In this document: piece by piece, positions 1 through 64,000 of the stretch
How positions within the stretch are numbered: the first letter of the stretch is position 1
Layout of the letters: the number at the start of each line of letters is the position of its first letter
Source of the DNA: an uncultured bacterium
GTDB taxonomy: Bacteria > Pseudomonadota > Gammaproteobacteria > Burkholderiales > SG8-39
Length of the DNA stretch: 64,000 bases
Reading direction: 5' to 3'
Assembly (NCBI GenBank): GCA_965233125.1
Contig: CBDDRQ010000030.1
Location: 16,419-80,418 of the forward strand
Translations under genes and position numbers: made by a program
The notes under the pieces: generated by a model
The model's input: only the letters and a program-made list of their open reading frames with translations
Databases searched by the model: none
Told to the model about the DNA's origin: nothing

Positions 1-2
1 AC

Positions 3-497
3 ATCCTCGCGCTGTGCCTCGAGGGCAAGCCGCTCGAGCTCGCCGCCGCGCTGCGCGAGCCGCTCGCGATCCCGGCGAGCGCGAGCGTGCTCTCGGCGCT
101 GGAGCACTTCAAGCGCACCCCGGCCGAGGCCGCGGTCGTCGTCGACGAGTACGGCGCCTTCCAGGGCCTGGTCACACGCACCGATCTTCTCGAAGCGATC
201 GCCGGCGACCTGCCCGATGCCGCGGACGAGCAGCCGGGAATCCGCAAGCTCGGGGAAGGCGAGTATGCGATCGAAGGCGACAGCGCGCTCGCCGACCTGC
301 AGGAGCGCCTGGGCCTGGCCGAGCTGCCCGAAGGCGACTACGCGACGGCCGCCGGCCTCGCGCTCGCGCTGCTTGGCAGCATGCCCCGGCGCGGCGACGC
401 CGCCGACTGGGCCGGCTGGCGATTCGAGGTCGCCGCGATGGATGGCCTGCGCATCGCGCGCCTCGTGGCGCGCCGCGCGGTTCGTCCCCCCGGCTAG
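3..497 (+). CDS. C-terminal part of a CBS-pair plus CorC_HlyC (transporter-associated) domain protein; 5' end lies outside the window
   Basis: Frame 3 is open from the window edge. The translation (...VVVDEYGAFQGLVTRTDLLEAIAG... then ...WRFEVAAMDGLRIARLVA...) looks like the CBS + CorC_HlyC tail of TlyC/CorC-type proteins. GC-rich third codon positions. Confidence 0.6.
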   Translation: MLALCLEGKPLELAAALREPLAIPASASVLSALEHFKRTPAEAAVVVDEYGAFQGLVTRTDLLEAIAGDLPDAADEQPGIRKLGEGEYAIEGDSALADLQERLGLAELPEGDYATAAGLALALLGSMPRRGDAADWAGWRFEVAAMDGLRIARLVARRAVRPPG

Positions 498-967
498 CGC
501 GGGCGCTTCTGGCCGCCCTGAATTTCGCCGCGCCAGCCGCCGGTCTCGGCGCCGCGCTTCTCGATGTAATCCTTGAACTGCTCCACCGAGGTCTGCACGC
601 GCCGGCTCATCACGCCCAGCGCGTCGCCGGCGTTCTCCACCGCCCCCTGCGGCTCGTACTCCATCGTCAGGCGCACGCGCGTCTTGTCGGCCCCCAGGGG
701 CTCGAAGCGCACCGAGCCGGCGTTGGGCGCGTCGCCGCCGGTGCTGCGCCAGGCGATGTGCCGGTCGGGCACCTGGTCGGTGATTTCCGCGTCCCACTCC
801 TTGTCCTTGCCCCAGATCTCGGCGTGCCAGTGCACGTGCGTATCGTCGAGCTGCTTCACTTCCTTCACGCCCGCCATGAAGCGCGGGAACTCCTCGAACT
901 GGGTCCACTGGTTGTAGACCGTGTGAACCGGGCAATCCACTTCGATGGCTTTCTCGATGCGTTCCAT
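494..967 (-). CDS. SRPBCC (polyketide cyclase/dehydrase-like) family protein
   Basis: ATG at 967 is preceded by GGAGGG. The 157-aa translation MERIEKAIEVDCPVHTVYNQWTQFEEFPRFM...RVRLTMEYEP is typical of the SRPBCC/cyclase-dehydrase fold family. The upstream part of the long ORF is Arg-rich and looks like an off-frame artefact. Confidence 0.7.
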   Translation of the reverse strand: MERIEKAIEVDCPVHTVYNQWTQFEEFPRFMAGVKEVKQLDDTHVHWHAEIWGKDKEWDAEITDQVPDRHIAWRSTGGDAPNAGSVRFEPLGADKTRVRLTMEYEPQGAVENAGDALGVMSRRVQTSVEQFKDYIEKRGAETGGWRGEIQGGQKRPR

Positions 968-1023
968 TGGGTCCCTCCAGGTTGCGATACCGCCATCCGC
1001 AGGCAAGAAGCGTTCCGCGCCCC

Positions 1024-1911
1024 TCAGGCCGCGCAGGCGAGCGCGCGCGCGATGTCGCGCAGTGCGTCCTGCAGGGCGCCGCCGCGCGCGACCAGCACGG
1101 CGGGCGTGCGCGTCGCCGCGGCGAGCACGCCGATGCCCGGGTGCGCGCTCACCACGACCCGCGCGCGCGCGACCAGCGCGCCCAGGCCGCCGAGCGTGGT
1201 GCGCCCGGCGAGGTCGGCCGCAGGCTCGCGCATCGCGTCCTTGATCGCGCCGGTGAGCGTGCCGCTGCGCGCGGCGCCGGTGAGCGCGACGCGCAGGCCC
1301 TCGCCGGCGAGGGCGTCGCCGAGCTCGGCGAAGCGCTCCGCGCGCCAGGGCGCCTCGCCCGCGCCGCCGTCGGGATGCAGGAGCGCGCAGCCTTCGAGCC
1401 CGAAGCGGCCGGCCTCGGCGAAATCCGCCTCCTGCAGCGGGAACTCGAGGTGGCTGCCCCTGGGCGGCACGCCCAGGTGCTCGAGCAGCCGCAGCCAGCG
1501 CGCCGGCTCCGCCTCGTCGTCGCGCCATTGCAGGTAGCGCCCCGGGTCGGGCGTGAAGCGGCCGAAGCGGTAGAAACCGGCGGTGCGCACCGCGCCCATC
1601 AGCATCACCAGCGGGTTGGCGATCTCGCCGCTACCGTGCATCTGCAGGGCGAGGTCGAATTGCGCCGCGCGCGCCCGGTCGAAGAACTCCGGCAGCGCGG
1701 CGATCCTGGCCGGGCCGGGGATGCCGGGAAACCCCGGGAACTCGAGGTAGCCGTCCAGGTAGCGGCGCAGCCGCGCCGCGAGGGGGCGGGCGCTCGCCGC
1801 GCCGACCAGCGTGATGTGCGCCGCCGGCCAGGCCGCGTCGAGCGCCCGTAGCGCGGGCACCGCGCAGAGCACCTCGCCAAGGCCGAGCGGGCAGAAAACG
1901 GCGATTCTCAT
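1024..1911 (-). CDS. glycosyltransferase family 9 (heptosyltransferase-like) protein
   Basis: Start MRIAVFCPLGLGEVLCAVPALRAL... resembles the GT9 N-terminus. C-terminal ...LGGLGALVARARVVVSAHPGIGVLAAA... resembles the GT9 nucleotide-sugar binding half. Confidence 0.6.
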   Translation of the reverse strand: MRIAVFCPLGLGEVLCAVPALRALDAAWPAAHITLVGAASARPLAARLRRYLDGYLEFPGFPGIPGPARIAALPEFFDRARAAQFDLALQMHGSGEIANPLVMLMGAVRTAGFYRFGRFTPDPGRYLQWRDDEAEPARWLRLLEHLGVPPRGSHLEFPLQEADFAEAGRFGLEGCALLHPDGGAGEAPWRAERFAELGDALAGEGLRVALTGAARSGTLTGAIKDAMREPAADLAGRTTLGGLGALVARARVVVSAHPGIGVLAAATRTPAVLVARGGALQDALRDIARALACAA

Positions 1912-1978
1912 GGCCCGGAGGCAGCAAGCGTCATTCCGGCTTGTATGCTTGGACCTCGCCGTTAGGAGCGTCACCGCG

Positions 1979-2467
1979 ATGAGACACCAGCGCCTTGCGC
2001 TTTGCGGGGAGCAGCACGCCGGGGAAGTCCTGGAGATCATCAACGATGCCGCGCGCGCCTACCGGGGCGTCATTCCCGCCGACCGCTGGCACGATCCGTA
2101 CATGCCCGCGCAGGAGCTGCGCGCGGAGATGGCTGCCGGGGTCGTCTTCTGGGGTTGCGAGGAAGAGGGAAAGCTGCTCGGCGTGATGGGCCTGCAGTAC
2201 GTCCAGGACGTCGCGCTCATCCGCCATGCGTACACGCGCACCGCCGCGCGCGGCCGCGGCATCGGCGGCGCGCTGCTCGAGCACCTGAAGCGCGAGGCGA
2301 AGGCGCCGCTGCTGGTGGGCACCTGGAAGGCGGCGACCTGGGCGGTGCGGTTCTACGAGAAGCGCGGTTTCGTCCTCGCCGCCGAAGCCGAGAAACGCAG
2401 GCTGCTGGAGCGCTACTGGAGCATCCCCGAGCGCCAGGTCGAGGAGTCGGTGGTGCTGCGGCACTGA
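1979..2467 (+). CDS. GNAT family N-acetyltransferase
   Basis: Translation contains an acetyl-CoA binding motif-A-like stretch, IRHAYTRTAARGRGIGGALLEHL, followed by ...AVRFYEKRGF. Confidence 0.75.
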   Translation: MRHQRLALCGEQHAGEVLEIINDAARAYRGVIPADRWHDPYMPAQELRAEMAAGVVFWGCEEEGKLLGVMGLQYVQDVALIRHAYTRTAARGRGIGGALLEHLKREAKAPLLVGTWKAATWAVRFYEKRGFVLAAEAEKRRLLERYWSIPERQVEESVVLRH

Positions 2468-2487
2468 AATTGCATCCGCGGCGGGGC

Positions 2488-3003
2488 ATGCTCCGCTCCA
2501 AGCGCATTCGCACCGCCGGCATCCTGCTCGGCATCGGCCTGGGAGGGTTCCTGGACGGCATCGTCCTGCACCAGATCGCGCAGTGGCACAACATGCTTTC
2601 CGCAGTGCTGCCGCCCCACGACATGGCGGCGATGAAGCAGGGCATGGCCGCCGACGGCTGGTTCCACGTCGCGACCTGGATGGTCACTTTTGCCGGTGTG
2701 ATGGCGCTGTGGAGCGCGCTGCGCGGGCCCGGGCCGCTGCCCTCGACGCGCGCGTTCGCCGGCAACATGCTGATCGGCTGGGGCGCCTTCAACCTGGTCG
2801 AGGGCATCATCGACCATCACCTGCTCGAGCTGCACCACGTGCGCGACCTGCCGCAGCACGTGCCGTTCTACGACTGGGCGTTCCTGCTCGTGGGCGGCGT
2901 CGGCCTGCTCGTCATCGGCATCGTCCTGCGCGACCGGCGCGGCGCGCCAGGCGCGCAGGAGCGTCGCTCCGGGGTCGAGCGGCGCTCGGGCTCAATGGTC
3001 TGA
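2488..3003 (+). CDS. DUF2243-like integral membrane protein
   Basis: ATG at 2488. The 171-aa product has several hydrophobic helices and the motif GGFLDGIVLHQIAQWHNM...IIDHHLLELHHV, which I recall from the DUF2243 family. Confidence 0.55.
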   Translation: MLRSKRIRTAGILLGIGLGGFLDGIVLHQIAQWHNMLSAVLPPHDMAAMKQGMAADGWFHVATWMVTFAGVMALWSALRGPGPLPSTRAFAGNMLIGWGAFNLVEGIIDHHLLELHHVRDLPQHVPFYDWAFLLVGGVGLLVIGIVLRDRRGAPGAQERRSGVERRSGSMV

Positions 3004-3741
3004 GAGCAGCGACCCCCAGCCCGCGAGCCTGTCCCGGATGCCGTACTGGCGCAGCGCGTACCAGTAGGTCGCGGTATTGATGGCGATCACGGGCTTGCCG
3101 AGCCGGCGCTCGGCGGCTGCAGCGAGCTGCGCCAACGCCAGGTTGGTGCCGACCTGCACGACGGCGTCGACCTTTCCCCGGTTCACCCGGGCGATCGCCT
3201 GGCGCAGGCGCGCCGGGCCGACGTGCGCGATCAGCACCGGGCTCGCGCACTTCAGGCCGACGAGGTTCACCACCTCGTAGCCGCAGTCGGCGAAGAAGCG
3301 CAGCACCTGGCGGTCGCCCACCGGCATGTAGGGCGTGATGATGCCCAGGCGCCGCACCGAGCGGCCGTGCGCCGCGAGCGCCGCGCGGCAGGCGTCGGAG
3401 CCCATGGCCACGCCGACCCTGGCTTTTCTTTCCAGTTTCTTTCTCAACCGGGAAGACCCCGAAAGCCCGTCCCAGAAAGTCTCCGACGACATGCCGAGCA
3501 CGACGTAATCCGGATGGCAGGTCATCACCGCGTCGAGCGCGGGCAGGAGCGCGCCGCGGATGTTGTCCATCATGCGCAGGAAGCTCGCGTCGCCGGTGAC
3601 GCGCGTGTCGGGGATCGCGAGGCGCGAGTGATGGTTGGTGACCCCGCGCGGGCGCATGGCGTCGAACTCGGGCTGCACCGTGGTGTTCGTCGAGGGCGCG
3701 AGCACGCCGAACTTCGCGCGGAAGCCGAGCGCGTCGGTCAT
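2992..3741 (-). CDS. Asp/Glu racemase superfamily protein (maleate isomerase / arylmalonate decarboxylase-like)
   Basis: The 249-aa translation MTDALGFRAKFGVLAPSTNTTVQPEF...ITPYMP...GKPVIAINTATYWYALR matches the maleate cis-trans isomerase-type pattern. Divergent from the MaoC/CoA-transferase operon. Confidence 0.6.
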   Translation of the reverse strand: MTDALGFRAKFGVLAPSTNTTVQPEFDAMRPRGVTNHHSRLAIPDTRVTGDASFLRMMDNIRGALLPALDAVMTCHPDYVVLGMSSETFWDGLSGSSRLRKKLERKARVGVAMGSDACRAALAAHGRSVRRLGIITPYMPVGDRQVLRFFADCGYEVVNLVGLKCASPVLIAHVGPARLRQAIARVNRGKVDAVVQVGTNLALAQLAAAAERRLGKPVIAINTATYWYALRQYGIRDRLAGWGSLLSDH

Positions 3742-3750
3742 CGGGCTAGA

Positions 3751-4203
3751 ATGCCACAGATGAGCGAGGCGCTGCCCGTCGTCGGCCGGGGATTCTGCTT
3801 CGAGGACCTGCGCCTCGGCTTTCGCTTCCGCACGCACCGGCGCACCATCGCCGAGTCCGACCTCGCCGCTTTCGCCAACCTCACCTGGCTCACGGAAGAG
3901 CTTTTCACCGTGGAGGGGGAAAGCAGGCCGCGCCTGGTCCCCGGCGCGCTCGTCTATGCCTTCGCCGAGGGGCTGCTCCTGCCCACCATGCAGGACACCG
4001 GGCTCGCCTTCCTCGGCGCGACGCTGGACGTGAAGGGGCCCACGCGCGTGGGCGACACCATCCACGTCGAGTGCGAGGTGGTCGAGCACCGCCTGACCTC
4101 GAAGGGCGACCGCGGCCTGGCGCGCTTCGCCAACAAGGTGCTCAACCAGCGCGGCGAAGTGGTCCTCGAGTACAACCCGCTCCGGCTGCTGAAGAAAAAA
4201 TGA
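3751..4203 (+). CDS. MaoC-like (hotdog fold) dehydratase
   Basis: Translation ...FRTHRRTIAESDLAAFANLTW...GDTIHVECEVVEHRLTSKGDRGLARF is hotdog/MaoC-like. Its stop overlaps the next start (ATGA at 4200-4203). Confidence 0.7.
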   Translation: MPQMSEALPVVGRGFCFEDLRLGFRFRTHRRTIAESDLAAFANLTWLTEELFTVEGESRPRLVPGALVYAFAEGLLLPTMQDTGLAFLGATLDVKGPTRVGDTIHVECEVVEHRLTSKGDRGLARFANKVLNQRGEVVLEYNPLRLLKKK

Positions 4204-5390
4204 GCTCCGGTCCCCTGACCGGGATCCGCGTCCTCGAGCTGGGCAGCCTCATCGCGGGGCCGTTCTGCGCCAAGACGCTCGGCGACTTCGGCGCCGAGGT
4301 GATCAAGATCGAGCCGCCCGGCGAGGGCGACCCGCTGCGCACCTGGCGGCGCATGCGCAACGGCACCTCGCTGTGGTGGCAGGTGCAGTCGCGGAACAAG
4401 AAGTCGGTCACCTGCGACCTGCGCAGCCCCGAGGGGCAGGAGATCGTGCGCCGCCTCGCGCGCGGCGCGCACATCGCGATCGAGAACTTCCGCCCCGGCG
4501 CGCTCGAGAAGTGGAACCTCGGCTGGGAGGCGCTCTCGCGCGAGAACCCGCAGCTCGTCCTCGTGCGCATCTCGGGCTACGGGCAGAGCGGCCCCTACCG
4601 AGAGCGTCCCGGGTTCGCCGCGATCGCGGAGGCGCTCGGCGGCTTTCGCTACGTCAACGGCTTCCCCGACCGGCCGCCGGCGCGTCCCAACCTTTCGCTC
4701 GGCGACACGCTCGCTTCGCTGCACGGGGTCATCGGGGCCTTGCTGGCCCTTCATCACATCAAGAACGGCGGCAAAGGCCAGGTCATCGACGTCGCCTTGT
4801 ACGAGGCGGTGTTCAACTGCATGGAGAGCCTGCTGCCCGAGTATGCCGCCGGCGGCTACGTGCGCGAGAGGAGCGGCTCGGCGCTGCCGGGCATCGCCCC
4901 CTCCAACCTCTACCCGTGCAGGGGCGGCGCGTACGTCCTCATCGCCGGCAACGCCGACAGCCTGTTCCGGCGCCTGATGGGCGCCATCGGCCGCGCGGAC
5001 CTGCGCGACGACCCGGCGCTCGCGCGCAACGACGGCCGCGCCGCGCAGATGGAGCGCATCGACGCGGCGATCGCGGAATGGACCTCCCGCTTCTCCCAAG
5101 AAGAAGTTCTTCAGGCGATGGAAAAGGCCGAGGTGCCCGCCGGGCGCATCTACAGCGCCGCCGACATCGCCGCCGACCCGCACTTCGCCGCGCGCGGCAT
5201 GATCCGCGACATCGTCGCGGGCGACGGCGAGCCGCTCAAGGTGCCCGGCGTGGTGCCGGTGCTCTCGGGCACGCCCGGCGCGATCCGCACCCCCGCGCCC
5301 GGGCTCGGCGAGCATACGGAGGGGGTTCTTGCCGAGATCGGATACTCGAAGGAAGACATTGCAGGGCTGCGACAGAAAGGCATCGTGTGA
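4200..5390 (+). CDS. CoA transferase, family III (CaiB/BaiF type)
   Basis: N-terminus GPLTGIRVLELGSLIAGPFCAKTLGDFGAEVIKIE and the overall 396-aa layout are characteristic of family III CoA-transferases. Confidence 0.85.
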   Translation: MSSGPLTGIRVLELGSLIAGPFCAKTLGDFGAEVIKIEPPGEGDPLRTWRRMRNGTSLWWQVQSRNKKSVTCDLRSPEGQEIVRRLARGAHIAIENFRPGALEKWNLGWEALSRENPQLVLVRISGYGQSGPYRERPGFAAIAEALGGFRYVNGFPDRPPARPNLSLGDTLASLHGVIGALLALHHIKNGGKGQVIDVALYEAVFNCMESLLPEYAAGGYVRERSGSALPGIAPSNLYPCRGGAYVLIAGNADSLFRRLMGAIGRADLRDDPALARNDGRAAQMERIDAAIAEWTSRFSQEEVLQAMEKAEVPAGRIYSAADIAADPHFAARGMIRDIVAGDGEPLKVPGVVPVLSGTPGAIRTPAPGLGEHTEGVLAEIGYSKEDIAGLRQKGIV

Positions 5391-5776
5391 TCGACCATAT
5401 TGACCACATCGTTCTCACCACCCGCGACAAGGAAGGCTGCATCCGCTTCTATACCGAAGTGCTCGGGATGAAGCTCACGCGGTTCAGGACGCCGACGGAG
5501 GAGCGGATCGCCTTCTCGTTCGGGTCGCAGAAGATCAACCTCCACGAGTGGGGCCGGGAGTTCACGCCGCGGGCGCACGTGGCGGCGCCGGGGTCGCTCG
5601 ACCTGTGCTTCATCGCGTCGGTCGCGCTGGAGGAGGTGATGGAAAGGCTCAGGAAGGAGAAAGTCCAGATCATCGAAGGGCCGGTGGCGAAGACCGGCGC
5701 ACGCGGGCCGATCCGCTCGGTGTACGTGCGCGACCCGGACCTCAACCTGGTCGAGATCTCCGAGCCGGCCAAATGA
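5387..5776 (+). CDS. VOC (glyoxalase/bleomycin-resistance/dioxygenase) family protein
   Basis: GTG start overlaps the upstream stop (GTGA). Translation IDHIVLTTRDKEGCIRFYTEVLGMKL...VYVRDPDLNLVEI is a typical VOC fold signature. Confidence 0.7.
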   Translation: MIDHIDHIVLTTRDKEGCIRFYTEVLGMKLTRFRTPTEERIAFSFGSQKINLHEWGREFTPRAHVAAPGSLDLCFIASVALEEVMERLRKEKVQIIEGPVAKTGARGPIRSVYVRDPDLNLVEISEPAK

Positions 5777-5779
5777 GAA

Positions 5780-5800
5780 AAATGGGGTCTGTCCCCATTT
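5780..5800 (+). terminator. hairpin after the VOC gene (AAATGGGG-tctgt-CCCCATTT); possible terminator, and its 3' arm is part of the island att core
   Basis: Perfect 8-bp stem with a 5-nt loop, 4 nt after the TGA at 5774-5776. Only a short T run follows, so its function as an intrinsic terminator is uncertain. Confidence 0.35.
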
Positions 5801-5805
5801 AGGGC
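5791..5805. repeat. attL-like direct repeat GTCCCCATTTAGGGC
   Basis: The identical 15-mer recurs at 52787-52801, next to the integrase gene. The composition change begins nearby. Confidence 0.75.
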
Positions 5806-6182
5806 CGAAAATTCATGACCTAAATGCCTGATTTGGTTCGAGGCGGGGATCAGAAGGAATAAACAGTACCAAGATAGGCGCGCGAGGGTGAGCCTAGCAC
5901 TTGAGGGCGCCGCGTGGCAGGACCGCGCGCCCCCGGCACCGGGACCGCCGGCGGACATCGTGAGGATCGCCTGTGAGGCCGCAGGAGCGACGCTGCGCCG
6001 GAACGTCCACGTACACGTCTTCGTGGCGGGCGCGCGGGAGGCCGCCACACGCGAGGCTCGCGCCTACGCTGGCGGACGGGCGCGGTTCCGCTTCTCTTCT
6101 CTGCGTAGGCGCCCGGCGATGCGAAGCGCCTCGGCCACGGTGCGTGCGGGAGGTAAGGGTGGCACCCGGCCGGGCCGCAGAC

Positions 6183-6614
6183 TCATCGGCGGAATGTTTT
6201 TGGATTGGGCGTCCACGCACCAAGTAGTGCGACCGACCCTGCCAAGAACCACCAAGGAGAATCAGTGACCGCGAAGGCCAGGATGATCAGGACGACCATT
6301 ATGACCAACGGCCCGAAGAGGAGGGCACGTCGCGTCACTGGGTTGCGAAAAATCATTGGGTGGTTGTAGGGTTGCTGGGCAATGAATACGCGTCCGACCC
6401 AGCGATAGACGATCAGGTTCAGAACTTGAACAACTACGAGCGCCCAGAATGTCGCATCCGTTGGAACCCGTGTGTCGCCTTGCATTCGCCAAATCGTCAC
6501 GACGACGATAACGACCCAAGCCCACGCCAAGGTCCGGCGATGTTTGTGAAACAGCGCCGTTGCCAATAACAGACCGAATATGCCGTACCACAGCGGACTG
6601 AAGTATTCGCTCAA
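6183..6614 (-). CDS. hypothetical membrane protein
   Basis: 143-aa ORF with about four hydrophobic helices. TTG start overlaps the upstream stop (TTGA). Last gene of the coupled RadC operon. Confidence 0.45.
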   Translation of the reverse strand: MSEYFSPLWYGIFGLLLATALFHKHRRTLAWAWVVIVVVTIWRMQGDTRVPTDATFWALVVVQVLNLIVYRWVGRVFIAQQPYNHPMIFRNPVTRRALLFGPLVIMVVLIILAFAVTDSPWWFLAGSVALLGAWTPNPKTFRR

Positions 6615-6808
6615 GACTTCGGCTCGCGCTCGGGCAGCACCAGCAGCCTGCGCTGATTGTGCAGGTCAGACTCGTAGGTGTAAGTCAGTTTGCACGGCGC
6701 CTTCGCGCCGCCGCAGGTAAAGGTGTAGAGCACGGGTACCGGCCGCGCGTCGGTCTCGGGGACCGGTACCGCGGACGGCAGATCGTCGTGCATGGCTTTC
6801 GTCTCCAT
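6611..6808 (-). CDS. hypothetical small protein (65 aa)
   Basis: The ATG at 6808 shares 1 nt with the upstream stop, and the ORF's own stop overlaps the downstream start. No recognisable motif. Confidence 0.4.
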   Translation of the reverse strand: METKAMHDDLPSAVPVPETDARPVPVLYTFTCGGAKAPCKLTYTYESDLHNQRRLLVLPEREPKS

Positions 6809-6990
6809 CAGTGCCGCGTAGCGGTTAAGTCATGCTCGAACTGTTCGATCTCCTCGGGCGTGAGCGGGTACAAAACGCGCTCCGTACCGTCGGTCAATCG
6901 CACGACGACGGACTTAACTTTGCCCGTCGCGCGGTCGGAAACGATTCGCACCTCGCCGGTGGGTGCCGCTGGTTTTTCGCTCTTGCTCAC
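6808..6990 (-). CDS. hypothetical small protein (60 aa)
   Basis: GTG at 6990 overlaps the radC stop (GTGA). The translation [55 protein letters not shown] looks protein-like. The longer 158-aa ORF in the track is Arg-rich upstream of this point. Confidence 0.4.
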
Positions 6991-7466
6991 AGCAGCCCCC
7001 TTTCGGCGAAGCTGACGATCTGCTCGCCGGCCACGATGAAGTGGTCGAGCACCTTGACGTCGACCAGCGCGAGCGACTCTTTCAGGCTGCGCGTGAGTAG
7101 CTCGTCGGCCTGCGAAGGCTGCGCGGCGCCAGACGGATGGTTGTGGGCAAAGATCACCGCCGCGGCGTTGCGCGCCAGCGCGGCCTTCACGATCTCTCGC
7201 GGGTACACCGAGGTCTGGCTTAAGGTCCCACGAAATAGCTCCTCCAACACCAGTGCGCGGTGCCGCGCATCGAGCCAGATGCACACGAACACCTCGTGCT
7301 CGCGGTCGGAGAGCGAAAGGCGCAGGTAGTCGCGCACGGCGCTCGGCGCGGTCAGCGCCGCCCCGTGGTGAGCCCGGGCTTCGAGGATGCGCAGCGCGCC
7401 GGCAACGATGGTGTTCGCGTCGGCGCTGTCGAGGGCTACGCGCACGGTGTTCACGCGGCGGCTCAC
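6987..7466 (-). CDS. radC: RadC-like JAB/MPN domain protein
   Basis: JAMM motif [14 protein letters not shown], plus the upstream E (REHEVF) and the typical C-terminus DHFIV...SFAERGLL. Confidence 0.85.
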
Positions 7467-7708
7467 GACATCACCTCACGGTCGAATGCGCGCAGAAGGT
7501 CGCGGATTGCCTCGGCCTCCTCGGGGTCGCGCGTGGCGTCTAGCTCAAGCTGCAGCGTCGCGATGAGCAGCGCCTGCAGCAGCGGGTTGCCGTGCGCCCG
7601 ACGGATTCTTTCTTCGACACTCAGACCTTCATCGCGGTGAAGATCGCGGTCGCGTTGGGCATCTTCGAGGGACTTGGGGTTAGAGCGGACGACGACGAAC
7701 TTGGGCAT
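7463..7708 (-). CDS. hypothetical small protein (81 aa)
   Basis: ATG at 7708 is preceded by GGAG. The stop overlaps the radC GTG start. Acidic, helical sequence with no recognised family. Confidence 0.45.
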
Positions 7709-8054
7709 CTCGATCTCCAATTCGGAGCCTCGTTTAGCGGGCTGTTTAAGGTCGTCGCAAGTGAGGCTAAATCCCGACCGGCGCCTAGCTACAGCGCCGA
7801 GGCGATGTTACGCCTAGCTAGAGAGATTCACACGACTATTTTCTGGGCATGTAAAACAATGGTTGGCCGAGCGGGAGATTGCAGGCTGTTGACCGGGGTT
7901 CGAATCCCCACGGGGATTCCCCTCCACGCGGTGGAGATCCCTTGGTCGAGCCGGGTAGCGGCGTCCGCGCGCGTCCCCACGTTCAGCGGTAGAGTATTGC
8001 TCCGATTCCTACCCGGGACGAATAAAGTGGGAAACAGTGACAGGGGGTCTGAGC

Positions 8055-8345
8055 ATGGAAACGAGATCAAAGCTCGTAGCCTTAGAGTTGGTCGGGGGCA
8101 TTCTCGGTTGGGTGTGGATCGTCGCCTCGATCGCCTCGCTTTACTTTCTCGCCGTCGCGGCGTTCTCAGACAGTCCGTGGTCGCGATTCTTCTGGGCGGT
8201 TGGCGTTTCGATAATCGCAAAGTGGCTTGCTCGCGGCTTTCGGGATAATCAACTGCGCATCGGGTTTGAGGCGAAGCTCGTATCTGAAGGCCGCACGCTG
8301 GAGGACGCTCGGAAGGAATGGGCCGAGCGGTACATGAGGGGCTAG
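8055..8345 (+). CDS. hypothetical membrane protein
   Basis: Has two clear hydrophobic helices (LVGGILGWVWIVASIASLYFLAV, FFWAVGVSIIAKWL). An alternative GTG start lies at 8037. Confidence 0.45.
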   Translation: METRSKLVALELVGGILGWVWIVASIASLYFLAVAAFSDSPWSRFFWAVGVSIIAKWLARGFRDNQLRIGFEAKLVSEGRTLEDARKEWAERYMRG

Positions 8346-8426
8346 GGCTTGCCCAACGAGGCGGGTGGGTGACCGGCGCACGACCTATTCGTCTTCAAGA
8401 TCTTGTCGGCTCTTTGCGGCATGCAG

Positions 8427-8858
8427 TCAGGCTTCCCTGTTCTTCGACCGATAGAGGTCCTGGAAGCGGCCGTTATCAACGGCCTCTTTTGCTGGCCTCG
8501 TGAGCTGGCCGTACTCCCCCAGGAATTCAGGATAACGGTCTATCAGGTCGGGCCTTTCGCGGGCGATCACGTATAAACCCAACGCTCGAACCGACTTCGG
8601 ATAGCCCAGGATCGAGAACATGGCCGTCTCTTTGGCGGCTTCTTCCATAAGGGCTTCGTCGCTCGGCGTCGGCCCGCGACTGAACATGGCGTGATGCTTC
8701 ATTCGTCTCGCCAGGACGTATGCCAGGAGCTGGTGCTCATTCGCTGCCCTATTCATCTGTCGCTCGCCCTCGTACATGACCTCGATCGTGCGGATGACTT
8801 CCTCTGCGAGCACCTTGCCGTTAAGGATGCCCCGTAGATTGTTCCAAAGCGCGCCCAT
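8427..8858 (-). CDS. hypothetical protein (143 aa)
   Basis: ATG at 8858 is preceded by a strong AAGGAGGA. Divergent from the 8983 cassette. No motif recognised. Confidence 0.55.
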   Translation of the reverse strand: MGALWNNLRGILNGKVLAEEVIRTIEVMYEGERQMNRAANEHQLLAYVLARRMKHHAMFSRGPTPSDEALMEEAAKETAMFSILGYPKSVRALGLYVIARERPDLIDRYPEFLGEYGQLTRPAKEAVDNGRFQDLYRSKNREA

Positions 8859-8982
8859 TGGGTCCTCCTTCCTGGGTCGTGCAAGGACCATGCCCACGCT
8901 GCTGAGCGTCAGGGCCTTAACTGAAGGCCCGTACGCCGAGCAGGTAAAGTAACGGGTGGATCTATAAGACAAGAAGACAAGG

Positions 8983-10125
8983 GTGGGGGCTCGCAGCGAA
9001 CTCTTCTGGAATGCCCCGTATCGACTTGAGTCGACAAGAGCCATTGATCCGCTTGGGTTCGATGCGCTCAGGGAAGCAATGTCCAACGTACTTGCGCCAT
9101 TTCTCACCGGCGCCACGCAGCACGCCGAGCATTACATCGCGGTAATCGTAGGTCTCCGTTGGGCAAAGCAGCAGGCCGCCTTGCCCGTTGACAAAGAAAT
9201 CTGGACACGCTTTGCGCGGTTCGAGAGAGGACTAAAGCAGTTCTGGCATCTCGTGCCGAGCGCGCGGCCGGCACGCAGCCGGTACTTGGGGAAGCGGGAA
9301 ATCGCGAAGATATGCGCCGGCGACAGGCCGAACATCCATGCGCAAATCCTGGTGGACCAACGCGGTGTCGGTTTGCTCGGCAACTACATCGAATCGCTTC
9401 GCGCTATTGGTCTGGTCGGCGCGGGACAGATCGTGGTCGATGACGCTGCCGTTACCCACCTGCTGGGTGATCCGCGCTTCGAGTGGAATGGAGTCAACCC
9501 GGCGAGCTGGGAAGCCTTGCGGAAGGTCTTCGCCGCAGTCGATCAGCGCTCGGCGTGGCCTCGGCTGGGCCGCCGGCTTTTCGATGCAAACGGCCTCACC
9601 GCGCTGAATGACGAGCGCCTGCGCATGAACAGCGCTGCCCGCACGCTCGTGGCTCACCTCGGCTTGAGCTGGCATCAGCTTGCAGCCAGCCGATTCCTGC
9701 TCGAGCCTCAAAGACGAATCGCAAAGGCAACTCGCCCAACGGCAGACCTCGAGGACGGCCTCCGCGAGCTATTCACTCGGTTGCTCAATGGCGAGACCCC
9801 GAAGCCGTCGAGGGCCATGGTTCGTCGGCTCTCGGGCTGGGCACAGCAGATCATTGACCTTGACGTCCTCGGTACCGTCTGGGCTGCCGAGCCCGCGCTC
9901 GCGAAGGCCCTTCGCCGTCAGATTGACGCGGTTGGGAATGGCCGCGTATCCGCGCATAGCGTGCTCAATTGGCATTTCGAGGTAATGAGTGCCCGCGGGA
10001 CTGAGCGATGGATACGGGACGTGGGAGAACGATCGTCACTGAAATTGACGTCGCAACGCAACGACCCCAACTACCGGCTCACGAACTTCCGGACGCTCCT
10101 CCAGGAGACGAAATGGCGCGGGTGA
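8983..10125 (+). CDS. hypothetical protein (380 aa), first gene of the unknown/PLD/helicase cassette
   Basis: Long ORF with sensible composition. GTG start. Its stop overlaps the PLD gene start region by 13 nt. I recognise no catalytic motif. Confidence 0.6.
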   Translation: MGARSELFWNAPYRLESTRAIDPLGFDALREAMSNVLAPFLTGATQHAEHYIAVIVGLRWAKQQAALPVDKEIWTRFARFERGLKQFWHLVPSARPARSRYLGKREIAKICAGDRPNIHAQILVDQRGVGLLGNYIESLRAIGLVGAGQIVVDDAAVTHLLGDPRFEWNGVNPASWEALRKVFAAVDQRSAWPRLGRRLFDANGLTALNDERLRMNSAARTLVAHLGLSWHQLAASRFLLEPQRRIAKATRPTADLEDGLRELFTRLLNGETPKPSRAMVRRLSGWAQQIIDLDVLGTVWAAEPALAKALRRQIDAVGNGRVSAHSVLNWHFEVMSARGTERWIRDVGERSSLKLTSQRNDPNYRLTNFRTLLQETKWRG

Positions 10126-11912
10126 AGTTGCACTTTGAGCGCATAGCGACGGTCGAGCGACTGCTAAATGCTGTCAAGCAGATAGGGCTGGATCAACTGG
10201 AGGCGATCCTCGCCTGCACCTTCACCTTTAACCAGAACTATTTTGCGCAGTTGCTCGATGCAATAGCGGACTGCCATCCGGAAGGCGCGGACCTATTGCG
10301 CTCGATACCTGTGGACGTTGTGTGCGACCACCGACATTACTCTGGCCACTCGGGTAACTACAACGTGACCCTATGGCCCGGGAACGGTTTGTTTCATCCT
10401 AAGCTCTTTATGCTGATGTTTTCGCAATCCGTTGTCTGGATCGAGGGTTCGCTCAACCTGACCAGGGCCGGATACGCGGTAAACCAGGAGCTGGTTACTT
10501 TCCACGAGAGCGATGGCGGCCTTCCGGGAGGTGTCCGAGACCTGATTCGACAGATCGCCAAGGTGCCCGTCCAAGCCGCAAAGGCCATCGAGAGCGGCAC
10601 GTGGAATAGCAGAACGAGCGCGCATAACCGCAGCGTCAATAGCCTGAATACCCGCCTCCTCGAAGGCTTCCTTGAACGAACGAGAAAAGCACAGAGCATC
10701 TACCTTGTCTCACCCTACTTCGATCGACGCGAGCAAGCCGGGCCCTCAATCGAGGCGAGCGCCCTTCGCGCCCTGGTTGGCAAATACCCGAGAGCGCGGT
10801 TCCACATCTACCTCCCGGAGATCCTTCGCAAGGATGGCAGTCTCGCCCTGCAGGGTAATAGAGGACTGTTCGCGAGCATCTTTGGCAAGAACGCACCGCT
10901 TGATACCGTATCGTTCTGCGGCGTGCCGTCGGCCGAGAGACCCTTGCATGCAAAATTGATTGCAGCCCGATACGGGAAGGGCGGTGCCCGCGCATCGATA
11001 CTGGCCGGCTCACCCAACTTGACGGAAAGCGCATTATTGAAAAAAGGAGCGCGCGCGAACGTCGAGCTCGCGAGGGAACTGGTATTACGCTGGAAAGATG
11101 TGGAGCGGCTGCTACGTCCTCTCGGACGTGGATTCAAGAAGCTTTCGCAGTGCAGGTTCGAGGCTCCGGAAAGCACGATTGCTGATGGCTGGCATGCCGT
11201 AAGTTCGGCGACTTTTCATCCCCTAAGCGGCACGCTTGTTCTCCAATGGAGACGCCCAGATTACGCACGACGGACACGTGTGCTGTACGTCGGCAAGCAG
11301 CTCCAAGTCTCCGAAACAGGCACCGTCCGACGATTTGGCATCAGAGACGAAGAACTCAGGCTGAGGTGCGTATCGGCCGGAGATGCTACTCGCTGGAGCT
11401 GGTGCCCGATAATGATCCCCTACAAGTCCCGCCTTGCGCTTGCCGAGATGCCAGATCAGGGTGAGCCGGCACCGGAGTGGTGGCTGGCCCAGCTTGGGGC
11501 GCTCTCGTTCTCGAATGCGGGTGATCGTCGCAGTCGATATGAGTCGATTCGCGAGACGGCTGATACTTCTACGTTTGCGCTTGGGCAAAAGGTCCGCGAA
11601 CTCGCGTCGCGGATGCGGTACGCGGCGGGAATGCTCCAGGCGGATTCAATTTCCGAGCATCGACTTAGGGCCCACTTAGGCCTGCTGAAGAAGATCTTCG
11701 ACTCGCATGACCCTTCGACGGCTGGGAGCCCAGAAGAGCAAGCCTGGAGGACCTGGGTTCGCCTAGAGGTGGCGCAGGCTGTGGCGACCGCCGCGCGCGG
11801 AACTCGGCTGGGCGAGATCCGACGACTCAAGGCTGAGCTCAAGAAGCGGCTGTCATCTGCCCCTGTGTCAGCGGCCCTGGGCCACTGGAACACTCTAACG
11901 GAGTCTCTCTGA
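10113..11912 (+). CDS. phospholipase D-like (tandem HKD) nuclease-family protein
   Basis: Two HxK(x)4D(x)6GSxN motifs: HPKLFMLMFSQSVVWIEGSLNLT and HAKLIAARYGKGGARASILAGSPNLT. ATG at 10113 is preceded by AGGAGA. Confidence 0.8.
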   Translation: MARVKLHFERIATVERLLNAVKQIGLDQLEAILACTFTFNQNYFAQLLDAIADCHPEGADLLRSIPVDVVCDHRHYSGHSGNYNVTLWPGNGLFHPKLFMLMFSQSVVWIEGSLNLTRAGYAVNQELVTFHESDGGLPGGVRDLIRQIAKVPVQAAKAIESGTWNSRTSAHNRSVNSLNTRLLEGFLERTRKAQSIYLVSPYFDRREQAGPSIEASALRALVGKYPRARFHIYLPEILRKDGSLALQGNRGLFASIFGKNAPLDTVSFCGVPSAERPLHAKLIAARYGKGGARASILAGSPNLTESALLKKGARANVELARELVLRWKDVERLLRPLGRGFKKLSQCRFEAPESTIADGWHAVSSATFHPLSGTLVLQWRRPDYARRTRVLYVGKQLQVSETGTVRRFGIRDEELRLRCVSAGDATRWSWCPIMIPYKSRLALAEMPDQGEPAPEWWLAQLGALSFSNAGDRRSRYESIRETADTSTFALGQKVRELASRMRYAAGMLQADSISEHRLRAHLGLLKKIFDSHDPSTAGSPEEQAWRTWVRLEVAQAVATAARGTRLGEIRRLKAELKKRLSSAPVSAALGHWNTLTESL

Positions 11913-11956
11913 CTCAGAATCCTCTGCGCGAAATAGATCTCGCACGTCTATCGGCT

Positions 11957-14053
11957 TTGTACCCTGCCGAACAGCGGCATGAGCTGCGCGATCAGAACGC
12001 ACGTGCGCGTGGGCTTTGGGTCCGCCTGCAACGCCATGATGTTCCGGGTGTCATCCTGGGTGACGAAGTCGGCAAAGGGAAGACCTACATTGCGCTCGCC
12101 TTGGCTTTTGCCACGTTAGCGACAAGCCCCGCTGGCCGTGTCGTCGTTCTCACGCACAGCCGTTCGATGGCGAAGACGTGGGCGTCGCGCTGGAACCAGC
12201 AAGTACGGACGATGGTCCACGGGCGGTGGCGCGAACGCTTTGACAATGAGTGGAAAGCCCGCGTTATCAGCCAATACGACGACTTCTTCCACGCTCTCGA
12301 AGAAACCAAGCGCAGTCCAGCCATTTTCTTTGCCTCGTACGACACGCTGAAGCGGTTTCACAGCCCGGAAGGGCGACGTCGCCACTTGCTCGGGGCCCTG
12401 CGCTTCGCATACCGGGCTCTTGGAATGCGGTTGACCCGAGATGATCGGCTTCGCCTAGTCAAGTCCGTGATTTCCGAGGGCGGCACGATGCCAAGGCGCG
12501 CATTGGACGTCCCGGCGCCCGCGGCCATTCGTATGCTGAAGACGGCCCTAGACCCCGAGCAGCGGGACTGGCGGCCGCGCTCCTACCAGCTCATCGAAGA
12601 CTTTCTCCAAAGTCAGGCAGCGCTCGAACTGCAGATCCGCCCTAAGCTCGATCTGCTGATCGTCGACGAAGCGCACAAGCTGGAAGGAGATCGCCGCGGA
12701 AGTGTCATTACCCACCTTCTAAGCGGCAAGTTCCGAAAAGGTGTATGGGTTACAGCCACCCCCTTTGCTCTCACCCTGGCAGAGCTTCGCCGCCGCTTGC
12801 GTCAATTCGAGCACGCCGCATCGGCTGCCAGCGGCTATCGCACGCTCATAGAAGAGCTTCCGCTGAAAGAGTACGAGGCGGCGGTCTCGGAGCGGACCGA
12901 GTTTCCGCAGATCAGGCTGCTTGAACGCGAGCTAAGGCGGTGCATGGTGCGATCGACCTGGAACAATCGTAACGAGCGTCGAATTATCGCTTGGACCGCT
13001 CAGGCGACTGGAGCCGCCTTGCTGCCTAGCATGGCGCTCGAACGGGTCATCTCCAATGTGCTCACCTCCGGCGACCGAACCCATGTGGCCAGCGTACGGG
13101 AGACTCTGTGCTCCAGTTGGGCGGCGACGCTCGAATCACTACGCAACGGAGCATTGGCCAGCTTCAAGCGGGAACCGTGGATAGCACGGCTGGAAAGGGC
13201 GCTTACGGGGACCACCGGCGTCGACCCCAAGCTGCGGGCGGCGGTCGATAGGCTGGCACACCTCGCTCTTTCCGGGGAAAAAACCGTCGTATTCACCCAT
13301 CGGACCGAAACTTCAGCGATGCTGGTAAAAGCACTTCATGAGCATTCAGCGCTGCGGGACCTCGCCATTCGGCTTCAAAGATCCGGCAAACGCTGGCGGG
13401 AAAGAGCCGAGCACGTTCGCCGGGTGCTATCGATACCTTCTCTTCGGCATGCACAGACGGTCGCGAAGATTATGGCTTCATCGCTCGACGCTCCGGATGC
13501 GATGCCTGCAGCTATGCGCAGGTGGTGGCACAGACACGAACGGATACTTGAGAGTCAGCGTCAATCCACTGAGCACGCGACGGTCTTTGACTTTCTGGAA
13601 TCGATTGCTGGAAAGTCGCGACGGCTGCCGCTAGTGGCTCGCTACGACGGGCAGGTCTCCGGCGGTGATGAGACTCAAGCCGACACCGTAAGCAACGATC
13701 AGAAATTCAACCTGCCGAGCGTGCCCCTTATTCTGGTGGCATCCCGCAAGGGGCAAGAAGGTATCGATCTTCACCATTATTGCCGGCGCGTCGTGCTCTA
13801 CGATCTGCCGTGGAATCCCGCGCTCATCGAGCAGCGCATCGGGCGTGTTCACCGGCTTGGCGGGATGCGCAGCCGTAAGCGCCCGGTCGAGGTCGTCTAC
13901 TGCTATCAGCAGGGCAGTTACGAGCACAGCATAGCTCAGCGAGTAAAACGTCGTTGCGAGATGATGCACGCGCTGTTGGGCGCGGGCACGTGGCTCGATC
14001 AGGACCGGGAAGTTGAGAATCTCCAACGTTATCGCATGACGTTCCCGCCATGA
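11957..14053 (+). CDS. SNF2/DEAH-type superfamily 2 helicase
   Basis: Motif I GDEVGKGKTYIAL, motif II LLIVDEAHKL, C-terminal lobe QEGIDLHHYCRRVVLYDLPWNPALIEQRIGRVHRLGG. The start is TTG in the ORF track and is uncertain. Confidence 0.8.
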   Translation: MYPAEQRHELRDQNARARGLWVRLQRHDVPGVILGDEVGKGKTYIALALAFATLATSPAGRVVVLTHSRSMAKTWASRWNQQVRTMVHGRWRERFDNEWKARVISQYDDFFHALEETKRSPAIFFASYDTLKRFHSPEGRRRHLLGALRFAYRALGMRLTRDDRLRLVKSVISEGGTMPRRALDVPAPAAIRMLKTALDPEQRDWRPRSYQLIEDFLQSQAALELQIRPKLDLLIVDEAHKLEGDRRGSVITHLLSGKFRKGVWVTATPFALTLAELRRRLRQFEHAASAASGYRTLIEELPLKEYEAAVSERTEFPQIRLLERELRRCMVRSTWNNRNERRIIAWTAQATGAALLPSMALERVISNVLTSGDRTHVASVRETLCSSWAATLESLRNGALASFKREPWIARLERALTGTTGVDPKLRAAVDRLAHLALSGEKTVVFTHRTETSAMLVKALHEHSALRDLAIRLQRSGKRWRERAEHVRRVLSIPSLRHAQTVAKIMASSLDAPDAMPAAMRRWWHRHERILESQRQSTEHATVFDFLESIAGKSRRLPLVARYDGQVSGGDETQADTVSNDQKFNLPSVPLILVASRKGQEGIDLHHYCRRVVLYDLPWNPALIEQRIGRVHRLGGMRSRKRPVEVVYCYQQGSYEHSIAQRVKRRCEMMHALLGAGTWLDQDREVENLQRYRMTFPP

Positions 14054-14263
14054 CGCCAAGAACGGTGGGTGCTCGACCAGCCAGCTTCAGGGTGCTCGCT
14101 TGACGTGAAGCACTAGGTCATACGGCCAACGGCTGGATCGCCAAGGATTCCAGGCATGCTGGAAATCCACTTCCGAATGGAACGCCCGCCTACGCAGGGC
14201 AAGGCGCTCCATGATCTGGATGGGATTGAGCCCGGGATCTCCCACTGATGTTCCCAGTTCTCT

Positions 14264-15046
14264 TTACTCCTTCGGTAAAGCGTGTAGCAGGCCGCGCTCG
14301 ATTAGGCCGCGAAAATGCGCGACGATACTGCCGGCGAGTGCGCGGTCGCGAACGAGCAATCCCAGCTCTATGTTCCGCTCGAGCGCAGCCTCAGTGAGGT
14401 TCGCGGAAGTAACGAAAACGGCTTCCTCGTCAGCAACGACAGCCTTGGCGTGCAATACGCCAGCGGGAGCATCGGGCTCGAGTGCACGGGGATCGTAGAA
14501 GACTCGCGGCCGAGCCCCCCCCGGCCACTCTGTGCTCCAAAGACGGTCGGCGAACCGACGGATAAGCTGCTCAGCGGTGGTTGTGTCACCCCGTTTGCGC
14601 TGAATATTGAGCAGCAGCGTCACTTGTAGTGCGTTTGTCGCCTCCATTCGTCGAGCAAGGACCTCAAACGCCCTTGGGCCGTCGAAGAATACATAGGTGC
14701 TTACCCACAGAGACCGCTCGGCCGAACCTAGTAGCTCCTCATAAACCCGTCGCGTGCCGCGCGCATGCAGGCCGGGCACTTCGGGTCCTGACCACACCAG
14801 ATCGGTCCGCGGCGCGTTGGCGTGAACCTTGTTCAAGCTGCGGAGCCAAGCCGCGGCAGCGGGTCCGGCCAGCCCCAGGCGGTCACAGTGCGCGAGCGCA
14901 TTGGCGATCGGCTCCATCTCGCCCGCGCCACCCAGCACCGAGCGCAGTGCGACCACAGATGGAGATCCTTGCAGTAGCCCCGACTCAAGCGCGCAGGCGA
15001 GTCGCTCGCGCAGATGCGGCGATACGCTTGCGAGGGCTTCCATCAT
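14264..15046 (-). CDS. drmC: DISARM DrmC (PLD-domain protein)
   Basis: Single HKD motif HAKAVVADEEAVFVTSANLTEAA. There is a 4-nt overlap with drmB. It is the last gene of the drmD-MI-A-B-C array. Confidence 0.8.
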   Translation of the reverse strand: MMEALASVSPHLRERLACALESGLLQGSPSVVALRSVLGGAGEMEPIANALAHCDRLGLAGPAAAAWLRSLNKVHANAPRTDLVWSGPEVPGLHARGTRRVYEELLGSAERSLWVSTYVFFDGPRAFEVLARRMEATNALQVTLLLNIQRKRGDTTTAEQLIRRFADRLWSTEWPGGARPRVFYDPRALEPDAPAGVLHAKAVVADEEAVFVTSANLTEAALERNIELGLLVRDRALAGSIVAHFRGLIERGLLHALPKE

Positions 15047-16836
15047 GCCAGGCCCTCGAAGAATGCCGCGCCGCGTTCGCCGAGTACGGGAACGACGAGC
15101 GCGCGGTCGAGGTAGTCGTTACGCATCTCACAGCTCGTTTCTGCAACCAAGGCGCAGCCGTGGCACGCCGCGCCGTGCAGCCATCGGTGCTCCATGCTCT
15201 TGCCGGGTGTGTGTCGCGCGCAGATGGGGTCGTTGGAGCAAAGTGTGGCTTGCCGCAGCGCCTCCGCCAGGTGGTCCTCGAAGTGACGCGCTTGCTGGAC
15301 GAGGCCTCCAAGCGTTCCTTCGGCGTCAGGACTCCCGGTGTACAGCAGGATCCCGAAATGGTCGGCCTGCGTATCGGCATAAATACGCTCCCGGATCGAG
15401 CTCGCCGGATAGCCGCAGCGCATCGCGAGCGACTGGAGCAAGAGGTGCGAGAGCGTGTGGAGCAGAACGTATGGTCCGCCAGGAAACGCGCGATTGCTCT
15501 TTCGCTCCGTCGCCCAGCGGGCGTGTCCCGTCGCGAGGCCATTGAGTCGTTGCACGACTTCCGGGCGGTCGAGCCAGCTTCGCACAGCGCCGGCGCGCAG
15601 CTGCACGAACACGCCCTCACCCCGATTCTCAACTGCGGGAAACCAGGCTGGCTCAATCGCGAGCGACGCGCGCTCCACGTCGCTCTCATATTCGCCATGG
15701 ATGTCGGGCATTACGGCCTCGAGCCGCGTGAAACCCACTAGCGCGAGCACCTCGCGCAGTCGATGCAGCTGAATAACCGCTTCGACGCCGGCAGTGCGGT
15801 TCGAGCGGCGCCAGGCAGCATCGGGTAAACGTCGAGCGTGAAAATTCGGATCGATGGGTACGTCGTCGCCAAAGCCCTCGGCGGCGGCGATAAGTGCGTC
15901 GAGTTCGACCTGCTTTACCGGTCGGTCCTGCGCGCCACCGCGTTTGCGGTCGCGGACGGCCTGGAGGACTTCGTCGTCGGGAAACGGGGCGAGACGATCC
16001 GCAATTTTTGGTTTCTTTTTGAGAAAAGCCAGCCCTGCGGCGTCATCCACGATCTGGAGGTCGTCCCACAATTCGGCGACCACAGTCCCAACGGCGCTCC
16101 CCCGATCCGGGAGGGAGAGCACGCTTACGACCTGCGGAAAGTAGGCGTTCGACGCCGTGCGGATAAGAAGGCGGCTCGGCTGGATGCAGTCCTCGGAGGT
16201 ATTTCGGCCGAGCCACGGGCGAGCGCCGCGGCAGGTGCCAAGCAAGTTCATCTCAAGCTGAGTTGCCTCGTAGAGACTGCGCTGCTTTCCGCACTCGCAG
16301 CGCACCACGAGATCGGCGAGGTCGCCGCTCGTGCCACGCTCGTCGAGCCAGAGCTGTCTCCGGCAGCCGTCCTCAATCCCGTGAACGTAGCGCTGCCAAT
16401 CGAGGTCGTCCACGTGCCCTCTCGTACACGCGCGGACGAAGCGGGTCGCGACGACGGCGCGGCCATCAAAGCGCCCCCTATCATCCAGCGCCTTACGATG
16501 AACCAGGCGGCGGGAACGCCGGCGATCCTCGGCTCCCGACTCGTCCTGCACTACGAACCACTCGGGGAAGCGCCATGCACCGATGCCCCGCGCCGGCGCG
16601 CGGGGGTCGTTCGACTCCGGAGGAGGCGCATAGAGCCGCGGATTCGGTACTGCCGTCATGATTCCGAGCTTCTGCGACAGCCGCGGCTCCACGATTTCCT
16701 CGAGGTCCGCTGGCTTGGGCCAGGTGTCAAGACCGCCGACAATGGCGGAGTGACGGGGGAGGTCAATCAAAGCACCGGGGCCGTACGTAGTGATGACCTG
16801 GCCGCGCCGGACTTGCCCATGGGCCTTGCGGCTCAT
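15043..16836 (-). CDS. drmB: DISARM DrmB (DUF1998 protein)
   Basis: C-terminal Cys cluster CSNDPICARH...HGAACHGCALVAETSCEMRNDYLDR is typical of DUF1998. Translationally coupled to drmA and drmC (ATGA overlaps). Confidence 0.85.
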   Translation of the reverse strand: MSRKAHGQVRRGQVITTYGPGALIDLPRHSAIVGGLDTWPKPADLEEIVEPRLSQKLGIMTAVPNPRLYAPPPESNDPRAPARGIGAWRFPEWFVVQDESGAEDRRRSRRLVHRKALDDRGRFDGRAVVATRFVRACTRGHVDDLDWQRYVHGIEDGCRRQLWLDERGTSGDLADLVVRCECGKQRSLYEATQLEMNLLGTCRGARPWLGRNTSEDCIQPSRLLIRTASNAYFPQVVSVLSLPDRGSAVGTVVAELWDDLQIVDDAAGLAFLKKKPKIADRLAPFPDDEVLQAVRDRKRGGAQDRPVKQVELDALIAAAEGFGDDVPIDPNFHARRLPDAAWRRSNRTAGVEAVIQLHRLREVLALVGFTRLEAVMPDIHGEYESDVERASLAIEPAWFPAVENRGEGVFVQLRAGAVRSWLDRPEVVQRLNGLATGHARWATERKSNRAFPGGPYVLLHTLSHLLLQSLAMRCGYPASSIRERIYADTQADHFGILLYTGSPDAEGTLGGLVQQARHFEDHLAEALRQATLCSNDPICARHTPGKSMEHRWLHGAACHGCALVAETSCEMRNDYLDRALVVPVLGERGAAFFEGLA

Positions 16837-19800
16837 GCTCGATCCTCTACATCCACTCCGCTTAGATCCTTGAGAAAGAGATTCACCTCCGGCTCGACGT
16901 CACGCAGCGAACGATTCGCCCGGAATTTGCGGTGGTGTTCCGACTCAAACTCCCTGTCGAGCATCTCGCGCAGTAGCGGGCGGGGCTGGTCGAGCTCGTA
17001 CTTCTGGTATTGCACGGCGACTCCCGCGCGTCGATAGTCTTCGAAGACTGTGCGCCATGCATCGAGCAGATCGACGACGCGATTCTGTACGCTGCGTACG
17101 CGCTCCTCGCGCTCCTCGTCGCTTGCGAAGGGCTGCTGTCGCACGCGCTCAAGGAGTGCTTGCAAGACCCGCCGTTCGAGCTCCGTCCGGACGGCGGCGA
17201 TTTGCTCTACACCTCGGGGCGGCGCCAGCTCGGATCGCAGATGCCGCGACAGTCCGACCAGCGCGCCGGCGAAGCCCCGGTCGAGCGCCCGAGCAGAGAA
17301 CGGCGTGACACTCCCGATTTCCACGGAACGATAGAAGGTCTCGTGATAGTGACGGAAGCGCTCGTAATGCGAGCGGTCGCGAGGCTTGTGAATGTTGAAG
17401 AGGGTCACCACCAGCCCAGGGCGTGCGTCGTCGCGGCCCACGCGGCTCGTAGCCTGGATGTACTCCGCATGCGTCTTAGGCTGGCCGAAGACGACCATAA
17501 GCCCGAGCCTCGGAATGTCCAGGCCTACGGAGATCATGTTCGTCGCGATGGCGCAGTCCACCCGCTGATCGATCCTGTGAAATGGTGTCTCCAGCCGCCG
17601 CCTCGCCTCGGCCACTTTGTCGGTCGAGACCCGCGAGGTCAGCTCCACCACCTCGGAGAACGTCCGGCGATCCTGAAAAAGGCCGGGCTTCTCGTCGATG
17701 CGGCGGCGGCTGCCGTAGGCCTTGAGCGTGTTCTGGACCTCTTCTTCCAGGATCCGCCGCGCACCGCCGAGCTCGCGCAGCGCGTTGAAATAGCCGAGCA
17801 CGGTCATGTAAGGGTCCGCGGGATTGGCTTCGTTCTTGTGCCCTCCAAGGTCGCGATAGGCGCGTTCCGCGGCGCCCATCAGTGCGAGCCAGGCCCGCCG
17901 CATTACGACCTTCGGATTGCGCCCCTGCGCAGCGACGCCCAGGTAGAGCCGGGCCGGTATTTCGCCCGGGGGCACCGTATGGGCGAAGAACGAGTCGCGC
18001 CGGTCAGGACCGGGCGGAGGAAAAACCTGCGTGATCCCCCGCGCGAAGAGCGCCTGGATCTGATCCTGCGCGCGCCGCACGGTGGCGGTGGACGCGACGA
18101 TCTTCGGCTTGACCGGGCGCCCATCCAGCTCGCGCACGCACAGCGCCTCGACTGCTGCCTCGTAGAGGCCGACCATCGTGCCCAGCGGGCCGGAGATGAG
18201 GTGCAGTTCGTCCTGGATCACGAGGTCGGGGGGCGGCAGTGGCGCCGTGAGGCGCGTGCCGCGTCCCGGCTCAGCGGCGCCGTAGAACCCGGCGGCGTCG
18301 TAGCGGTCCGCTCCTCCTAGCAGCGCTCCCGACTGTCCAATCCAAGGCAACGACGCAAACTTGTCCACGGTTGCGATGAGGAAGGCCGGCAAGCGCCGAT
18401 AAAGGGGCTCATCGACAGCGACGATCGGTAGCGCCCGGTCACGCGTAAAGTCGCACTCGAAGTTCGCGCATACGATGCGCAGCTCTCGAGGGGTATCGTC
18501 ATTCGGGACGAGCGCGAAGGAATCGCCGCCGAAACGCGTGCCGCACCACGGGCAGTTCTCCAGCGGAATAGGCGACGGCTTGCCTCTCGAGTCCGCCTTG
18601 AACTGTCGCACCTTGGTACGCGCGGAATCGGAACGTCCATCGCCCTTGCGACCCAGGATGTTGGGTGTGGCTGCCTTGCCAACCCACAGACCGATCTCGA
18701 ACGGCCATGTCCCATAGCGCTCGGGATTCCTTTCGCGCTCCAGCTCGAGTGCGCAGACGAGGCCGGCAGCACGTGCGAGCTGATCGAGGGTTAGGAGGCG
18801 CAGCGTGTAGCGCATGATCACGCTCACGCCCGCCGCTGCGCGTCCTTCATCGCCCGGATGACGGAGCCGCCGTAGCACCATCGCAAACGCCGCCAACCCC
18901 AAATACGCCTCGGTCTTGCCGCCGCCCGTCGGGAAGAAGAGGAGATCCACGGTGTCCCGGTCCGGCGCCTGAGGATCGGCGAGGCCGGGCAGGTTCAACA
19001 GCAGGAAGGCCAGCTGGAAAGCGCGCCAGCGCGGCGCGTTAATTCCGAGGCGTTTCTTCAAGGCCCGCGCGACAGCGCGATTCGCGACGCGGAAGGCGTC
19101 GAGCGCGTCAGCGTCCGCGGAGAGCTTGGCGATCCCGCGCTCGATCCGCCCTGCCGCCACGCCGGCCAGGCGCAGCAGTTCTCCCGCCGTATCGCGCCGC
19201 GCCCCCGTGAGGGATGCCAACCCGACCCGCTGCGTCTCCACCCATCTGCGGTAGGCCACGACGAGAGGCTGGAGCCGTGCCGTTACCGCTGCGCCGTCGG
19301 CAAGCGCCCCGAGCGCGTCCATGGACAGCTCAACGTCAGGCACGTCGACCGTGGCCGTCTTCTCTACGTCGGCCTGCGGAACCCAGGCGGTGCGCAGTAG
19401 CCGGCAGGCACCGTCCACAATTTCCCAGTCGGCCGAAACCGCGTGCCCCGTCGCGAATTCCGGGGTGTCCGCATAATGAAGGTCGGCGACCTGCTCGTCC
19501 CATTCGGCTGCCAGTGCCCCGCGCAGATCAGGTCGCGGCACGAATGGATCCTCTCCGCGCACCTCGATCTCCGCCTGGAACACGTATGAGAGGTCCGGGT
19601 TGTCCTCGTTGGGCGTACGGTGGTTGACGAGAAAGATCGAGACCGAGCGCGTGCCAGTAGGGATGCGGTCGGCGAGCTCTTCCGCGACGACCTCGCGCTC
19701 GACCAAGTGAAGCTCGAGCCCATGCGAGTCCGGGACAGTGCACACCGCATCCTCTTGCGATCCGGTGAGCTTAAGCCTTACGGTCGTCTCTCGTGGCGTG

Positions 19801-20240
19801 CGCTGCCAGATCGAGAGCGGCTTACCGTCCTCGCCTGTGATCTCAGTAGGCGCGTAGTCGCCCCAGCGGACGGTCACCATCAGCTCGCGCGCCGCCTTCG
19901 CGACCAAGAAGCTTAGGCCCATCGACGATGGGAAATAGCCCTTCTTCGCTGACTTGCGCTCCTCGCTCGACTCCTCAGCAAGCCCAGCTGTTTCCGGAAC
20001 AACCTCGAAGTCGTCGTCCTCGTCAGCGTCGGCGCTCTTCTCAGCTGGCATGTCCGAGGGAATCAGGAAACCAGTCAGGTACCAGTTCGATGGACGCACC
20101 CAGCCTGGCAACCGCTCCGCCACAAAGGCGTGCCCCGCCCACGGACCGACAAGGTCGAGCCGAAGCGCTTCAATCAATCGCTCGCGGACCTCCAGGGAGG
20201 TGCCGGTTTTCTCGGGATCACCTCGGTTCATGGTCGTCAT
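16833..20240 (-). CDS. drmA: DISARM DrmA (large SF2 helicase)
   Basis: Walker A [14 protein letters not shown], DExH box [14 protein letters not shown], C-terminal lobe [31 protein letters not shown]. 1135 aa. Sits between the methylase and the DUF1998 gene. Confidence 0.85.
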   Translation of the reverse strand: [1135 protein letters not shown]

Positions 20241-23200
20241 AAGAAGAGATCATCTTTGTTGTCGATATCGCGCCTCGCGGATTGCACCGCCTTCTTGCGC
20301 CCTTTCTTTCCCACCGCGGCGCCGGCGCGCGCCTCTGCGCGCGCGCGCTCGGCGTTGAGCTCGAGCAACCGTGCGAGCACCTCAGCCTGCACGTCGTCCG
20401 ACCAACGGTAGCGATACGACACGCCCGGCTCATCTTGTGCGGCGCTACTGGACTCCTCTGCGTAGAAGTCGCTGCGTACCTGCACATCGGCCCAACCGTA
20501 CGCATTGAGCGCGGCTTGGTCGATTGCCGCGTGAAGCCCACGAAGCGCCTGCATCCTGGAGTCTCGCTCATTCGGATCATGGAATCGATTGTATGTTTTG
20601 GTGATTCCCTGGTTCGTGTCGTTCATCAGCTGTGTACGGTACTGGTCGTATGCCTCGCCTGCCGCCATGAGTGCTTCATTCGTTGACCACTCCAGGGGAA
20701 ATGGAAGTGTTTCAAAGCAATCTGACGCTGAATATCGCAGCGTGTCTCCCAGCGACGAAGTCAAGAGACGTGCCCATTCCTCATGCAGGCGGCTCTGTAG
20801 CAGGGCAAAGGCAGCGTAAGAATCGTAGAGAAAAACACAAAGTTCTTTGCTAAAGGTTCGATGCGATGGCTGAAAAGAAACAGCGATGTGCTTCGTTACC
20901 TGAGCCGTCACTAACACTCTGTCCATTCTCTTACGAGCCTCGAGAATTCCATGAGCCTGCCCAGCGAAGAGCCACCACCGCGCCTTTCGAGAACGGGCCG
21001 CTGCGCTATCGTCTCTAAGCCGCATCCTTTCGGGCCGCACTCTCTCTTCTACGATCTTGAGAAGGTCCGGCCACCTTTGCGCTTCCTCTAATGTCATGTC
21101 ACGGAAATTAATGACGTATCTCGACGAGGACTGATGGGGATGCGTATTCACATCGCTACCCCCGATATATGACTCCAGCGCCATGGCGTTCGATGCATCT
21201 GATCGCACAAGCTCGGCGTACTCTTCCTCGTTCACGACGAAACCTGCGCCGTGAGTCGTGACTCCAAATAGTGCAAGGCCAACATTGCTTGCAAGCCGTT
21301 GCGGGTCCACCTCGTCAGTTGCGGGCAAAAGCCTAGAGCTAATACCAGGAACGAGCTTCCCATCCAGTTTGCTGACAGTGGGGATCGCGTGAGCCAGAAG
21401 GTGGATGACGCAGAACGCTACACTTGCGGCCCCGGGCCATCTGGTACTTGTTGTGGCGCTGTAGATCGTGAAATCGCGCTGCAAAAGCCAACGTAGGCCG
21501 GTGGTGCGTGTATCCCCTTGGGCGATAGTTTTAGTGGCCACCAGTCCGAGGGTTCCCCGACCTCTAAGGATGGAGGCCGACCTTCTAAAGAAGTACGCAG
21601 ACAGGTCAGCGTTGCCGTTGGCCCCCTCGTACTGATTCAATAGCCAGTCGCGGTATTGCTCGCCTAATGCAGCCGAGATGCCAATTCCGCCGAGGAATGG
21701 TGGATTGCCCACAATGCAATCGAACCCTCCATTGTCCCGCTGGAACGCCTCGGTGAATTCAATCTCCCAGTGGAACGACGTGAGCGGTGGAGAAGCGTGT
21801 CGGCGATTTTCCAGCCAACTGCGAAAACCCTCGGCATCGCCGCTCATTACGGCGTTCGCGAACTCCAGGCGCTTCGCGTCCCGCTCCTTTAGGTTATCCG
21901 CTTGGAACCAGGCCGCCAACACCAAATCGCCGAGCAGGCGAACCTTGCTCAGCTCGGCTTGGGCCTCGTCCCAAAGGTCTCGCAGCTCCTGATCCGTGAC
22001 GGCCTCGCCCGCCTCCTGAATCCGCTGCCGAAGCGCCGTAACCTTGGCCAAGTGCTCGCGCGCCTTCATTGCCTCTAGGCCTGCCTGAAAGCGCGGAGCG
22101 TCGGCCTCCCAGTGGAACGCTTCGATTTGCCGCCGGGAGAGCCCCACCAACGAGTCGCCGTGACGGAGCGCATGGTCCACGAACGTAAGGGCGTGGTCCC
22201 TGGCCAGCGTCGCTAGCCAGAGCGACATCTTGGCGAGGTCTACGGCCACCGGATTGCGGTCCACGCCGTACAGGCAGCGCTGGACGACAAGCCGCCGGGC
22301 AAAGACGACTTCGTCCTCGTCGAGCGGGATTGCGGGCCGTGCATCGTGCGCTCGCCATGCCTCGACGAGGGCATCAGCCAAGTATCGGCATGCCTCGACG
22401 AGGAACGCGCCCGACCCCATCGCCGGATCGCAGACCTTGAGATCGAGGATTGCCTCCGGTCGCGGCGGCCTGCCGTCATCCTCGCGCAGGCGAGCCAAGA
22501 CCGGATCGAGGGTCGTACGAACGATTGGCTCGGTTAGCTCCCGCGGAGTGTAGTGAGAGCCTGAACGGCGGCGCTCCTCGCTCGGCTGCAGCACCATCGC
22601 GCCTCGAGGCACGAGGTCCGGCGTGGCCGCTTGGTCGATCACGGGCACCAGGGCTGCATGCAGATCCTCGAGCGTGGCCGCCGCCTCGACTGCCTTCTTA
22701 ACGGTGTCGGTGAGCTTGCGGTCGGCGTGGGTCTGTATCCACTTCGCGCGGTTCGCACCGGCTTCGGCGAGCAGCGCCTCGAGGTTCAGCACCGTCGGAG
22801 CGCCCTGCTTCTTTTGCGCTTTGACGGCCACCGAAGGACCTTTGGCGGTCTCCAGGCGGAAGCCCATCATCGTCTCGTAGACCGAGCCGATCTGCTCGAC
22901 ATCTAAAGCGCGGTATGAAATGCGCTCGCCGTCGAGCACAAGCAGCTTCTCGAGGGCGCGGTAGATCGTGCCGTCGGGCACGAGAGGTGGCTCGATCCCA
23001 TCGTGGACGTGGCGCGCGTTGCCAGTCGTGCGCCCTTCGAGGAAGGGAAAGCGATCAGGATCGAACAGTACTCCGTGGCGCGGCGGCAGGTGCATGCCCG
23101 TTGCATCGGCTCCGTCGTGGACCATGCGGAAGAGCGCCACGAGTTGCGCCCAGGCACCGAAGCGCTGATCCATCGTATCGGGGTACAGCGCGGCGTCCTC

Positions 23201-24220
23201 GCGTAGACGCTCATGAAGGCCGGCGAGGGAGTAATAGCGCAGAAAAGTCTCCTGCTCCGGAAGCATGTCTCGCTCCTCGGCGTAGAGCAGGAACACAAGA
23301 CGCAGGATCACGGTGAGTAGCGCGCGATACACCTCGTCGGGGTGCTCGGCGAGGACCTGCCGCAGCAGCTCTCCCTTCGATGCATCATGTGCCATCTGAA
23401 AACCGCGTAGCAGTTCGTAGAGCGCGTGCAGCACCTGCTCGGCGAGTTTTTCCGAGACCTCGTTCTGGAACTTGCGGCTGTCTGCAAGCAGCGCGGCGAG
23501 CCGCTGGTGGCGTGGCCGCGTAAGCAGGCTCTGCTCCGAGAGAAGGAGCCGCAGCGCACTTACGATTGGCCGCCCCGCGGTCTGAACCATGTCGGCCATG
23601 CGGAAGTCGAGCCAGCCCGAGGACTCGCCGCGCGGCGCCGATACGAGGCGGAGCGCACGGCCGTTTACGAGCAACCCGGCAGGCACACCCGTATGGCGCA
23701 GCAGGCGCTCCATGCTGGAGTGCGGCGAGAGGTAGAGTCGTCCGCCGCCACGACTCTCCTCGTCGAACCCCTCACCGGGGACCACGCGCACGAGGAGCTG
23801 CCAGGATGACGCTCCATTCGGGGGCTCGAGCTCTCGCACGGCGTAGTCGGGCCGCAGTGTCCCCCCCGCATCAGGGAGCGGCAGCTCGAGTTCCGAAGGA
23901 ATCGGGCATTCGGGCGTTCCGGCGTAGCCCTTCGGCGAGAAGCGCCAGCCAAGCACCGTGCTGGCGAAGGCACGGAAATCGGTGATGTGCGCATCGGCAT
24001 GCAGGTCGCTGCCGTAACGTGGCGATGGTTCGCGCACACGATTGGCGATGCCTTCGGCGTCGCCGGCGCATGCGAGCAGGCGCCGCTGCCCTTCGGCGTC
24101 GCGCTGGTCGAGGATGGCTCCTGCGCGCACCAGAGCAGGAGCCGAGACTACGAGGCCTGTGGGTCGGACGAAGCCGAGCCACTCGAGGTGAGAAAGGATC
24201 TGTGGGTCGAGCTTCGCCAC
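20237..24220 (-). CDS. drmMI: DISARM DrmMI (N6-adenine DNA methyltransferase, Eco57I/type IIG-like)
   Basis: SAM motif I VCDPAMGSGAFLVEA and catalytic motif IV IVGNPPFLGG. 1327 aa. GTG start 3 nt after the drmD stop. Confidence 0.85.
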   Translation of the reverse strand: MAKLDPQILSHLEWLGFVRPTGLVVSAPALVRAGAILDQRDAEGQRRLLACAGDAEGIANRVREPSPRYGSDLHADAHITDFRAFASTVLGWRFSPKGYAGTPECPIPSELELPLPDAGGTLRPDYAVRELEPPNGASSWQLLVRVVPGEGFDEESRGGGRLYLSPHSSMERLLRHTGVPAGLLVNGRALRLVSAPRGESSGWLDFRMADMVQTAGRPIVSALRLLLSEQSLLTRPRHQRLAALLADSRKFQNEVSEKLAEQVLHALYELLRGFQMAHDASKGELLRQVLAEHPDEVYRALLTVILRLVFLLYAEERDMLPEQETFLRYYSLAGLHERLREDAALYPDTMDQRFGAWAQLVALFRMVHDGADATGMHLPPRHGVLFDPDRFPFLEGRTTGNARHVHDGIEPPLVPDGTIYRALEKLLVLDGERISYRALDVEQIGSVYETMMGFRLETAKGPSVAVKAQKKQGAPTVLNLEALLAEAGANRAKWIQTHADRKLTDTVKKAVEAAATLEDLHAALVPVIDQAATPDLVPRGAMVLQPSEERRRSGSHYTPRELTEPIVRTTLDPVLARLREDDGRPPRPEAILDLKVCDPAMGSGAFLVEACRYLADALVEAWRAHDARPAIPLDEDEVVFARRLVVQRCLYGVDRNPVAVDLAKMSLWLATLARDHALTFVDHALRHGDSLVGLSRRQIEAFHWEADAPRFQAGLEAMKAREHLAKVTALRQRIQEAGEAVTDQELRDLWDEAQAELSKVRLLGDLVLAAWFQADNLKERDAKRLEFANAVMSGDAEGFRSWLENRRHASPPLTSFHWEIEFTEAFQRDNGGFDCIVGNPPFLGGIGISAALGEQYRDWLLNQYEGANGNADLSAYFFRRSASILRGRGTLGLVATKTIAQGDTRTTGLRWLLQRDFTIYSATTSTRWPGAASVAFCVIHLLAHAIPTVSKLDGKLVPGISSRLLPATDEVDPQRLASNVGLALFGVTTHGAGFVVNEEEYAELVRSDASNAMALESYIGGSDVNTHPHQSSSRYVINFRDMTLEEAQRWPDLLKIVEERVRPERMRLRDDSAAARSRKARWWLFAGQAHGILEARKRMDRVLVTAQVTKHIAVSFQPSHRTFSKELCVFLYDSYAAFALLQSRLHEEWARLLTSSLGDTLRYSASDCFETLPFPLEWSTNEALMAAGEAYDQYRTQLMNDTNQGITKTYNRFHDPNERDSRMQALRGLHAAIDQAALNAYGWADVQVRSDFYAEESSSAAQDEPGVSYRYRWSDDVQAEVLARLLELNAERARAEARAGAAVGKKGRKKAVQSARRDIDNKDDLFL

Positions 24221-24223
24221 GGC

Positions 24224-27200
24224 TCAGTTGCTCTCCGGCCAGAGGTAGACGAGGCCTACCGGCTCGATGCGCCGCGCCTTCACCTCGTAGAAGCTGCGAA
24301 GGCGGGCGGGCTCGTCAGCGAGGTCGCGGTCGAACTGCGCGAGGCGGCCCCTCCACGATCGCACGTCAGCTTCGAGCTGGCGCTTCTCTTCCTCGTCAAA
24401 GCCGAGGGTCAGCTGACGAAAGTCCTGCTTCTCGTACTTTTCCAGCTGCTCGCGGACTCGCTCTCGTTGACGCTCGAGCGTCTCGCGCAGCTCACGCGCT
24501 TCCCGTTCGCCGCGTTCCCCTAGCTTCTGCACTGCCGCGTCCGCCCATTCGGCGGCGCGCGGCTCGAGACTCGGCAGCAGGTCCGCGATATCGCGTGCAG
24601 CCGTTGCCAGTAGTTTCCGCTGAACGACTTCACTAGGAGCGCGGCCACCCGTCTCACTCAGCGAGCGCTCCAGCATTTCAAGCGTCTTCGCTTCAGCCTC
24701 GCGCGCGTACGCCTCGAGCGCTCCCTTGCGCTGGCCAGGCTCGATCCAGCGGGCCGTGACCGGGACGAGTTCCTCGTGCAGCCGCTCCGCGCCGCGGCCA
24801 TACAGCGAGAGTCGTCCGAGCAGGATCACGCGCGGAATCGCGTCCCGAGTCTGCGCGAGACAGGCGCGCGATAGATCCAGGTGGACGAAGCCTTGGGCTC
24901 TGAAGCGCGCGAGCAGGCGCTGGGCAACGCGCTGCTCCAGATGGAGGTGCACGGTATCCTCGGTGAGGATTCCCGCGTCCTCGAAAACGACGGGCCGAAT
25001 CGGCGCCTCTCGACGCCATTCGGCGAGCTTCTGATTGCTCGCGCGTGGTGTACGTAGGGTATCCAGCGTGGCTGCCCAGCTCGGATCGGCGCCGGCGCGT
25101 CGGTCGAGCGACGGAAAGGCATACGCAGGACGCCCGTACACATCTGTCGTCTCAGCGAGCGGCGGGGCGCCGAGAAGCTCGAGCGAGCACGAGAGTGCGT
25201 CGCGGAATGACGCCGGGTCGAAGCCGGTCGCGGAGCGCGATTTGTCGAGTAGGTTACGGCAGCGCTCGATCTGGGCCTCAAGTTCGGCTCGACGTTCACT
25301 GTTTGCCTCGAGTTCCTCCTCGACAACGCGCTTACGCGCAGCGTCGAGGTCGGCGGCTTCGATCTCGTTAGCGAGGCGCTCCGCGTCCCGGTGGCGGATG
25401 CCCTGACCGAGCCGGCGCTCGATGTCGTCGTCGATCACCTTCGAGAGACTGCCCAGCTCTCTCTTAATCGTTTCGGTCTTGCGGATGAGCACTTCGAGAA
25501 CCCGGTCCTCGGTGCGCTGAGGCAACACGAAGTAGTGGCAGCGCACTTCGGGCGCTGGCTGGAGTTTTCGGTCGATGCGGCCGTTGCGCTGCTCGATGCG
25601 CCCTGGGTTCCAGGGAAGATCGAAGTGGAAGAGGTCCGCGCAGTGCGCCTGGAAGTTGAGTCCCTCGCGCGCGGCGTCCGTCGCGAGCAGGATGCGCAAT
25701 GGGTCTTTGCTTGGGTCAGTGTTGAAGCGGCGCTGAATCTCCTTGCGGCGCGTACTGCTGGTCAGGCCATCTATCACCTCTATGCGCTCCTCCGCGCGTT
25801 CAGTGCCCTCGATCGCCTGCTCGAGGATCTGCTTGAGGTGGCGCTTGGTGCCCTCACGATTCTCCGTGAATATGAGGACCCGGCGGTGCAGCCATGCCGG
25901 GGGCTTGCCTTGCGGGCGCTGCCCAAACGGCGGCAGGCCGGGACACAGATGCTCGCGTATCCAGTCGAGGAGGTACCGCGTCTTAGCGTCTGGCAGATGC
26001 CGATTCCGCTCGGCGATTTCCTGCATCCGGTCGAGCAGCACTTTCTCGCGATGCCACAGAGCCTCTGACGTGGAATCGCGCGCCGACCCGGACTCGGCCG
26101 CGCTGGTGATCGCCTCGATTTCCGTCGTCTCCTCGGCCTCGACTTCTTCTAATGACCACGAGGCGCGCTCGTCATCCGCGTCTGGCGCATGTGTGAAGAG
26201 CGCCGCCGATTCAGCACCGGCCTCGGTCGCCGCGGCCGGTCCGCCCTTCTCCCAATGCCGCTCGACCGTCGCGCGGTGGACCTTCAGGCTGCGCGCGAAG
26301 GCTTCAATGGAGGAGAGAAGCCGCTGCTGGAGTCCGACCACGAGCAGACCCGCTGTCGCCTGCGCGCGCTTCGACGTCTTGGCAAAGCGCTCTTCACGTG
26401 CACTGCGGTACTCGTCGAGGAGGCGGGAGAGGGCAAGCTCCGGGGCGTCGGCGGCGAGGCCGTCGATCGGAATGCGGACGATGTGCCGCCGCGGGAAGCC
26501 GCCTTGAACGGCGCGGATGTCTTCCTTGAGGCGCCGCACCATGATTTCCTCGAGGGCCTTCGGCCGTAGTTTCACCCCGCGCGTGAATCGATAGGGATCT
26601 AGGATCTCCATCAGCGTCGAGAAGCTGTTCGAGTGTCCGTTGTGGGGCGTTGCGGACAGGAACAAACGGTGCTCGAAGCGGCCGGCCAGGTCGTGGATCG
26701 CGCGGGTAAATTTGGTCTCGATGCCATAGCGACCGCCGCTGGCCGGCGCCGCATGATGCGCTTCGTCCAGGATGAGCAGACTCCCTGGCAGCAGCGTGCC
26801 CAGCCACTCGCGCAACGGATCGGCGTACGCAGGGTCGATCAGCAGGTTGTGCGAGACCAGGAACCGGCTGTGCGTGCGCCAGGGGTTTATGCCGAACCCG
26901 CGCTCCCGCCGCATCCGCGCGACATACGCGCGATCCAAGATTTCGAACACGAGACCGAAGCGCTCTTCGAGCTCGGCTTTCCACTGCTCAAGCACCGACG
27001 CCGGAGTGGCGACGACTATCGTCTTCGCCTTGCGCCGCAGCAGTAATTCCCGCGCGATGAGACCCGCCTCGATCGTCTTGCCGAGGCCTGTATCGTCGGC
27101 GATAAATAACGCGACGCGCGGCAACCGCAGCGCTTTCCGCAATGGCTCCATCTGATAAGCGTCGATCTTGATTCCCGCACGGAACGGCGACTGGAAGAGG

Positions 27201-27526
27201 TTGGGGTCGGTCGCCGTAACGCAGTTCCAGCGGAGCGTGTGCAGGAAAGCCGCGAACCGACGAGGCGGGTCGAATCCCTTCGTGGCTAGGTCCTTCCAGC
27301 CTTCTTCCTCCACGATGCGACGATCAAGCTCGTACTCCCAGAACACGTCGAGGGCCCGGCCCTGGGCGTCGTCGTCCGCGCAAGCAAGTCGAACGAGCGA
27401 AGATTGGCCCGGCGCGCTCGGCTCCACAACCTCCTCCACAAGCCATCGGCGGGAGCGCAAATGAACCAGCTCCCCGATGCGCGGTGGACGGCTAGGCAAT
27501 GGACCTCTTGCGGGTACCGCGCTCAT
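24224..27526 (-). CDS. drmD: DISARM DrmD (SNF2-family helicase)
   Basis: IADDTGLGKTIEAG, LILDEAHHAAP, DLPWNPGRIEQRNGRIDR. 1100 aa. First gene of the class 1 order. Confidence 0.85.
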   Translation of the reverse strand: MSAVPARGPLPSRPPRIGELVHLRSRRWLVEEVVEPSAPGQSSLVRLACADDDAQGRALDVFWEYELDRRIVEEEGWKDLATKGFDPPRRFAAFLHTLRWNCVTATDPNLFQSPFRAGIKIDAYQMEPLRKALRLPRVALFIADDTGLGKTIEAGLIARELLLRRKAKTIVVATPASVLEQWKAELEERFGLVFEILDRAYVARMRRERGFGINPWRTHSRFLVSHNLLIDPAYADPLREWLGTLLPGSLLILDEAHHAAPASGGRYGIETKFTRAIHDLAGRFEHRLFLSATPHNGHSNSFSTLMEILDPYRFTRGVKLRPKALEEIMVRRLKEDIRAVQGGFPRRHIVRIPIDGLAADAPELALSRLLDEYRSAREERFAKTSKRAQATAGLLVVGLQQRLLSSIEAFARSLKVHRATVERHWEKGGPAAATEAGAESAALFTHAPDADDERASWSLEEVEAEETTEIEAITSAAESGSARDSTSEALWHREKVLLDRMQEIAERNRHLPDAKTRYLLDWIREHLCPGLPPFGQRPQGKPPAWLHRRVLIFTENREGTKRHLKQILEQAIEGTERAEERIEVIDGLTSSTRRKEIQRRFNTDPSKDPLRILLATDAAREGLNFQAHCADLFHFDLPWNPGRIEQRNGRIDRKLQPAPEVRCHYFVLPQRTEDRVLEVLIRKTETIKRELGSLSKVIDDDIERRLGQGIRHRDAERLANEIEAADLDAARKRVVEEELEANSERRAELEAQIERCRNLLDKSRSATGFDPASFRDALSCSLELLGAPPLAETTDVYGRPAYAFPSLDRRAGADPSWAATLDTLRTPRASNQKLAEWRREAPIRPVVFEDAGILTEDTVHLHLEQRVAQRLLARFRAQGFVHLDLSRACLAQTRDAIPRVILLGRLSLYGRGAERLHEELVPVTARWIEPGQRKGALEAYAREAEAKTLEMLERSLSETGGRAPSEVVQRKLLATAARDIADLLPSLEPRAAEWADAAVQKLGERGEREARELRETLERQRERVREQLEKYEKQDFRQLTLGFDEEEKRQLEADVRSWRGRLAQFDRDLADEPARLRSFYEVKARRIEPVGLVYLWPESN

Positions 27527-27590
27527 AGTCGGTAGCCGAATTGGCGCTCCATCTCATCCTTCCCCATAGTTAGAATTTCCGCCCTTAACC

Positions 27591-29459
27591 TCAAAGCTGA
27601 GGCCGGATGCTGTTCAGGTATTCGTGCTTCGTCAGCCCGAAATGATGCAGCAAGGACCTGAAGACGCCAACGCTAACAGGATCTCGCCGCGGAAGCGGAA
27701 AGCCGCGTCCATCTGTCCCTTGCCAGAATTCATGGCTACCCTTACCGCGTGCTGGAATGTGTTGATAACCGAAATGTCGTAGTACACGCTGAGCTTCAGC
27801 GCGCGATGGCGCTGAAAAAAACGCATCGGCCAATAGGCTCCTTCCGACCACCCACGTTGGGATGTATCGGTCCAACAGCTCGAAAGGGAGCGGTCCCTGG
27901 AGGCTACCCTCCAATGGAAGCGGCCGTCCCTTTACCTCTCCAGCCGGATTTCCAGTCGCGATTTGCCGTGCCAAGGTCCTCCACGTAAGCAAATCGCGGC
28001 CTTGTCTCCAGGCGGCGTAACCCTTAGGCGAAAAGTCGAGCCAACTCGCGACGATCTCCAGTACCTGCTGAAAACCTTGGTCGTCCTTAAGTAGACCGTG
28101 TACACCGCCGAAGTGCTCTCCTTGGCCTCTCAACCACTCGAAGGCAACGTAGTTAGCAAGAGCCTCCTCGAGGCACGCGTCACTGAGTTGAAAGGTCTTG
28201 TAAACCCCCTCGTGGTAGTTGCGGTAGCGGCCCCGAAGCACCTGAAGCTCGACATAAGTCGAGCATGCCTCTGCGCGGGCATGAAAGAGTTCATGACGCA
28301 GAACTAGCCCGAGCGAGACATGTACTCCCAGATGCAGCGGCCTGTAACTAAGGTGGCCCAAGTCTGAGGCGAATCCGCATGCCAGATCCAAAAGCCGATC
28401 AGCATGCAGGTATATCCCCCAGCTCGAGTCGTCGTAGCTGTGGAACGACTGATACCAGCCCACCGCCTCGAAGCCATCGGCCTTGACCACGCTTTTAGCG
28501 CGTCTGCCTCGTTCTTCCAGCTCATCGCGCGGCAACTCGATTTGCAGGTCTTCGAGTTGATTTCGCAGGGAGTCATGATCAAGAGCGCCGGTTTCCGGTG
28601 CAGTTGGCTGCAATGTGCCGGAACGATCCGGCGGCGTAACGCCAGCCAATCGTGGCCGGGCGAAAGCGCGCGGCACGGCGCGCTCTGCTGCAGCCTTGAG
28701 CTCTGACACAGTAGGTAAAGGACCGCGAGGTGTCCACGTGACAAGAGCGACCGACTTGTCCTGATCGCTCCGGAGGCGAAAGAGGTTATAGTTGCCGTCG
28801 CCGGCGGGTTGTATGGCGCTTGCTTCGAGCGCCTTTCTCAACGCCGTCTCGGGCGCTCGCTTCCTGGATTCCACCCATAAAGCGGGCGGAAAGCAGCCCT
28901 TGAGTTCTCGAGCGACAGGCGTGTTCGGAGCACGCTTGCCGTAGATAGGCTGCGTTTTCCCCATGATCTCCCGGACCGATTGCGGCGACGATTCGATCTG
29001 CCGCTTTTCAGCCGCGCGCTCCTCTTCCCATGATTTGTAGCGCTCCTCATACGCCTGCCAGATCTCGGCAGCCTTCTTGAGGGCACTAAGACAATCAGAA
29101 CCCAATATCCCCCTGCGTTGCTGCTCGCTGATAAGCAAGCACAACTTCTGCGAGTCCGGCAGCTCGTAGGCGCCATGCAGGAATATGTACGAAGCATTGC
29201 CCGGAATGCCGCCTAAGAGGCCCGAGGCGAGAGCGCGATAGATGGCAGCATCGAGCTCCCCTCCCAAGGCCGTAATCATCTTTGCATGCTCTTTGAGAGC
29301 GGGCGCCGTATGCCGGAGGCCCTGCGGCATGACCTGGATGTGTTGGTGAGTCGCGAGGAATTGAACTACGTGCAAGGCATCGAAAGAGACTCGGCAGGCC
29401 ACCATGCCGCCAAGGTCTGCCTCGCTGAACGCAGGCGTTATCCAGGACCGCTTTTCCAT
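27591..29459 (-). CDS. 622-aa protein with an HExxH (putative metallopeptidase-like) motif and a C-terminal HicA-like domain
   Basis: VLRHELFHARAE, followed about 45 residues later by CLEEALANYV. The last ~70 aa, AEAQRVLRHFGYQHIPARGKGSHEFWQGTDGRGFPLPRRDPVSVGVFRSLLHHFGLTKHEY, match the HicA toxin pattern including GSH. Confidence 0.65.
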   Translation of the reverse strand: MEKRSWITPAFSEADLGGMVACRVSFDALHVVQFLATHQHIQVMPQGLRHTAPALKEHAKMITALGGELDAAIYRALASGLLGGIPGNASYIFLHGAYELPDSQKLCLLISEQQRRGILGSDCLSALKKAAEIWQAYEERYKSWEEERAAEKRQIESSPQSVREIMGKTQPIYGKRAPNTPVARELKGCFPPALWVESRKRAPETALRKALEASAIQPAGDGNYNLFRLRSDQDKSVALVTWTPRGPLPTVSELKAAAERAVPRAFARPRLAGVTPPDRSGTLQPTAPETGALDHDSLRNQLEDLQIELPRDELEERGRRAKSVVKADGFEAVGWYQSFHSYDDSSWGIYLHADRLLDLACGFASDLGHLSYRPLHLGVHVSLGLVLRHELFHARAEACSTYVELQVLRGRYRNYHEGVYKTFQLSDACLEEALANYVAFEWLRGQGEHFGGVHGLLKDDQGFQQVLEIVASWLDFSPKGYAAWRQGRDLLTWRTLARQIATGNPAGEVKGRPLPLEGSLQGPLPFELLDRYIPTWVVGRSLLADAFFSAPSRAEAQRVLRHFGYQHIPARGKGSHEFWQGTDGRGFPLPRRDPVSVGVFRSLLHHFGLTKHEYLNSIRPQL

Positions 29460-29475
29460 TCCCTTCCCCGCCTAT

Positions 29476-29748
29476 CTAGTTCTTCCGGATCCGACCGTAG
29501 GCGTGCCCTACGGTTACGACCGTGCCGTCCTGCGCCACCACAGCATAGGAATCGAACAACTCGTGGAAGCGGCGCAGCAGGATGTCCCCTTTTTCGCGCC
29601 GGATACGCTTTCGGCTCTCTTTGTCGAAGAACCTGATGCGTGCTCCATGGTGGTCATGGACGGTAGCCCCGTACTGTAGCAACAGCTCGACGATGAGCGG
29701 GGGAACGCCGCGCTGCTGCATACGGACTCGAGCGTGATCGGAATACAT
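29476..29748 (-). CDS. DUF4258-like small protein (90 aa)
   Basis: MYSDHARVRMQQRGVPPLIVELLL... matches the HA..R..eRgI opening of DUF4258 proteins. Only 10 nt downstream of the preceding gene. Confidence 0.55.
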   Translation of the reverse strand: MYSDHARVRMQQRGVPPLIVELLLQYGATVHDHHGARIRFFDKESRKRIRREKGDILLRRFHELFDSYAVVAQDGTVVTVGHAYGRIRKN

Positions 29749-29758
29749 GGCGACCCGT

Positions 29759-30784
29759 CTATTCGTAGGGGCGCGGGCTGACTCGCCGACCGAAAGGCCT
29801 GCGAACGTGCCGCTGCGCCATGCTTTCGATGCCGGCGTTCGGGAAACCCATGCCGATGTCGACTTCGAGATCAAATCCACAGAAGTGGACAACCCGCCCC
29901 TCGAGGACCAGCGCGGCGCCAACACAGGTCTCGTCCTCCAGGCGCACGTCCTCGCCGAGCCCGAGAGCCGCAAACCGCGCCTGACGTACGGTGGCGAGTC
30001 GAGCCAAGAACCGCTCGGCGTCATTGGCGGTGGGCACCGCATAGACAGGCGTGAAGTAGTCGATGGCGTCGAGCGCGAAGCCGGAAGCGATCTTTTCCAG
30101 ATATGTTGCGCAAGTGCTGTCGGCATCGAACAGCTCGGCACCAACGAAACGGCCGTTGATAGCGAAGAGAGCGCCGACCTGCCCTGGCCGCCACTGCGCG
30201 GCCCTCGCGTACTCGCGGAGGTCACGCTCGCGGCGTTCATAGATGCCAGACATTGCGCCGGTGGTTGAGCGCGAACCGAGCCGGTCGGCCTTTCCGGCGA
30301 GGTCGGCCCAGATCTCCATTTGCTCGGCAGCCGCGACGCCTTGGCAGGCCAGGTTGCGGCTCACCTGAACCGCCTTTTTGGCGCGAAGCCCTGCGTACAA
30401 CGTCTGGCCGGCATCGCGGAATTGAGCAGAGTCGTACCGCCAGCGTCCTTGCTCTACGCAAGAGACGGGAATCGCGATCTCGCTATGCGCGGGCGCAAGG
30501 ATCGTGAGGTTGATTATCCGGTTCTGCTTGCAGCCGATGAGCTGCTCCCCATCGACGAGAAGGAGAGGCTGGTCGACCTTGTTGATCAGCGAGAGCTTTG
30601 GAACGCTTCCGCCCTCCGAGACCTCCTTCACCAGCGCAATGCCAGTCCGGATAGCCTCGGTCAGGACCATGTACCTTGCCGCCCCCGTCGGCTGGCGTGA
30701 GAGGAGCGGAAAAACGGTGAAATTGCGGGCCTTGGACGGCTCGCCGAGCACTACTTGACTTAACGCTTCTTTGATTTCGTTCAT
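29759..30784 (-). CDS. ARPP-1-like (DUF6569-type) protein, function unknown
   Basis: NFTVFPLL near the N-terminus, then LLLVDGEQLIGCKQNRIINLT and PVSCVEQGRW. I recall these as hallmarks of the ARPP-1 family. The family name is from memory only. Confidence 0.5.
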   Translation of the reverse strand: MNEIKEALSQVVLGEPSKARNFTVFPLLSRQPTGAARYMVLTEAIRTGIALVKEVSEGGSVPKLSLINKVDQPLLLVDGEQLIGCKQNRIINLTILAPAHSEIAIPVSCVEQGRWRYDSAQFRDAGQTLYAGLRAKKAVQVSRNLACQGVAAAEQMEIWADLAGKADRLGSRSTTGAMSGIYERRERDLREYARAAQWRPGQVGALFAINGRFVGAELFDADSTCATYLEKIASGFALDAIDYFTPVYAVPTANDAERFLARLATVRQARFAALGLGEDVRLEDETCVGAALVLEGRVVHFCGFDLEVDIGMGFPNAGIESMAQRHVRRPFGRRVSPRPYE

Positions 30785-30868
30785 GGCCTCACCCAGTTCG
30801 TTGGCAACTGACGCTTCCGTCGCTTCCGGGTAAGACGAGTCGGGCCTTGGCGTTTATTACAACCCGAC

Positions 30869-32206
30869 CTACTTATTGTTCTGCCCCCTATCAGCAAGGT
30901 ATGCGTCCAGGGACGCGCGGGCGCTCACCAAGGGACCGCGTCGTACTGGCGCAAGGCGGGTACGGAGGTCTTGAAGCACATCGAGACCGAGCCGGTCGAG
31001 CAGTGTGTTGTCCAGGGTCGGAAAGTCCTGCTGATAAAAGAATATCGGCCGCGTCTTGTCCCGCGCTGCCGCCTTTAATTGCTCCTCGGGACTGAGAGTC
31101 CTGAACTGCGCCAACACTTCTTCCCTGTTTTTTTCGTTCGCAGCGCGGTGGACCTTACGCTCCTCAGTTTCCCTGCTCCGCTTTTCCTTCAATGCTGCGT
31201 CTTCCGCGGTCCTAATGCGTGCGCGCCTTGCTCGGGGTGATTCCTCCCTGATGTCCAAGCGTATTTCCCAAGGCTCCGATTCACCAATCCTTATCGTAAG
31301 CCGCTCGCACGCCGGCGCCACCTCGAGCGAAATATTGCCGTGCGCGTCGGTTCTTCCGCTATGGAGCACCGATCCTGTCTCATCGAGCTCCTGAAGTTCG
31401 ACATCGCTGGCCGGACGGGCGTGAATCATGTCGACAGCGCTAAGGTCGAGGTGGAGCCGACCCTGACTAAGCCTGGAAGAAGCTCTCAAAAGGACATCTC
31501 CGGCACGTATGTTTCCAGGATCGACCGATAGTCGCGCAAGGGAACGCTTCGCGGCCGCGGGCACGGACAACGCGGCAAACAGAGATTTCGCGTCACGTGC
31601 AGGCGCCGACTCCGAAGCTGAACCTAAGGGGCGAAGATCGGCGTAAAAGGCAAGGTCTTTCGATGGCGATTCGTATGCAGGTCCACTTGATTCAGCCACT
31701 GTCCCCATGCGCAATAGGTCCCTCAATGTTTCGCCCTGTTGTTCCAAATCGCCCTTGCGCGGGCGGAATGCCGCCGTTACCGAATCGAACGCCTTCTGCA
31801 GAACAAGCGCACCGAGGCTGCGCTTCGGCAGCATACGTGGACCTGTCTTCGCGATGCGTTCGAGCAAGACCTTCGAGGGTGACAGTTGCTCGTGCACATG
31901 AAGGAACTTTGCGAAGCATTGATCGCATCGTTGCAGATGTTCGTGCGCAGCGAAGAAGGCATTGGGGTCCGCATCAGCACCTTCGTAAGCAGATGCGTGG
32001 TAGCGGTCAATGGCGCTATCGGGAAGGTGCGGCCGTTGCGCCACCCCTCCTTTTTGCATCAACTGGCTTAGGATCAACGAATCGGCGAGCTGCAGTTTGC
32101 ATTGAGAGCACTCCGCAACGTGAACCATCAGAGAAAAGTGCGCCCTCCGTCCACGCCGGATCGACGCGAGCTCGGCCGGGCTGATGTGTTCGGCGCGAAA
32201 GCCCAT
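30869..32206 (-). CDS. putative cytoplasmic zinc-binding anti-sigma factor-like protein
   Basis: Two H-x3-C-x2-C (ZAS) motifs, HVAECSQC and HLQRCDQC, lie in the first ~110 aa. No obvious transmembrane helix. Sits 57 nt downstream of the ECF sigma gene. Confidence 0.5.
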   Translation of the reverse strand: MGFRAEHISPAELASIRRGRRAHFSLMVHVAECSQCKLQLADSLILSQLMQKGGVAQRPHLPDSAIDRYHASAYEGADADPNAFFAAHEHLQRCDQCFAKFLHVHEQLSPSKVLLERIAKTGPRMLPKRSLGALVLQKAFDSVTAAFRPRKGDLEQQGETLRDLLRMGTVAESSGPAYESPSKDLAFYADLRPLGSASESAPARDAKSLFAALSVPAAAKRSLARLSVDPGNIRAGDVLLRASSRLSQGRLHLDLSAVDMIHARPASDVELQELDETGSVLHSGRTDAHGNISLEVAPACERLTIRIGESEPWEIRLDIREESPRARRARIRTAEDAALKEKRSRETEERKVHRAANEKNREEVLAQFRTLSPEEQLKAAARDKTRPIFFYQQDFPTLDNTLLDRLGLDVLQDLRTRLAPVRRGPLVSARASLDAYLADRGQNNK

Positions 32207-32263
32207 GTTCTAGGACCTAAACGTAGGTAGACGGGTCATGGGCGGGCTTTATTACAGGGGGTT

Positions 32264-32848
32264 TCACAGATACTCCATTAAGGCCGGATAAGCCTGGCGG
32301 ATGACCACCGCCAGTCGTTGGCGTGCCCGCAGGACCCGCACGCCGACGTTATTTACCGTGATGTCCAGGCGCCCTGCCGCCTCGGCATAGGTCAATCCGT
32401 CAAGGTCCACAAGTCGGAGTATGTCTTGGTCGGCGGGGGCCAGGCGACTCATCGCCTCGCTCATCATTCGCCGCTGCTCGGCCAGCAACGCTGCGGCGTC
32501 CGGTCCCGGATTGGGGTCGGGGACAAAAACCTCCTCGTCCTCACCTTCGCCATCGATGGTGACGTGGTCCTCGGGCCGGCGGGCGCGCAGGGCGTCGATT
32601 GCGGCATGCCTGGTCATTCGCCTCAGGTAGGCGGCCAAGCTGCCACCCTGCCAGGCTCGAAGCGCACGCTGGTTGTTCTCTAGGAGGCGTTGAAAGACGA
32701 CCTGGGCCAGGTCGTCGGCATCCTCCCTGGAAAGCTGCCTGAACCGCCTGAGCGCGGCGTAAATGACGGTGCCGTAACGGTGGACAAATTCGTTGAACGC
32801 CGCCTCGTCTCCATCGAGGATCCGCTCAACGAGTTCCCCTTCCCCCAT
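32264..32848 (-). CDS. ECF-type RNA polymerase sigma-70 family factor
   Basis: Region 2 (FNEFVHRYGTVIYAALRRF...DADDLAQVVFQRLLEN) and region 4 HTH (LDGLTYAEAAGRLDITVNNVGVRVLRARQRL). 194 aa. Confidence 0.85.
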   Translation of the reverse strand: MGEGELVERILDGDEAAFNEFVHRYGTVIYAALRRFRQLSREDADDLAQVVFQRLLENNQRALRAWQGGSLAAYLRRMTRHAAIDALRARRPEDHVTIDGEGEDEEVFVPDPNPGPDAAALLAEQRRMMSEAMSRLAPADQDILRLVDLDGLTYAEAAGRLDITVNNVGVRVLRARQRLAVVIRQAYPALMEYL

Positions 32849-33422
32849 GCGCCAAAGCTTCGCCTAATCCCGGTTTCCGGGCAAGACAACCCGCGAGCAA
32901 TAGATCACCTCACATGCTCGTCTTCGGGAAAGGCGGGCGTAGAAAAGAACCATATGATCCTCAAGCGGTTGCCGAGAAAATCCACCGGGTGTACGCGGGC
33001 GCGCTGCAGAAAGGACATAGACCTCCGGCGGCTCCCACCGAATAGCTCTGCCTCGGATCAGGCGCTCAGTTGCCGAGATGTGGGGCAGACCAACGAACTC
33101 CTTGAGGATGAGAGCCAGCGGCGCGCCTTCCCGGGAGGGACACGGTTCCGCATCGTCACCTACCGCGCCGTGGCAGAACGGCGGCCCGTCCCAGTCTAAT
33201 CGCCACGCAATGCGTCAGGCGACTTTTCGACCCCCTATGGGCCGCTCCGTGCGCACGAGGGAACCTATCGTTGGGGCTCGATGGGACCCACAAGCCTCAC
33301 AGGGGTAGGCCCCCATCCGGCATACCACCGTTCGCCTTACATACCCACAAGCAGCTCATTGAACTTTCTTCCGTTCAGGAGTGTCTCTGGAGCACAAGTC
33401 AGACCAATGAAATGGAGGGGCA

Positions 33423-33746
33423 ATGGAAATCATCATCGAGACATTCCGCGCCCGAGGGGAACCTTCGAGCAGCGAGATCCGCGCACGGCCGGCCCCAGGT
33501 CAGGGGCTATCCAGAGACCTGCGAGTCGAGTGCTCGAAAAACATGCGCCAAAGCCATCCTGTCGGGACCTTTTTTAAGGTGTGGGCGCAGCTAACCGACA
33601 GACAAGGGACACGCTTTCTTTACTCCAACTGGCGAGATCCCTACAAGGTCCTAACAGCAGCGGAAGCCAAGGCGTTCATAAGGCGTCAATACGCGACCAG
33701 GAGGAAATACCCGAAGGACATGCGCGCTGAAGCGCCACGAGCGTGA
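33423..33746 (+). CDS. hypothetical protein (107 aa)
   Basis: ATG is preceded by GGAGGGG. Composition is plausible. No motif recognised. Confidence 0.45.
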   Translation: MEIIIETFRARGEPSSSEIRARPAPGQGLSRDLRVECSKNMRQSHPVGTFFKVWAQLTDRQGTRFLYSNWRDPYKVLTAAEAKAFIRRQYATRRKYPKDMRAEAPRA

Positions 33747-33752
33747 CCGCAA

Positions 33753-33923
33753 ATGGCGAAGCTTCGTCATACTGCTCCTCCGGTAGATCTAACGCACATC
33801 CAAGCCCCGTACTTGGGACGCCGAGAGAAGGATGTCGTCACCAAGCGCTTGGATAAGTGGGAAGCCGACAAGCTCCGCGAGTTGTACCGGGACCTGTTGC
33901 GGCGCCGAAGCAACCAATCATAG
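33753..33923 (+). CDS. possible small ORF (56 aa), below the ORF-track cut-off
   Basis: Read directly from the DNA: MAKLRHTAPPVDLTHIQAPYLGRREKDVVTKRLDKWEADKLRELYRDLLRRRSNQS. Starts 7 nt after the previous stop. Confidence 0.3.
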   Translation: MAKLRHTAPPVDLTHIQAPYLGRREKDVVTKRLDKWEADKLRELYRDLLRRRSNQS

Positions 33924-34198
33924 GCGTGGCCGACAACGGACCCAGTTGTACGAACGCAACACCGAGTAACTCTGTTGTTACCAACACCATCCCAGCGACC
34001 GCATACAGGCGAGCATCCCCGATGGCTGTATTGTTGGGTATCGGACCTGATATCAGCGTTCCGCCTGCTTTTTCGCTGGTTTCTCGGATCGAGGAAGAAG
34101 TCGGGCAGCCGCGTGCAAAAGCAGGTGAGTTGCTAGACGCACCGATGCCGGATGCGTGGTTGGGAACGAATAACCGGTCTGATTGAGACCCGCCGAAC

Positions 34199-34864
34199 TT
34201 GAGTCGCGCAAACGCTCCGCAAATTGACGGGTCTTATGCGCTCTCCTCGATGGGGGAGCGGGAGCGCCGGCGAGCCGATCTGTACCTGCCACATATGGGG
34301 CCGCTCACCGCGTTCGTGGAAGCGATCAGGGTGGAAAGCGGCTTCGGTACCAAAGTACCACTCTTCGATCCGCGCGACGGCGGCACTGACGCGCAGGCCC
34401 TGTTCTTGTTGGAGGCTCCAGGACCGAAGGCAGTGAAAAGTGGCTTCATATCCCGCGACAACCCTGACCCGTCCGCACAGAACTTTCGTGCTCTTCTAGC
34501 GGACGCTGGAATCCCACGCGAGGCAACGGTGCTGTGGAACATCGTGCCCTGGTACATCGGTACAGGAGTGAAAATTCGGGCCGCGACGAGTCGAGACATC
34601 GAAGCTGGCATCACTTACCTACCGCGTCTGCTGGCGCTGTTACCCGCGATGCGCGCGGTCGTGCTCGTTGGCCGCAAGGCGCAGAAGGCGCACGATGCCG
34701 TTTCCCGCCTTACCGGAGCACGCTTGTTCCGCACGCTGCACCCGAGCAATCAGGTCGTGAGCTGCTGGCCGGAGAGGCTGAAGGAACTCCAGGCAGACCT
34801 ATTGGCTTTGAGTAGCTATCTCGCTTCGCTGCCTGCGTTGCCCTCGGCGGTGGTCCGAGCGTAG
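34199..34864 (+). CDS. uracil-DNA glycosylase superfamily protein
   Basis: Motif-A-like LFLLEAPGP and motif-B-like LHPSNQ at the expected spacing. The track start is TTG, and an ATG alternative lies at 34250. Confidence 0.55.
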   Translation: MSRANAPQIDGSYALSSMGERERRRADLYLPHMGPLTAFVEAIRVESGFGTKVPLFDPRDGGTDAQALFLLEAPGPKAVKSGFISRDNPDPSAQNFRALLADAGIPREATVLWNIVPWYIGTGVKIRAATSRDIEAGITYLPRLLALLPAMRAVVLVGRKAQKAHDAVSRLTGARLFRTLHPSNQVVSCWPERLKELQADLLALSSYLASLPALPSAVVRA

Positions 34865-34912
34865 CGCACGCATAGCTATCTTAAGTGCCTCTACCCTTCG
34901 GTTGGAGGATCA

Positions 34913-36025
34913 ATGGCGCAGCAATTCACACGAACTGCCCTTTACGAACTGGTTTGGTCTCAGCCATTGCGTACGCTAGCAAAAAGCATTGGCGTTTCCG
35001 ATGTGGCAATCGCTAAGAGGTGCCGGGAGGCGAATATTCCACTACCGGGCATCGGCTACTGGGCGAAGAAAGAGGCCGGCAAGAAGGTGTTGCAGGTGAA
35101 TTTGCCGCCGCGCGCACTAGGTCAATCTGACACAGTTAAGTTCGGCAGACGGCACTATTACGAGCGCGGTCCAGCGGACGCAGAGCTGATTGACATGGTG
35201 CTACCCCCGCCGCCGTCGTTCGAGGAAAGCATGGAGGAGGTAAGGGCTCGAGCTCAGGCAATCGCGGTCAAGGTGCGGGCTTCGTCACTTGGCCGGCTGC
35301 ATCCAGCAGCCGCAAAGCTCCTCGAGCAGGATGAAGTTAGGCGAAAGAAGTATGCAGAGTACAAGTCATCCTGGTACGCGCCGATCTTTGACCAGCCACA
35401 CGAGAAGCGTCGGCTCCGGGTTCTGAACAGCATTCTCAACGCGCTCGCTTCAATAGGATGTACGTGTTCGGCGAACGCTAAGGATGGCTACGAGCTTCAC
35501 GTGGTCGTCGGCGACCAACGGCTGAGCTCGTCGCTGGCGCCCAAAGGATTCGACCGCCAAAGGCATTCCCCGGGGAACCTTGCACCAAACAACGGCAAGC
35601 TAATACTGCAGATCCAGTGGTACTGGCCGGCGGAGACAACGACATCGTGGTCGGACGTAGACAGGCCCTTGGAGAAACGCCTTCCCGAGATAGTTACGGG
35701 CCTGTTGGTGGCTGCGGAGTGGGGTTACAGGGAAGGCCTAATGCGAGCGCACAGCTACCTGGTGGAGCGCAAGGCTGAGGCTATTGAGAAGCGGAATCGG
35801 CAGATTGAGGAGGCCGCGCGCCAGGAACGCGAGCGGATAGAACGTGAAGCTAAGAAGCGGTTTGAAGCTCTGCTGTCGGACGTAAGGGCGTGGCGTACTG
35901 CCACAGAGATCCGGGCGTATGTTGAAGTCAGGATGGCTAGCACGCCGCGGGACCAGGGGCTAAACGAGTGGGCTGCTTGGGCGCTAGCGGAGGCTCAACG
36001 GATAGATCCGCTGCAGCGGGCCTGA
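34913..36025 (+). CDS. hypothetical protein (370 aa) with an N-terminal HTH-like segment and a C-terminal coiled coil
   Basis: TALYELVWSQPLRTLAKSIGVSDVAIAKRCREANIPLPGIGYWAKK is a recurrent conserved N-terminus of uncharacterised proteobacterial proteins. The C-terminus is E/R-rich and helical. Confidence 0.55.
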   Translation: MAQQFTRTALYELVWSQPLRTLAKSIGVSDVAIAKRCREANIPLPGIGYWAKKEAGKKVLQVNLPPRALGQSDTVKFGRRHYYERGPADAELIDMVLPPPPSFEESMEEVRARAQAIAVKVRASSLGRLHPAAAKLLEQDEVRRKKYAEYKSSWYAPIFDQPHEKRRLRVLNSILNALASIGCTCSANAKDGYELHVVVGDQRLSSSLAPKGFDRQRHSPGNLAPNNGKLILQIQWYWPAETTTSWSDVDRPLEKRLPEIVTGLLVAAEWGYREGLMRAHSYLVERKAEAIEKRNRQIEEAARQERERIEREAKKRFEALLSDVRAWRTATEIRAYVEVRMASTPRDQGLNEWAAWALAEAQRIDPLQRA

Positions 36026-36238
36026 GTTCTCTCAGTTTCCGCTTGAGGTACGGCCTGCAGCTAAGAGAGGTGTTGCGCTACTGCTTTTCAGTTGGTCCGC
36101 TTACGGCCAGTAGCGGGCGTTGCGCCGACGTACCGTTGAGCGATCGGCGCTGTCGCTTAGTCGTCACTGGCGATCTGCAAGACCGTCCGTGTGCGGGACT
36201 GGCCAGGAGCCTCTCGCTTCCTCGTGACCTTGCGGCTC

Positions 36239-36745
36239 TCAAGCTGCCCGCAGCGCGATCGCCAGCTGCGGCTGTCGCCGCCGCTTGGGACTCCCGGCAA
36301 GCAGCTCGCGGCGGACTTCCATCAGCAGCTTTCCAAGCATGTTCTTGCCGACGCCGTTGACCTCGCCCCAAAGGCGGTTCACGGGACTATCTGTAGTTGC
36401 GGACTCCACTAGGCGGGCGTCGCCTGTGGCAAGGAGGATTTCTCGAAGATCGGAGTGTTGGGAAAACTTGGCTACTAGCACGCCTCGCATCCGCGCAAAT
36501 TTTCTGGTTGACCAACCAGGAGTTACGTCCCAGTAATAAAGGCCGTGCGCCGCCATAGCAAGGAGTGAAGGCGAGGGTGCGGCCATGAGCCAATCGCGCA
36601 CCGCATCCTTCCGTGCCTTTCCGGCTTGGTATGCGTGCTCCGCTGTGGGGTATGCAACCGATTCGAAAAGGATCTCTCGGCGGTAGAGGTTGCTGAACAC
36701 TCCGTAGGGCTTTTCGCTTGCACGGTAGAAGCGGATTTCGTCCAT
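36239..36745 (-). CDS. NADAR (YbiA/DUF1768) family protein
   Basis: FSNLY...FESVAYPTAEHAYQAGK and NRLWGEVNGVGKNMLGKLLMEVR match NADAR signatures. ATG at 36745 is preceded by GGAG. Confidence 0.75.
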   Translation of the reverse strand: MDEIRFYRASEKPYGVFSNLYRREILFESVAYPTAEHAYQAGKARKDAVRDWLMAAPSPSLLAMAAHGLYYWDVTPGWSTRKFARMRGVLVAKFSQHSDLREILLATGDARLVESATTDSPVNRLWGEVNGVGKNMLGKLLMEVRRELLAGSPKRRRQPQLAIALRAA

Positions 36746-36804
36746 GGCGACCGGGGCTCCATATTGCATTGCAGTTAGTATATACTGCGTTGCACATAAT
36801 GCAA
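36746..36804. promoter_or_regulatory. divergent promoter/operator region between the NADAR and HTH genes
   Basis: The minus strand reads TTGCAT-N16-TATACT, a near-consensus sigma-70 promoter upstream of the NADAR gene. A 10-bp palindrome AGTATATACT lies at 36777-36786. There are four TTGCA/TGCAA half-sites at 36764, 36769, 36790 and 36800; the last pair forms an inverted repeat over the HTH gene ATG. Confidence 0.4.
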
Positions 36805-37200
36805 CCACAAGTCACTAAACGGCGCGGGCGCCCCAAGGCAGAGACCAAGGGGGCGAAGGAGGCTATTGCAGCGATCGAGCGCAGGATGGAAGAGAAGAAG
36901 CTCTCGCGCGCAGGGCTAGCGCTGGTCCTGCAGATGAATCCGTCGAGCGTGACACGAGCCCTTAGTCAAGGGGACTCACCAGGGTGGACGCCGTCGCTTA
37001 AGCGCATTTATGGCGTTGCAATAAAGGGGAAAGGCGCGGTCGCAAAGGCGCCGCGGGGCCGAGAAGAGGCAACCCTGCAACGCCTACTGGAGACGCCGCC
37101 TGCGGCTGCAGGCGCCGTGAGGGCGATCCTGAACGATGTCCAGAGGCTGGTAGAGGCGCTCTCCGTCCCGCAGCGAGCAGTGAAACAGAAGCGCCGCTAA
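36799..37200 (+). CDS. putative HTH DNA-binding regulator (133 aa)
   Basis: Segment LSRAGLALVLQMNPSSVTRALSQ resembles an XRE/Cro-type HTH. Basic N-terminus. Divergent from the NADAR gene. Confidence 0.45.
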   Translation: MQPQVTKRRGRPKAETKGAKEAIAAIERRMEEKKLSRAGLALVLQMNPSSVTRALSQGDSPGWTPSLKRIYGVAIKGKGAVAKAPRGREEATLQRLLETPPAAAGAVRAILNDVQRLVEALSVPQRAVKQKRR

Positions 37201-38252
37201 CGACCCGAGCCTCGTCGCACAGGGCGACAGTCCGGACGGCCGCAGAGTCCCTCTTCTGGCAGAGGCAGCGGCGCGGGTTGATGGGGCAGCGCGCTATGGG
37301 CTTGCAGCGAAAACTCGTGCTCGTACATGCCTCCGCGGGCACCCACGAACCCGCAAGCCCAAGAGGCGAGAGTTTGACCGGCTCGCAACGCGTTGGCTAT
37401 CTGGTCATCGGTGACCAATCGAGTGCTCTGATCTTCCTCAACAAGCGCGGAAAGAAAACCAGCGGTACACCAGTCACCGGCGCCACACGTGTCCACCAAC
37501 CGCGCGGCTGGAACTGCGTCCATCTGTCGCCAAGAAGAACTCGCATGGTGGCCTCGAAAGCGCAGTCCCTTCTCGCCTGCCGTCTGTACCTCGATAAAGG
37601 ATAGGCGGCTTCGCAAGGTGTGCTCGAAATCTCCCGGCGAAAAACGATCGACCGAATACTTAAGAACGTCGACCATGGGCAGTGCCTCTGACCAGTATTG
37701 TGAGTCCGATGGAGTCGACGGCTCGTACATGACCAGGACGTCTAAGCCTCGAGCCAACTGCATCAGCTTCAAGGTGCTGGACGATAAGCGATCGACGAAG
37801 AGGACGTCAGGCGTCACGGCACCGAAGCTCTCCTTAGGTAGCCCTTCGTGTCGCTCGCGAAAAAGAAGCTCACCGCAAGCCGGGCACTCGGCAGGGAAGG
37901 AGTGGGTCAGGCGATTTCCGTTCGCGCCTACCACCTGTTGCAGAAAAATGGGAGTTCTAGCCTGCTCAATCGCAAGAAGGTACTCACAATTCACCCCAAT
38001 GCGCTCCAAATCGGCCAACACGCGAGCCCCTGCGACGTCGCGGCCAACAAATCCAATGGCGCTCGAATTCCAGCCCAGGTAGCACAGGATCGCCAGCACG
38101 TTCCCGCAGGTGCCACCGGCATAGACCGCGGCCTCTATGCGTGCGAGGTCACCGGTGACGACATCGAGCGCAATGAGGCCGGCGCCGACTACGGTGGGCT
38201 TCTTCTTGGTGGAAGTTTCCCCTGGGTTGGCGGACTCTTGCTTCGCGACCAT
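37197..38252 (-). CDS. PfkB (ribokinase-like) family sugar/nucleoside kinase
   Basis: N-terminal GAGLIALDVV...YAGGTCGNVLA and the C-terminal catalytic motif VDTCGAGDWCTAGF (DTxGAGD). The ATG at 38252 shares 1 nt with the upstream TAA. Confidence 0.8.
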   Translation of the reverse strand: MVAKQESANPGETSTKKKPTVVGAGLIALDVVTGDLARIEAAVYAGGTCGNVLAILCYLGWNSSAIGFVGRDVAGARVLADLERIGVNCEYLLAIEQARTPIFLQQVVGANGNRLTHSFPAECPACGELLFRERHEGLPKESFGAVTPDVLFVDRLSSSTLKLMQLARGLDVLVMYEPSTPSDSQYWSEALPMVDVLKYSVDRFSPGDFEHTLRSRLSFIEVQTAGEKGLRFRGHHASSSWRQMDAVPAARLVDTCGAGDWCTAGFLSALVEEDQSTRLVTDDQIANALRAGQTLASWACGFVGARGGMYEHEFSLQAHSALPHQPAPLPLPEEGLCGRPDCRPVRRGSGR

Positions 38253-39322
38253 TATCTGTAGGGATCCCCAGTGAGCCACAGATGCATGGGATAGGCACCC
38301 TTACTATAGCTGGCTGCTAGGCTTTCCGCGTTCGCGATGTATCGAAGCGTCTCCAGATAAACAACCGGGAAGTCGCGCTCCATCGCAGCCATAAGAGCCC
38401 CGATCGCGGCACACTTGCTACCGATAGGTGAGAGGACAATAAGCGAGCCACCATGCGCTGCATAGACCCTATCGCGGGCGTCCGCAAGGCGAAGGAGCGT
38501 TCGATATAGGTCGAGCGGCTCTTCCTCCGCTGTATAGATATAGTTGCGGGGATCGACCTCCCACGTGCTCGCCAGCTCAGTCATGAACTCCTCAATAAGG
38601 ACATCTCCGCGGCGTGGACCCTTCGACGGAAAGGGCAGGACGGGACATGTCTCGGGGCCCTCGAGGAAGTCGAAGATCCGTCGCAGCGCCTCTTTCTTAC
38701 CTGTGACCAGTTGAGGCACCCAGAGCTTCGCGGCATCGGCCGAATCGGAAAGTGAGGCCCTACCGCCGAAGCCGGGCACATAGATGGCGTGATCGGCGTG
38801 CTCGGAGACGATTCGCTCGTCGAGGACCGGATCGGACATCACGAAAAGGTGGATGTTCCAGGGTGTATCGGCGTTATCAGCGCTGTGGACTAGTGAGCGA
38901 ACCAGCGGAAAGCTCATCCCGATCGAAAGCGCGCTCATGTCAACGGCGATATCTGTGAAATCGCTCAGGTTCTTGAACACTTCGGCGACGAGTTTGCGCC
39001 CGCCCACGACCGCTCCGTCTTCGGGATCGAAGACGTCGATCGTGAGCACGATGCTGTCTGGAAAGTTGTCTTTCAACACATCTTCATTGTCTTCTGCGCT
39101 CTGTTTGAGCGTTTCGGCTGGGTTTGCACGCTCTTCTCTAATAAAGATCGCGCGCCTCGGCACACCTGTAGCAGCCAGCCGTTGTGCCACGACGCTCGAG
39201 CGTGGGTCGAAGCCGGCGGCCGCAATTAGCAGCACCTTTCGGGCAGCGCCGAAGTAGGCCTGCATGAACTGAGCCGTAATGTCTTCCGGATGGAAGATGC
39301 ACCGTTCCCAGCGCGCCTTCAT
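38252..39322 (-). CDS. hypothetical protein (356 aa), alpha/beta-looking, no motif recognised
   Basis: ATG at 39322 overlaps the ATPase stop (ATGA). Rossmann-like opening KVLLIAAAGFDPRS. Fourth gene of the five-gene operon. Confidence 0.6.
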   Translation of the reverse strand: MKARWERCIFHPEDITAQFMQAYFGAARKVLLIAAAGFDPRSSVVAQRLAATGVPRRAIFIREERANPAETLKQSAEDNEDVLKDNFPDSIVLTIDVFDPEDGAVVGGRKLVAEVFKNLSDFTDIAVDMSALSIGMSFPLVRSLVHSADNADTPWNIHLFVMSDPVLDERIVSEHADHAIYVPGFGGRASLSDSADAAKLWVPQLVTGKKEALRRIFDFLEGPETCPVLPFPSKGPRRGDVLIEEFMTELASTWEVDPRNYIYTAEEEPLDLYRTLLRLADARDRVYAAHGGSLIVLSPIGSKCAAIGALMAAMERDFPVVYLETLRYIANAESLAASYSKGAYPMHLWLTGDPYR

Positions 39323-41250
39323 GTCTTCGACGGCTCGATGGCAGACAGCAGATCGGAAAGGCGACGTTCGAGGAAGCCGCCACGGCCCAATGTGAGCCCC
39401 CGCGCCAGCGAATAGGTTCCTGTGAGTTCGATAAGCGTCCAGACCTTCTTCTTCGTCCCGTAGTCGCGAATGATCCCGAAGATGTTGTAGGCCGTCCCGT
39501 ACTGGAGAATTCGGGCGAGGTCCCGGTTCGAATTCGGAATCTGATCGAACTCGTCCTGTGGGATCCCCCAGGCATTGGCGCCATGGCCCAAGGAGGCGTT
39601 CGGCTCCATGCTCTTTTCCAGGCATTGGGCAGCGACATGGTCAGCAAGCTTCAGCACTCGCGTGCGCTCAGGAAAGTCCTCTTCTTTGAGGATGCGATTT
39701 GCCCGCTCTTTTAGGAGCTTGCCTTGGATCGACGCCGACACGCGTGTCGTCCCGTCGCGGATTAACTGCGCTTCCAATTGCGTGACGAGTGGACTTGCCA
39801 GATGCAAGAAGCGCTCGGCGTTTTCGGAAGCCGCGTCGCAAAGGGCCTCGAACCCGTAGAACATCGGTCGGTCGTGCTGGTGGTACAGCTGAAGGCGTGC
39901 GCCGAGTTCGACATCCCGGCTCGCGCTGAGCGGGTTGTTGGGCTCTGGATCGCGCTCCTCGCCGAACAGGGCGCCCTGGGGTACGCGCCTCAGATAGCGT
40001 TCTAGCAGGATTCGCTCCATGGCGGCCCGCAGGTCGGGCGTATCGACGCGCTTGATCCTAGCGCTTTCACTAGCGAAGTATTGGTCCACGGCCCCGCTGA
40101 TTTCGCGCCGGCGTTCTTGGCCGATCTGCAGCCGCTGTGTCGTTGCAATGGAATCTGTCAGAGCGCGCAGCTTGCCGCTAGGAAGCTGGGGCGGATCGGT
40201 TTCCAGGAGCTGTTCGAGATTGGTAAAATGCCTTCGCGCGAACACGGGCATCTGGGCCAAATATCGACGAGCCATGTCCGAGGCGATGCGCCGGAAGTCT
40301 AGACGTGCACGCTTACGGTCGGTATCGGTGTGGCCTTGCATCCAGATCACGGCCGTTTCGCGCCGGATATCAAGCCCCGGGGAATCGCTCATGACGCCAT
40401 TGTCAGGTCTGAGGACTTCGTGCGGCCGCAAGGCGTCGAGCCGCATAAGGATCCAGCGGCCGATGCGTAGCTCACGACGCGCAAGCCAGCGCACCAGTGC
40501 CTCCAGCTGCCGCGGATGCAGGATATTGGCGTCATCGCAGATGAGCAGGGGCCTTAACCGGATCTTGTCCTCCACACCCGGGATTTCAAAGGCCTCAATT
40601 ACATCGAAGGGGTTGTAGGCGGCCGTCGCTGCCTGCGGCAAGCGATCGGCGGGCGGCGGGGAGAGGCTTGCCGTCACGGCATAGGTTTCGCGCTCGACTC
40701 CCTTTGCGACCTCCCGCACCTTTTCAAGCTCTGTCCCGCCGATGGCCTCCAGTGCAGCCGCGGCATCCACACGTGGAACCAGCGTTATCCGGTGGAGTGC
40801 GAATCCCGCCTGCTCGAATCCACGGAGCCAAGCCAGTACAGTGCGTGATTGGATGAGTGAAAAGAGCAGTTTGTTCTTCACATCGTCGCTGTACGGCAAG
40901 TCCCAACACCCGCGGTACCCCGACTCCATCGGTATTCGGCAACCGGCGACCGCTGGTTTTGAACCATCGACCAAAGCGCCACATTTCGTAAGAGCATCGG
41001 TGAGCGAAGCGTGCTGATCCAGCGATTCCGTCTTGACGAGTGTCGTGAGCGTAGGAAACGTAAAAAGCCGAGCAAGGGTGGTCTTGCCGCTTCCTGGAGC
41101 GCCAATAAGCAGTACGAGACGCTCCAACAGGCTCTTGGTCTTGGCGTAACTCTCGAGGAACGTGAGAAGCGGCTCCGGCGTCACGTACGGAAGGAACGCC
41201 AAGTCGTCGCGGATGTATTCGGAGGCGCGCTTTTCGAACGGATTCATCAC
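39319..41250 (-). CDS. P-loop NTPase (643 aa)
   Basis: Walker A LLIGAPGSGKTTLA and Walker B-like LLICDDANIL. Large C-terminal helical region. Confidence 0.75.
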   Translation of the reverse strand: MMNPFEKRASEYIRDDLAFLPYVTPEPLLTFLESYAKTKSLLERLVLLIGAPGSGKTTLARLFTFPTLTTLVKTESLDQHASLTDALTKCGALVDGSKPAVAGCRIPMESGYRGCWDLPYSDDVKNKLLFSLIQSRTVLAWLRGFEQAGFALHRITLVPRVDAAAALEAIGGTELEKVREVAKGVERETYAVTASLSPPPADRLPQAATAAYNPFDVIEAFEIPGVEDKIRLRPLLICDDANILHPRQLEALVRWLARRELRIGRWILMRLDALRPHEVLRPDNGVMSDSPGLDIRRETAVIWMQGHTDTDRKRARLDFRRIASDMARRYLAQMPVFARRHFTNLEQLLETDPPQLPSGKLRALTDSIATTQRLQIGQERRREISGAVDQYFASESARIKRVDTPDLRAAMERILLERYLRRVPQGALFGEERDPEPNNPLSASRDVELGARLQLYHQHDRPMFYGFEALCDAASENAERFLHLASPLVTQLEAQLIRDGTTRVSASIQGKLLKERANRILKEEDFPERTRVLKLADHVAAQCLEKSMEPNASLGHGANAWGIPQDEFDQIPNSNRDLARILQYGTAYNIFGIIRDYGTKKKVWTLIELTGTYSLARGLTLGRGGFLERRLSDLLSAIEPSKT

Positions 41251-41256
41251 ACGAGG

Positions 41257-42378
41257 TTAGCTGTGCCGCTGCCGTCGACGAAAGAGCGGTCGCATTTCGG
41301 GATGCAGAACACCCTCCACGAGTTTGGCCTCGGCCTCCGCCCAGAGGATAGCAAGCGAGTTATTGGGCGTGTTGTGATCGAGCACGAGCGGAAGGGCGCA
41401 GCCCGCATAGCCCAACCCCAAGTGCTTCACACCCCCCTTGTCGGTGTGGGGAGTCTGGATTGAGGCATTGTAATAACGCTGAGTAAGCGCCACGATAGCC
41501 GCATCGGCCGGGCGATTAGGATCGATCCCATCGCTCGCCGGGATGATCGCGCCGAAGCTTATCTCGGGAGACTCGAGTTTCAATTTCGATCGCGCTTTCT
41601 CGATCGTACTCGGAGCTGAAAAGCTTGCGTTCTCCGTTGCGAGGTAGTGGTGCACACAAAGCTTCCAGTCGGCGCCGACAACGTCCACTCCGTCTTCCTT
41701 GGCCGCTGCGAGTGAAACGAGAAATCGGCAGAGCTTGCCGGTCCAACGATCCTTGTCTGCATCCCAACGCAGGAACGAACTGCCGGAACCCATGAAGTCG
41801 TCGACGAGATAGATCACATCAAAAGTTGCCGTAGGGCCGGCTACCTTTTGAAGGTCGGAGAGCAGATCTGCCCACTTGTAGGAATCAACCTGCGTCTGGA
41901 CCACGAACTGCTCGTTCGTGAGGATGCCCACGGTCGAATGTCGCAAGATGTCGATTCGTGCGCCATCGCTAAGCCCCATGATAAGGGTTCGGCGGCGGAG
42001 GGCGTCGAGCTTCTCGCGCAACTCCGGAACGGCTTGAACCTTGTAGTGAGGCACGCCTTCCCGTGCCGCGACTAATCCGATCAAATAGCGCTCCATGCGC
42101 GTCGGGAAGAAGAGCTCCACGAGTCGCATCATTTCTGCAGGGCCCACGTAGATGAGCCTCTCGCGCAGCAGCGCATACGCTGTTTCCCGATGGACCGGAT
42201 CAAACTGCTGCAACCACGCCGCGAGGCTTTCGAGAAAACGCATCCCTGCCAGAAAGTCCCGATATCCGTCGTACTTGACGCTCGCCATCATCCGAAGCCA
42301 TGCGAACTCGTGGGAAGCCCGCTCGGCTTCCCACGACATGACTTGGCTCAAGATTCGGAGTGCGCGCGTATATTCCAC
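41257..42378 (-). CDS. phosphoribosyltransferase (PRTase)-like protein
   Basis: PRPP-loop-like motif FDVIYLVDDFMGSGSSF (hydrophobic strand, DD, then a small-residue loop). N-terminal helical extension. Confidence 0.6.
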   Translation of the reverse strand: MEYTRALRILSQVMSWEAERASHEFAWLRMMASVKYDGYRDFLAGMRFLESLAAWLQQFDPVHRETAYALLRERLIYVGPAEMMRLVELFFPTRMERYLIGLVAAREGVPHYKVQAVPELREKLDALRRRTLIMGLSDGARIDILRHSTVGILTNEQFVVQTQVDSYKWADLLSDLQKVAGPTATFDVIYLVDDFMGSGSSFLRWDADKDRWTGKLCRFLVSLAAAKEDGVDVVGADWKLCVHHYLATENASFSAPSTIEKARSKLKLESPEISFGAIIPASDGIDPNRPADAAIVALTQRYYNASIQTPHTDKGGVKHLGLGYAGCALPLVLDHNTPNNSLAILWAEAEAKLVEGVLHPEMRPLFRRRQRHS

Positions 42379-42381
42379 GGC

Positions 42382-44307
42382 TTAGCCGAGCGGCAACTGG
42401 ACCCGTCCCTCGCGCACGGCCTTCAGATACCACACCGTGCCGGCGGCGCCGACAAGACCCGCGGGCAGCAGATTCCAGCAGGTGCGGAGGTCGGGCGAGA
42501 CGTCATCAACGCTCAAGGAACTCGGCAGTGCAAGCAGTTCGGAATCGTTGCCAGGCCAACGTCCCCGGTCGCCGATCTTGATGCAATCGCCAGCGGCGCG
42601 CTCCTGGAGATTCGAGACGACGGCTACTTTCGTCACATCGAGCGGCAGGATGTCAAGCGAATGGCTCGAATGCACTGCCTTGACGTCGTGATGCCCCGCA
42701 CGTGCCAAGATCTCAGCCACCCTGAACCACAAGTCCCGCTCGCGCAAGTCCACATGGCGAGCTTCTACCGTGATTTGAGTCGGCCGCAGCTCCCGTCTCC
42801 AGTGCCCGACTTCTGGGTCGGCCTTCAATGTGGCCTCGACCCGCTCGAGCGCTGGCCGCAATGGCCCCTCGCTCATGCCGTCGGGGGATTCTGCAAGCGT
42901 TCGTATCACCCCAGCGTTGTAATAGCCAATTAGCACTCTAGATCGAAGTGCTTCGGGGATGCAGCCGACTAGGGACTTGTGCACAGATTTCCCACGGCCG
43001 GTTGCGATTCCCACGTCGATTCCTTCTTCGAGGAGGCGCACGAGCTCCTTAGCCACTGCTTCCGATACCGGGCCGAAGCGATCACGAGTATTGACTAACG
43101 TGCCATCAAAATCGAGAACGATCGAACGAACATTCAGGCGGCCGAGTTCGGCGAGGAAACCTTCCAAAGCGCTCTCGTAGGAGGTCAGCCGACCTTCCCG
43201 TTTCAAGCGGCTCCGCGATCGGCTGGACTTGATTTCCACAGCACGGCGACGCCGTTCTCGCCCGACAGTGAGTCCTTTAGGTCCTAGCCCATAGAGGTGC
43301 GATCCCCAGTCAGGGACGCCGGGACGGCCGGGATTGCGGCCAATCACTTCCGCAGCCGCGGACGCTAGCTCCATCGAGGCGATGACGCCGTCCATGACGG
43401 CGGCACATGGCTCCGTATCAAAGCCCCAATGATGTACAGCCACGTCGGCCGGCAGGAGCGCCATGGTGGTCTCAGCCAACTCGCGGCTTTCGTTTGTGGA
43501 TAGCACTAGCACAACGGATCGTGCGGCGCGCTTGGCAAGCCAGACATGGCGGCCATGCGCAAAATTGCGAAGGTCACTCACCTGGACATTACCCAGCGCC
43601 GATTCTGAAAATCGCGATTCGATGTCGATGGCAACCGGCTTCTGTGCAGCATCGTGGATCACGATCAATGTCTTCGAATCGAGCGAGGCGGCGAAGCTCA
43701 AGTCCATGCGCCCAGTGGCCTGGGCGGCTTCCATTGGTTCGCCGAAGAGGCGTCCGAGTAACACCATGAAGGCGACCAAGGAATTGGTGGCGAGGAAGCC
43801 ATCCTTGCCACTAGGCACCGAGAACTCCATCAATGTCGCACTCGCATGATCGCGGGCTCGGGACGCAAGAGGGGAATCTCGCTGCGCGCACATCACGAAC
43901 ACGTGGGTCGCATGCCGATCGAGGGCTGCCTCCCAAGCAGCGAGAATATCCGGATTGGAGCCTCCGGCGCTGAGAAGCCAGACATCCGAGTCTTTGAGCG
44001 TTTCTAGTGCCAGGAATTCCAATGGCGTGCGGACGGCAGCCGGGCGTCCATGGCGACGCTGGTATAGCTCCGTCGCGAAATGCGCGGCCGCAAGTGATCC
44101 TCCCGAGGCAACGACGATTGCGGGGGCGGAGCTGGAGCGCTTCGTTGCCTCAATCCAGCGGGCGATATCCAGCGAGGCAGCCCAAGCTCGCGTCGCGCTC
44201 AAGTGCGCGAGCTCATCCCGGTAGTCACGCCCCATGCGAGAGGACTCTACATGCGGGCGGAAGGCCAAGTCCAACGGAGTCCCCTGCCACGGAGCGAGTC
44301 TGGGCAA
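42382..44307 (-). CDS. fusion protein: N-terminal SIS (sugar isomerase/sugar-phosphate binding) domains plus a C-terminal HAD-IIB (Cof-like) phosphatase
   Basis: SIS-like IVVASGGSLAAAHFA ... DVWLLSAGGSNPDIL. HAD motif I IVLDFDGTLV, motif II GIATGRG, motif IV GDRGRWPGNDSELL. The track start is TTG, and an ATG alternative lies at 44235. Confidence 0.65.
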   Translation of the reverse strand: MPRLAPWQGTPLDLAFRPHVESSRMGRDYRDELAHLSATRAWAASLDIARWIEATKRSSSAPAIVVASGGSLAAAHFATELYQRRHGRPAAVRTPLEFLALETLKDSDVWLLSAGGSNPDILAAWEAALDRHATHVFVMCAQRDSPLASRARDHASATLMEFSVPSGKDGFLATNSLVAFMVLLGRLFGEPMEAAQATGRMDLSFAASLDSKTLIVIHDAAQKPVAIDIESRFSESALGNVQVSDLRNFAHGRHVWLAKRAARSVVLVLSTNESRELAETTMALLPADVAVHHWGFDTEPCAAVMDGVIASMELASAAAEVIGRNPGRPGVPDWGSHLYGLGPKGLTVGRERRRRAVEIKSSRSRSRLKREGRLTSYESALEGFLAELGRLNVRSIVLDFDGTLVNTRDRFGPVSEAVAKELVRLLEEGIDVGIATGRGKSVHKSLVGCIPEALRSRVLIGYYNAGVIRTLAESPDGMSEGPLRPALERVEATLKADPEVGHWRRELRPTQITVEARHVDLRERDLWFRVAEILARAGHHDVKAVHSSHSLDILPLDVTKVAVVSNLQERAAGDCIKIGDRGRWPGNDSELLALPSSLSVDDVSPDLRTCWNLLPAGLVGAAGTVWYLKAVREGRVQLPLG

Positions 44308-45135
44308 GGGTGCTCATCGTCCGAAAGGCGAAAACGAAGACATTGCAGCTCATTGGCAGATATTAGACTGGAGGGCGCTCACCAGATGAGCCAGCAGGCT
44401 CATCGGCAGAGCATTCGCGACACTGACAAAGAGCAAAGTTGGCATTCTAGAGCAGCGACTCCTAAGTCCGCTTTGGGTCGAAAGCGGACAGTAGCCTGTC
44501 GTGCAACAGTGGCGCGCCTGGCATGCCTCCGGAGGAAGCTTGCGGATCAGACTCAGAAAGTCGAACGGGTGTACGGCTTCGCAAGGTATGCGGTAGCCCC
44601 GGGCAGCTTTCGCTCGTCGAGCGCGATATAACTCATATCCTTTCCAGCTCGCGAATCGCGACAATCAACCGCTCGCGCGCGGCGGTCAGGTCCTTCATGC
44701 GGCGCTCACGAGCGCGCCGGCGGCGCGGCGCTCGTAGGCGTTCAGCACGCCATCCAGTGCCATCGCCTCTTCGAAATAGTCGGCGTCGGTGGCGCTCATG
44801 CACGGGCCCTGTGAGGGGGCGTTACGAGGGTAGAGGCCAGCAAATCCGGGCATCTAGCGCAGCGCATCGGTGCCGCCTAGCGGCCTGGTTTCGCACTGTG
44901 TTTCATACTAGGCTCTCCGGATCGACCTCGACCTCGTCCTCGGCCGGGGGCGGCAGCAGGCGCTGGCGCAGCTCGGCGTCGAGGGCGGGCTCGACCAGCG
45001 CGCCGCGGAGCTGCGCGAGCAGACGTGCAGCGGCGAGTGGGTCGGCCTGGGCGGCAGGGGCTCCTTAGGGTCGCCGTCGGCATGGTTAGATTCCTGGGAG
45101 GTGTATCGCCCCGGCTTATCGGCGATCTTGAGCAT

Positions 45136-45609
45136 CTATGGTTTTCGCACGAGCTCTTGGTATGCGCTAAGGAGCACGGCGTTGACCTTGCGATCTATTG
45201 CGTCAAGTTCATCCCGAAGGCGCGAGAAAGTCCGCCAGTGCATGCCAGCGGGTTTCGAGCGGTCCGCACCCAAGCGCGCCGCCAGCTTGCGCCTACGCCG
45301 CATCCAGGCGAGCGCATCCGGTTCGCATTCGACGGCGTACGCGAGATCCAAGCACGTTCGGCAGGCGAAGTGCCAGTCATCCGCCGGCCGATACAGATGT
45401 ACACAACGGCGGCCGCAGTCAGGGCACAGGAAGTACTGGCGCTCCCCGCCGAAGTGGCAGGGGACCTGCTCGAGAGCGACAACGTCATCCCCAATATCCA
45501 CCGTCAGTGAGTTCGACCACGTCGGCTGCACGCCAGCGCGCTCGCAGGATTCGATCTTCCGCCGCCAACCCGGGCGGCCTGCCCCACAACGTTGACCGCC
45601 CCGGCTCAT
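45136..45609 (-). CDS. hypothetical zinc-ribbon protein (157 aa)
   Basis: CPDCGRRC...CRTC four-Cys arrangement. Its position upstream of the primase is typical of small accessory genes of integrative elements. Confidence 0.5.
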   Translation of the reverse strand: MSRGGQRCGAGRPGWRRKIESCERAGVQPTWSNSLTVDIGDDVVALEQVPCHFGGERQYFLCPDCGRRCVHLYRPADDWHFACRTCLDLAYAVECEPDALAWMRRRRKLAARLGADRSKPAGMHWRTFSRLRDELDAIDRKVNAVLLSAYQELVRKP

Positions 45610-45832
45610 CGATAACGGAATCCCAAATGGTTAGCAGAGTTGCATGGCTCGCGCGGAGATGAAGTTCCGACCGCCGGGTCCAGGACATTACAGCCGGCTG
45701 GAGGATGGAAGGTTATGGAGGATTCTCCTAAGATCATTTACACAGCCCCCAAAAACGCCCTATACAGAACTATCCTAGGAAAACCCTCCACGATCCTCCA
45801 TCCTCCAGCCGTTGGTGGTGGGGCGCAGCGCA

Positions 45833-48800
45833 TCAGACGAGCCTCTGTCTCAGCGGGTACAGGTTGCCTTTTTGCGCCTCTTTGACCCGGTACCCACGCC
45901 GCTGCAGCGCTTGTGAGAACGCCTTCTGCGTGTCCGGCGACTCATCCTCTTCGCGCTCGCGACACCACGCCCGGAACGCGTCGAACAGCACCCCCGCAGG
46001 CGTGCCTTGCCGCTCCTCGCAGCGCTCGTAGTCTTCGAGCCACTGCCCGAGCAAGTCCTGCTCGCGGAAGTAATCACGCGTGCGAGCCACGATCTCGGGC
46101 GGCGGCTGCAGCCCTTCCTTCGCGTACAGGACCGCACCCTCCACGCTCCAGACGAGGATGCCTTCCTCCTCGGCCTTCAGCTTCTCCGCCAGTTCCTTAT
46201 CGCCGTCGGGGAGCGCGGGGTTGTACTCGGTGGTGGCGGGCCGGTTCCACTGGCGGTCGAACGGCATCAGGTGCAGGCGCCCGCGAATGGCGTCATCTAA
46301 GTGCTCGATCCGGGGCTGGGAGTTCGTTGGCAGCAGCAGCTTGTGCGTGATATCGAAGGTGATGTTGTTCTCGCGCATCAACCGGCCCGTCAGCTTGTTG
46401 TCCCCGGTGTGGCGCTTCACAATCTCCGGGTCCAGACGCTGGCCGGGCTTTGACTCGCTCGAAATTGCCAATCTCGCGCCGGCCAACGAGGCCGTCGTGG
46501 GCGTCGGGCGCTCGGCATCGACGTCGAAGCGCGTCACCATCAGCGCAGCGGGCGGTATGTTGACGACGTAGTCACCACCAATCGACTGGAACCGGTCGAT
46601 TGCAGCATTCTTGCCATTGGACCCGTAGCCGATGGCGAAGAACATAAGGTGCTCGCGCGTCACGCCGGTGAGGCAGTACCCAAACATGCGCTGCACGTAC
46701 ACGGCTAGCTGCGGGCGCTTCCTGTATCGGCCGACGCTCGCCGGGTCGAGTTTGCCATTGCGGTCGTACTCTACTGGGGTCGGGGAGCCCGTCACCTCGT
46801 CGATGAACAGCACCCAGCGCGGACACTTCGCCGTTGGTCTGTAGGCCACCGAGCAGCGCTTCGTCACGAAGTCATCGCGCCCCTCGGGCCGCAACGTGCC
46901 GGTGCGCAAGTCCACCACGCCGTTCTGGACGCCGAGCAGCCAAGGATCGCGGTCCAGTTCCGTGGCCGAGATGGCGATGCCCTTGGCCTTGCTCAGAAAG
47001 TCGAGCATCGCCGACACTGCCTTGCGGCTGCGGCAGTTGTGCGCCCACGCCATCAGCTCTTTGGCGCTCTTCTTGATTTTCTTGTTGGTGCCCTCGTCGT
47101 TGGCGTTCTGCGCGCTGATCTTCCGCGCTTTGTCCTTGTAGTACCGCGACACGCGCAGCGCCTGCCGATGAGCGTGTGCGCTCCCGACGTCGACGAGCCA
47201 CTTCTCACCATTCCAGAAAATCCACTCCTTGCGTTCGAGCACGTAACGGAGGTTTCCTTTGGTGATCGAGCGCAGCAGGTTGGCGTTGCCGGCGTCGGTC
47301 CAGTCTGTAGTTGTGTCGTCGAAGTCGGTGTCCGGCACAGGCTCTGGCTTGGGCGCCGGCATCGGCATCTCGATGCCGAGCTTCCTGACGCGCTCGACCA
47401 GCGCCGCGGTTTCCTTTTCGGCGAGCCCGGCGGCGGCGATCTTCTCCCGCGCCGCTTGTGGTCCGCTGACCAGCGCCTCGTCCGCGATCTCGGCTTCGAT
47501 CTCCGCGTCGAGGTCCGCGAACTCGTCCAGCACCGACTTCCGCGCGAGCTCGTAGCGCAGGCCGCCGTGGGCGTGCGAGTAGATGTATGGGCGCCCGCCC
47601 TGCAGGTTCGCGTACGCGATGCGCCCGTCGCCGCGGTACCCGGGCTCGATGGGGTCAGCGAAGTGCTTGCCGTGCCATGTGCCAGGATCGTCGAGGACTT
47701 CCCCGACCGTGACCACCACGCCGTCTTTCGACACAAGCTGGAACTCGGCGGTCAGCTCCTGCCCCTCGGTCGCCGCGCGCGCGATCTCTCTTGCACGCTC
47801 GGGGGCGACGCCGCGCTTCGCCAGCCGGGCAACATGCTGCTCCACCCAGGCCTGGCTCACGCGCTCAGCTTCCTCGCCGCGAAGCGCGCGGGCGGTGCGG
47901 CGTAGGTCTTCGACGTCTTTGTGCTCTTGCGGCGTGAGGTCCGCAATCCGGCGCGTGTCGAACAGCACATTGGGATCGCCCCAGATGCGCGGCTCGGGGC
48001 GGCGCTGCTCCAGCGGCGGGACGCACATCGCGCCCGCGGCGAAGTCCAAGCGCTCGGGCTGCCCGACGCTCGCGTCGATGATGTTGCGATCCAGCAGTCG
48101 GCCGCTGCCGGACACGATGAAGCATCCGAACCCGGCGAGCCACAAGCGCTCGTAGATCACCGCCAGCACGCGCGGGATGTCGCGGCCGTCGACCACCGGG
48201 ATGTAGATGCGCTGGCCGCGCAGCGGGATCACCACCTCATCCTCGTCGGCGTTCACGATGTAACTGGAGGAACTGGCGGTCCACATCATGGGTGCGTGCG
48301 CGAGCTCGGGCTCCGCCTTGAGCAGCACGGCGCGCAGCGTCTCGGGGGTGTAGATACCTTCGACGTGCTCGGCATCGTGGTCCAGCATCAGGATGGCGGG
48401 CCCGGCGGGCCACGAGAAGTTCTCGTTCGTGCGGGCCAGCGACCCGGGGTACGCGGCCTGCTCGTCCTTGGTGACCAGCGACACCGACTTTTTGGTCGTG
48501 ATGCCGTACGCGAGTGCCTGCTTGTGCGTCAGGCTCGCCAGGAGCTCCGTGAGCCCTTCGAGCCCGTCGACCTTGATGCGATCCGCGCGGCCGCGCTTAA
48601 GGAAGGCCCGCGTCGACTTGGTGAGCTTGCCGTCCTTCAGCCAGAACTTTTTAGCGAGCAAGCCACTATCGTTCGTGATGCGCGTGACGGTGAAGGGCTG
48701 CGACTCGTCCACGGGCTCGGCCGGCTTGCGCTCGGTCGGCTTGGGCCCTGTGGCTAGTCCTGCGGGCGTCTGGGCGACGGGCGACGACGGGCCGACCGGC

Positions 48801-48985
48801 AGCGAGGCCGCCAGCGCGCGCATCTCAGGCGTCTCGACAACGGGGTAGGTGGCCCTCCCCCAGACAAAGCTTCCCGTGACGTGCGCCGCACCGTTGCCGG
48901 TGGACTTCTTAGGGGCAGGTGGTACAGGAGCGGTGAGCTTCTTGAGCTTTTCCTGCCGCCGCCGGTTGATGCCGTCGAAGCTCAT
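45833..48985 (-). CDS. primase-helicase (AEP-like N-terminal region plus P4/D5-family SF3 helicase)
   Basis: ILMLDHD (DxD-like) in the N-terminal half. P4-family C-terminal Walker A FFAIGYGSNGKNA and the downstream ...LMPFDRQW... region. 1050 aa. Confidence 0.75.
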   Translation of the reverse strand: MSFDGINRRRQEKLKKLTAPVPPAPKKSTGNGAAHVTGSFVWGRATYPVVETPEMRALAASLPVGPSSPVAQTPAGLATGPKPTERKPAEPVDESQPFTVTRITNDSGLLAKKFWLKDGKLTKSTRAFLKRGRADRIKVDGLEGLTELLASLTHKQALAYGITTKKSVSLVTKDEQAAYPGSLARTNENFSWPAGPAILMLDHDAEHVEGIYTPETLRAVLLKAEPELAHAPMMWTASSSSYIVNADEDEVVIPLRGQRIYIPVVDGRDIPRVLAVIYERLWLAGFGCFIVSGSGRLLDRNIIDASVGQPERLDFAAGAMCVPPLEQRRPEPRIWGDPNVLFDTRRIADLTPQEHKDVEDLRRTARALRGEEAERVSQAWVEQHVARLAKRGVAPERAREIARAATEGQELTAEFQLVSKDGVVVTVGEVLDDPGTWHGKHFADPIEPGYRGDGRIAYANLQGGRPYIYSHAHGGLRYELARKSVLDEFADLDAEIEAEIADEALVSGPQAAREKIAAAGLAEKETAALVERVRKLGIEMPMPAPKPEPVPDTDFDDTTTDWTDAGNANLLRSITKGNLRYVLERKEWIFWNGEKWLVDVGSAHAHRQALRVSRYYKDKARKISAQNANDEGTNKKIKKSAKELMAWAHNCRSRKAVSAMLDFLSKAKGIAISATELDRDPWLLGVQNGVVDLRTGTLRPEGRDDFVTKRCSVAYRPTAKCPRWVLFIDEVTGSPTPVEYDRNGKLDPASVGRYRKRPQLAVYVQRMFGYCLTGVTREHLMFFAIGYGSNGKNAAIDRFQSIGGDYVVNIPPAALMVTRFDVDAERPTPTTASLAGARLAISSESKPGQRLDPEIVKRHTGDNKLTGRLMRENNITFDITHKLLLPTNSQPRIEHLDDAIRGRLHLMPFDRQWNRPATTEYNPALPDGDKELAEKLKAEEEGILVWSVEGAVLYAKEGLQPPPEIVARTRDYFREQDLLGQWLEDYERCEERQGTPAGVLFDAFRAWCREREEDESPDTQKAFSQALQRRGYRVKEAQKGNLYPLRQRLV

Positions 48986-49001
48986 GACAGCGCTCTCCTG
49001 G

Positions 49002-49376
49002 TTACGCTAAATCTTCAACTGCGTTCAGCGGCTTCTCCTGCGCGGCCTTCCACCGCACGTGTTCCGCCTCGATCCTCATGCTTTCCATGCTCGCGTCTTT
49101 CAGGGACTCGTAGATCGCGATGCCGGGCTGGATGACGGTGCCGTCGGGCGCGCACACGCCCCAGCACTCGTCGCCCGCGGCCATACCGTCACCCTCGATG
49201 GCGCGCGTCTTGATGTACGGCGCATCGTGGCCTCGCTCGAAACAAAGGGTGATGTGCCACGCGATGATCGCAGCGCCAATGAAGAGCTCGCCGTCGTCGT
49301 GTCTTCCGTACACGGTGCTCCAACCCGGCTGCGTCGGGATGACGCTGTGCTGCTCTCTGTCTTCGGTAATTTTCAT
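49002..49376 (-). CDS. hypothetical protein (124 aa)
   Basis: ATG is preceded by AGGAGA. No motif recognised. Confidence 0.5.
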   Translation of the reverse strand: MKITEDREQHSVIPTQPGWSTVYGRHDDGELFIGAAIIAWHITLCFERGHDAPYIKTRAIEGDGMAAGDECWGVCAPDGTVIQPGIAIYESLKDASMESMRIEAEHVRWKAAQEKPLNAVEDLA

Positions 49377-49645
49377 AATGCTCTCCTATGGTTAAGCCTA
49401 AGTCTTCAGCTGAACGCGGCTTCTCCGCCGCGTATCTAGCGGTCTGGTAGTGCTTTGCGTATTCGATTTGTTCAACGATCTGCTCGCACATCGCGGCGAC
49501 GGCCTCTGCCTTGGACGCCCACCACTCGTCCTCACCTGGGTACGACGAGTACTCTCCCGCGCGGCGATCGCCCAGCGCGTATGCCACCGCAATGGCGACG
49601 GTGTTGAACTTCTTCTCTCCTCGGGAGCGACTTCGTGGAATCCGA

Positions 49646-50200
49646 TCATCGCGGGCTCGGAATCCAGGTGAGGGCAGCCAGAACAGCCTCTCCCTCGTTT
49701 GGGGCAACGACGAAGTGCCCGTTAACCGTGTCGAGCCGCTGCTCCTCACCCGCCGCTGCGGCGCGAACGAGGGCGTCTATTACATCGGCGTGCCGGAACT
49801 CCTCGGCCACCAGTTCCTCGACCTTCACGCTGCGCCGCCGCTCCATCAGACGGGCGATGGCGTGTGGCGTGATGTGGAGCAGGACCGCCCCACCCAAGGC
49901 GTCGCTGCGCGTGTTCTTCCGCAGCACCGCGATGCCCGCGCTTCCGGGCTCATCCAAGGGTGCCGCTACGAAGTACGTAAGCGTGCGGCCGTCGACGCGC
50001 CAGCCCAACAGCAGCTGGCCCCAGCGCGCGCGCAGGAGCATCATCAGCTGACGCAGCCTGGCCTTGGAACTCCGGCTCGGATGGATGTTAGGCACCGCGG
50101 CTCCTTCCTCCAGCTGATCGCTAACCATCTTCAGGCGGCCGATAGCGATCTTCCGCGCGGTGCGCTCGTCCAGGCGGTCCTCCACCCGGCCGCTGCTCAT
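49646..50200 (-). CDS. hypothetical protein (184 aa)
   Basis: ATG at 50200 overlaps the upstream stop (ATGA). Translation MSSGRVEDRLDERTARKIAIGRLKM... is protein-like. The upstream part of the 285-aa ORF is Arg/Pro-rich. Confidence 0.5.
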   Translation of the reverse strand: MSSGRVEDRLDERTARKIAIGRLKMVSDQLEEGAAVPNIHPSRSSKARLRQLMMLLRARWGQLLLGWRVDGRTLTYFVAAPLDEPGSAGIAVLRKNTRSDALGGAVLLHITPHAIARLMERRRSVKVEELVAEEFRHADVIDALVRAAAAGEEQRLDTVNGHFVVAPNEGEAVLAALTWIPSPR

Positions 50201-50430
50201 GACGTGGCCTCCTGCAGGCGCTCGTGGGCTTGCAGAACGCCAAGCTCGCGACCCAGTTCTTCGAGGTCGACGTGCTTCGCGGCGATGCCATAGATGCGCC
50301 AGTCGAGGATGTAGTAGTCGCCGACGTCTAGGCGCAGGCGCTCGCCGCGCGTGACCTTGAGCACCTCGTCGTTGTGCACGAGCTTGCGGTTGATGCGGCT
50401 GATCAAAGCTGATTTGGTGATGTTCGTCAT
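50197..50430 (-). CDS. hypothetical small protein (77 aa)
   Basis: ATG at 50430 overlaps the AlpA-like gene stop (ATGA) and is preceded by GGGAGA. Confidence 0.45.
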   Translation of the reverse strand: MTNITKSALISRINRKLVHNDEVLKVTRGERLRLDVGDYYILDWRIYGIAAKHVDLEELGRELGVLQAHERLQEATS

Positions 50431-50750
50431 GGTTGATCTCCCGTTGGCTGCTGCTCCGGCTCGGCCCACGGCTCGCCGCGCGCGAGGGAGGCGCGATAGG
50501 CAATGATTTGCGCGCCGGTCAGGAGCCTCACCTTGCCGACCTTCTGCGGCCGAGGGAACCGGCCCTCTCGGATCATCTTGTCGACCGTCGACTCGCCGTG
50601 GTGCAGGAAGTTGAGCGCTTCCTTCAGGGTGAAGTTCTCGTCCGGCGTGAGCGGCGGGAGCGGGCGGCGCACCTTCTGGCCGCGCTTCCGCGCATTGCGC
50701 GTGCCCTTCGGCCTGCCGCGCCCGCGTGGTGCTGTGGTGGTGGTAATCAC
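50427..50750 (-). CDS. AlpA/excisionase-type HTH DNA-binding protein
   Basis: FTLKEALNFLHHGESTVDKMIREGRFPRPQKVGKVRLLTGAQIIAY matches the AlpA/Xis-like MerR-type HTH. GTG at 50750 is preceded by GAGGAA. A longer alternative start lies at 50873. Confidence 0.6.
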   Translation of the reverse strand: MITTTTAPRGRGRPKGTRNARKRGQKVRRPLPPLTPDENFTLKEALNFLHHGESTVDKMIREGRFPRPQKVGKVRLLTGAQIIAYRASLARGEPWAEPEQQPTGDQP

Positions 50751-50963
50751 TGTTCGTTCCTCGTATGAAAAGCTAAGCGAGGCGCGATTAAGACACGCAA
50801 TTTGGTGCAGCAAATCGGACGCTACTTTTTTCACCAGATGCGAGCTACGCACTGGCGACTTCAAGTCGTTCAACGTGCTGAAGATTTACTGCAGAAAAAT
50901 AATTCAAAGAAAAGGGCCACTCGATGGTGGCCCTCGGTGCTGCGGCAGGAAAGCGGGGGTGTC

Positions 50964-51335
50964 CTACACTTCGAGGTTGTCGACCACCCTGTTGGCCTTG
51001 AGCACGCGCGGTGACTTCTTCGCGTAATTGTATTGGCGCAGGAGCGCCTCATACCTAGTGCGCCTGTAGAGCGGCGTCGCGCGGACCACCGCGACCGCCG
51101 TGCGCTCGTTGCAGTGCTTGCGCTCGATCACGACGCGCACGTCCAGCCAGAGCCACATCAACTCCACGTGGGTCCAGCGCTTACGCCGACCGAGGGGCTT
51201 CTTCGGTCGGCGCTGCTTGAGCAGCAGCGCCGTGTTGGCTTCCAGCAGCGCCGTGATCCGCGCCGTGTTGGCTTCCAGCAGCGCCGTGACGGCTTCGATG
51301 GCCTTGATCGCCGCAGCTTCCCTCGCGGTTCTCAC
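50964..51335 (-). CDS. hypothetical protein (123 aa) with an internal 11-aa duplication
   Basis: GTG start overlaps the integrase stop (GTGA). Contains TALLEANTARI/TALLEANTALL, encoded by a 33-bp tandem repeat. Confidence 0.45.
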   Translation of the reverse strand: MRTAREAAAIKAIEAVTALLEANTARITALLEANTALLLKQRRPKKPLGRRKRWTHVELMWLWLDVRVVIERKHCNERTAVAVVRATPLYRRTRYEALLRQYNYAKKSPRVLKANRVVDNLEV

Positions 51336-52582
51336 GCTGCCACCGTGAGAGGGATCACGTTCTTCGGCGCGGCGAACGCCAGCCGCTCAAGGTGATCGCG
51401 CGCGTGCTCGGCAACGAGGTGGCCGTAGCTGGCCTGAATCATCTGCAGGCTCGTCCCGGCCACCTTGCTGACCGTCATCAGGTCGCATCCGCCGACGATA
51501 AGGCTGGTGATGAGCGAATGGCGCAGCGTGTAGAGGCAAGCCGCCGTCGGCAGCCCAGCCGCCTTGACCGCGCGTCTGATCGGCCGCCCCCACCCGTTGG
51601 CGTCCCACTGCGTGCCGTCGGCGCGCGAGAACAACCAGTCGTCCGGCTGCTTGCCTGCCGCCTGCTGCTGGAAGAATGCCAGCATCGAACTGCCGAGCGG
51701 GATGATGCGCGGCTCGGTCTTCGCCTGCGGAATCTCCAGCACGCGCTCGCGCACGTTCAGCATGTTCACCCGCAGCGCCGCCATCTCGCCGGGGCGCATC
51801 GGCAGCATCGCTAGCGCGGCGACCATGGGCCGGACATCTTCGCTGCAGGCATCGACGAGTTGCTGGCGCTCGTCCCGGTCGAGGGTCAGCGTGCGGCGCT
51901 TGCCGGCGCTGTGCCGATTCTCCAGTTGCTTGAGCGCCCTGAGCCACGGCCGGGTCGTGACCTTGCGATCCTCGTGCGCCAAGTTCAGCGCGGCGCGCGG
52001 CGCGACCAGCGACCTATTGAAGCTGCTCGTGTGCTCCACGCCGCCGGCACGTTCGAGCAGCCTCGCACGCCACGCCATGCACTGCGACTCGGTCAGCTTG
52101 GGAAGCAGGACGCCGGCAATCTGGTCTTCGTAGATCGCGCGGCGGATGTGGGCCTCGGCGTAGCCTGCAGCCTTGGCGCCCTCTTCGGTGCGCTTGCGCT
52201 CGACGTAGGCTTCGCCGGCCTGCCGCACGGTGATCGCCTCGGTGGAGCCACCAGCGGCGTGGTGCGCGAAGAAGGGCGCGGCCTTCGCGACGGCGGCGTC
52301 GTAGCGCTCGCCTTCAGGCTTGTCGGCGAAGTCGCCCAGCGAGCACTGCGCGTACTTCCTCTCGCTGTCGAGCCACGTTCGGGCCAACCAGCTGCCGGGC
52401 CGGCCTCTGGTCATGAACCGATAGCCGATGAAGGAGCCGCTCTTGACCATCTTCCAGTGAGGCTGGCGGCGGGGGGCTAGCTCTGCGCGACGGTCGGCGC
52501 GCTCGATGGAGGTTATGCTTCGTTGCTTGCGCTTCGGGGTGTTTTGAAGGGGTGCTGCGGCGACTGCGGCGTTGCTGGTCAT
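51332..52582 (-). CDS. int: tyrosine site-specific recombinase (phage integrase family)
   Basis: C-terminal catalytic region LYTLRHSLITSLIVGGCDLMTVSKVAGTSLQMIQASYGHL (HxxR ... Y). N-terminal SGSFIGYRF...WLARTW arm-binding-like segment. About 200 bp from the right direct repeat. Confidence 0.9.
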   Translation of the reverse strand: MTSNAAVAAAPLQNTPKRKQRSITSIERADRRAELAPRRQPHWKMVKSGSFIGYRFMTRGRPGSWLARTWLDSERKYAQCSLGDFADKPEGERYDAAVAKAAPFFAHHAAGGSTEAITVRQAGEAYVERKRTEEGAKAAGYAEAHIRRAIYEDQIAGVLLPKLTESQCMAWRARLLERAGGVEHTSSFNRSLVAPRAALNLAHEDRKVTTRPWLRALKQLENRHSAGKRRTLTLDRDERQQLVDACSEDVRPMVAALAMLPMRPGEMAALRVNMLNVRERVLEIPQAKTEPRIIPLGSSMLAFFQQQAAGKQPDDWLFSRADGTQWDANGWGRPIRRAVKAAGLPTAACLYTLRHSLITSLIVGGCDLMTVSKVAGTSLQMIQASYGHLVAEHARDHLERLAFAAPKNVIPLTVAA

Positions 52583-52786
52583 TCTCGGCCTCCGAGGCCG
52601 CCGACCGTTTAGCTGGTTGTGGTACCGCCACTCGCCGCAAGTTGGTCGGCATAAATCGCGAGTGCAAAGCGAGTATGCAGATATGTCATGCGAGAAGCAA
52701 TAGCTACCGCTTAACTTGATTTATGCTGTTCTTAGTTGGATCAACACACTTAGATGAATTCTCTTAAACCAACTTATATTCTTAAC

Positions 52787-52801
52787 GTCCCCATTTAGGG
52801 C
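52787..52801. repeat. attR-like direct repeat GTCCCCATTTAGGGC
   Basis: Identical to 5791-5805. Preceded by an AT-rich stretch. Ends 1 nt before the ATG at 52802. Confidence 0.75.
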
Positions 52802-53791
52802 ATGGCCGAGCTCGTCGCCGCTTTCGGCTCGTCGCACAGCCCGGCGCTGAACAGCCCGGCCGAGGACATGGCCGGGCACGCGCGGCGCGACGAGCTCTAC
52901 GCGCACCACCTCGACCGCGAGGGCCGGCGGGTCAGCTACCAGGAGTTGCTGCGCACCGCGCCGCCGGGCCTGGAAAGCCGGATTGCTCCGGATGAGCTGC
53001 AAACGCGCGTCGCCGCTTGCGAGGCGGCGGTGCGGCGGCTGCGCGAGTCGATCGCCGCGGCGCGCCTGGACGCGCTCATCGTGGTCGGCGACGACCAGCA
53101 CGAGCAGTACTTCGAGGAGAACATGCCGGCCTTCCTCGTCTACTGCGGCGCGCGCATCGCCAACGGCCCCCTCGATCTCCCCGAAGGCGCGCCGGCGTAC
53201 TGGCGCCGCGCGCGCGCGCAGTACCACGAGCCCGAGGGCACGCGCGAGTACCCCGTGGCGGCGGAGCTGGGGAGGCACCTCACGGATTTTCTCCTCGACC
53301 ATCATTTCGATATCTCCCATGGCACGAGCCTGCCGAAAGCGAGGGGCGAGGGCCACGCCTTCGGCTTCGTGCACCGGCGCCTGCTCGCCGAGCCGCCGCT
53401 GCCCATCCTGCCGCTCGTGGTCAACACCTACTACCCGCCCAACCAGCCGCGGCCGGGCCGGTGCTTTGCCCTCGGGCAGGCTGTCCGGGCCGCCGTACAG
53501 ACCTTTGCTTCCCCACAACGCATCGGAATTTTGGCTTCGGGGGGCCTGAGCCACTTCACCGTAGACGAGGATCTCGACCGGCGCGTGCTCGAGGCGTGCC
53601 GCAGCGCGGACGCAGCGGCCTTCGCCGCGCTGCCGCTCGCCAGGCTCGAGTCCGGCAGCTCGGAGATCCGCAACTGGATCGTTGCCGCCGGCGCGGCCGA
53701 GAAGCTGGCCACCGCGTGGCAGGAATACGTGCCGCTCTACCGCACCGCGGCAGGCACCGGCTGCGGCATGGCGTTCGCCGCCTGGGGCTGA
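52802..53791 (+). CDS. class III (LigB-type) extradiol ring-cleavage dioxygenase family protein
   Basis: N-terminal FGSSHSP, plus DALIVVGDDQHE and ASGGLSHF, are typical of LigB/protocatechuate 4,5-dioxygenase-like enzymes. Confidence 0.7.
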   Translation: MAELVAAFGSSHSPALNSPAEDMAGHARRDELYAHHLDREGRRVSYQELLRTAPPGLESRIAPDELQTRVAACEAAVRRLRESIAAARLDALIVVGDDQHEQYFEENMPAFLVYCGARIANGPLDLPEGAPAYWRRARAQYHEPEGTREYPVAAELGRHLTDFLLDHHFDISHGTSLPKARGEGHAFGFVHRRLLAEPPLPILPLVVNTYYPPNQPRPGRCFALGQAVRAAVQTFASPQRIGILASGGLSHFTVDEDLDRRVLEACRSADAAAFAALPLARLESGSSEIRNWIVAAGAAEKLATAWQEYVPLYRTAAGTGCGMAFAAWG

Positions 53792-53834
53792 CCCCGTGCT
53801 AACCTTCGCGCGCACCCATCCAGGAGGAGGGCTC

Positions 53835-54797
53835 ATGCTGAAATCCATCGCTAGAATCTCTGCCGCGGCCGCCGCCGCCGTGGCGCTCGGCGCCTCGGCG
53901 CAGCAGGTTTCGCTCGGCACCTCGGCCGCGGGCTCGATCTACCACCAGACCGGCTCGGTGATCGCGAAGCTCCTGAACGAGAAGGGCGGCGTGCAGACCA
54001 CGATACAGCCCTTCGCCAGCCCCAACGTCTTCATCCCGGCGATCAACGCCGGCGAGATGCAGCTGGGCATGGCCAACATCGCCGAGGTGAGCTACGCGCT
54101 CGAGGGCACCGAGCACTTCCAGGGGCGTGCGCACAAGGACCTGCGCGTGGTGGCGATTGCCTTCCCGCTGCGCTCGACGGTGTTCGTGCGCAAGGACTCG
54201 CCCATCCGGAGCTTCGCGGACCTCAAGGGCCGCCCGGCCCTGGACGGCTTTACCAGCCAGCGCATCATCCTGCCGCTGCTCGACGCGATGTACGCCACCG
54301 CCGGGATGACGCGCAAGGACGTGAAGCCGGTGCAGGTGCCCACCGTCGTCGTGGGCGCCGACCTCTTCGCCTCCGGCAAGGTCGACATGTTCTTCTTCGC
54401 CATCGGCGCGCCCAAGCCCCGCGAGGTGGACGCCGCGGTGGGGGGCATCCGCATGCTCTCGCTGCCGAACACGCCCGAGGCGCTGGCGGCCGTGCGCAAG
54501 CACTATCCTCACGGCTACCTGCGCCTGGAGCAGCCCAACCCCGGCAACGTGGGCGTGCTCGAGCCGGGCTACTCGCTCGCCTACGACGCGCTGGTCTTCG
54601 CGGGCGCGAAGACGCCGGACAACGTCGCCTACCAGGTCGCGAAGGTGATGCACGGGAACGCGAAGGAGATGGGCGAGGGCGCGCCGCCGCTGCGCCTGTT
54701 CGACCCGAAGCAGATGGCGAAGGACGCCGCGCCGCTCGCTTACCACCCCGGGGCGGTGAAGTTCTACAAAGAAGCGGGGATCTGGCAGGGCAAGTGA
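53835..54797 (+). CDS. TRAP transporter solute receptor, TAXI family
   Basis: Signal peptide MLKSIARISAAAAAAVALGASA, then LGTSAAGSIYHQTGSVIAKLL, and the C-terminal YHPGAVKFYKEAGIW typical of TAXI receptors. GGAGGAGG RBS. Confidence 0.85.
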   Translation: MLKSIARISAAAAAAVALGASAQQVSLGTSAAGSIYHQTGSVIAKLLNEKGGVQTTIQPFASPNVFIPAINAGEMQLGMANIAEVSYALEGTEHFQGRAHKDLRVVAIAFPLRSTVFVRKDSPIRSFADLKGRPALDGFTSQRIILPLLDAMYATAGMTRKDVKPVQVPTVVVGADLFASGKVDMFFFAIGAPKPREVDAAVGGIRMLSLPNTPEALAAVRKHYPHGYLRLEQPNPGNVGVLEPGYSLAYDALVFAGAKTPDNVAYQVAKVMHGNAKEMGEGAPPLRLFDPKQMAKDAAPLAYHPGAVKFYKEAGIWQGK

Positions 54798-56689
54798 CGC
54801 GCTGGATCACCGGGGGGCTCGCGGTCGCGATCACCCTGGGCGCGGTGCTGTGGTCGATGGGGATCTACCAGATCCTCGCCCTCGAGCTGTACGCGGAGCA
54901 GTTCTCCGCCGCGATGCTCGCCGTCGGGCTCGCGCTCGCGTTCCTGCACCTGCCGGCGCGGCGGCACGCGCCGAAGCCTTTCATCCCCTGGTACGACTGG
55001 GCGCTCGCCCTGGCCGGCGCCGCCGCGGCGATGTACATCGCGGTGCGCTTCCCGCACCTCGTCGACATCATCCTGCTGCGCCCGACCGACGCGGTCGTCG
55101 CCGGCAGCGTGCTGGTCGTGCTGCTTCTGGAGGCGCTGCGCCGCGGCACCGGGCTCACGCTGCCGATCATCGTCGCCGCCTTCATCGTCTACGCGCTCTT
55201 CGCCGACCTGGTGCCGGGGCGGCTCGAGGGCCGCGCCACCGACTGGGGCAAGCTCGTCGCCTACCTCACCATCGACCTGAACGGCATGCTCGGGCTGCCG
55301 CTGCGCATCGGCACCACCATCGTGGTGACCTTCATCCTGTTCGGCGGCCTGCTCGGCGCCACCGGCGGCTCGCGCTTCTTCACCGAGCTCGCGCTCGCCG
55401 CGATGGGGCGCTTCCGCGGCGGCTCGGCGAAGATCGCGGTGCTCGCCTCGGCGCTGTTCGGCTCGATCTCGGGCAGCGCCGTGGCCAACGTCGTCGCCAC
55501 CGGCGTGGTCACCATCCCGATGATCAAGAAAAGCGGCTACGCGCCGCACCAGGCGGGCGCCATCGAGGCGGTGGCCTCCACCGGCGGCCAGCTGATGCCG
55601 CCGGTGATGGGCGCCGCGGCGTTCATCATGGCCGAGTTCCTGCAGGTGCCCTACAGCGCGGTGGTGCTGGCGGCGCTGGTGCCGGCGGCTCTCTACTACA
55701 TCGCGCTCTTCATCCAGGCCGACCTCGAGGCGGCGCGGCTGGGCATCTCGCGCGTGCCCGCCGCGGAGATCCCGCGCTGGCGCGACGTGCTGCCGGGGCT
55801 GCATTTCTTCCTGCCCTTCGTGGTGCTGATCGTGGCGCTGTTCCACTTCAACGAGCAGCCCGAGACCGCGGTGCTGGGCTCGGCGGCGGTGCTGATCGTC
55901 TCCTCGCTCGCCTTCGGCTACCGCGGGCAGCGGCCGCGCCTCGCGCCCATGCTCGATGCGGTGCGCAGCACCGGCATCGCGGTGATCGAGATCATCCTCA
56001 TCACCGCCGCCGCCGGCTTCGTGATCGGCGTGCTGTCGATCTCGGGGCTGGGCTTCAACCTGACGCTCGCGCTGGTGCAGATCGGCGGCGGCAACCTCGT
56101 GCTGCTGCTGCTGCTCTCGGCGGCGGTGTGCATCCTGCTCGGCATGGGCCTGCCCACCGTGGGCGTGTACGTGCTGCTCGCGGCGCTGGTGGCGCCGGCC
56201 ATGGTGAAGGTGGGCATCGAGCCGGTGGCGGCGCACCTCTACGTCATGTACTTCGGCATGATGTCGATGATCACCCCGCCGGTGGCGGTCGCCGCCTTCG
56301 CCGCGGCAAGCATCGCCGGCGCCGACGCGATGCGCACCGGCTGGGCCGCGTGCCGCTTCGGCTGGTCGGCCTTCATCGTGCCGTTCCTGTTCGTGCTCTC
56401 GCCGACGCTGCTGCTCATCGGGCCGGCGGACGCGGTCGCGCTCGCGATCGTCACCGCGGTGCTGGGCATCTGGCTCGTCTCGATCGCCATGGTCGGCTAC
56501 TTCCTGCGCCAGCTCCCGACGGGGCTTCGCTTCGGCTTCGGCGCGGCGGGGCTGCTCTCGCTCATCCCGGCCGGCGCCTTCCCGGGCGCCGCGATCACCG
56601 ACGCCGTGGGCGCCGCGCTCGGCGCGGCGCTCATCGTGCGGGAGTTCTGGCTTCAGCGCGCCGCGGCGCGCATGCCCTCGAGCGCGTAG
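54794..56689 (+). CDS. TRAP transporter fused permease (TAXI-associated)
   Basis: 631-aa polytopic membrane protein. GTGA overlap with the receptor gene. Many hydrophobic helices. Confidence 0.85.
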   Translation: MTRWITGGLAVAITLGAVLWSMGIYQILALELYAEQFSAAMLAVGLALAFLHLPARRHAPKPFIPWYDWALALAGAAAAMYIAVRFPHLVDIILLRPTDAVVAGSVLVVLLLEALRRGTGLTLPIIVAAFIVYALFADLVPGRLEGRATDWGKLVAYLTIDLNGMLGLPLRIGTTIVVTFILFGGLLGATGGSRFFTELALAAMGRFRGGSAKIAVLASALFGSISGSAVANVVATGVVTIPMIKKSGYAPHQAGAIEAVASTGGQLMPPVMGAAAFIMAEFLQVPYSAVVLAALVPAALYYIALFIQADLEAARLGISRVPAAEIPRWRDVLPGLHFFLPFVVLIVALFHFNEQPETAVLGSAAVLIVSSLAFGYRGQRPRLAPMLDAVRSTGIAVIEIILITAAAGFVIGVLSISGLGFNLTLALVQIGGGNLVLLLLLSAAVCILLGMGLPTVGVYVLLAALVAPAMVKVGIEPVAAHLYVMYFGMMSMITPPVAVAAFAAASIAGADAMRTGWAACRFGWSAFIVPFLFVLSPTLLLIGPADAVALAIVTAVLGIWLVSIAMVGYFLRQLPTGLRFGFGAAGLLSLIPAGAFPGAAITDAVGAALGAALIVREFWLQRAAARMPSSA

Positions 56690-56708
56690 AGGCGCCCGCG
56701 GAGCGAGG

Positions 56709-56999
56709 CTAGGCTGCTTGTCTCGTGACCTCGAGAACGTACAGCCGCGTGCGGAACTCCTCGAGCTCCGCGAGGATGCGGCGGCGCACCCAGTTGCCGC
56801 TGCCCACGCCCGAGAACAGCGTCCCGGCGTGCGCTTCCACCGCGGCGAGCCGCGCGCGGCATTCGCCGTCGTCGGCGGCCTTGCCGGCGATGTGGCAGAG
56901 CTTGCGCAGCGTGGCGAGCGAGCTCTCGCTGGCGCGTCCGCCCGGATGGCGGATGACCAGCTCGCGCATGGCGTAGTAGCAGTCGAGGGCGGCGTCCAT
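56709..56999 (-). CDS. hypothetical small protein (96 aa)
   Basis: Strong GC3 bias in this frame. No motif recognised. Confidence 0.4.
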   Translation of the reverse strand: MDAALDCYYAMRELVIRHPGGRASESSLATLRKLCHIAGKAADDGECRARLAAVEAHAGTLFSGVGSGNWVRRRILAELEEFRTRLYVLEVTRQAA

Positions 57000-57062
57000 G
57001 CCCCGATGGTGGACCTGCCGCGCGACCGGAGCGTGACGCGGCCGCAGTCCTTCCGGACTACT

Positions 57063-58268
57063 TCAGCTCAGGACGACCCTGATCCCGTTCTTCTCGAGCA
57101 GCGCGACCAGGGCGTCGGTGTGCTCGCGCTCGCGCGTCTCCACCAGGAACTCGACCTCCGGGGAGCGCACCGAGGCGGTGCCGAAGATGCGCTGGTGCAT
57201 GATCTCGACGATGTTGCCGCCGGCCTCGGCGATGAGCGCGGCCACCTTGGCGAGGCTGCCCGAGACGTCGGGCAGGGTGACGCGCAGGCGCGCGAGGCGC
57301 CCGTCGCGCACGAGGCCGCGCATCAGCACCGAGGCGAGGACGCGGCTGTCGATGTTGCCCCCCGAGACCGGCAGGCCGACGCGCCTGCCGGCGAATCGCC
57401 CCGGGTGCTCGAGCAGCGCCGCGAGCCCGGCGGCGCCGGCGCCCTCGGCCACGGTCTTCTCGATCTCGATCAGCGCCACCACCGCGCGCTCGATGGTCTC
57501 CTCCTCGACCACGAACACCTCCTCGACCAGCCGCCGCACCACGTCGAAGGCGATGTCGCCGACGTCCTTCACGGCGATGCCCTCGGCGATGGTGTCGCCG
57601 CCGACCTTGACCGGCAGCCCGGCGAGCCGCTGGTGCATCGAAGGGTAGCTGCGGGACTCGACGCCGTAGACCGTGATCAGCGGCTTCAGCGCCTTTGCGG
57701 CGATGGCGATGCCCGAGACCAGGCCCCCGCCGCCCACCGGCACCACCAGCGCGTCGAGCTCCGGCACCGCTTCGAGCATCTCCAGGGCGACCGTGCCCTG
57801 GCCGGCGACGACGAGCGGGTCCTCGTAGGGATGGACGAAGACGAGCCCTTCGCGCGCGGCGATCTCGCTCGCGTGGCGGCCGGCCTCGGCGAGCGACTCG
57901 CCCTCGAGCACGACCTGCGCGCCGTGCACCTCGGTGTTGCGGATCTTGGAGTTGGGCGAGCCCCTGGGCATGACGATCACCGCGCGGATCCCCAGGCGCG
58001 CGGCGTGGTAGGCGACCGCCTGCGCGTGGTTGCCGGCGCTCATCGCGATCACGCCGCGCCGGCGCTCGGATTCCGGGAGCGCGAGCAGCCGGTTCAGCGC
58101 GCCGCGCTCCTTGAACGAGGCGGTGAACTGCAGGTTCTCGAGCTTGAGGAACACTTCCGCGCCGGTGAGGCGCGAGAGCGTGCGGCTGTGCACGCACGGC
58201 GTGTGCTCGATCGCGCCTTTCAGGCGGGCCGCCGCCTGACGAATCTCCTCGAGCCCGGGCGCGTCCAT
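57063..58268 (-). CDS. threonine ammonia-lyase (threonine dehydratase), PLP-dependent, with a C-terminal ACT-like domain
   Basis: LKLENLQFTASFKERGA (PLP lysine region) and SAGNHAQAVAYHA, plus a C-terminal regulatory domain. 401 aa. Confidence 0.85.
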   Translation of the reverse strand: MDAPGLEEIRQAAARLKGAIEHTPCVHSRTLSRLTGAEVFLKLENLQFTASFKERGALNRLLALPESERRRGVIAMSAGNHAQAVAYHAARLGIRAVIVMPRGSPNSKIRNTEVHGAQVVLEGESLAEAGRHASEIAAREGLVFVHPYEDPLVVAGQGTVALEMLEAVPELDALVVPVGGGGLVSGIAIAAKALKPLITVYGVESRSYPSMHQRLAGLPVKVGGDTIAEGIAVKDVGDIAFDVVRRLVEEVFVVEEETIERAVVALIEIEKTVAEGAGAAGLAALLEHPGRFAGRRVGLPVSGGNIDSRVLASVLMRGLVRDGRLARLRVTLPDVSGSLAKVAALIAEAGGNIVEIMHQRIFGTASVRSPEVEFLVETREREHTDALVALLEKNGIRVVLS

Positions 58269-58275
58269 GCCTGCG

Positions 58276-58641
58276 CTAGCCGCCGCCGAGGGCCTTCTGC
58301 ACCGACTTCAGGAGCCGGTCGACGAGCACCGGCTTGAGGATGTAGTCGGCGGCGCCGAGCGCCGTCGCGCGCGCCGCGCCGTCCTCGACGGAGGTGAGGA
58401 AGATCACCGGCATGCGCGGCAGCGCCGCGTCGGCGCGCAGGGCCTCCACCAGCTGGAAGCCGTCCATGTTGGGCATGTCGACGTCGCAGACGATGAGGTC
58501 GGGGGGCGAGCGCAGCACGGCGTAGCCCGCGCCGACGCCGTCCTCGGTGACCGCGACCTCGTAGCCCGCATGCTCCAGGTGCAGGCGCAGCAGCTCGCGC
58601 ATGCTCTCGTCGTCCTCGACCACGAGGATCCTCGAAGCCAT
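58276..58641 (-). CDS. single-domain response regulator (CheY-like receiver)
   Basis: ILVVEDDE..., DLIVCDVDMPNMDG and DYILKP are canonical receiver motifs. Confidence 0.85.
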   Translation of the reverse strand: MASRILVVEDDESMRELLRLHLEHAGYEVAVTEDGVGAGYAVLRSPPDLIVCDVDMPNMDGFQLVEALRADAALPRMPVIFLTSVEDGAARATALGAADYILKPVLVDRLLKSVQKALGGG

Positions 58642-58671
58642 GGCGCATTATAGGTTTATCATTCTTCGGCC

Positions 58672-60108
58672 ATGGAACTCGACCTCCGCGAGCAGGCGCG
58701 TTCGCCGGCCGCCGGCGAAGCCCTGCTCGAGGCCTTCACCGAGCATTCGCCCGCGGTCATGTTCGTCAAGGACCGCGAAGGGCGCTATCGCTTCGTCAAC
58801 CCGCAGTTCCTGCAGCGCTTCGCCCTGCGCCGCGAGCAGGTCATCGGCCGCACCGACGCCGAGCTCTTTCCGCAGCCGCACGCGCTCGCCCTCGCCGCCA
58901 ACGACGCGCACGTGCTGGCGAGCGGGCAGCCGCTGCAGTTCGAGGCGACCTTCCCCTCGATGGGCGCGGAAAGCATCGCCATGGTGGTCAAGTTTCCGGC
59001 GCTCGAGGGCGTCGGCGGCATGATCTTCGACATCACCGAGAGGAAGCGCGCGGAGCAGGCGCTGCGCGAGAGCCGCACGCTGCTCGAGGAGGCGCAGAAG
59101 GTGGCGGGCCTGGGCTGCTGGGAGTGGGACCCGGCGAGCGGGCGGCTGCACTGGTCCGATGAGCTCTACCGCATCTACGGCGCCGATCCGGCGAGCTTCC
59201 GCCCTTCCTTCGAAGGCTACCTCGGGCGCGTGCATCCCGATGACCGCGCCCGCGTGAGCGAGACGGTGGCCGCGGCGCTGGTCGACGGCCGCGGCTTCCG
59301 GCTGGAGGAGCGCATCGTGCGCTTCGACGGCGCGCAGCGCGTGCTGCGCAGCCAGGGCGAGGTGGTGAAGTCCGAGGCCGGCCGGGCGCTCAAGATGCTG
59401 GGCGCCTGCTTCGACGTCACCGAGCAGAAGGCCGCGGAAGAGCGCCTGCGCGCGGCGGCCGAGACGCTCTCGCGGCTCTCGCGGCGCCTGGTCGAGGCCG
59501 AGGAGGCCGAGCGCCGGCGCATCGCGCGCGAGCTGCACGACCGCGTCGGGCAGAACCTCTCTGCGCTCAACATCAACCTCGACATCGTGCTGGGCATGCT
59601 GGGCGAGCAGGCGCCGCGCGAGGTGCGCGTGCGCCTGCGCGACTCGCTCGCGCTGGTCGACGGCACCCTGCAGACCATCGAGAACGTGATGGCCGACCTG
59701 CGCCCGCCGCTGCTCGACGAGTACGGGTTGGGCGCGGCGCTCGGCTGGCACGCGGAGGAGTTCGTGCGCCGCACGCACCTGCGCGTGGACTACGAGGACC
59801 GCGCCAGGGAGCGCACGCGCAGCCTCGCGCCGGAAGCGGCGGTAACCCTCTTTCGCATCGCCCAGGAGGCGCTCAGCAACGTCGCCAAGCACGCGCGGGC
59901 GACCCAGGCGAAGATCTTCCTCGACGTGAGCGAGAACCGGTTCATCCTGACGATCACGGATGACGGCCGCGGCTTCGACCCGGCGGCGCCGACCACGCGG
60001 CTGGGCTTGCGCTCGATGCGCGAGCGCATCGACGCCGCGGGCGGGGCGCTGAGCGTCCTCAGTGCGCCCGGCAAGGGGGCGTCGGTGAGGGTGGAGGTGC
60101 CGCTGTGA
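58672..60108 (+). CDS. PAS-domain sensor histidine kinase (HisKA_3 / NarX-type)
   Basis: Two PAS-like segments, H-box ELHDRVGQNLSAL, and ATPase N/G boxes (EALSNVAKHA, DDGRGF, GLRSMRER). Confidence 0.85.
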   Translation: MELDLREQARSPAAGEALLEAFTEHSPAVMFVKDREGRYRFVNPQFLQRFALRREQVIGRTDAELFPQPHALALAANDAHVLASGQPLQFEATFPSMGAESIAMVVKFPALEGVGGMIFDITERKRAEQALRESRTLLEEAQKVAGLGCWEWDPASGRLHWSDELYRIYGADPASFRPSFEGYLGRVHPDDRARVSETVAAALVDGRGFRLEERIVRFDGAQRVLRSQGEVVKSEAGRALKMLGACFDVTEQKAAEERLRAAAETLSRLSRRLVEAEEAERRRIARELHDRVGQNLSALNINLDIVLGMLGEQAPREVRVRLRDSLALVDGTLQTIENVMADLRPPLLDEYGLGAALGWHAEEFVRRTHLRVDYEDRARERTRSLAPEAAVTLFRIAQEALSNVAKHARATQAKIFLDVSENRFILTITDDGRGFDPAAPTTRLGLRSMRERIDAAGGALSVLSAPGKGASVRVEVPL

Positions 60109-60761
60109 TTCGCATCCTCATCGCCGACGACCACGGCGTCGTGGCCGAGGGCCTCAAGCACCTGATCGAGGCGCAGGCCGACATGCAGGTGGTGGCGATC
60201 GCCGCCGACGGCCGCGAGGCGGTGCGCGTCGCGCGCGAGGCGCAGCCCGACGTGGTGCTGATGGATCTCTCCATGCCGGAGCTGAACGGCGCGGACGCGA
60301 CGCGCGCCATCCTCGAGCGCGACGCGAAGTGCCGCGTCATCGTGCTCTCCATGTACTCCGACCGCGAGTACGTGCGCCGCGCCTTGAAGGCGGGTGCTGC
60401 GGGCTATGTGGTCAAACGCTCGGCCGCCAAGGAAGTGGTGGAGGCGATCCGCGCCGTGTTCGGCGGCGGCCGCTACCTCAGCCCGCGCGTCGCCGACGTG
60501 GTGATCGACGACTACGCCGACGACAAGGCGGGCGACCTGCTCTCGCGCCTCTCGGCGCGCGAGCGCGAGGTGCTGCAGCTCCTGGCCGAGGGCCGCACCG
60601 GCGCCGAGATCGCGCAGCGCCTGTCGCTCTCGCAGAAGACCGTGGAGACCTACCGCGCGCGCCTGGTCGAGAAGCTCGGCATCCGCGACGTCGCCGGCCT
60701 GGTGCGCTTCGCCATCCAGCGCGGGCTGGTGTCCCTCGACGAGGGCGGCGGCAAGGGCTGA
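60105..60761 (+). CDS. NarL/LuxR family response regulator
   Basis: Receiver domain (ILIADDH, VVLMDLSMPELNG) plus LuxR HTH (LSAREREVLQLLAEGRTGAEIAQRLSLSQKTVETYR). 4-nt overlap with the kinase gene. Confidence 0.9.
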   Translation: MIRILIADDHGVVAEGLKHLIEAQADMQVVAIAADGREAVRVAREAQPDVVLMDLSMPELNGADATRAILERDAKCRVIVLSMYSDREYVRRALKAGAAGYVVKRSAAKEVVEAIRAVFGGGRYLSPRVADVVIDDYADDKAGDLLSRLSAREREVLQLLAEGRTGAEIAQRLSLSQKTVETYRARLVEKLGIRDVAGLVRFAIQRGLVSLDEGGGKG

Positions 60762-60835
60762 GCGTAGCGATACCGCTACAGCGCTTGCCGGGCGCCCCGA
60801 CAGACCGGGTGCGCCGGCTGCGGTAGGGTGGCGCC

Positions 60836-61039
60836 ATGAACCAAGAAGAACTGATCTCGAAGCTCGACCAGATCGAGGAGCAGGCGCGGCTCACGCTGGA
60901 GGAGTTCCCGAAGAACCTGACCCGGGAGCGCCAGCGCATGATCATCGCGCTCGCGAAGTACATCCGCTCGGAGCTTGCCGACCGGACCCAGCCGCTGGAC
61001 GTTCCCGCCCCGGGCCTGCACTCGACGCGCGGGCACTGA
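60836..61039 (+). CDS. hypothetical small protein (67 aa)
   Basis: Helical, protein-like sequence MNQEELISKLDQIEEQARLTLEEF. Weak support only. Confidence 0.35.
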   Translation: MNQEELISKLDQIEEQARLTLEEFPKNLTRERQRMIIALAKYIRSELADRTQPLDVPAPGLHSTRGH

Positions 61040-61128
61040 AGGCGCGCCGGCCGCGCCGGCGGCGCGGCCGGGCATGTCGGGCAAATTCCGACATACGCGC
61101 GCGCCCGCCCGTTCCTAGAATCGGGCCC

Positions 61129-62649
<1,521 letters not shown>

Positions 62650-62694
62650 CTTCCCGGCTTCGGCGCAACCGGGGGGCGGCTAGCATGCCTGCTC

Positions 62695-63060
62695 ATGCGG
62701 GCATCGCTGCTCCTGGTCGAGGAACACCACGAGGTCCGCTCGGCGCTGCGCGACTGGCTCCTCACCTCCTTCCCGCCCTTGAAGCTGAGCGAGGCCCGCG
62801 GCATGGAAGAAGCCCTGCAGGCGGCCGGGCGGGCGACGCTCGATTTCGCGCTCGTCAACCTGGAGCTGCCCGGGCCCAACGGCATCGAGGTGGCGCGCGC
62901 GCTGCGCCGGGCCTGCCCCGCCTGCCGCATCGTGGTGATGTCGCTTAACGACTCGGAAGTCCTGCGCATCGCGGCGCTCGAGGCCGGCGCCATCGCCTTC
63001 GTCTCCAAGCGCGAGCTGACCGCGAGCCTGCCGCCGCTCCTTTCAGTTCGAGGCGCCTGA
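62695..63060 (+). CDS. receiver-domain protein with a non-canonical acidic pocket (possible pseudo-receiver)
   Basis: Receiver-like fold, but LLLVEEHH replaces the DD pair, and VNLELPGPNG has Asn where the phospho-accepting Asp is expected. Confidence 0.65.
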   Translation: MRASLLLVEEHHEVRSALRDWLLTSFPPLKLSEARGMEEALQAAGRATLDFALVNLELPGPNGIEVARALRRACPACRIVVMSLNDSEVLRIAALEAGAIAFVSKRELTASLPPLLSVRGA

Positions 63061-63309
63061 TCTTTCCGCGTCGAGCAGCAGGATCTCCACGGCGGCGAGG
63101 AACAGCGGGTAGGGCGGCTCGGTCCGTCCCTGCAGCCAGGGCCTGAGCTCGGCGCCGGGCACGCCGAGGTGGCGAGCCAGCGCGTCGAAGCCGCCGAGGA
63201 TGACGCAGGCGCGGTGCAGCGTTCTCACGTAGACGGACTTGCGGGCGCGCCCGCGCGCCAGGTCGCATTCCGGCACGCGCACCAGCCGGATCGTGCGGCT
63301 TTCGGTCAT
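63043..63309 (-). CDS. small HTH-like protein, paralog 1 of 3
   Basis: Shares RTLHRAC.(I/V)LGG...LA..L...W..G...PP...FLAA.E.LLL.AE with 63707-63961. Confidence 0.5.
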   Translation of the reverse strand: MTESRTIRLVRVPECDLARGRARKSVYVRTLHRACVILGGFDALARHLGVPGAELRPWLQGRTEPPYPLFLAAVEILLLDAERSGASN

Positions 63310-63334
63310 TCGCTCCCTCCCGGGGCGAACTATA

Positions 63335-63598
63335 TCAATCGCGGTCCTGGGGCGACCAGGCCGAGGAGGAGCGGGGGGCCGGCGGCTCGCCGGCGTCCGC
63401 GTCGTCGCCCTCGGGCGTGAGCTCGTCGATGAGGAACTCGACCACCCGCAGGAAGACGTCCCGCGGCAGCTCGTGCTTGCCGCTCAGCCATCTGTCGATG
63501 TCGCCGGCCTTCAGGGCGAGGCGCTCGGCCAGCGCGCGGCGGCCGCCGGCGAGCTCCACCGCCTTCTGCAACGCCCGGATCTGTACGCTCGCAGCCAT
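63335..63598 (-). CDS. small HTH-like protein, paralog 2 of 3 (more divergent)
   Basis: IRALQKAVELAGGRRALAERL...DIDRWLSGKHELPRDVFLRVVEFLIDE has the same architecture as its neighbours. ATG at 63598 was chosen over the longer ORF. Confidence 0.45.
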   Translation of the reverse strand: MAASVQIRALQKAVELAGGRRALAERLALKAGDIDRWLSGKHELPRDVFLRVVEFLIDELTPEGDDADAGEPPAPRSSSAWSPQDRD

Positions 63599-63706
63599 GG
63601 GGGAATCATTGCCCAAGTCCGCGAGACGCACAATCGCGCGCGTCACCACAAATTTTTCCGGGCGCTTCTGACAGGCAGGTCCCGACAGGGACGGCCGGCG
63701 CGGTCT

Positions 63707-63961
63707 TCAGCTTGCTGTGCCGTTGCGCTCTTCGGCGTTGAGCAGGAGGACTTCGATCGCGGCGAGGAACGCGCTCTCGGGCGGCTCGTCGATGCCCTCG
63801 ATCCAGCTGCGCACCGCGGCTTCCGAGGCCCGGAGCTGCGCCGCGAGCTGCGCCACGCCGCCGAGGACGAGGCAGGCGCGGTGCAGGGTGCGCGCGTGGA
63901 CCGTGCGCCGCGCGGGGGCGGCGATCGGGCAGTCGGCGGCACGCGAGGCTCCGGTGCGCAT
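63707..63961 (-). CDS. small HTH-like protein, paralog 3 of 3
   Basis: ARTLHRACLVLGGVAQLAAQL...VRSWIEGIDEPPESAFLAAIEVLLLNAEE closely parallels 63043-63309. Confidence 0.5.
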   Translation of the reverse strand: MRTGASRAADCPIAAPARRTVHARTLHRACLVLGGVAQLAAQLRASEAAVRSWIEGIDEPPESAFLAAIEVLLLNAEERNGTAS

Positions 63962-64000
63962 TGGGCATCATGCGTCCGCCCCGCGCGCGCGCTCAAGTCG

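Follow-up and report, generated by a model that had tools for sequence, protein, structure and literature searches.

The three plus-strand genes at positions 8,983 to 14,053 of a 64,000-nucleotide stretch of DNA from an uncultured bacterium (GCA_965233125.1 CBDDRQ010000030.1:16419-80418; the whole stretch is called the window below) probably make up an autonomous, horizontally acquired defence cassette, which would represent a separate, unnamed clade in the Azaca/PDC-M27 superfamily and whose products would act as a complex, namely an ATP-licensed PLD nuclease. The genes are termed A, B and C in the order of their transcription (Table 1). The initial annotation of this DNA had seen in the combination of a PLD nuclease with an SNF2 ATPase the effector logic of restriction-like systems, and our analysis supports this view.

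Table 1. Features of the A-B-C cassette and its border with the DISARM operon (coordinates are those of the window)
Feature	Coordinates	Strand	Remarks
Gene A	8983..10125	+	ORF; 380-aa all-alpha subunit, function unknown; rare family, remote homologue of PDC-M27A
Most conserved N-terminal motif of A, DPLGFDALREAMSNVLAPFLTGAT	9046..9117	+	(nearly) invariant columns; common to PDC-M27A-like clades
Gene B	10113..11912	+	599-aa two-lobed PLD-superfamily nuclease (predicted); ATG 10113 according to homologue alignment and public call P0323
First PLD half-site of B, H95-x-K97 ... G112-S-x-N115 (HPKLFML...GSLN)	10395..10457	+	invariant in 17 sequences
Second PLD half-site of B, H279-x-K281 ... G299-S-x-N302 (HAKLIAA...GSPN)	10947..11018	+	invariant in 17 sequences
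Gene C	11909 or 11957..14053	+	ORF; SNF2-type SF2 ATPase/helicase (by motifs); 698 or 714 aa
Helicase motif I (Walker A) of C, GKGKT	12071..12085	+	G39, G41, K42 and T43 invariant in 18 sequences
Helicase motif II (Walker B) of C, DEAH	12665..12676	+	invariant in 18 sequences
Helicase motif VI of C, QRIGRVHRLGG	13832..13864	+	invariant in 18 sequences; SNF2-typical DLPWNP just upstream
Convergent spacer, stop of C to stop of drmC	14054..14263	.	210 nt

Organization and distribution of the cassette

ORF calling confirmed the presence and the coordinates of the three plus-strand genes, which are intact and overlap as in a translationally coupled operon. A, whose stop codon lies at 10123-10125, extends 13 nt into B, in agreement with the overlap noticed initially, and the same overlap is found in homologues. 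Among the homologous loci the overlaps are conserved (11-13 nt between A and B, 4 nt between B and C), which together with the strict synteny found elsewhere bears out the assumption that the trio is one unit. Two details of the initial gene models require correction. B had been assigned 634 aa but has 599 aa when read from ATG 10113, matching its homologues as well as the public call. The 44-nt gap reported between the PLD and helicase genes is an artefact of ORF calling, as in homologues C begins within an ATGA shared with the stop codon of B; the window has CTGA at this position (11909-11912). The 16 codons upstream of TTG 11957 still encode conserved residues (TQ..L.EIDLAR), and C comprises 698 aa when started from TTG 11957 and 714 aa when started from CTG 11909. 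Since CTG replaces ATG at the ancestral start of C, expression of the full-length protein in this strain is not assured.

Beyond the spacer that follows C lies a complete class 1 DISARM operon (drmD-drmMI-drmA-drmB-drmC), which is convergent with the trio. The sequence of the spacer agrees with the earlier statement that the trio is separate from DISARM, oppositely oriented and ends 210 nt from drmC, and the spacer is the boundary of two independent operons. A simple scan of the spacer for terminator-like hairpins found none, the terminator and sigma-70 promoter scan being uninformative in this high-GC DNA. The cassette itself is located inside a low-GC island, which carries an integrase and a D5-type primase and adjoins DISARM.

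The initial annotation had also called for a search for the three-gene neighbourhood in other genomes, with or without DISARM. In each of the 24 other loci whose DNA continues beyond A, the next gene is B, and the 19 loci that reach far enough all have C after it. The loci come from at least six lineages (Gamma-, Beta- and Alphaproteobacteria, Myxococcales, Verrucomicrobia and Clostridia) and from metagenomes; on plasmids, phages and viral contigs the cassette was sought but not found. Homologues of DrmA, DrmB, DrmC and DrmMI are absent from the up to 10 kb that flank the trio in the 24 other loci. This absence of DISARM genes leads us to regard the trio as autonomous and its adjacency to DISARM as co-location in one island. 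All five loci with annotation have CBASS, BREX-like, DndB-like, dynamin-like or UvrD/PD-(D/E)XK genes as neighbours. Finally, the trio had been described as lacking a methylase, and indeed none of the loci has a methyltransferase as part of the cassette.

The PLD protein B

Residues N124 and E126 in the first half of B and N316 and E318 in the second half are, like the two half-sites, invariant in 17 sequences. The protein had been credited with two complete HKD motifs. Two conserved PLD motifs are indeed present, but the Asp of the classical HxK(x)4D motif is absent from B and from all 17 relatives (no Asp at K+5 of the first half-site), so that judged by their sequence the half-sites are of the HKN type (Tdp1-like, HxK...GSxN). 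The best PADLOC match of B is ZacB with 39.5 bits (E 7.9e-11), the alignment comprising both half-sites and model positions 106-357 of 586 (43%); homologues of B score 28-50 bits. The match to the PADLOC model PDC-M27B (27.3 bits, E 3.4e-7) is confined to positions 104-219 of its 635, and the Pfam model PLDc_2, which is recorded for most homologues, reaches 22.6 bits on B and thus stays under its gathering threshold of 27 bits. The PADLOC DrmC models did not match B, the sequence of B gave no match in the PDB, and among the 35 proteins found with a profile of the B family there was no canonical ZacB.

A model of B was generated by AlphaFold2 with database homologues (pLDDT 86.1) and shows two lobes, a beta-rich domain and a C-terminal helical domain. 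The top Foldseek matches of this model are human Tdp1 (3e-7), PPK1, a Streptomyces PLD, SauUSI (nuclease domain, 1.5e-4), NucT, NgoAVII, BfiI and Zucchini, a set with both monomeric two-lobed PLD enzymes that act on DNA and PLD restriction nucleases such as the ATP-dependent SauUSI. Because the TM-scores with Tdp1 are modest (0.34 and 0.45), the comparison supports only the two-lobed PLD core. As modelled, B is a single-chain two-lobed enzyme of the PLD superfamily, the two half-sites of which form one predicted active site.

The helicase C

By its motifs C is an SNF2-type SF2 ATPase. Motifs I, II, III, V and VI and the SNF2-typical DxxWNP...QRxGRxxRxG signature are present and invariant in 18 sequences, including the GKGKT, DEAH and QRIGRVHRLGG motifs on which the initial assignment as a helicase was based. 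The Pfam models Helicase_C, ResIII and DEAD score above threshold on C and SNF2-rel_dom scores just below. In PADLOC the best match is PDC-M27C (78.5 bits, E 9e-23), mainly in the C-terminal lobe. ZacC is matched with an E of 5.7e-18 over residues 174-642 of C (469 residues; model positions 564-907 of 1019), an alignment that includes the region between the RecA lobes, and the PDC-M27C and DrmD models score similarly to ZacC. C is shorter than its relatives by some 250-300 residues, and about 300 ZacC model positions are missing from it. Over residues 28-460 and 582-676 C is collinear with the L011-type helicase (see below). Among PDB sequences C matches generic SNF2 remodellers only, its best solved relatives being RapA, Rad54 and INO80.

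The A family

That A starts at GTG 8983 is supported by residues W9, N10 and D22-G25, which are invariant and precede the first residue of the public 348-aa call. The initial annotation had found no recognizable motif in this protein. For Pfam this stands, as the sequence of A has no match in Pfam, NCBIfam or the PDB, and neither DUF6361 nor any other Pfam domain was detected in A, in its 43 relatives or in 65 more distant, outer-ring relatives, the search for DUF6361 in A and the 43 relatives being taken to E values of up to 1. The AlphaFold2 model of A (pLDDT 91.2) consists of 19 helices and has no Foldseek match in the PDB or BFVD. On the profile level, however, the A family proves to be a remote homologue of PDC-M27A, and of the fold and profile comparisons that had been suggested for the 380-aa protein it is hhalign that reveals this relationship: the A family aligns with PDC-M27A-like proteins full-length over 321 columns (probability 99.6%, E 8e-25) and with the outer ring at 99.9% (E 4e-37). 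A family members and PDC-M27A-like proteins share the motifs DPLGF...LT..T, FERxL, Q(R)xxGLxGxY and H..VM..R...PW.

The PADLOC model PDC-M27A itself is matched by 15 of the 44 A-family members (best E 3e-5), the A protein of the window reaching an E of 0.021, and by 36 of the 65 outer-ring relatives (best E 9e-26). ZacA is matched weakly by 5 of the 65 outer-ring proteins (best E 6e-4), and neither by the window A nor by its 43 relatives. The outer-ring proteins, too, are encoded upstream of a ZacB-like protein and an SNF2 helicase. Judged from these profile comparisons, A is homologous to PDC-M27A but lies outside the clade of that model. The family is rare and sporadic across phyla, with 61 clusters among 5.8 billion proteins.

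Relation to Azaca, PDC-M27 and other systems

Azaca, which was reportedly named in Millman et al. 2022, resembles the trio in that it consists of three genes in the order unknown protein, PLD nuclease and SF2/SNF2 helicase, with no methylase. It differs in that ZacA contains DUF6361, whereas A of the window has neither DUF6361 nor a match to ZacA, and in that C has 698-714 aa as opposed to the 1019 positions of the ZacC model; when compared via the PADLOC Zac models, B and C score much too low for membership to be called. Activity has been established for BmAzaca and KpAzaca. DNA is cleaved only when ZacA, ZacB and ZacC are all present, the Walker A motif of ZacC and the active site of ZacB are needed as well, the Azaca complex prefers glucosyl-hmC T4 DNA, and protection against T4 is more than 10^6-fold (bioRxiv 10.1101/2025.07.10.664194). 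PDC-M27 is a phage defence candidate of PADLOC-DB v2, proposed from guilt-by-embedding only, with relatives first noticed embedded in BREX, DISARM or RM loci (Payne et al., bioRxiv 10.1101/2024.01.29.577857). With PDC-M27 the trio shares the three-family cassette A>>B>>C: C has PDC-M27C as its best PADLOC match, B matches PDC-M27B and the A families are homologous. However, the PDC-M27A model has 460 positions as compared to the 380 aa of A, and the matches of B and C are partial.

The trio had been taken for a possible uncharacterised module. This holds true insofar as no named system can be called, but the PADLOC Zac and PDC-M27 models are the best or near-best matches, and the mapping onto a named PADLOC or DefenseFinder system, by which the initial proposal would have been refuted, is found in weak form, with ZacB/ZacC (Azaca, experimentally validated) and PDC-M27A/B/C in PADLOC at low, partial scores. 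Because the scores are weak or partial and A lacks DUF6361, the trio is, by sequence comparison, a divergent relative of Azaca and PDC-M27 rather than a callable member of either. The unnamed L011-type cassette, for example that of Burkholderia multivorans (OZ244259; A 447, B 717 and C 963 aa), has the same gene order and a homologous A protein (hhalign 99.9% to the outer ring, which contains the L011-type A), its B protein keeps both HxK/GSxN half-sites and its C protein is collinear with C of the window. Different from the trio, all three proteins are larger, with some 300 additional residues between the lobes of C; the L011-type A has no match in PADLOC.

Type IV restriction enzymes like SauUSI and the PADLOC 'PLD_Helicase' family have in common with the trio a PLD nuclease, an SF2 ATPase and the lack of a methylase, as well as ATP-dependent cleavage, which is predicted for the trio. 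They combine these functions in a single chain, however, whereas in the trio they are split over three polypeptides, and the model NF042964 yields 55 bits, its cut-off being 1100. Neither sequence nor fold searches with A, B and C recognized an SRA-like or other modified-base reader. DISARM likewise pairs a PLD-family protein with an SNF2 helicase in a restriction-like system, but DrmC has 260 aa and a single region matching a PLD model (ZacB model, residues 198-235), as opposed to the 599 aa and two half-sites of B. C resembles the DrmD of the window on the level of helicase motifs only and scores 80 bits with NCBIfam DrmD (cut-off 610). Membership in DISARM, as DrmC and DrmD, was rejected on the grounds of the sub-cut-off DrmD score, the lack of a DrmC match and the lack of linkage elsewhere. 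The initial analogy with DpdJ/DpdK has the shared PLD motif as its sole basis: B scores 19.7 bits with DpdK (cut-off 100) in a stretch of about 30 residues that contains one HxK motif, C scores 67.7 bits with DpdE (cut-off 500), and with both scores under cut-off membership in Dpd at the DpdK/DpdE equivalog level was rejected as well.

Discussion

How might such a cassette act? By analogy with BmAzaca, A, B and C would assemble into one complex, in which ATP hydrolysis by C, coupled to translocation on or remodelling of dsDNA, would be needed to license B. The SNF2 motor C would direct the Tdp1-like single-chain PLD nuclease B onto foreign DNA, which B would cut via a phosphohistidine intermediate, and A would serve as an obligatory structural or specificity subunit. 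Since no methyltransferase accompanies the cassette in any locus, discrimination between self and non-self is probably not achieved by a cognate methyl mark. More likely, the complex would recognize modified or otherwise phage-specific DNA in a type IV-like manner, as a 'split SauUSI', or would be activated by an infection cue.

But could the helicase instead sense genome integrity or an infection cue and free an indiscriminate PLD nuclease, which then attacks host and phage DNA alike in abortive infection, without recognition of modifications? A nuclease and an SF2 helicase without a methylase are common to Hachiman, AbpAB and related systems that cut with degenerate motifs (bioRxiv 10.1101/2025.07.10.664194), and the lack of likeness to known modified-base readers would be in line with a Hachiman-type mechanism. 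We nevertheless consider it unlikely, since BmAzaca as the closest validated relative cuts T4 DNA by preference instead of all DNA and needs the ATP site of its helicase, whereas Hachiman and AbpAB do not need theirs (bioRxiv 10.1101/2025.07.10.664194). The location of the trio next to drmC in the same island, the embedding in which PDC-M27 relatives were originally noticed and the helicase-core similarity of C to DrmD models would all be compatible with an accessory or extension of DISARM, which reads the DrmMI mark or cooperates with DrmABC as a second helicase-nuclease effector. Yet DISARM in the window forms a full operon that includes a DrmD and a DrmC, the trio is a separate, convergent operon, C is like this DrmD at the motif level only and far below the cut-off, and in no other locus is there a DrmA, DrmB, DrmC or DrmMI homologue within 10 kb, the neighbours being, where read, other systems. 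Such a role is therefore very unlikely, and the earlier suggestion that the trio uses the DISARM methylation mark finds no support in the 24 other loci; our analysis thus removes the idea that the trio borrows this mark.

A function outside defence, in which a Tdp1-like phosphodiesterase and an SNF2 translocase clear protein-DNA adducts or blocked ends as a repair or processing module, would agree with Tdp1 structures being the best structural matches of B and with its HKN-type motifs. However, the TM-scores are modest and the Tdp1 match probably reflects how few monomeric two-lobed PLD enzymes the PDB contains, and PLD restriction nucleases and the ZacB and ZacC models are matched too. Moreover, the sporadic, rare distribution across phyla and the mobile or defence contexts of all loci read argue against a repair module and render it most improbable. 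That the trio is a DpdJ/DpdK-like fragment of the restriction module of Dpd, the 7-deazaguanine DNA modification system, is hardly credible either: the matches to DpdK (B) and DpdE (C) are weak and well under their cut-offs, and genes of the dpdA, dpdB or dpdC type do not adjoin the trio in the loci with neighbours read.

To return to an autonomous defence cassette related to Azaca and PDC-M27, three or four A-B-C clades are linked by profile-level homology of all three subunits. It is a rather improbable, more far-reaching reading that the trio, PDC-M27, the L011-type cassette and Azaca are branches of one largely unannotated superfamily of 'split' ATP-dependent PLD restriction systems, in which A is the specificity or sensor module and has a fold without counterpart in the PDB or BFVD. 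If this were true, A would decide which DNA is attacked, for instance a class of hypermodified phage DNA, and the compact clade with its 380-aa A protein and a helicase without the long insertion would differ from Azaca in target range. Functional synergy with the adjacent DISARM would be a less likely extension of the split-superfamily reading. The PADLOC and Pfam models in use today detect the superfamily only in part, which makes a case for broader detection models. The cassette also bears on the mechanism of Azaca, namely on why A is needed, what is recognized and how ATP hydrolysis licenses the PLD nuclease. With 380 aa in A, 599 aa in B and about 700 aa in C the clade of the window is the most compact version found, and given the confident predicted structures of A and B it lends itself as a minimal system to structural and biochemical studies.

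Conservation of the cassette and its relation to DISARM

The three plus-strand open reading frames, encoding an all-helical protein (A), a two-lobed PLD nuclease (B) and an SNF2-type helicase (C), are real genes, and their arrangement is conserved well beyond this contig. We searched 43 loci fetched from genomes and metagenomes by tblastn with A, B and C of the window and with the five Drm proteins. B directly follows A in each of the 24 window-type loci that reach past A, and C follows B in all 19 that reach further. Among the hosts are Sulfurifustis (Gammaproteobacteria), Paraburkholderia (Betaproteobacteria), Methylocystis (Alphaproteobacteria), Myxococcales, Verrucomicrobia and a Clostridia MAG.

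The initial annotation had considered the trio either as an independent restriction-like module or as an accessory that uses the DISARM methylation mark. The latter reading draws on the local layout, as the stop codon of C does lie 210 nt from that of drmC, and the DISARM operon next to it is complete and of class 1 with very strong PADLOC matches (see table). Elsewhere, however, the three-gene order is kept without DISARM genes: tblastn found no homologue of DrmA, DrmB, DrmC or DrmMI in the flanks, of up to 10 kb, of any locus, and DrmD matched nothing but C, through its helicase core, and unrelated SNF2 genes. In the loci that have gene tables the neighbours are other conflict systems, namely CBASS accompanied by DUF499/DUF1156 genes and an integrase, a dynamin-like pair together with DndB-like genes, UvrD/PD-(D/E)XK pairs, NERD and WYL genes, or BrxB with a PglX-like methylase. 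The conserved synteny, the absence of Drm homologues from these loci and the presence of other conflict systems nearby thus speak against a DISARM accessory and for a cassette that is autonomous and ends up in defence islands, and the adjacency to DISARM is specific to this window.

The island in the window is recognizable from its base composition, as G+C is about 72% at both window ends (70-73% outside the island) and 58-66% between approximately 6 kb and 53 kb. Since this lower-GC stretch also bears a tyrosine integrase and a D5_N-type primase, we place the trio in an integrated island; the window contains no tRNA gene.

Features of the island and of the cassette (window positions, unless given as residues)
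Feature	Position	Strand	Remarks
143-aa ORF	8427-8858	minus	divergent from gene A
Gene A	8983-10125	plus	GTG start, 380 aa
Gene B	from ATG 10113	plus	599 aa
B half-site 1	residues 95-115		HPKLFML...GSLN
B half-site 2	residues 279-302		HAKLIAA...GSPN
Gene C	called from TTG 11957	plus	SNF2-type helicase
DISARM operon drmD-drmMI-drmA-drmB-drmC	14264-27526	minus	class 1, complete
drmC		minus	best PADLOC E 1.8e-76
drmB		minus	best PADLOC E 1.7e-80
drmA		minus	best PADLOC E 1.6e-275
drmMI		minus	best PADLOC E 0
drmD		minus	best PADLOC E 0
622-aa ORF	27591-29459	minus	directly upstream of drmD
ARPP-1 domain protein	29759-30784	minus	Pfam E 4e-88
CARF6-like protein	38252-39625	minus	PADLOC 8e-101
ORC/CDC6-like STAND-type ATPase	39319-41250	minus	
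PRTase-like protein	41257-42378	minus	PADLOC PRTase_III-A 1e-15
Protein with weak HAD-like stretch	42382-44307	minus	
D5_N-type primase	45833-48985	minus	within lower-GC stretch
Tyrosine integrase	51332-52582	minus	within lower-GC stretch, near island end

Gene structure and active sites

Gene A encodes a protein which, as the initial annotation had it, carries no recognizable motif: sequence searches gave no match in Pfam, NCBIfam or PDB. The public protein (P0001, 348 aa) begins at Met33 and is N-terminally truncated, its start being called 32 codons late, because residues W9, N10 and D22-G25, all encoded in the 32 preceding codons (8983-9078), are invariant across the family. The structure model of A is confident (pLDDT 91, pTM 0.88) and comprises 19 helices, but it found no Foldseek match in PDB or BFVD (best E 0.27 and 0.17, respectively). 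The A family is rare, with 61 clusters at 90% identity in 5.8 billion proteins; a profile search retrieved 233 proteins at E ≤ 0.001 among 1.84 billion representatives.

For B the start is assigned to ATG 10113 and not to the upstream ATG 10008, since its homologues align from the residue at 10113 and the public call P0323, which is this very sequence, is 599 aa long. This start gives A and B a 13-nt overlap, and the two genes overlap likewise in Sulfurifustis and in homologues from metagenomes. The two HKD motifs initially described as complete need qualification. Both half-sites are present, and their H, K, G, S and N as well as the subsequent N..E pair are invariant in 17 family members, but none of them carries the Asp that a classical HxK(x)4D would have, so that the motifs are of the HKN type. 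In the AlphaFold2 model of B (pLDDT 86), the two PLD lobes are accompanied by a beta-rich domain (approximately residues 360-435) and, at the C-terminus, by a helical domain. Its best Foldseek match is human Tdp1 (E 3e-7, probability 1.0); it also matches PPK1, Streptomyces PLD, SauUSI (a restriction enzyme that depends on ATP), NucT, NgoAVII, BfiI and Zucchini. The model and these matches support the earlier proposal that B would form a monomeric nuclease-type active site.

In C, motifs I (GKGKT), II (DEAH), III (TATPF), V (QEGID) and VI (QRIGRVHRLGG) and the SNF2-typical DLPWNP are invariant in 18 sequences, which bears out the helicase motifs read initially. The nearest solved relatives are RapA, Rad54 and INO80, and with the window's own DrmD the protein has only motifs in common. 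The 44-nt gap noted between B and C exists as called from TTG 11957, but it does not reflect the ancestral layout. In all close homologues the start of C lies within an ATGA or GTGA and overlaps the stop codon of B; the window reads CTGA at 11909-11912, with GGAG 5 nt ahead of the CTG, and the 16 codons from 11909 to 11957 still code for the conserved N-terminus of C (TQ..L.EIDLAR), which argues for an ancestral 4-nt overlap. The CTG is either a rare start or the product of a recent start-codon mutation, and translation of C in this strain begins either there or, after a shift, at the TTG; the non-canonical start may affect expression.

Relation to Azaca and PDC-M27

Does the trio then map onto an already named system? 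Two PADLOC entries come into question. Azaca (ZacA/ZacB/ZacC) is a validated system, in which DNA cleavage by BmAzaca needs all three proteins, the Walker A motif of ZacC and the active site of ZacB, and the complex prefers glucosyl-hmC T4 DNA; ZacA has been described as a protein with DUF6361 (bioRxiv 10.1101/2025.07.10.664194). PDC-M27 is a candidate drawn from genes that lie within BREX, DISARM or RM loci and corresponds to cassette CAS_00110, listed with number 127 (bioRxiv 10.1101/2024.01.29.577857). Both share with the trio the gene order and the lack of a methylase.

Compared with individual PADLOC models, B matches ZacB (E 7.9e-11, over model positions 106-357 of 586, which cover both half-sites) and PDC-M27B (E 3.4e-7), while C matches PDC-M27C (E 9e-23), DrmD (E 3e-19, helicase C-lobe only) and ZacC (E 5.7e-18, residues 174-642, inter-lobe region included). 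The sole match of A is PDC-M27A at a non-significant E of 0.021; it has neither a ZacA match nor DUF6361. Within the A family 15 of 44 members match PDC-M27A (best E 3e-5). The 65 more distant relatives retrieved by profile search are homologous to this family over the full length (hhalign 99.9%, E 4e-37); 36 of them match PDC-M27A (best 9e-26), five touch ZacA (best 6e-4) and none carries DUF6361. They cluster into a PDC-M27A-like clade (400-456 aa), a clade with no PADLOC match (440-460 aa), whose proteins also occur in A-B-C cassettes, and a small clade with proteins of roughly 380 aa. Aligned with the PDC-M27A-like clade alone, the A family still scores 99.6% (hhalign, E 8e-25, 321 columns), with common motifs at both protein ends.

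The clade with no PADLOC match includes the A protein of a larger cassette in Burkholderia multivorans (447, 717 and 963 aa), in which B matches ZacB (2.6e-11) and C matches PDC-M27C (4e-49) and ZacC (8e-30), and the window C is collinear with its helicase over residues 28-460 and 582-676. All three window subunits are hence related to PDC-M27 at the profile level, whereas for Azaca this is clear for two and, going by a few weak HMM matches between A relatives and ZacA, perhaps true of the third. Nevertheless, the scores of B and C are low and partial, and C is shorter than the ZacC model by about 320 residues, than the helicase of the larger cassettes by about 265, and than the two longest PDC-M27C models (892 and 1217 positions; a third model spans 656) by about 200-520. 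Given this profile-level relatedness and the failure of the individual models, we file the trio as a clade of its own within the Azaca/PDC-M27 kind, belonging to neither. It is related to known systems, though divergent, and is not categorically new.

By analogy with BmAzaca and with PLD/SNF2 enzymology, A, B and C most likely form one complex, in which ATP-driven translocation or remodelling by C would license B, a single-chain PLD nuclease, to cleave foreign DNA, the presumed substrate of a putative anti-phage function of this clade. A would most likely be an obligatory structural or specificity subunit. Since no methyltransferase travels with the cassette, none being found within the conserved A-B-C unit, in line with the initial annotation, foreign DNA would more likely be discriminated in a modification-dependent (type IV-like, resembling a split SauUSI) or cue-dependent manner than by a cognate methyl mark.

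Further observations on the island and on homologous loci

The 622-aa ORF upstream of drmD has no PADLOC match but ends in a HicA-like stretch below threshold (20.5 bits, where the gathering score is 27); joint transcription with DISARM is possible. The protein with a full-length ARPP-1 domain (ARG and Rhodanese-Phosphatase-superfamily-associated protein) likewise found no match in PADLOC. The minus-strand gene run at 37197-44307 is possibly another, unnamed defence module; its CARF6-like and ATPase ORFs overlap by about 300 nt as called, so one start is probably miscalled. The 143-aa ORF beside gene A has no Pfam or PADLOC match and does not accompany the trio in the other loci that we examined.

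In two long-read MAGs, of a Verrucomicrobiae member (L004, 9944-15037) and a deltaproteobacterium (L005, 9995-14900), the cassette is split into several ORFs, reflecting either assembly frameshifts or pseudogenisation. In Paraburkholderia caribensis (CP013102; L007, 667-15031) a YqaJ-like recombinase, a DUF932 gene, a WYL gene and a dynamin-like pair precede the trio, a layout that recalls LESGI-1 'GI-Hotspot 9' of Pseudomonas, whose reported cargo includes Azaca and dynamins (PMC12629846).

Follow-up and report, generated by a model that had tools for sequence, protein, structure and literature searches.

Five closely spaced genes lie directly upstream of a DISARM operon, and the question raised by this locus is whether they belong together and whether they have anything to do with the operon that follows them. 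A sequence-only reading of the 64 kb stretch of DNA analysed here (the window) had described them as a five-gene cassette made of an ECF sigma factor, a soluble anti-sigma-like protein, ARPP-1, a DUF4258 protein and a HExxH-HicA fusion. Recomputation gave the same coordinates for the five ORFs, all on the minus strand, and the same intergenic gaps (57, 84, 10 and 16 nt, followed by 64 nt to drmD). The domain assignments of that reading hold as well, by profile matches and, in the weak cases, by homologues or structure, and PADLOC confirmed a class 1 DISARM operon downstream on the same strand (Table 1).

Table 1. Features of the locus, with positions in the window
Feature	Coordinates	Strand	Basis
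ECF (group 4) sigma-70 family sigma factor, 194 aa	32264..32848	-	Pfam, TIGR02937
P_anti, TGTAAT-N17-CGTCTA, sigma/anti-sigma gap	32229..32256	-	motif and PWM
Soluble anti-sigma-like protein, 445 aa	30869..32206	-	motifs, homologue alignment
P_arpp, TGTAAT-N18-CGTCTT, anti-sigma/ARPP-1 gap	30833..30861	-	motif and PWM
ARPP-1/DUF6569 protein, 341 aa, predicted enzyme	29759..30784	-	PF20208
DUF4258-like protein (RelE/ParE BECR superfamily), 90 aa	29476..29748	-	family alignment, PF14076
HExxH metallopeptidase-like protein with C-terminal HicA domain, 622 aa	27591..29459	-	family alignment, Foldseek
Class 1 DISARM operon drmD-drmMI-drmA-drmB-drmC	14264..27526	-	PADLOC
drmD	24224-27526	-	PADLOC DrmD, 1022 bits
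drmMI	20237-24220	-	PADLOC DrmMI, 1270 bits
drmA	16833-20240	-	PADLOC DrmA, 914 bits
drmB	15043-16836	-	PADLOC DrmB, 270 bits
drmC	14264-15046	-	PADLOC DrmC, 255 bits
NADAR gene	36239-36808

Four conserved genes and an accessory gene

The order sigma factor, double-ZAS anti-sigma-like protein, ARPP-1 and DUF4258-like protein was found in eight independent loci: the window, L001, L002, L004, L042, L171, L173 and L176. Orthologues of the sigma factor with 33-53% identity stand first in the cassette at L002, L004, L042, L171, L173 and L176, and the DUF4258-like gene follows ARPP-1 in seven of the eight loci with 48-84% identity. Between the loci ARPP-1 is 40-66% identical and the anti-sigma protein only about 17-43%. 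Because this order recurs in eight independent loci together with a conserved promoter motif, the arrangement of the genes is far beyond chance.

The fifth gene has to be taken out of the cassette. The HExxH-HicA gene, which in the window lies between the cassette and drmD, is absent from all seven other loci, and its homologues sit at the 3' end of other, unrelated defence operons that have neither the sigma factor nor ARPP-1. Since its family occurs in such positions, the gene is, judged from sequence comparison, an inserted accessory from a separate small family, and the cassette is a rare, conserved unit of four genes. The co-occurrence with ECF sigma factors that the sequence-only reading suggested checking was seen in other genomes for ARPP-1 and the DUF4258-like gene, but not for the HicA fusion.

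Predicted ECF promoters and the linkage to DISARM

The motif TGTAAT-N17/18-CGTCT precedes ARPP-1 in eight of eight loci and the anti-sigma gene in six of eight, and the intergenic DNA around it is not conserved between the loci. In the window P_anti ends 22 nt ahead of the anti-sigma start codon and P_arpp 48 nt ahead of that of ARPP-1; the two are the only matches to GTAAT-N16-18-CGTCT in the 64 kb, where 0.11 would be expected by chance. P_arpp is the top PWM site of the window (score 33.1) and P_anti scores 30.2, compared with 16.4 for the next site and a shuffle maximum of 19.9. Counterparts of P_anti occupy the matching position in L001, L002/L003, L004, L171 and, with a variant -35 element, L173, and the site is not evident in L176 or L042. 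Both sites are conserved predicted ECF promoters, a designation that rests on phylogenetic footprinting. The idea of a sigma/anti-sigma-gated unit had led to the expectation of ECF promoters upstream of 30784 and of 29459; the former was found and is conserved, in support of such a unit, whereas for the latter the PWM scan of the window gave no sigma-type motif, and none before drmD either. For the sigma gene itself no promoter was identified.

The junctions of the drm genes overlap or are 3 nt apart. On the minus strand from 32848 to 14264 no intergenic terminator-like site was found and no sigma-70-like promoter was detected by a consensus scan, which may not suit a high-GC host; a drmD promoter of another type could lie within the 64-nt gap. 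In L001 and L004 drmD directly follows the DUF4258 gene, without the 622-aa gene. DrmD of the window is 79% identical to that of L004 and 55% to that of L001, whereas ARPP-1, DUF4258 and the anti-sigma protein are 66, 84 and 41% identical to their L001 counterparts and 54, 70 and 29% to those of L004. These identities are discordant, therefore the linkage between the cassette and DISARM has outlasted exchange of the modules. Directly downstream of the cassette there is no DISARM in L002, L171, L173 and L176, and the L042 contig ends there; with five of the eight loci thus lacking DISARM in this position, the cassette can work without it. A link to DISARM expression, as proposed before, is nevertheless plausible, given that in L001 and L004 drmD comes straight after the cassette and that in the window neither another sigma-type site nor an intergenic terminator separates the promoter from drmC.

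Features of the encoded proteins

The sigma factor call is strong (Sigma70_r2, E 5e-10; Sigma70_r4_2, E 4e-13; TIGR02937, 90 bits against a cut-off of 42.9). The anti-sigma-like gene comes straight after it and encodes an N-terminal double H-x3-C-x2-C (ZAS-like) region, a central linker, a beta-sandwich at about residues 248-315 and a C-terminal extension of about 120 residues. The two motifs recognised earlier are real (H29/C33/C36 and H90/C94/C97). A search of 1.84 billion proteins gave 52 family representatives matching the N-terminal region, and 51 of these keep both motifs. H7, H29, C33, C36, H60, T286 and G290 are invariant in seven homologues, of which five match bMG3/CarboxypepD_reg and two, weakly, zf-HC2; the window protein has no match to Pfam zf-HC2. 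It has no membrane anchor either, as had been supposed (maximum Kyte-Doolittle 19-residue mean 0.87). A DksA/TraR module, the RNA polymerase-binding part of DksA and TraR, is inserted in one homologue.

ChrR, RslA and RsrA are cytoplasmic ZAS anti-sigma factors, and ChrR has an upstream His ligand and a separate C-terminal cupin domain able to receive a signal. The cassette protein resembles them as a soluble protein encoded right after an ECF sigma gene, and its ligand pattern, H7...H29-x3-C33-x2-C36, is ChrR-like, as is the presence of a separate C-terminal domain which could receive a signal. It differs from all three in its two tandem H-x3-C-x2-C motifs and its missing zf-HC2 match, and from ChrR in having a beta-sandwich instead of a cupin.

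ARPP-1 is identified very strongly (PF20208, 296 bits, E 4e-88), with Q87, C109, E111, R114 and W115 invariant. Its AlphaFold2 model (pLDDT 86, pTM 0.86) gave no significant match in PDB or BFVD. In other genomes the gene adjoins RtcR-like, WYL and MerR regulators. As it sits there under different dedicated stress regulators, ARPP-1 is more probably the product that is induced, an effector or a processing enzyme, than the sensor. The small protein reaches just 19.1 bits with DUF4258 (cut-off 25), but 12 of 16 family members match PF14076 (best E 1.9e-7), and the motifs HAxxRMQQRG and TVGHRYRRI are conserved across the 16 homologues.

The 622-aa protein likewise scores only 20.5 bits with the HicA profile (cut-off 27), and its C-terminal domain aligns with 1whz in Foldseek (TM 0.73 on the target, rmsd 2.2 A, 31% identity). 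Among 18 homologues the GKGSH motif of this domain is nearly invariant; H389, F392 and H393 of the HExFH motif are invariant and E390 nearly so, and E404 and EEALA are invariant too. The C-terminal 70 residues thus share the fold and the GSH motif with HicA of the HicAB type II toxin-antitoxin systems, but no HicB gene accompanies it, about 540 residues with the HExxH domain are fused to HicA, and the family occurs as one gene added on to other defence operons.

A putative switch for defence genes

The cassette is most likely an inducible switch for defence genes, because it has its own conserved promoter code and lies directly upstream of DISARM. At slightly better than even chances, we favour a sigma/anti-sigma switch that would drive ARPP-1 and DUF4258 and, via read-through, DISARM; beyond the promoter footprint we infer every step. 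In the resting cell the sigma factor would be held by the cytoplasmic double-ZAS protein, until a signal releases it. The C-terminal part, with its beta-sandwich and extension domains, would probably receive this signal, unless the zinc sites are its target. The free sigma factor would then use both footprinted promoters. The one before the anti-sigma gene would provide negative feedback, and the one before ARPP-1 would yield ARPP-1 and the DUF4258 RelE/ParE-like protein on a transcript that most likely would run through the HExxH-HicA gene into drmD-drmMI-drmA-drmB-drmC.

The sequence-only reading mainly saw here a self-contained sigma-gated toxin or abortive-infection module, in which DUF4258 (and in this locus also HicA) kills, ARPP-1 senses or neutralises, and DISARM is a neighbour with its own promoter. 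We regard this as possible but doubtful. The cassette does occur without DISARM in four loci, yet it adjoins drmD in three despite discordant phylogenies; a weak terminator-like hairpin lies in the DUF4258-drmD gap of L001, but no promoter or terminator signal separates cassette and DISARM in the window. ARPP-1 and DUF4258 are just 3-12 nt apart across the loci (10 nt in the window), although about 85% of 164 surveyed ARPP-1 loci have no DUF4258 partner. In the RelE/ParE toxin superfamily, of which DUF4258 is a member, modules have the order antitoxin then toxin, but the function of DUF4258 is listed as 'Unknown' (PMC11980606). The HicA GSH motif is conserved, but the HicA gene stands outside the conserved unit.

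Alternatively, the switch might induce repair or detoxification. ARPP-1, possibly together with DUF4258, would then process lesions of the ADP-ribose type, or other sugar-linked ones, that phages leave on the nucleic acids or proteins of the host, and DISARM would be co-induced. Iyer et al. proposed an ARPP role against such lesions for ARG-centred systems, and the ARPP domain was described from predicted systems against viral ADP-ribosylation, its conserved Cys and Gln pointing to catalysis (PMC9503650); the corresponding Q87 and C109 are invariant here. Elsewhere ARPP-1 genes have ADP-ribosylglycohydrolase genes (L036, L174), REase-ARP (L099) or RtcR-like regulators of RNA repair as neighbours, and the NADAR gene is 5.5 kb away. 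We nevertheless consider this explanation unlikely, as ARG, Macro and phosphatase genes are missing from the cassette, ARPP-1 has a purely predicted activity, and its model has no structural relative in PDB to back any chemistry. Finally, the five genes might be unrelated same-strand neighbours without a functional unit, given that defence islands pack unrelated systems tightly and that the 622-aa gene was in fact inserted independently. This is highly improbable; for the four-gene core it is contradicted by the conserved synteny, the co-varying identities and the shared promoter motif at fixed positions.

Precedents exist both for a defence island under sigma/anti-sigma control and for dedicated regulators encoded ahead of DISARM. 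In Myxococcus xanthus the ECF sigma factor DdvS and its anti-sigma factor DdvA control an island of CBASS plus type III-B CRISPR-Cas (PMC11506125). The proposed switch would share with it a sigma factor held by a zinc-binding (ZAS-type) domain and anti-phage genes under sigma-dependent promoters; the host is likewise GC-rich, and one homologue of the 622-aa gene carries a Myxococcota annotation. DdvA, however, spans the membrane, carries a TPR-CHAT sensor of roughly 900 residues in the periplasm and is released by regulated proteolysis (PMC11506125), whereas the cassette protein is soluble, with two H-x3-C-x2-C motifs, a beta-sandwich and no CHAT, and the regulated genes would be ARPP-1, DUF4258 and DISARM instead of CBASS and CRISPR. 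CapH/CapP and CapW/BrxR are regulators encoded ahead of defence operons, among them class 1 DISARM (bioRxiv 10.1101/2022.04.27.489752; PMC13373217), and like the cassette they stand right before drmD. The Nocardia wallacei operon has, ahead of drmD, a toxin-like vapC gene and a regulator that contains a peptidase, comparable to DUF4258 and the HExxH protein here. Those systems work by repression, through a WYL repressor or through an HTH repressor that an M78 peptidase cleaves, and are usually divergent, whereas the cassette would be activator-based, through its sigma factor, is co-oriented and has no HTH repressor and, by profile search, no Peptidase_M78 match.

With the ARG-centred systems the cassette shares an ARPP-1 domain in which Cys and Gln are invariant, the conflict-island location, the association with helicases and transcription regulators (WYL) and the idea of an inducible operon, but not the ARG or phosphatase gene. 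The ARPP contexts described by Iyer, Burroughs, Anantharaman and Aravind in 2022 are ARG/phosphatase, HIRAN, WYL and deacetylase, and a word search of that paper found no mention of sigma, DISARM, SNF2 or DUF4258 (PMC9503650). Searches of the available literature returned no description of a cassette of this composition, in agreement with the sequence-only reading, which knew of no defence system so composed. If the read-through proposed for the sigma/anti-sigma switch is true, DISARM expression would be boosted along with the cassette's own outputs.

Layout of the cassette and of the island around it

All five minus-strand ORFs upstream of drmD lie exactly where the sequence-only reading had placed them, with gaps of 57, 84, 10 and 16 nt from the sigma gene through to the gene of the 622-aa HExxH-HicA protein and of 64 nt from there to drmD. 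The DISARM operon that follows belongs to class 1, as drmD, drmMI, drmA, drmB and drmC are all top PADLOC matches (255-1270 bits); the five proteins encoded upstream of drmD are not represented among the PADLOC models.

Features of the window, with the evidence or content of each
Feature	Position	Strand	Basis or remark
ECF sigma factor	32264-32848	-	ORF
Anti-sigma-like protein	30869-32206	-	ORF
C-terminal extension of the anti-sigma-like protein	30869-31250	-	aa ~320-445
ARPP-1	29759-30784	-	ORF
DUF4258-like small protein	29476-29748	-	ORF
622-aa protein	27591-29459	-	ORF
drmD	24224-27526	-	PADLOC; then drmMI, drmA, drmB, drmC, operon end 14264
Motif site, sigma/anti-sigma gap	32229-32255	-	GTAAT-N16-18-CGTCT
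Motif site, anti-sigma/ARPP-1 gap	30833-30860	-	GTAAT-N16-18-CGTCT
PLD-like protein and helicase	10008-14053	+	weak PADLOC matches ZacB/ZacC and PDC-M27
UDG-superfamily gene	34199-34864	+
NADAR-domain gene	36239-36808	-	E 4.5e-27
PRTase-CE block	37197-44307	-	PfkB kinase, ORC-CDC6-like/STAND NTPase, PRTase-CE, HAD hydrolase matches
D5_N primase-like gene	45833-48985	-	island edge
Tyrosine integrase	51332-52582	-	island edge

The conserved unit consists of four genes and not of five, as had been proposed. The order sigma factor, double-ZAS protein, ARPP-1 recurs in seven further independent loci, reached through the genomic context of the closest ARPP-1 homologues (L001, L002 (= L003), L004, L042, L171 (= L172), L173 and L176), and in six of these seven a DUF4258-like gene comes after ARPP-1. 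In L001 and L004 this gene is followed directly by drmD, the gene of the 622-aa protein being absent, and L004 runs on into drmMI. An SNF2-NOV_C helicase is encoded about 2 kb downstream of the cassette in L002, and small unrelated genes lie 3' of it in L171, L173 and L176. A single-protein scan of genome contigs gave no match; scans with an alignment, run on genome and metagenome contigs, yielded distant ARPP-1 relatives (at most 47% identity among the matches listed) and few cassette loci, and the distant ARPP-1 loci serve here as the background set. The co-occurrence expected in other genomes was found for ARPP-1 and DUF4258 with ECF sigma factors, whereas the HicA-fusion homologues outside the window never accompany a sigma factor.

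Among the 18 homologues of the 622-aa protein the residues H389, F392, H393, E404 and the EEALA motif (E431-A435) are invariant and E390 is nearly so. The final 70 residues resemble the HicA-type structure 1whz in fold (Foldseek probability 1.00, target TM 0.73, rmsd 2.2 A) and GKGSH at residues 572-576 is nearly invariant, so that both the fold and the motif of HicA are present; the score against HicA PF07927 is 20.5 bits, below the cut-off of 27. No HicB-like gene, as a HicAB system would have, flanks the gene or its homologues. The HExxH part matches no peptidase family, and Foldseek found no PDB fold outside the HicA domain; a CapP-like identity was rejected for want of an M78 match. The homologues come last, on the 3' side, in other operons of defence type (behind a DprA-like gene, an S1-P1 nuclease or an SbcCD-like pair) and often beside RepB/ParB and a serine recombinase, but never with a sigma factor or ARPP-1. 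Because the synteny of the cassette holds without this gene, and because the gene has a separate family of its own, we count four cassette genes and regard the fifth, on comparison of the loci, as an accessory inserted into the gap between the DUF4258-like gene and drmD; short similar sequence on both its sides and in the corresponding gap of L004 is consistent with such an insertion. In two other loci (L165, 12418-15763; L167, 12143-15506) the homologues face, in convergent orientation, a conserved module that comprises two RepB/ParB-like genes and a serine recombinase; a particular integrative element may be the vehicle of the family.

The whole defence cluster seems to be carried by an integrated mobile element: an island of about 60% GC, at roughly 5-53 kb of the window, lies between flanks of 70-74% GC and has a primase-like gene and an integrase gene at its edge. 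There is no tRNA gene in the window. The PRTase-CE block looks like another predicted conflict system of the island, with the UDG-superfamily gene lying between it and the cassette, and the PLD-like and helicase genes, convergent on the DISARM end, may be another defence pair.

Sigma factor, anti-sigma-like protein and candidate promoters

The sigma factor (194 aa) is clearly an ECF (group 4) member of the sigma-70 family, with Sigma70_r2 at residues 22-91, Sigma70_r4_2 at residues 127-179 and a TIGR02937 score of 90 bits against a cut-off of 42.9. The ZAS-motif gene begins immediately 3' of it, an arrangement kept in all eight loci.

This neighbor encodes a soluble protein with two zinc-type motifs, H7...H29-x3-C33-x2-C36 and H90-x3-C94-x2-C97. 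In an alignment of seven homologues (17-43% identity) H7, H29, C33, C36 and H60 are invariant, and the N-terminal region has the H-x3-C-x2-C motif together with the upstream His ligand that define a ZAS. Against zf-HC2 (PF13490) the window protein gives no match at E <= 1, and two of the seven homologues match at E <= 0.009. Among 1.84 billion representative proteins searched exhaustively with HMMER, just 52 match the N-terminal region (protein records, as distinct from the contig loci on which the synteny counts are based), 51 of them with both motifs, near residue 28 and ~85-95. Therefore, the double-ZAS family is rare and well defined. Its count required the exhaustive search, the word-indexed search having returned one homologue. 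Profile comparison of the two ZAS halves aligned the 13-residue motif only (P 6e-4), which is too little to establish a clean tandem duplication. No convincing membrane segment was seen in the aligned members, and the 19-residue Kyte-Doolittle mean of the window protein peaks at 0.87.

All aligned homologues have a C-terminal beta-sandwich, which is bMG3/CarboxypepD_reg-like in five of seven, and the three DISARM-linked proteins (window, L001 and L004) have in common a C-terminal extension of ~120 residues. The extension is made of a charged coiled coil and an 'LSPEEQ...RGPL' helical domain (proteins P0151, P0153, P0160, P0203 and P0204); it also occurs standalone (P0203, 118 aa) and on an unrelated N-terminus (P0204), and we read it, from this distribution, as an uncharacterised mobile domain. 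One homologue (L172, 3059-4507) carries an inserted DksA_N and zf-dskA_traR module (E 6e-13 and 2e-9), which in DksA and TraR binds the secondary channel of RNA polymerase.

The intergenic regions of the cassette have in common the motif TGTAAT-N17/18-CGTCT(A/T), while the surrounding sequence is unconserved. All eight loci have it 40-80 nt before ARPP-1, and six also have it in the sigma/anti-sigma gap, where it is not evident in L176 and L042. The pattern GTAAT-N16-18-CGTCT occurs exactly twice in the 64 kb of the window, against 0.11 expected, and both sites fall in these two gaps. In a position-weight scan of the window they score 33.1 and 30.2, with a maximum of 19.9 in 20 shuffles; the next-best match, on the plus strand at 32895, scores 16.4, no better than shuffled sequence, and was discarded. 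A relaxed pattern gave three matches in ~170 other ARPP-1 or unrelated loci (L101, L136 and L152), none just upstream of an ARPP-1 start, the one in L152 lying on inspection inside an unrelated gene.

A -35 element combined with a CGT-containing -10 element is the typical layout of ECF promoters, which are usually autoregulatory, that is, located upstream of the sigma gene. The window motif scan found no TGTAAT-N17/18-CGTCT site upstream of the sigma gene. Because the motif and the cassette are co-conserved, we infer that the cassette sigma factor probably uses these sites. An ECF promoter candidate exists where the sequence-only reading had suggested looking for one, upstream of 30784, but not at the other suggested place, upstream of 29459: the position-weight scan gave no motif site there or before drmD, and a separate sigma-type promoter at either gene was rejected. 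In L004 a terminator-like hairpin with a T-run (1853-1874) stands at the extreme end of the sigma gene, just before the first motif site, and the anti-sigma gene of L004 may depend mainly on the sigma-dependent promoter.

ARPP-1 and DUF4258 as candidate outputs

ARPP-1 scores 296 bits against PF20208 (DUF6569; cut-off 27), the match spanning profile positions 2-297 of 297. Two alignments, of 36 and of 20 sequences, show Q87 and C109 to be invariant; E111, R114 and W115 are invariant as well. The AlphaFold2 model is confident (pLDDT 86), and Foldseek found no significant structural neighbor for it in PDB or BFVD. Sequence searches of the PDB gave no match for ARPP-1, the anti-sigma-like protein or the small protein. 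Iyer et al. (2022) defined the ARPP group from systems predicted to counter viral ADP-ribosylation, pointing to a Cys and a Gln that are conserved and to neighborhoods with genes of the ARG/phosphatase, HIRAN, WYL and deacetylase kinds (PMC9503650); the words sigma, DISARM, SNF2 and DUF4258 are absent from that paper. On plasmids ARPP-1 is rare (4 weak matches), and neither it nor the 622-aa protein occurs in 50,697 phage records. A NADAR-domain gene lies between the cassette and the PRTase-CE block. NADAR domains process ADP-ribose, and the gene fits the ADP-ribose theme proposed for ARPP.

In the background set ARPP-1 neighbors RtcR-like CARF/sigma-54 activators (16 loci), WYL-WCX and MerR regulators and ADP-ribosylglycohydrolases. 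Since it stands repeatedly under different dedicated stress regulators, it looks more like an induced output than a sensor, which leaves sensing to the anti-sigma protein. The RtcR-like activators make up 16 of 142 upstream neighbors (for example L095, 988-3123, and 15 similar loci), dedicated regulators also adjoin ARPP-1 at L041 (3-1022), L098 (1965-3008) and L107 (5057-5581), and ARPP-1 may be a recurrent inducible output of stress-sensing regulators.

The small protein reaches 19.1 bits against DUF4258 (PF14076), below the Pfam cut-off of 25; when it was aligned with 15 homologues from other loci, 12 of these 16 proteins matched the family (best E 1.9e-7), and the motifs HAxxRMQQRG and TVGHRYRRI are common to them. 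DUF4258 is listed as a RelE/ParE-superfamily (BECR) family whose function was not tested (PMC11980606). The layout is not that of a type II toxin-antitoxin pair, as the upstream partner is the 341-aa ARPP-1 and not a small antitoxin, and no RHH, HTH or MqsA-like gene is adjacent. The sequence-only reading had inferred a sigma/anti-sigma-gated toxin or abortive-infection module; the observation behind it is confirmed and the interpretation supported in part, regulation being better supported than toxicity.

Linkage to DISARM and the proposed circuit

The cassette adjoins drmD in three of the eight loci, in the window with the accessory gene between. In DrmD the window is closer to L004 (79% identity) than to L001 (55%), whereas ARPP-1, the DUF4258-like and the anti-sigma proteins are 66, 84 and 41% identical to those of L001 against 54, 70 and 29% for L004. 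These discordant identities imply that the cassette and DISARM have changed partners, and a junction kept or re-formed despite this exchange argues for selection on the linkage. Against such a link, however, DISARM does not come directly after five of the eight cassettes (L042 among them, where the contig stops), and a weak hairpin precedes drmD in the gap of L001. Simple scans of the minus strand from 32848 to 14264 revealed neither an intergenic terminator-like hairpin nor a sigma-70-like promoter, and Rfam gave no RNA element in 26000-36000; the 64-nt gap before drmD may hold a promoter of a type invisible to the scan. Across the ARPP-1 family at large, about 14 of 164 surveyed loci have an SNF2 helicase or DrmA/DrmB no more than 10 kb from ARPP-1; L059, where DrmA and DrmB come after ARPP-1, is one of them. 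Another is L099 (3414-10708), whose REase-ARP, AAA ATPase, ARPP-1, DUF4258-like and SNF2 helicase genes form an operon-like row and link the ARPP-1/DUF4258 pair to a helicase with no sigma factor present.

We propose that the anti-sigma protein sequesters the sigma factor until a signal frees it. That signal could act on the ZAS sites, by redox chemistry or by loss of zinc, or could be a ligand or partner that meets the beta-sandwich and extension domains. The free sigma factor would activate the promoter in the sigma/anti-sigma gap, as feedback, and the one before ARPP-1, whose transcript would cover ARPP-1, DUF4258 and, in the window, also the accessory gene and DISARM. A sigma-dependent regulon with two promoters is in our view probable, the odds that read-through into DISARM matters physiologically are roughly even, and any specific trigger or toxin activity deserves much less confidence. 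The cassette might also be a previously unrecognised infection-sensing unit, in which the double-ZAS protein detects a phage-induced cue by way of its beta-sandwich and C-terminal extension and the freed sigma factor launches an effector pair together with DISARM. The cue could be modified nucleic acid, ADP-ribosylation or a DISARM-generated intermediate, and the pair would be a predicted novel-fold ARPP-1 enzyme and a putative DUF4258 RNase; we consider this reading rather unlikely.

The nearest functional analogue is DdvS/DdvA, an ECF sigma/anti-sigma pair controlling a CBASS and CRISPR island (PMC11506125). Contrastingly, DdvA is a transmembrane protein with a periplasmic TPR-CHAT sensor, and the cassette protein has no transmembrane segment and no TPR or CHAT match. 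The known upstream regulators of DISARM, a CapH-CapP fusion with vapC in Nocardia and BrxR/CapW (bioRxiv 10.1101/2022.04.27.489752; PMC13373217), are repressor-based, whereas the cassette has a sigma factor; none of the five proteins has a Peptidase_M78 or HTH domain match, as CapH/CapP would. The literature searched, which left out most subscription journals, holds no description of the cassette, in agreement with the earlier impression that no defence system of such composition had been described.

How costly defence systems stay silent and then switch on is an active question, and to our knowledge few types of defence regulator have been found (BrxR/CapW, CapH/CapP, CapK/CapS and DdvS/DdvA). 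The cassette offers a compact and testable module: its sigma factor is defined, its anti-sigma-like protein comes from a rare soluble family with paired zinc motifs, and its candidate promoter code is explicit and open to reporter fusion. It also places two uncharacterised families, ARPP-1 and DUF4258, in a concrete regulatory setting. If read-through into drmD were confirmed, this would be the first sigma-factor-controlled DISARM that we found described. If the cassette indeed senses infection, DISARM would be inducible and sigma-programmed, and ARPP-1 would gain its first defined regulatory circuit.

What the first reader, a model, noticed from the sequence alone, without database searches (positions are those of the whole stretch)
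27591..29459. 622-aa protein fusing an HExxH module to a C-terminal HicA domain
HicA toxins are normally proteins of about 60-70 aa paired with a HicB antitoxin. Here a convincing HicA-like sequence (…GKGSHEFW…FPLPRRDPVSVGVFRSLLHHFGL…) forms the last ~70 residues of a 622-aa protein. That protein also contains HELFH plus a downstream EEALANY, which is metallopeptidase-like, and no hicB-like gene is adjacent. This suggests a protease-regulated or self-inhibited RNase effector.
Basis: partly seen in the sequence, partly recalled or inferred. Interest (0 to 1): 0.6.

Follow-up and report, generated by a model that had tools for sequence, protein, structure and literature searches.

The report
HicA toxin fusion riding defence operons
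This 622-residue protein joins a real HicA RNA-cutting toxin domain to a conserved, apparently new metal-site (HExxH) domain. Its relatives are repeatedly built into large anti-phage operons (BREX type 3, DISARM, Zorya), so it is probably an undescribed back-up suicide module rather than an ordinary toxin-antitoxin gene.

Summary
ORF 27591-29459 (-) encodes 622 aa with HELFH (389-393), EEALAN (431-436) and a C-terminal HicA domain (550-622, GKGSH 572-576).

- **HicA:** confirmed by family-level Pfam hits, a profile hit to the solved HicA 1whz, and a fold match (TM 0.73).
- **HExxH...ExxAN site:** almost invariant in 64 distinct homologues. The domain is confidently modelled (pLDDT 89) yet matches no peptidase profile and no solved fold, so "metallopeptidase" is motif-level only.
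the gene sits 64 bp upstream of a complete class 1 DISARM operon. Of 56 distinct homologous loci with at least 1 kb of flank, 27 have the gene inside BREX type 3 operons (BrxC-gene-PglXI, gaps of a few bp). Others follow ZorD, adjoin type I R-M or PDC-M27 cassettes, or follow DrmC.
- **Short form:** a ~380-aa version (HExxH core plus HicA, probably Gerdes' "Class 13") lies beside drmD in three mycobacterial-type loci.
- **Distribution:** no viral copies, and absent from 25 related genomes.

Best reading (confidence 0.5): a self-contained, cis-controlled HicA RNase that serves as a back-up or guard effector of helicase-methylase defence systems. It is a new variant of a known kind.

The parts
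27591..29459 (-). Whole gene: 622-aa HExxH-HicA fusion protein (stop codon included)
   Evidence: ORF list. 151 homologous cluster representatives at E<=1e-30. AlphaFold model with mean pLDDT 84, pTM 0.75.
28560..29459 (-). N-terminal extension, aa 1-300: alpha/beta modules plus a long helical hairpin. It is absent from the ~380-aa short forms and is followed by a low-confidence linker at aa 281-290.
   Evidence: Secondary structure and pLDDT. No PDB or BFVD fold match. Short forms P0152 and P0154 lack it. Lowest conservation of the three regions, 0.53-0.54.
27825..28547 (-). Conserved HExxH domain, aa 305-545, mostly helical with a small beta-sheet. It has no detectable relative among solved structures.
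   Evidence: Domain model pLDDT 89, pTM 0.89. Foldseek against PDB gives all E>2 and TM<0.25. hhalign against M78 gives probability 1%.
28410..28457 (-). WYQSFH...WGIY strands (aa 335-350) preceding the HExxH helix. Candidate substrate-binding edge strands.
   Evidence: W335 63/64, Q337 63/64, H340 64/64, W347-G348-I349 64/64. Predicted strands 334-337 and 348-352.
28281..28295 (-). HELFH motif (aa 389-393) in the middle of helix 374-407
   Evidence: H389 64/64, E390 61/64, F392 62/64, H393 64/64. Coordinates verified.
28152..28169 (-). EEALAN motif (aa 431-436) at the start of helix 430-444. Candidate third-ligand 'glutamate helix' of ExxA[DN] type.
   Evidence: E431 63/63, E432 61/63, L434 63/63, A435 63/63, N436 60/63. 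Geometry could not be measured.
27594..27812 (-). C-terminal HicA (dsRBD-like) RNase domain, aa 550-622
   Evidence: PF07927 hit in 15 of 18 members. Profile against 1whz E 1.4e-5. Foldseek 1whz TM 0.73, rmsd 2.2. Phage HicA-like hits in BFVD.
27732..27746 (-). GKGSH motif (aa 572-576) holding the putative catalytic His576
   Evidence: G572 53/57, K573 54/57, G574 56/58, H576 56/59. H576 aligns with the His of KGGH in 1whz.
24224..27526 (-). drmD (SNF2 helicase), first gene of the class 1 DISARM operon. It starts 64 bp after the stop of the fusion gene.
   Evidence: NF038317 DISARM_DrmD 1034 bits. PADLOC DrmD 1022 bits. Gap read.
20237..24220 (-). drmMI (N6-adenine methyltransferase)
   Evidence: PADLOC DrmMI 1270 bits. 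Eco57I and MmeI domains.
16833..20240 (-). drmA (helicase)
   Evidence: PADLOC DrmA 914 bits
15043..16836 (-). drmB (DUF1998/MZB)
   Evidence: PADLOC DrmB 270 bits. PF09369.
14264..15046 (-). drmC (PLD nuclease)
   Evidence: PADLOC DrmC 255 bits. PLDc_2.

Best explanation
The gene encodes a self-contained, three-part defence effector:
- a variable N-terminal extension (aa 1-300), possibly an adaptor or sensor;
- a conserved HExxH...ExxAN metal-site domain (aa 305-545) that acts as the control module;
- a C-terminal HicA endoribonuclease (aa 550-622) that is the toxic output.

The proposed mechanism is as follows. In uninfected cells the RNase is held inactive in cis, with no separate HicB needed. 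When infection or failure of the neighbouring DNA-targeting system is sensed, the HExxH domain unleashes HicA, by proteolytic release or by a conformational switch. RNA cleavage then arrests the cell or the phage, as an abortive or back-up defence. The module is portable. It is co-transcribed with, and probably guards or backs up, large helicase-plus-methylase defence systems: class 1 DISARM in this window, BREX type 3 most often elsewhere, and also Zorya I, type I R-M and PDC-M27.

Shown:
- the domain identities at the stated levels;
- conservation of the two active-site-like motifs;
- the operonic embedding;
- the patchy, island-borne, non-viral distribution.

Inferred:
- RNase toxicity;
- cis-inhibition;
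- metal binding or proteolysis;
- the trigger;
- any physical link to DISARM or BREX proteins.
For: 1. Genuine HicA with the catalytic-type His conserved in 56 of 59 sequences. HicA-domain systems have been shown to defend against phage (PMC13092281) and were predicted to be defensive (PMC10865869).
2. No HicB partner in the window. In the BREX loci the flanking genes are BrxC and PglXI with gaps of a few bp, so control must be in cis or by the host system.
3. HExxH, E404 and EEALAN are nearly invariant across 64 sequences and also in the distant short forms (HECFH/HEAFH, EEAIAN/EEAIAC). That fits a catalytic or metal site better than a passive antitoxin surface.
4. The minimal conserved unit is the HExxH core plus HicA (short forms of 363-437 aa). 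One member that lost HicA also has HQLFH (P0017/L009).
5. Context. The window has gene, 64 bp, then drmD-drmMI-drmA-drmB-drmC.
   - 27 of 56 distinct loci are embedded in BREX type 3 on the same strand, in at least 3 deep lineages of the tree.
   - ZorABCD-gene is seen in L046 and L038.
   - DrmC-gene is seen in L071. Type I R-M and PDC-M27 neighbours are seen in L043 and L056.
   - A type IIG methylase plus SNF2 helicase precede the gene in Pseudoroseomonas cervicalis ATCC 49957 (L014).
   - Short forms lie next to DrmD/DrmMI homologues in 3 of 3 mycobacterial-type loci.
   - All remaining neighbours pooled hit other defence families.
6. No copy in 2.9 million viral contigs. Absent from 25 related genomes. 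The region has lower GC than its flanks.
7. Embedded back-up RNases (HEPN, PIN, Schlafen) in BREX loci are a described pattern (PMC12839542).
Against:
- The peptidase or metal-site role rests on motifs only. There is no profile hit and no fold match to any zincin.
- The window protein sits on a long branch. Its nearest relatives (L001, L003) lie beside ParB/RepB and serine-recombinase genes rather than inside a defence operon.
- About 40% of loci with flanks show no BREX, DISARM, Zorya or R-M gene within three genes, so a specific partner is not obligatory.
- Many BREX-embedded copies come from closely related Burkholderiales, which inflates the count.
- No promoter or terminator could be assigned around the gene, so co-transcription with drmD is inferred only from the 64-bp gap and the shared strand.
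Confidence: 0.5

Rival explanations
1. Ordinary fused toxin-antitoxin or addiction module. The HExxH domain is simply a large cis-antitoxin (Gerdes' 'large HicB'). The protein stabilises the mobile island or acts as a stand-alone one-gene defence in the style of CapRel. Its position next to DISARM or BREX only reflects defence-island clustering.
For: - Short forms match the published Class 13 description: 340-440 aa, helical N-terminal part plus HicA.
- Neighbours are very diverse.
- The closest relatives of the window protein sit beside ParB/RepB and recombinase genes of mobile elements.
- TA genes are known to cluster in defence islands (PMC10865869).
Against: - Gaps of 1-5 bp and about 15 bp inside the BrxC-gene-PglXI operon occur in 27 distinct loci and in several deep lineages.
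- The gene repeatedly sits next to drmD in two very distant forms of the family.
- BREX type 3 is rare, about 919 taxa (PMC12839542), so 48% co-occurrence is far above chance.
- An invariant HExxH...E site is not needed for a passive antitoxin.
Confidence: 0.22
2. The metalloprotease is the effector, and the HicA fold is a non-toxic RNA- or nucleic-acid-binding (dsRBD) targeting or sensor module. The enzyme would cleave a host or phage protein on infection, as the Lit protease cleaves EF-Tu. Alternatively it would cleave a repressor or a component of the neighbouring system, as ImmA/IrrE/CapP-type regulators do.
For: - The HExxH domain is the most strictly conserved catalytic-looking site.
- HicA has a dsRBD-like fold (PMC10865869).
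- Metallopeptidase regulators attached to defence operons are known, for example CapP/CapH (bioRxiv 10.1101/2022.04.27.489752, listed).
- A few members keep the HExxH domain with a different or missing C-terminus (P0112, P0121, P0017).
Against: - The GxGxH motif with the catalytic-type His is kept in 56 of 59 sequences, which argues for an active RNase.
- No HTH repressor partner is conserved next to the gene.
- No similarity to M78 was found.
- No peptidase fold support was found.
Confidence: 0.15
3. Expression regulator of the host operon. The HicA RNase trims the polycistronic BREX or DISARM mRNA, or the methylase message. This would balance methylation against restriction and prevent autoimmunity. 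It would not act as a suicide effector.
For: - The gene has a fixed position immediately before the methyltransferase gene PglXI, with a gap of about 15 bp in most BREX-3 loci.
- In the window it sits before drmD-drmMI.
- Methylation-based systems need tight stoichiometry (general knowledge).
Against: - The same gene also follows ZorD in Zorya, which has no methylase.
- It follows DrmC at the end of a DISARM operon (L071).
- It occurs away from any such operon.
- Nothing in the protein suggests sequence-specific RNA recognition.
Confidence: 0.08

Closest known systems
Gerdes 2024 'Class 13' fused HicBA (mBio 15:e03293-23, PMC10865869; example WP_067334119.1)
   Same: - A single polypeptide with a predominantly alpha-helical N-terminal region and a canonical C-terminal HicA domain, with no separate HicB.
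- The ~380-aa short forms found here (for example WP_064985054.1, WP_085092624.1, WP_163661320.1 from Mycolicibacterium) fit its size range and annotation.
- These short forms are homologous to aa 312-609 of the window protein.
   Different: - Identity with Class 13 could not be verified, because the paper's sheet 13 is truncated in the held copy.
- The paper does not report an HExxH site, a BREX, DISARM or Zorya context, or a 600-650-aa long form. The terms peptidase, HExxH, BREX and DISARM have 0 occurrences in it.
- The window protein has an extra ~300-aa N-terminal extension.
PrrC anticodon nuclease embedded in the EcoprrI type Ic restriction-modification operon (from my own knowledge, not checked here)
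   Same: A latent RNase gene lies inside a restriction-modification-type operon. It is thought to be silenced by the R-M complex and unleashed when a phage inhibits that complex. A regulatory N-terminal domain controls a C-terminal RNase.
   Different: - PrrC has an ABC-ATPase regulatory domain and a different nuclease fold.
- No physical or functional coupling of the HExxH-HicA protein to DISARM or BREX has been shown.
Back-up endoRNase effectors (HEPN, PIN, Schlafen) embedded in BREX and BREX-related loci (NAR 2026, PMC12839542)
   Same: RNase genes lie inside or immediately next to core BREX genes and are interpreted as suicidal back-up effectors. The position inside type 3 BREX operons is analogous.
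   Different: - HicA is not among the effectors listed there, with 0 occurrences.
- The control domain here is an HExxH module, not an MNT, kinase or wHTH.
- The same gene also serves DISARM, Zorya and type I R-M loci.
Canonical HicAB type II toxin-antitoxin
   Same: The HicA fold and the G-x-H catalytic-type motif are shared.
   Different: - There is no HicB.
- HicA forms only the last 12% of a 622-aa protein.
- The gene is embedded in defence operons, not in a two-gene cassette.
Gluzincin metallopeptidases (HExxH plus a Glu on a later helix, ExxA[DN]-type), including ImmA/IrrE (M78) and the Lit (U49) abortive-infection protease
   Same: - HExxH lies on a long helix.
- A conserved E-E-A-L-A-N lies 38 residues later at a helix start.
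- Short strands precede the HExxH helix.
- The defence context is shared with Lit, ImmA and CapP. That resemblance is from my own knowledge.
   Different: - No profile match and no fold match was found.
- hhalign against M78 gives probability 1%.
- Lit and other zincin families were not tested individually.
CapRel(SJ46) fused toxin-antitoxin (as summarised in PMC10865869)
   Same: A one-polypeptide toxin plus a cis-inhibitory sensor domain that is relieved by a phage trigger.
   Different: The toxin (a tRNA pyrophosphokinase) and the sensor are both different. CapRel is stand-alone rather than embedded in an operon.

Membership tests
HicA toxin (PF07927) | dsRBD-like alpha-beta-beta-beta-alpha fold | tested here: met
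   The AlphaFold model predicts H553-562, E566-568, E576-580, E586-590 and H597-606. Foldseek against 1whz gives TM 0.73, rmsd 2.2 A, probability 1.00.
HicA toxin (PF07927) | Profile match above the curated threshold | tested here: inconclusive
   The window protein scores 20.5 bits against a cut-off of 27. However, 15 of 18 homologues match, best E 4.2e-7. The short form P0152 scores 40 bits. The family profile hits 1whz at E 1.4e-5.
HicA toxin (PF07927) | Conserved catalytic-type histidine in the G-x-H motif of strand 1 | tested here: met
   GKGSH at 572-576. H576 is kept in 56 of 59 sequences and aligns with the His of 1whz. That this His is catalytic is from my own knowledge of HicA studies.
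HicA toxin (PF07927) | Adjacent HicB antitoxin gene (two-gene cassette) | tested here: not met
   No HicB hit in the neighbouring ORFs. In BREX loci the flanking genes are BrxC and PglXI.
HicA toxin (PF07927) | mRNA interferase activity and toxicity | not testable with these tools
   Needs expression and RNA cleavage assays.
Zincin/gluzincin metallopeptidase (clan MA) | HExxH on an alpha-helix, conserved in homologues | tested here: met
   HELFH lies within helix 374-407. H389 64/64, E390 61/64, H393 64/64.
Zincin/gluzincin metallopeptidase (clan MA) | Third ligand Glu on a downstream helix, positioned at the metal site | tested here: inconclusive
   EEALAN at the start of helix 430-444 is nearly invariant.
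Zincin/gluzincin metallopeptidase (clan MA) | Zincin fold detectable against solved peptidases | tested here: not met
Zincin/gluzincin metallopeptidase (clan MA) | Match to any curated peptidase profile | tested here: not met
   No match in Pfam for all 18 members at E<=1, in NCBIfam, in PADLOC or among PDB sequences at E<=10.
ImmA/IrrE peptidase M78 (PF06114) | Profile-profile similarity beyond the HExxH motif | tested here: not met
   hhalign of 73 domain rows against 7 M78 sequences gave probability 1.1% over 12 aligned columns. The M78 alignment is small, so power is limited.
Class 1 DISARM (drmD, drmMI, drmA, drmB, drmC) | The five core genes are present in order next to the gene | tested here: met
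   NCBIfam DrmD scores 1034 bits. PADLOC scores are DrmD 1022, DrmMI 1270, DrmA 914, DrmB 270 and DrmC 255 bits.
Class 1 DISARM (drmD, drmMI, drmA, drmB, drmC) | The 622-aa protein is itself a recognised DISARM component | tested here: not met
   No DISARM model in PADLOC or NCBIfam matches it. It is an unlisted neighbour.
Class 1 DISARM (drmD, drmMI, drmA, drmB, drmC) | Recurrent linkage of the family to DISARM genes elsewhere | tested here: met
   L071 has DrmC-gene. L024 has DrmD 5.5 kb upstream. Short forms lie next to DrmD/DrmMI homologues in L087, L088 and L089. The sample is small, and no census of all DISARM loci was made.
BREX type 3 accessory gene | Located inside a BrxF-BrxC-PglXI-BrxH-PglZ-BrxA operon | tested here: not met
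   This is not the case in this window, which has DISARM instead. It is met for 27 of 56 distinct homologous loci.

The most novel reading that the evidence does not exclude
The HExxH domain is a previously unrecognised zincin-like protease fold that works as a guard switch. It monitors the integrity of SNF2-helicase/methylase defence complexes (DISARM class 1, BREX type 3, Zorya ZorD, type I R-M). When a phage anti-restriction factor disables them, it cuts loose or activates the HicA RNase. That would make it a PrrC-like 'guard' principle generalised across several unrelated defence systems by one portable gene.
Probability: 0.2. Interest if true: 0.8.

Novelty: new variant of a known kind. 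Interest (0 to 1): 0.62.

Why it matters
How BREX, DISARM and Zorya actually stop phages is still poorly understood, and so is what happens when phages inhibit them. This one gene family is wired into the operons of several of these systems, and it has an unambiguous toxin output (HicA) plus an unexplored, strongly conserved metal-site domain. That makes it a tractable handle for three things:
- testing the 'back-up or guard effector' idea experimentally;
- adding HicA to the list of RNases recruited by BREX-type systems;
- defining a candidate new catalytic domain.

It also shows that RefSeq's label 'type II toxin-antitoxin system HicA family toxin' hides a defence-operon component. Cultured carriers exist for experiments: Pseudoroseomonas cervicalis ATCC 49957, Limnohabitans sp. 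Jir72, Extensimonas perlucida HX2-24 and Mycolicibacterium species.

Tried and rejected
1. **ImmA/IrrE (M78) membership, suggested by HExxH...E-x-x-A-N.** hhalign gave probability 1%. Rejected as far as a 7-sequence profile can tell.
3. **C-terminal effector swapping.** P0112 has a different 95-aa tail that looked RelE/ParE-like by eye. Pfam and PDB sequence searches gave nothing, so this is unsupported. P0061's long tail looks like a frameshift artefact.
4. **The N-terminal extension as a fused copy of the conserved 351-aa gene downstream of the mycobacterial short forms.** hhalign gave probability 0.1% and blastp found nothing. Rejected.
5. **The 'five-gene cassette' idea** (ECF sigma, anti-sigma-like, ARPP-1, DUF4258, fusion gene). 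Only ARPP-1 recurs, in 3 loci. The others are not conserved neighbours.
6. **Phage or plasmid origin.** There are 0 relatives in viral contigs. Plasmids hold only a truncated mycobacterial remnant.
7. **SNF2 helicase as the single common partner.** This is attractive (BrxH, DrmD, ZorD, PDC-M27C, HmaA-type). It is not universal, though, as type I R-M loci and the 'other' loci show.
8. **Promoter and terminator scan.** Nothing usable was found.
10. **Centring a genome search on Mycobacteriaceae.** Not possible, because those genomes are not held.
11. **Verifying the Class 13 accession.** Not possible, because the supplement is truncated.
Full report
**1.

The minus-strand ORF 27591-29459 encodes 622 aa. 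It starts at an ATG preceded by a purine-rich ribosome-binding stretch. HELFH is at residues 389-393, EEALAN(Y) at 431-437 and GKGSH at 572-576; all coordinates were verified by translation.

For this protein alone, Pfam finds only a sub-threshold HicA_toxin match (E 5e-4, 20.5 bits against a cut-off of 27; residues 555-609). NCBIfam and PADLOC find nothing. At family level the HicA call is solid:
- 15 of 18 first-round homologues hit PF07927, best 4.2e-7.
- The family profile hits the solved Thermus HicA 1whz at E 1.4e-5, with the GKGSH histidine aligned to its KGGH histidine.
- The C-terminus of a confident AlphaFold model (mean pLDDT 84, pTM 0.75) superposes on 1whz with TM 0.73, rmsd 2.2 A, 31% identity and probability 1.00.
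- In the viral structure library the only real matches are small phage HicA-like proteins.

**2. The HExxH region is conserved, confidently folded, and not recognisably a peptidase**

I enlarged the family through an exhaustive profile search, which gave 151 representatives at E<=1e-30, most of them 600-650 aa and full length. I also ran genome and metagenome scans. In 64 distinct sequences the conservation is as follows:

| Residue | Conserved in |
|---|---|
| H389 | 64/64 |
| E390 | 61/64 |
| H393 | 64/64 |
| E404 | 63/64 |
| Y415 | 62/64 |
| E431 | 63/63 |
| E432 | 61/63 |
| A435 | 63/63 |
| N436 | 60/63 |
| H340, W347-G348-I349 | 64/64 |

The arrangement resembles the gluzincin signature at motif level: HExxH on a long helix (374-407), two short strands before it, and E-x-x-A-N at the start of a helix 38 residues later. 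That resemblance rests on my own knowledge of thermolysin-, neprilysin- and M78-type 'ExxA[DN]' helices.

Every test beyond motifs was negative:
- No peptidase profile in Pfam for any of 18 members at E<=1, nor in NCBIfam or PADLOC.
- No PDB sequence hit at E<=10.
- No Foldseek match for the whole model.
- No Foldseek match for a very confident domain-only model of residues 305-545 (pLDDT 89, pTM 0.89). All hits had E>2 and TM<0.25.
- A profile-profile comparison with seven ImmA/IrrE (M78) sequences from related genomes aligned only 12 columns around HExxH, at probability 1%.

I could not read model coordinates, so ligand geometry is untested. My reading is that a catalytic or metal-binding site is likely (about 60-65%). 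'Metallopeptidase' is a hypothesis, and the fold may be new.

**3. Architecture**

Short relatives of 363-437 aa contain only the HExxH core plus HicA (P0152, P0154). The short form is much the larger group: 322 clusters at E<=1e-5, mostly Actinomycetota, named 'type II toxin-antitoxin system HicA family toxin' in RefSeq. Examples are WP_064985054.1, WP_085092624.1 and WP_163661320.1. Residues 312-609 of the window protein align directly with them.

So the conserved unit is the HExxH core plus HicA. The first ~300 residues of the long form are an added and less conserved extension with no detectable relatives.

One member that lost HicA also carries HQLFH (P0017). A few copies are split by frameshifts (L022, L025, L059).

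**4. Context in the window**

The gene lies 64 bp upstream of, and on the same strand as, a complete class 1 DISARM operon:

| Gene | Coordinates | Evidence |
|---|---|---|
| drmD | 24224-27526 | NCBIfam DISARM_DrmD, 1034 bits |
| drmMI | 20237-24220 | PADLOC, 1270 bits |
| drmA | 16833-20240 | PADLOC, 914 bits |
| drmB | 15043-16836 | PADLOC, 270 bits |
| drmC | 14264-15046 | PADLOC, 255 bits |

Upstream on the same strand are a 90-aa weak DUF4258-like ORF (stop 16 bp before the ATG), an ARPP-1 gene, a 445-aa protein and an ECF sigma factor. The region has lower GC than the window's ends. The gene is absent from 15 same-genus and 10 same-order genomes, and no relative exists in 2.9 million viral contigs. 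It is cargo of a horizontally acquired cellular defence island.

**5. Context elsewhere is the main new result**

I called ORFs in all fetched loci, clustered them, and labelled neighbours by BLAST to PADLOC-verified references. There are 63 distinct versions of the gene at 95% identity, and 56 have at least 1 kb of flank.

In 27 of these 56 (48%) the gene is inside a BREX type 3 operon on the same strand, in the order BrxF-BrxC-[gene]-PglXI-BrxH(SNF2)-PglZ-BrxA. Typically 1-5 bp or an overlap separates it from BrxC, and about 15 bp separates it from PglXI. It is part of the transcription unit. In three of these loci a PD-T7-3 homologue is also inserted between BrxC and the gene.

Type 3 BREX is rare, about 919 taxa in the latest survey (PMC12839542), so this co-occurrence cannot be chance. 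In the family tree the BREX-embedded state appears in at least three deep lineages. Many counts, however, come from closely related Burkholderiales.

Other hosts:
- Type I Zorya, with the gene right after ZorD (L046, L038) or separated from it by a four-gene insertion (L012). L024 shares that four-gene block but carries a DrmD-type helicase upstream instead.
- DISARM, with the gene after DrmC (L071).
- A type I R-M operon headed by the gene (L056).
- Type I R-M, then the gene, then PDC-M27ABC (L043).
- A type IIG methylase plus an SNF2/HKD helicase, then the gene, in the cultured Pseudoroseomonas cervicalis ATCC 49957 (L014).

Neighbours in the remaining loci, pooled, hit Hma, AriA, DruE, ShosA, HEC-01 and other defence families.

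In all three short-form loci of the mycobacterial type that I could inspect, the gene lies directly beside, and divergent from, homologues of the window's DrmD (40% identity) and DrmMI (31-32% over about 1,190 aa). These are M. mageritense, M. alvei and one metagenome. Other short forms sit by a Dpd cluster, a JAB/ThiF-AAA module or an IS element.

Adjacency to drmD therefore recurs in two very distant branches of the superfamily. That makes the window's arrangement unlikely to be accidental.

**6. Mechanism**

The best-supported reading (confidence 0.5) is a portable, self-contained effector. HicA is the toxic RNase output. The HExxH domain is the cis-acting control element, acting by proteolytic release or as a metal-dependent switch. 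The N-terminal extension is an adaptor or sensor. The module is recruited as a back-up or guard layer by large DNA-targeting helicase/methylase systems.

This parallels the described HEPN, PIN and Schlafen back-up RNases of BREX loci (PMC12839542). From my own knowledge, it also parallels PrrC inside the EcoprrI R-M operon. HicA-domain systems have experimental support as anti-phage defences (PMC13092281).

The steps that are shown are the domain identities, the conservation, the operonic embedding and the distribution. Everything about activity, trigger and coupling is inferred.

The rivals are:
- an ordinary fused toxin-antitoxin that merely clusters with defence genes (0.22);
- a protease effector with HicA as a nucleic-acid-binding module (0.15);
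- an RNase that tunes operon expression (0.08).

**7. Comparison with the literature and novelty**

Gerdes' survey of 14 HicA contexts contains no peptidase, HExxH, BREX or DISARM mention. Its 'Class 13' (340-440 aa, helical N-terminal part plus HicA) is probably the short form found here. I could not verify this, because the relevant sheet is truncated in the held copy.

The 2026 BREX survey does not mention HicA. A further literature search found no paper linking HicA fusions to DISARM, BREX or Zorya operons.

I therefore rate this a new variant of a known kind: a known toxin domain and a known 'embedded back-up effector' logic, combined with an undescribed control domain, an undescribed long form, and an undescribed systematic association with BREX type 3, DISARM class 1 and Zorya I.

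**8. Limits**

- No coordinates were available for geometry.
- The DISARM sample is small.
- ORF calling in the loci was a simple longest-ORF heuristic.
- The BREX count is partly phylogenetically redundant.

Noticed in passing
window 29476-29748 (-): A 90-aa ORF (MYSDHARVRMQQRG...) ends 16 bp before the fusion gene's ATG. It has only a weak DUF4258 match (E 0.017). It is not a conserved neighbour of the family in other loci.
   Followed up: partly
window 29759-30784 (-); L008 14241-16109; L041 (368-aa ORF): An ARPP-1 domain protein (PF20208, E 4e-88 in the window) lies within a few kb of the fusion gene in three divergent loci: the window, L008 and L041. This is a possible second recurrent partner in the non-Burkholderiales lineages.
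   Followed up: partly
L017 8550-9953; L025; L049: A PD-T7-3 homologue (PADLOC E 8e-36) is inserted between BrxC and the fusion gene in three BREX type 3 loci. The brxC-pglXI junction therefore behaves as a hotspot for accessory defence genes.
   Followed up: partly
window 8983-14053 (+); L071 13334-20354; L043 11697-18705: A PDC-M27/Azaca-like cassette (unknown protein, PLD, SNF2-type helicase) accompanies the fusion gene in the window and in L071, both of which also carry DISARM, and in L043. DISARM, PDC-M27 and the fusion gene may travel together.
   Followed up: partly
L017 and L018 (Candidatus Rubrivivax defluviihabitans, two contigs): One genome carries two separate BREX type 3 loci, each with its own copy of the fusion gene.
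   Followed up: no
L003, L005, L006, L007, L027: An SbcCD-like pair (Metallophos plus AAA_23, about 1170 aa; HEC-01-like in PADLOC) recurs next to or near the fusion gene. In L007 it is inserted within the BREX locus.
   Followed up: partly
L087 9159-10214; L089 9115-10173: The mycobacterial short forms are followed by a conserved ~351-aa gene (83% identical between the two loci) of unknown function. A Gabija-like OLD/AAA_15 plus UvrD pair follows in L088 and L089. This gene is unrelated to the long form's N-terminal extension.
   Followed up: partly
L009 10001-11767 (P0017): This is a family member with HQLFH instead of HExxH and no HicA domain, located just upstream of BrxF-BrxC-PglXI. It looks like coupled decay of both functional sites.
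   Followed up: no
P0112 (675 aa), P0121 (615 aa): Two members replace HicA with unrelated C-terminal tails of 58-95 aa that have no Pfam or PDB sequence match. This may be effector swapping or an assembly artefact.
   Followed up: partly
L001 and L003, genes downstream of the fusion gene: The window protein's closest relatives lie convergent to a RepB / ParB-RepB / large serine recombinase trio. This suggests carriage at the edge of an integrative mobile element.
   Followed up: no
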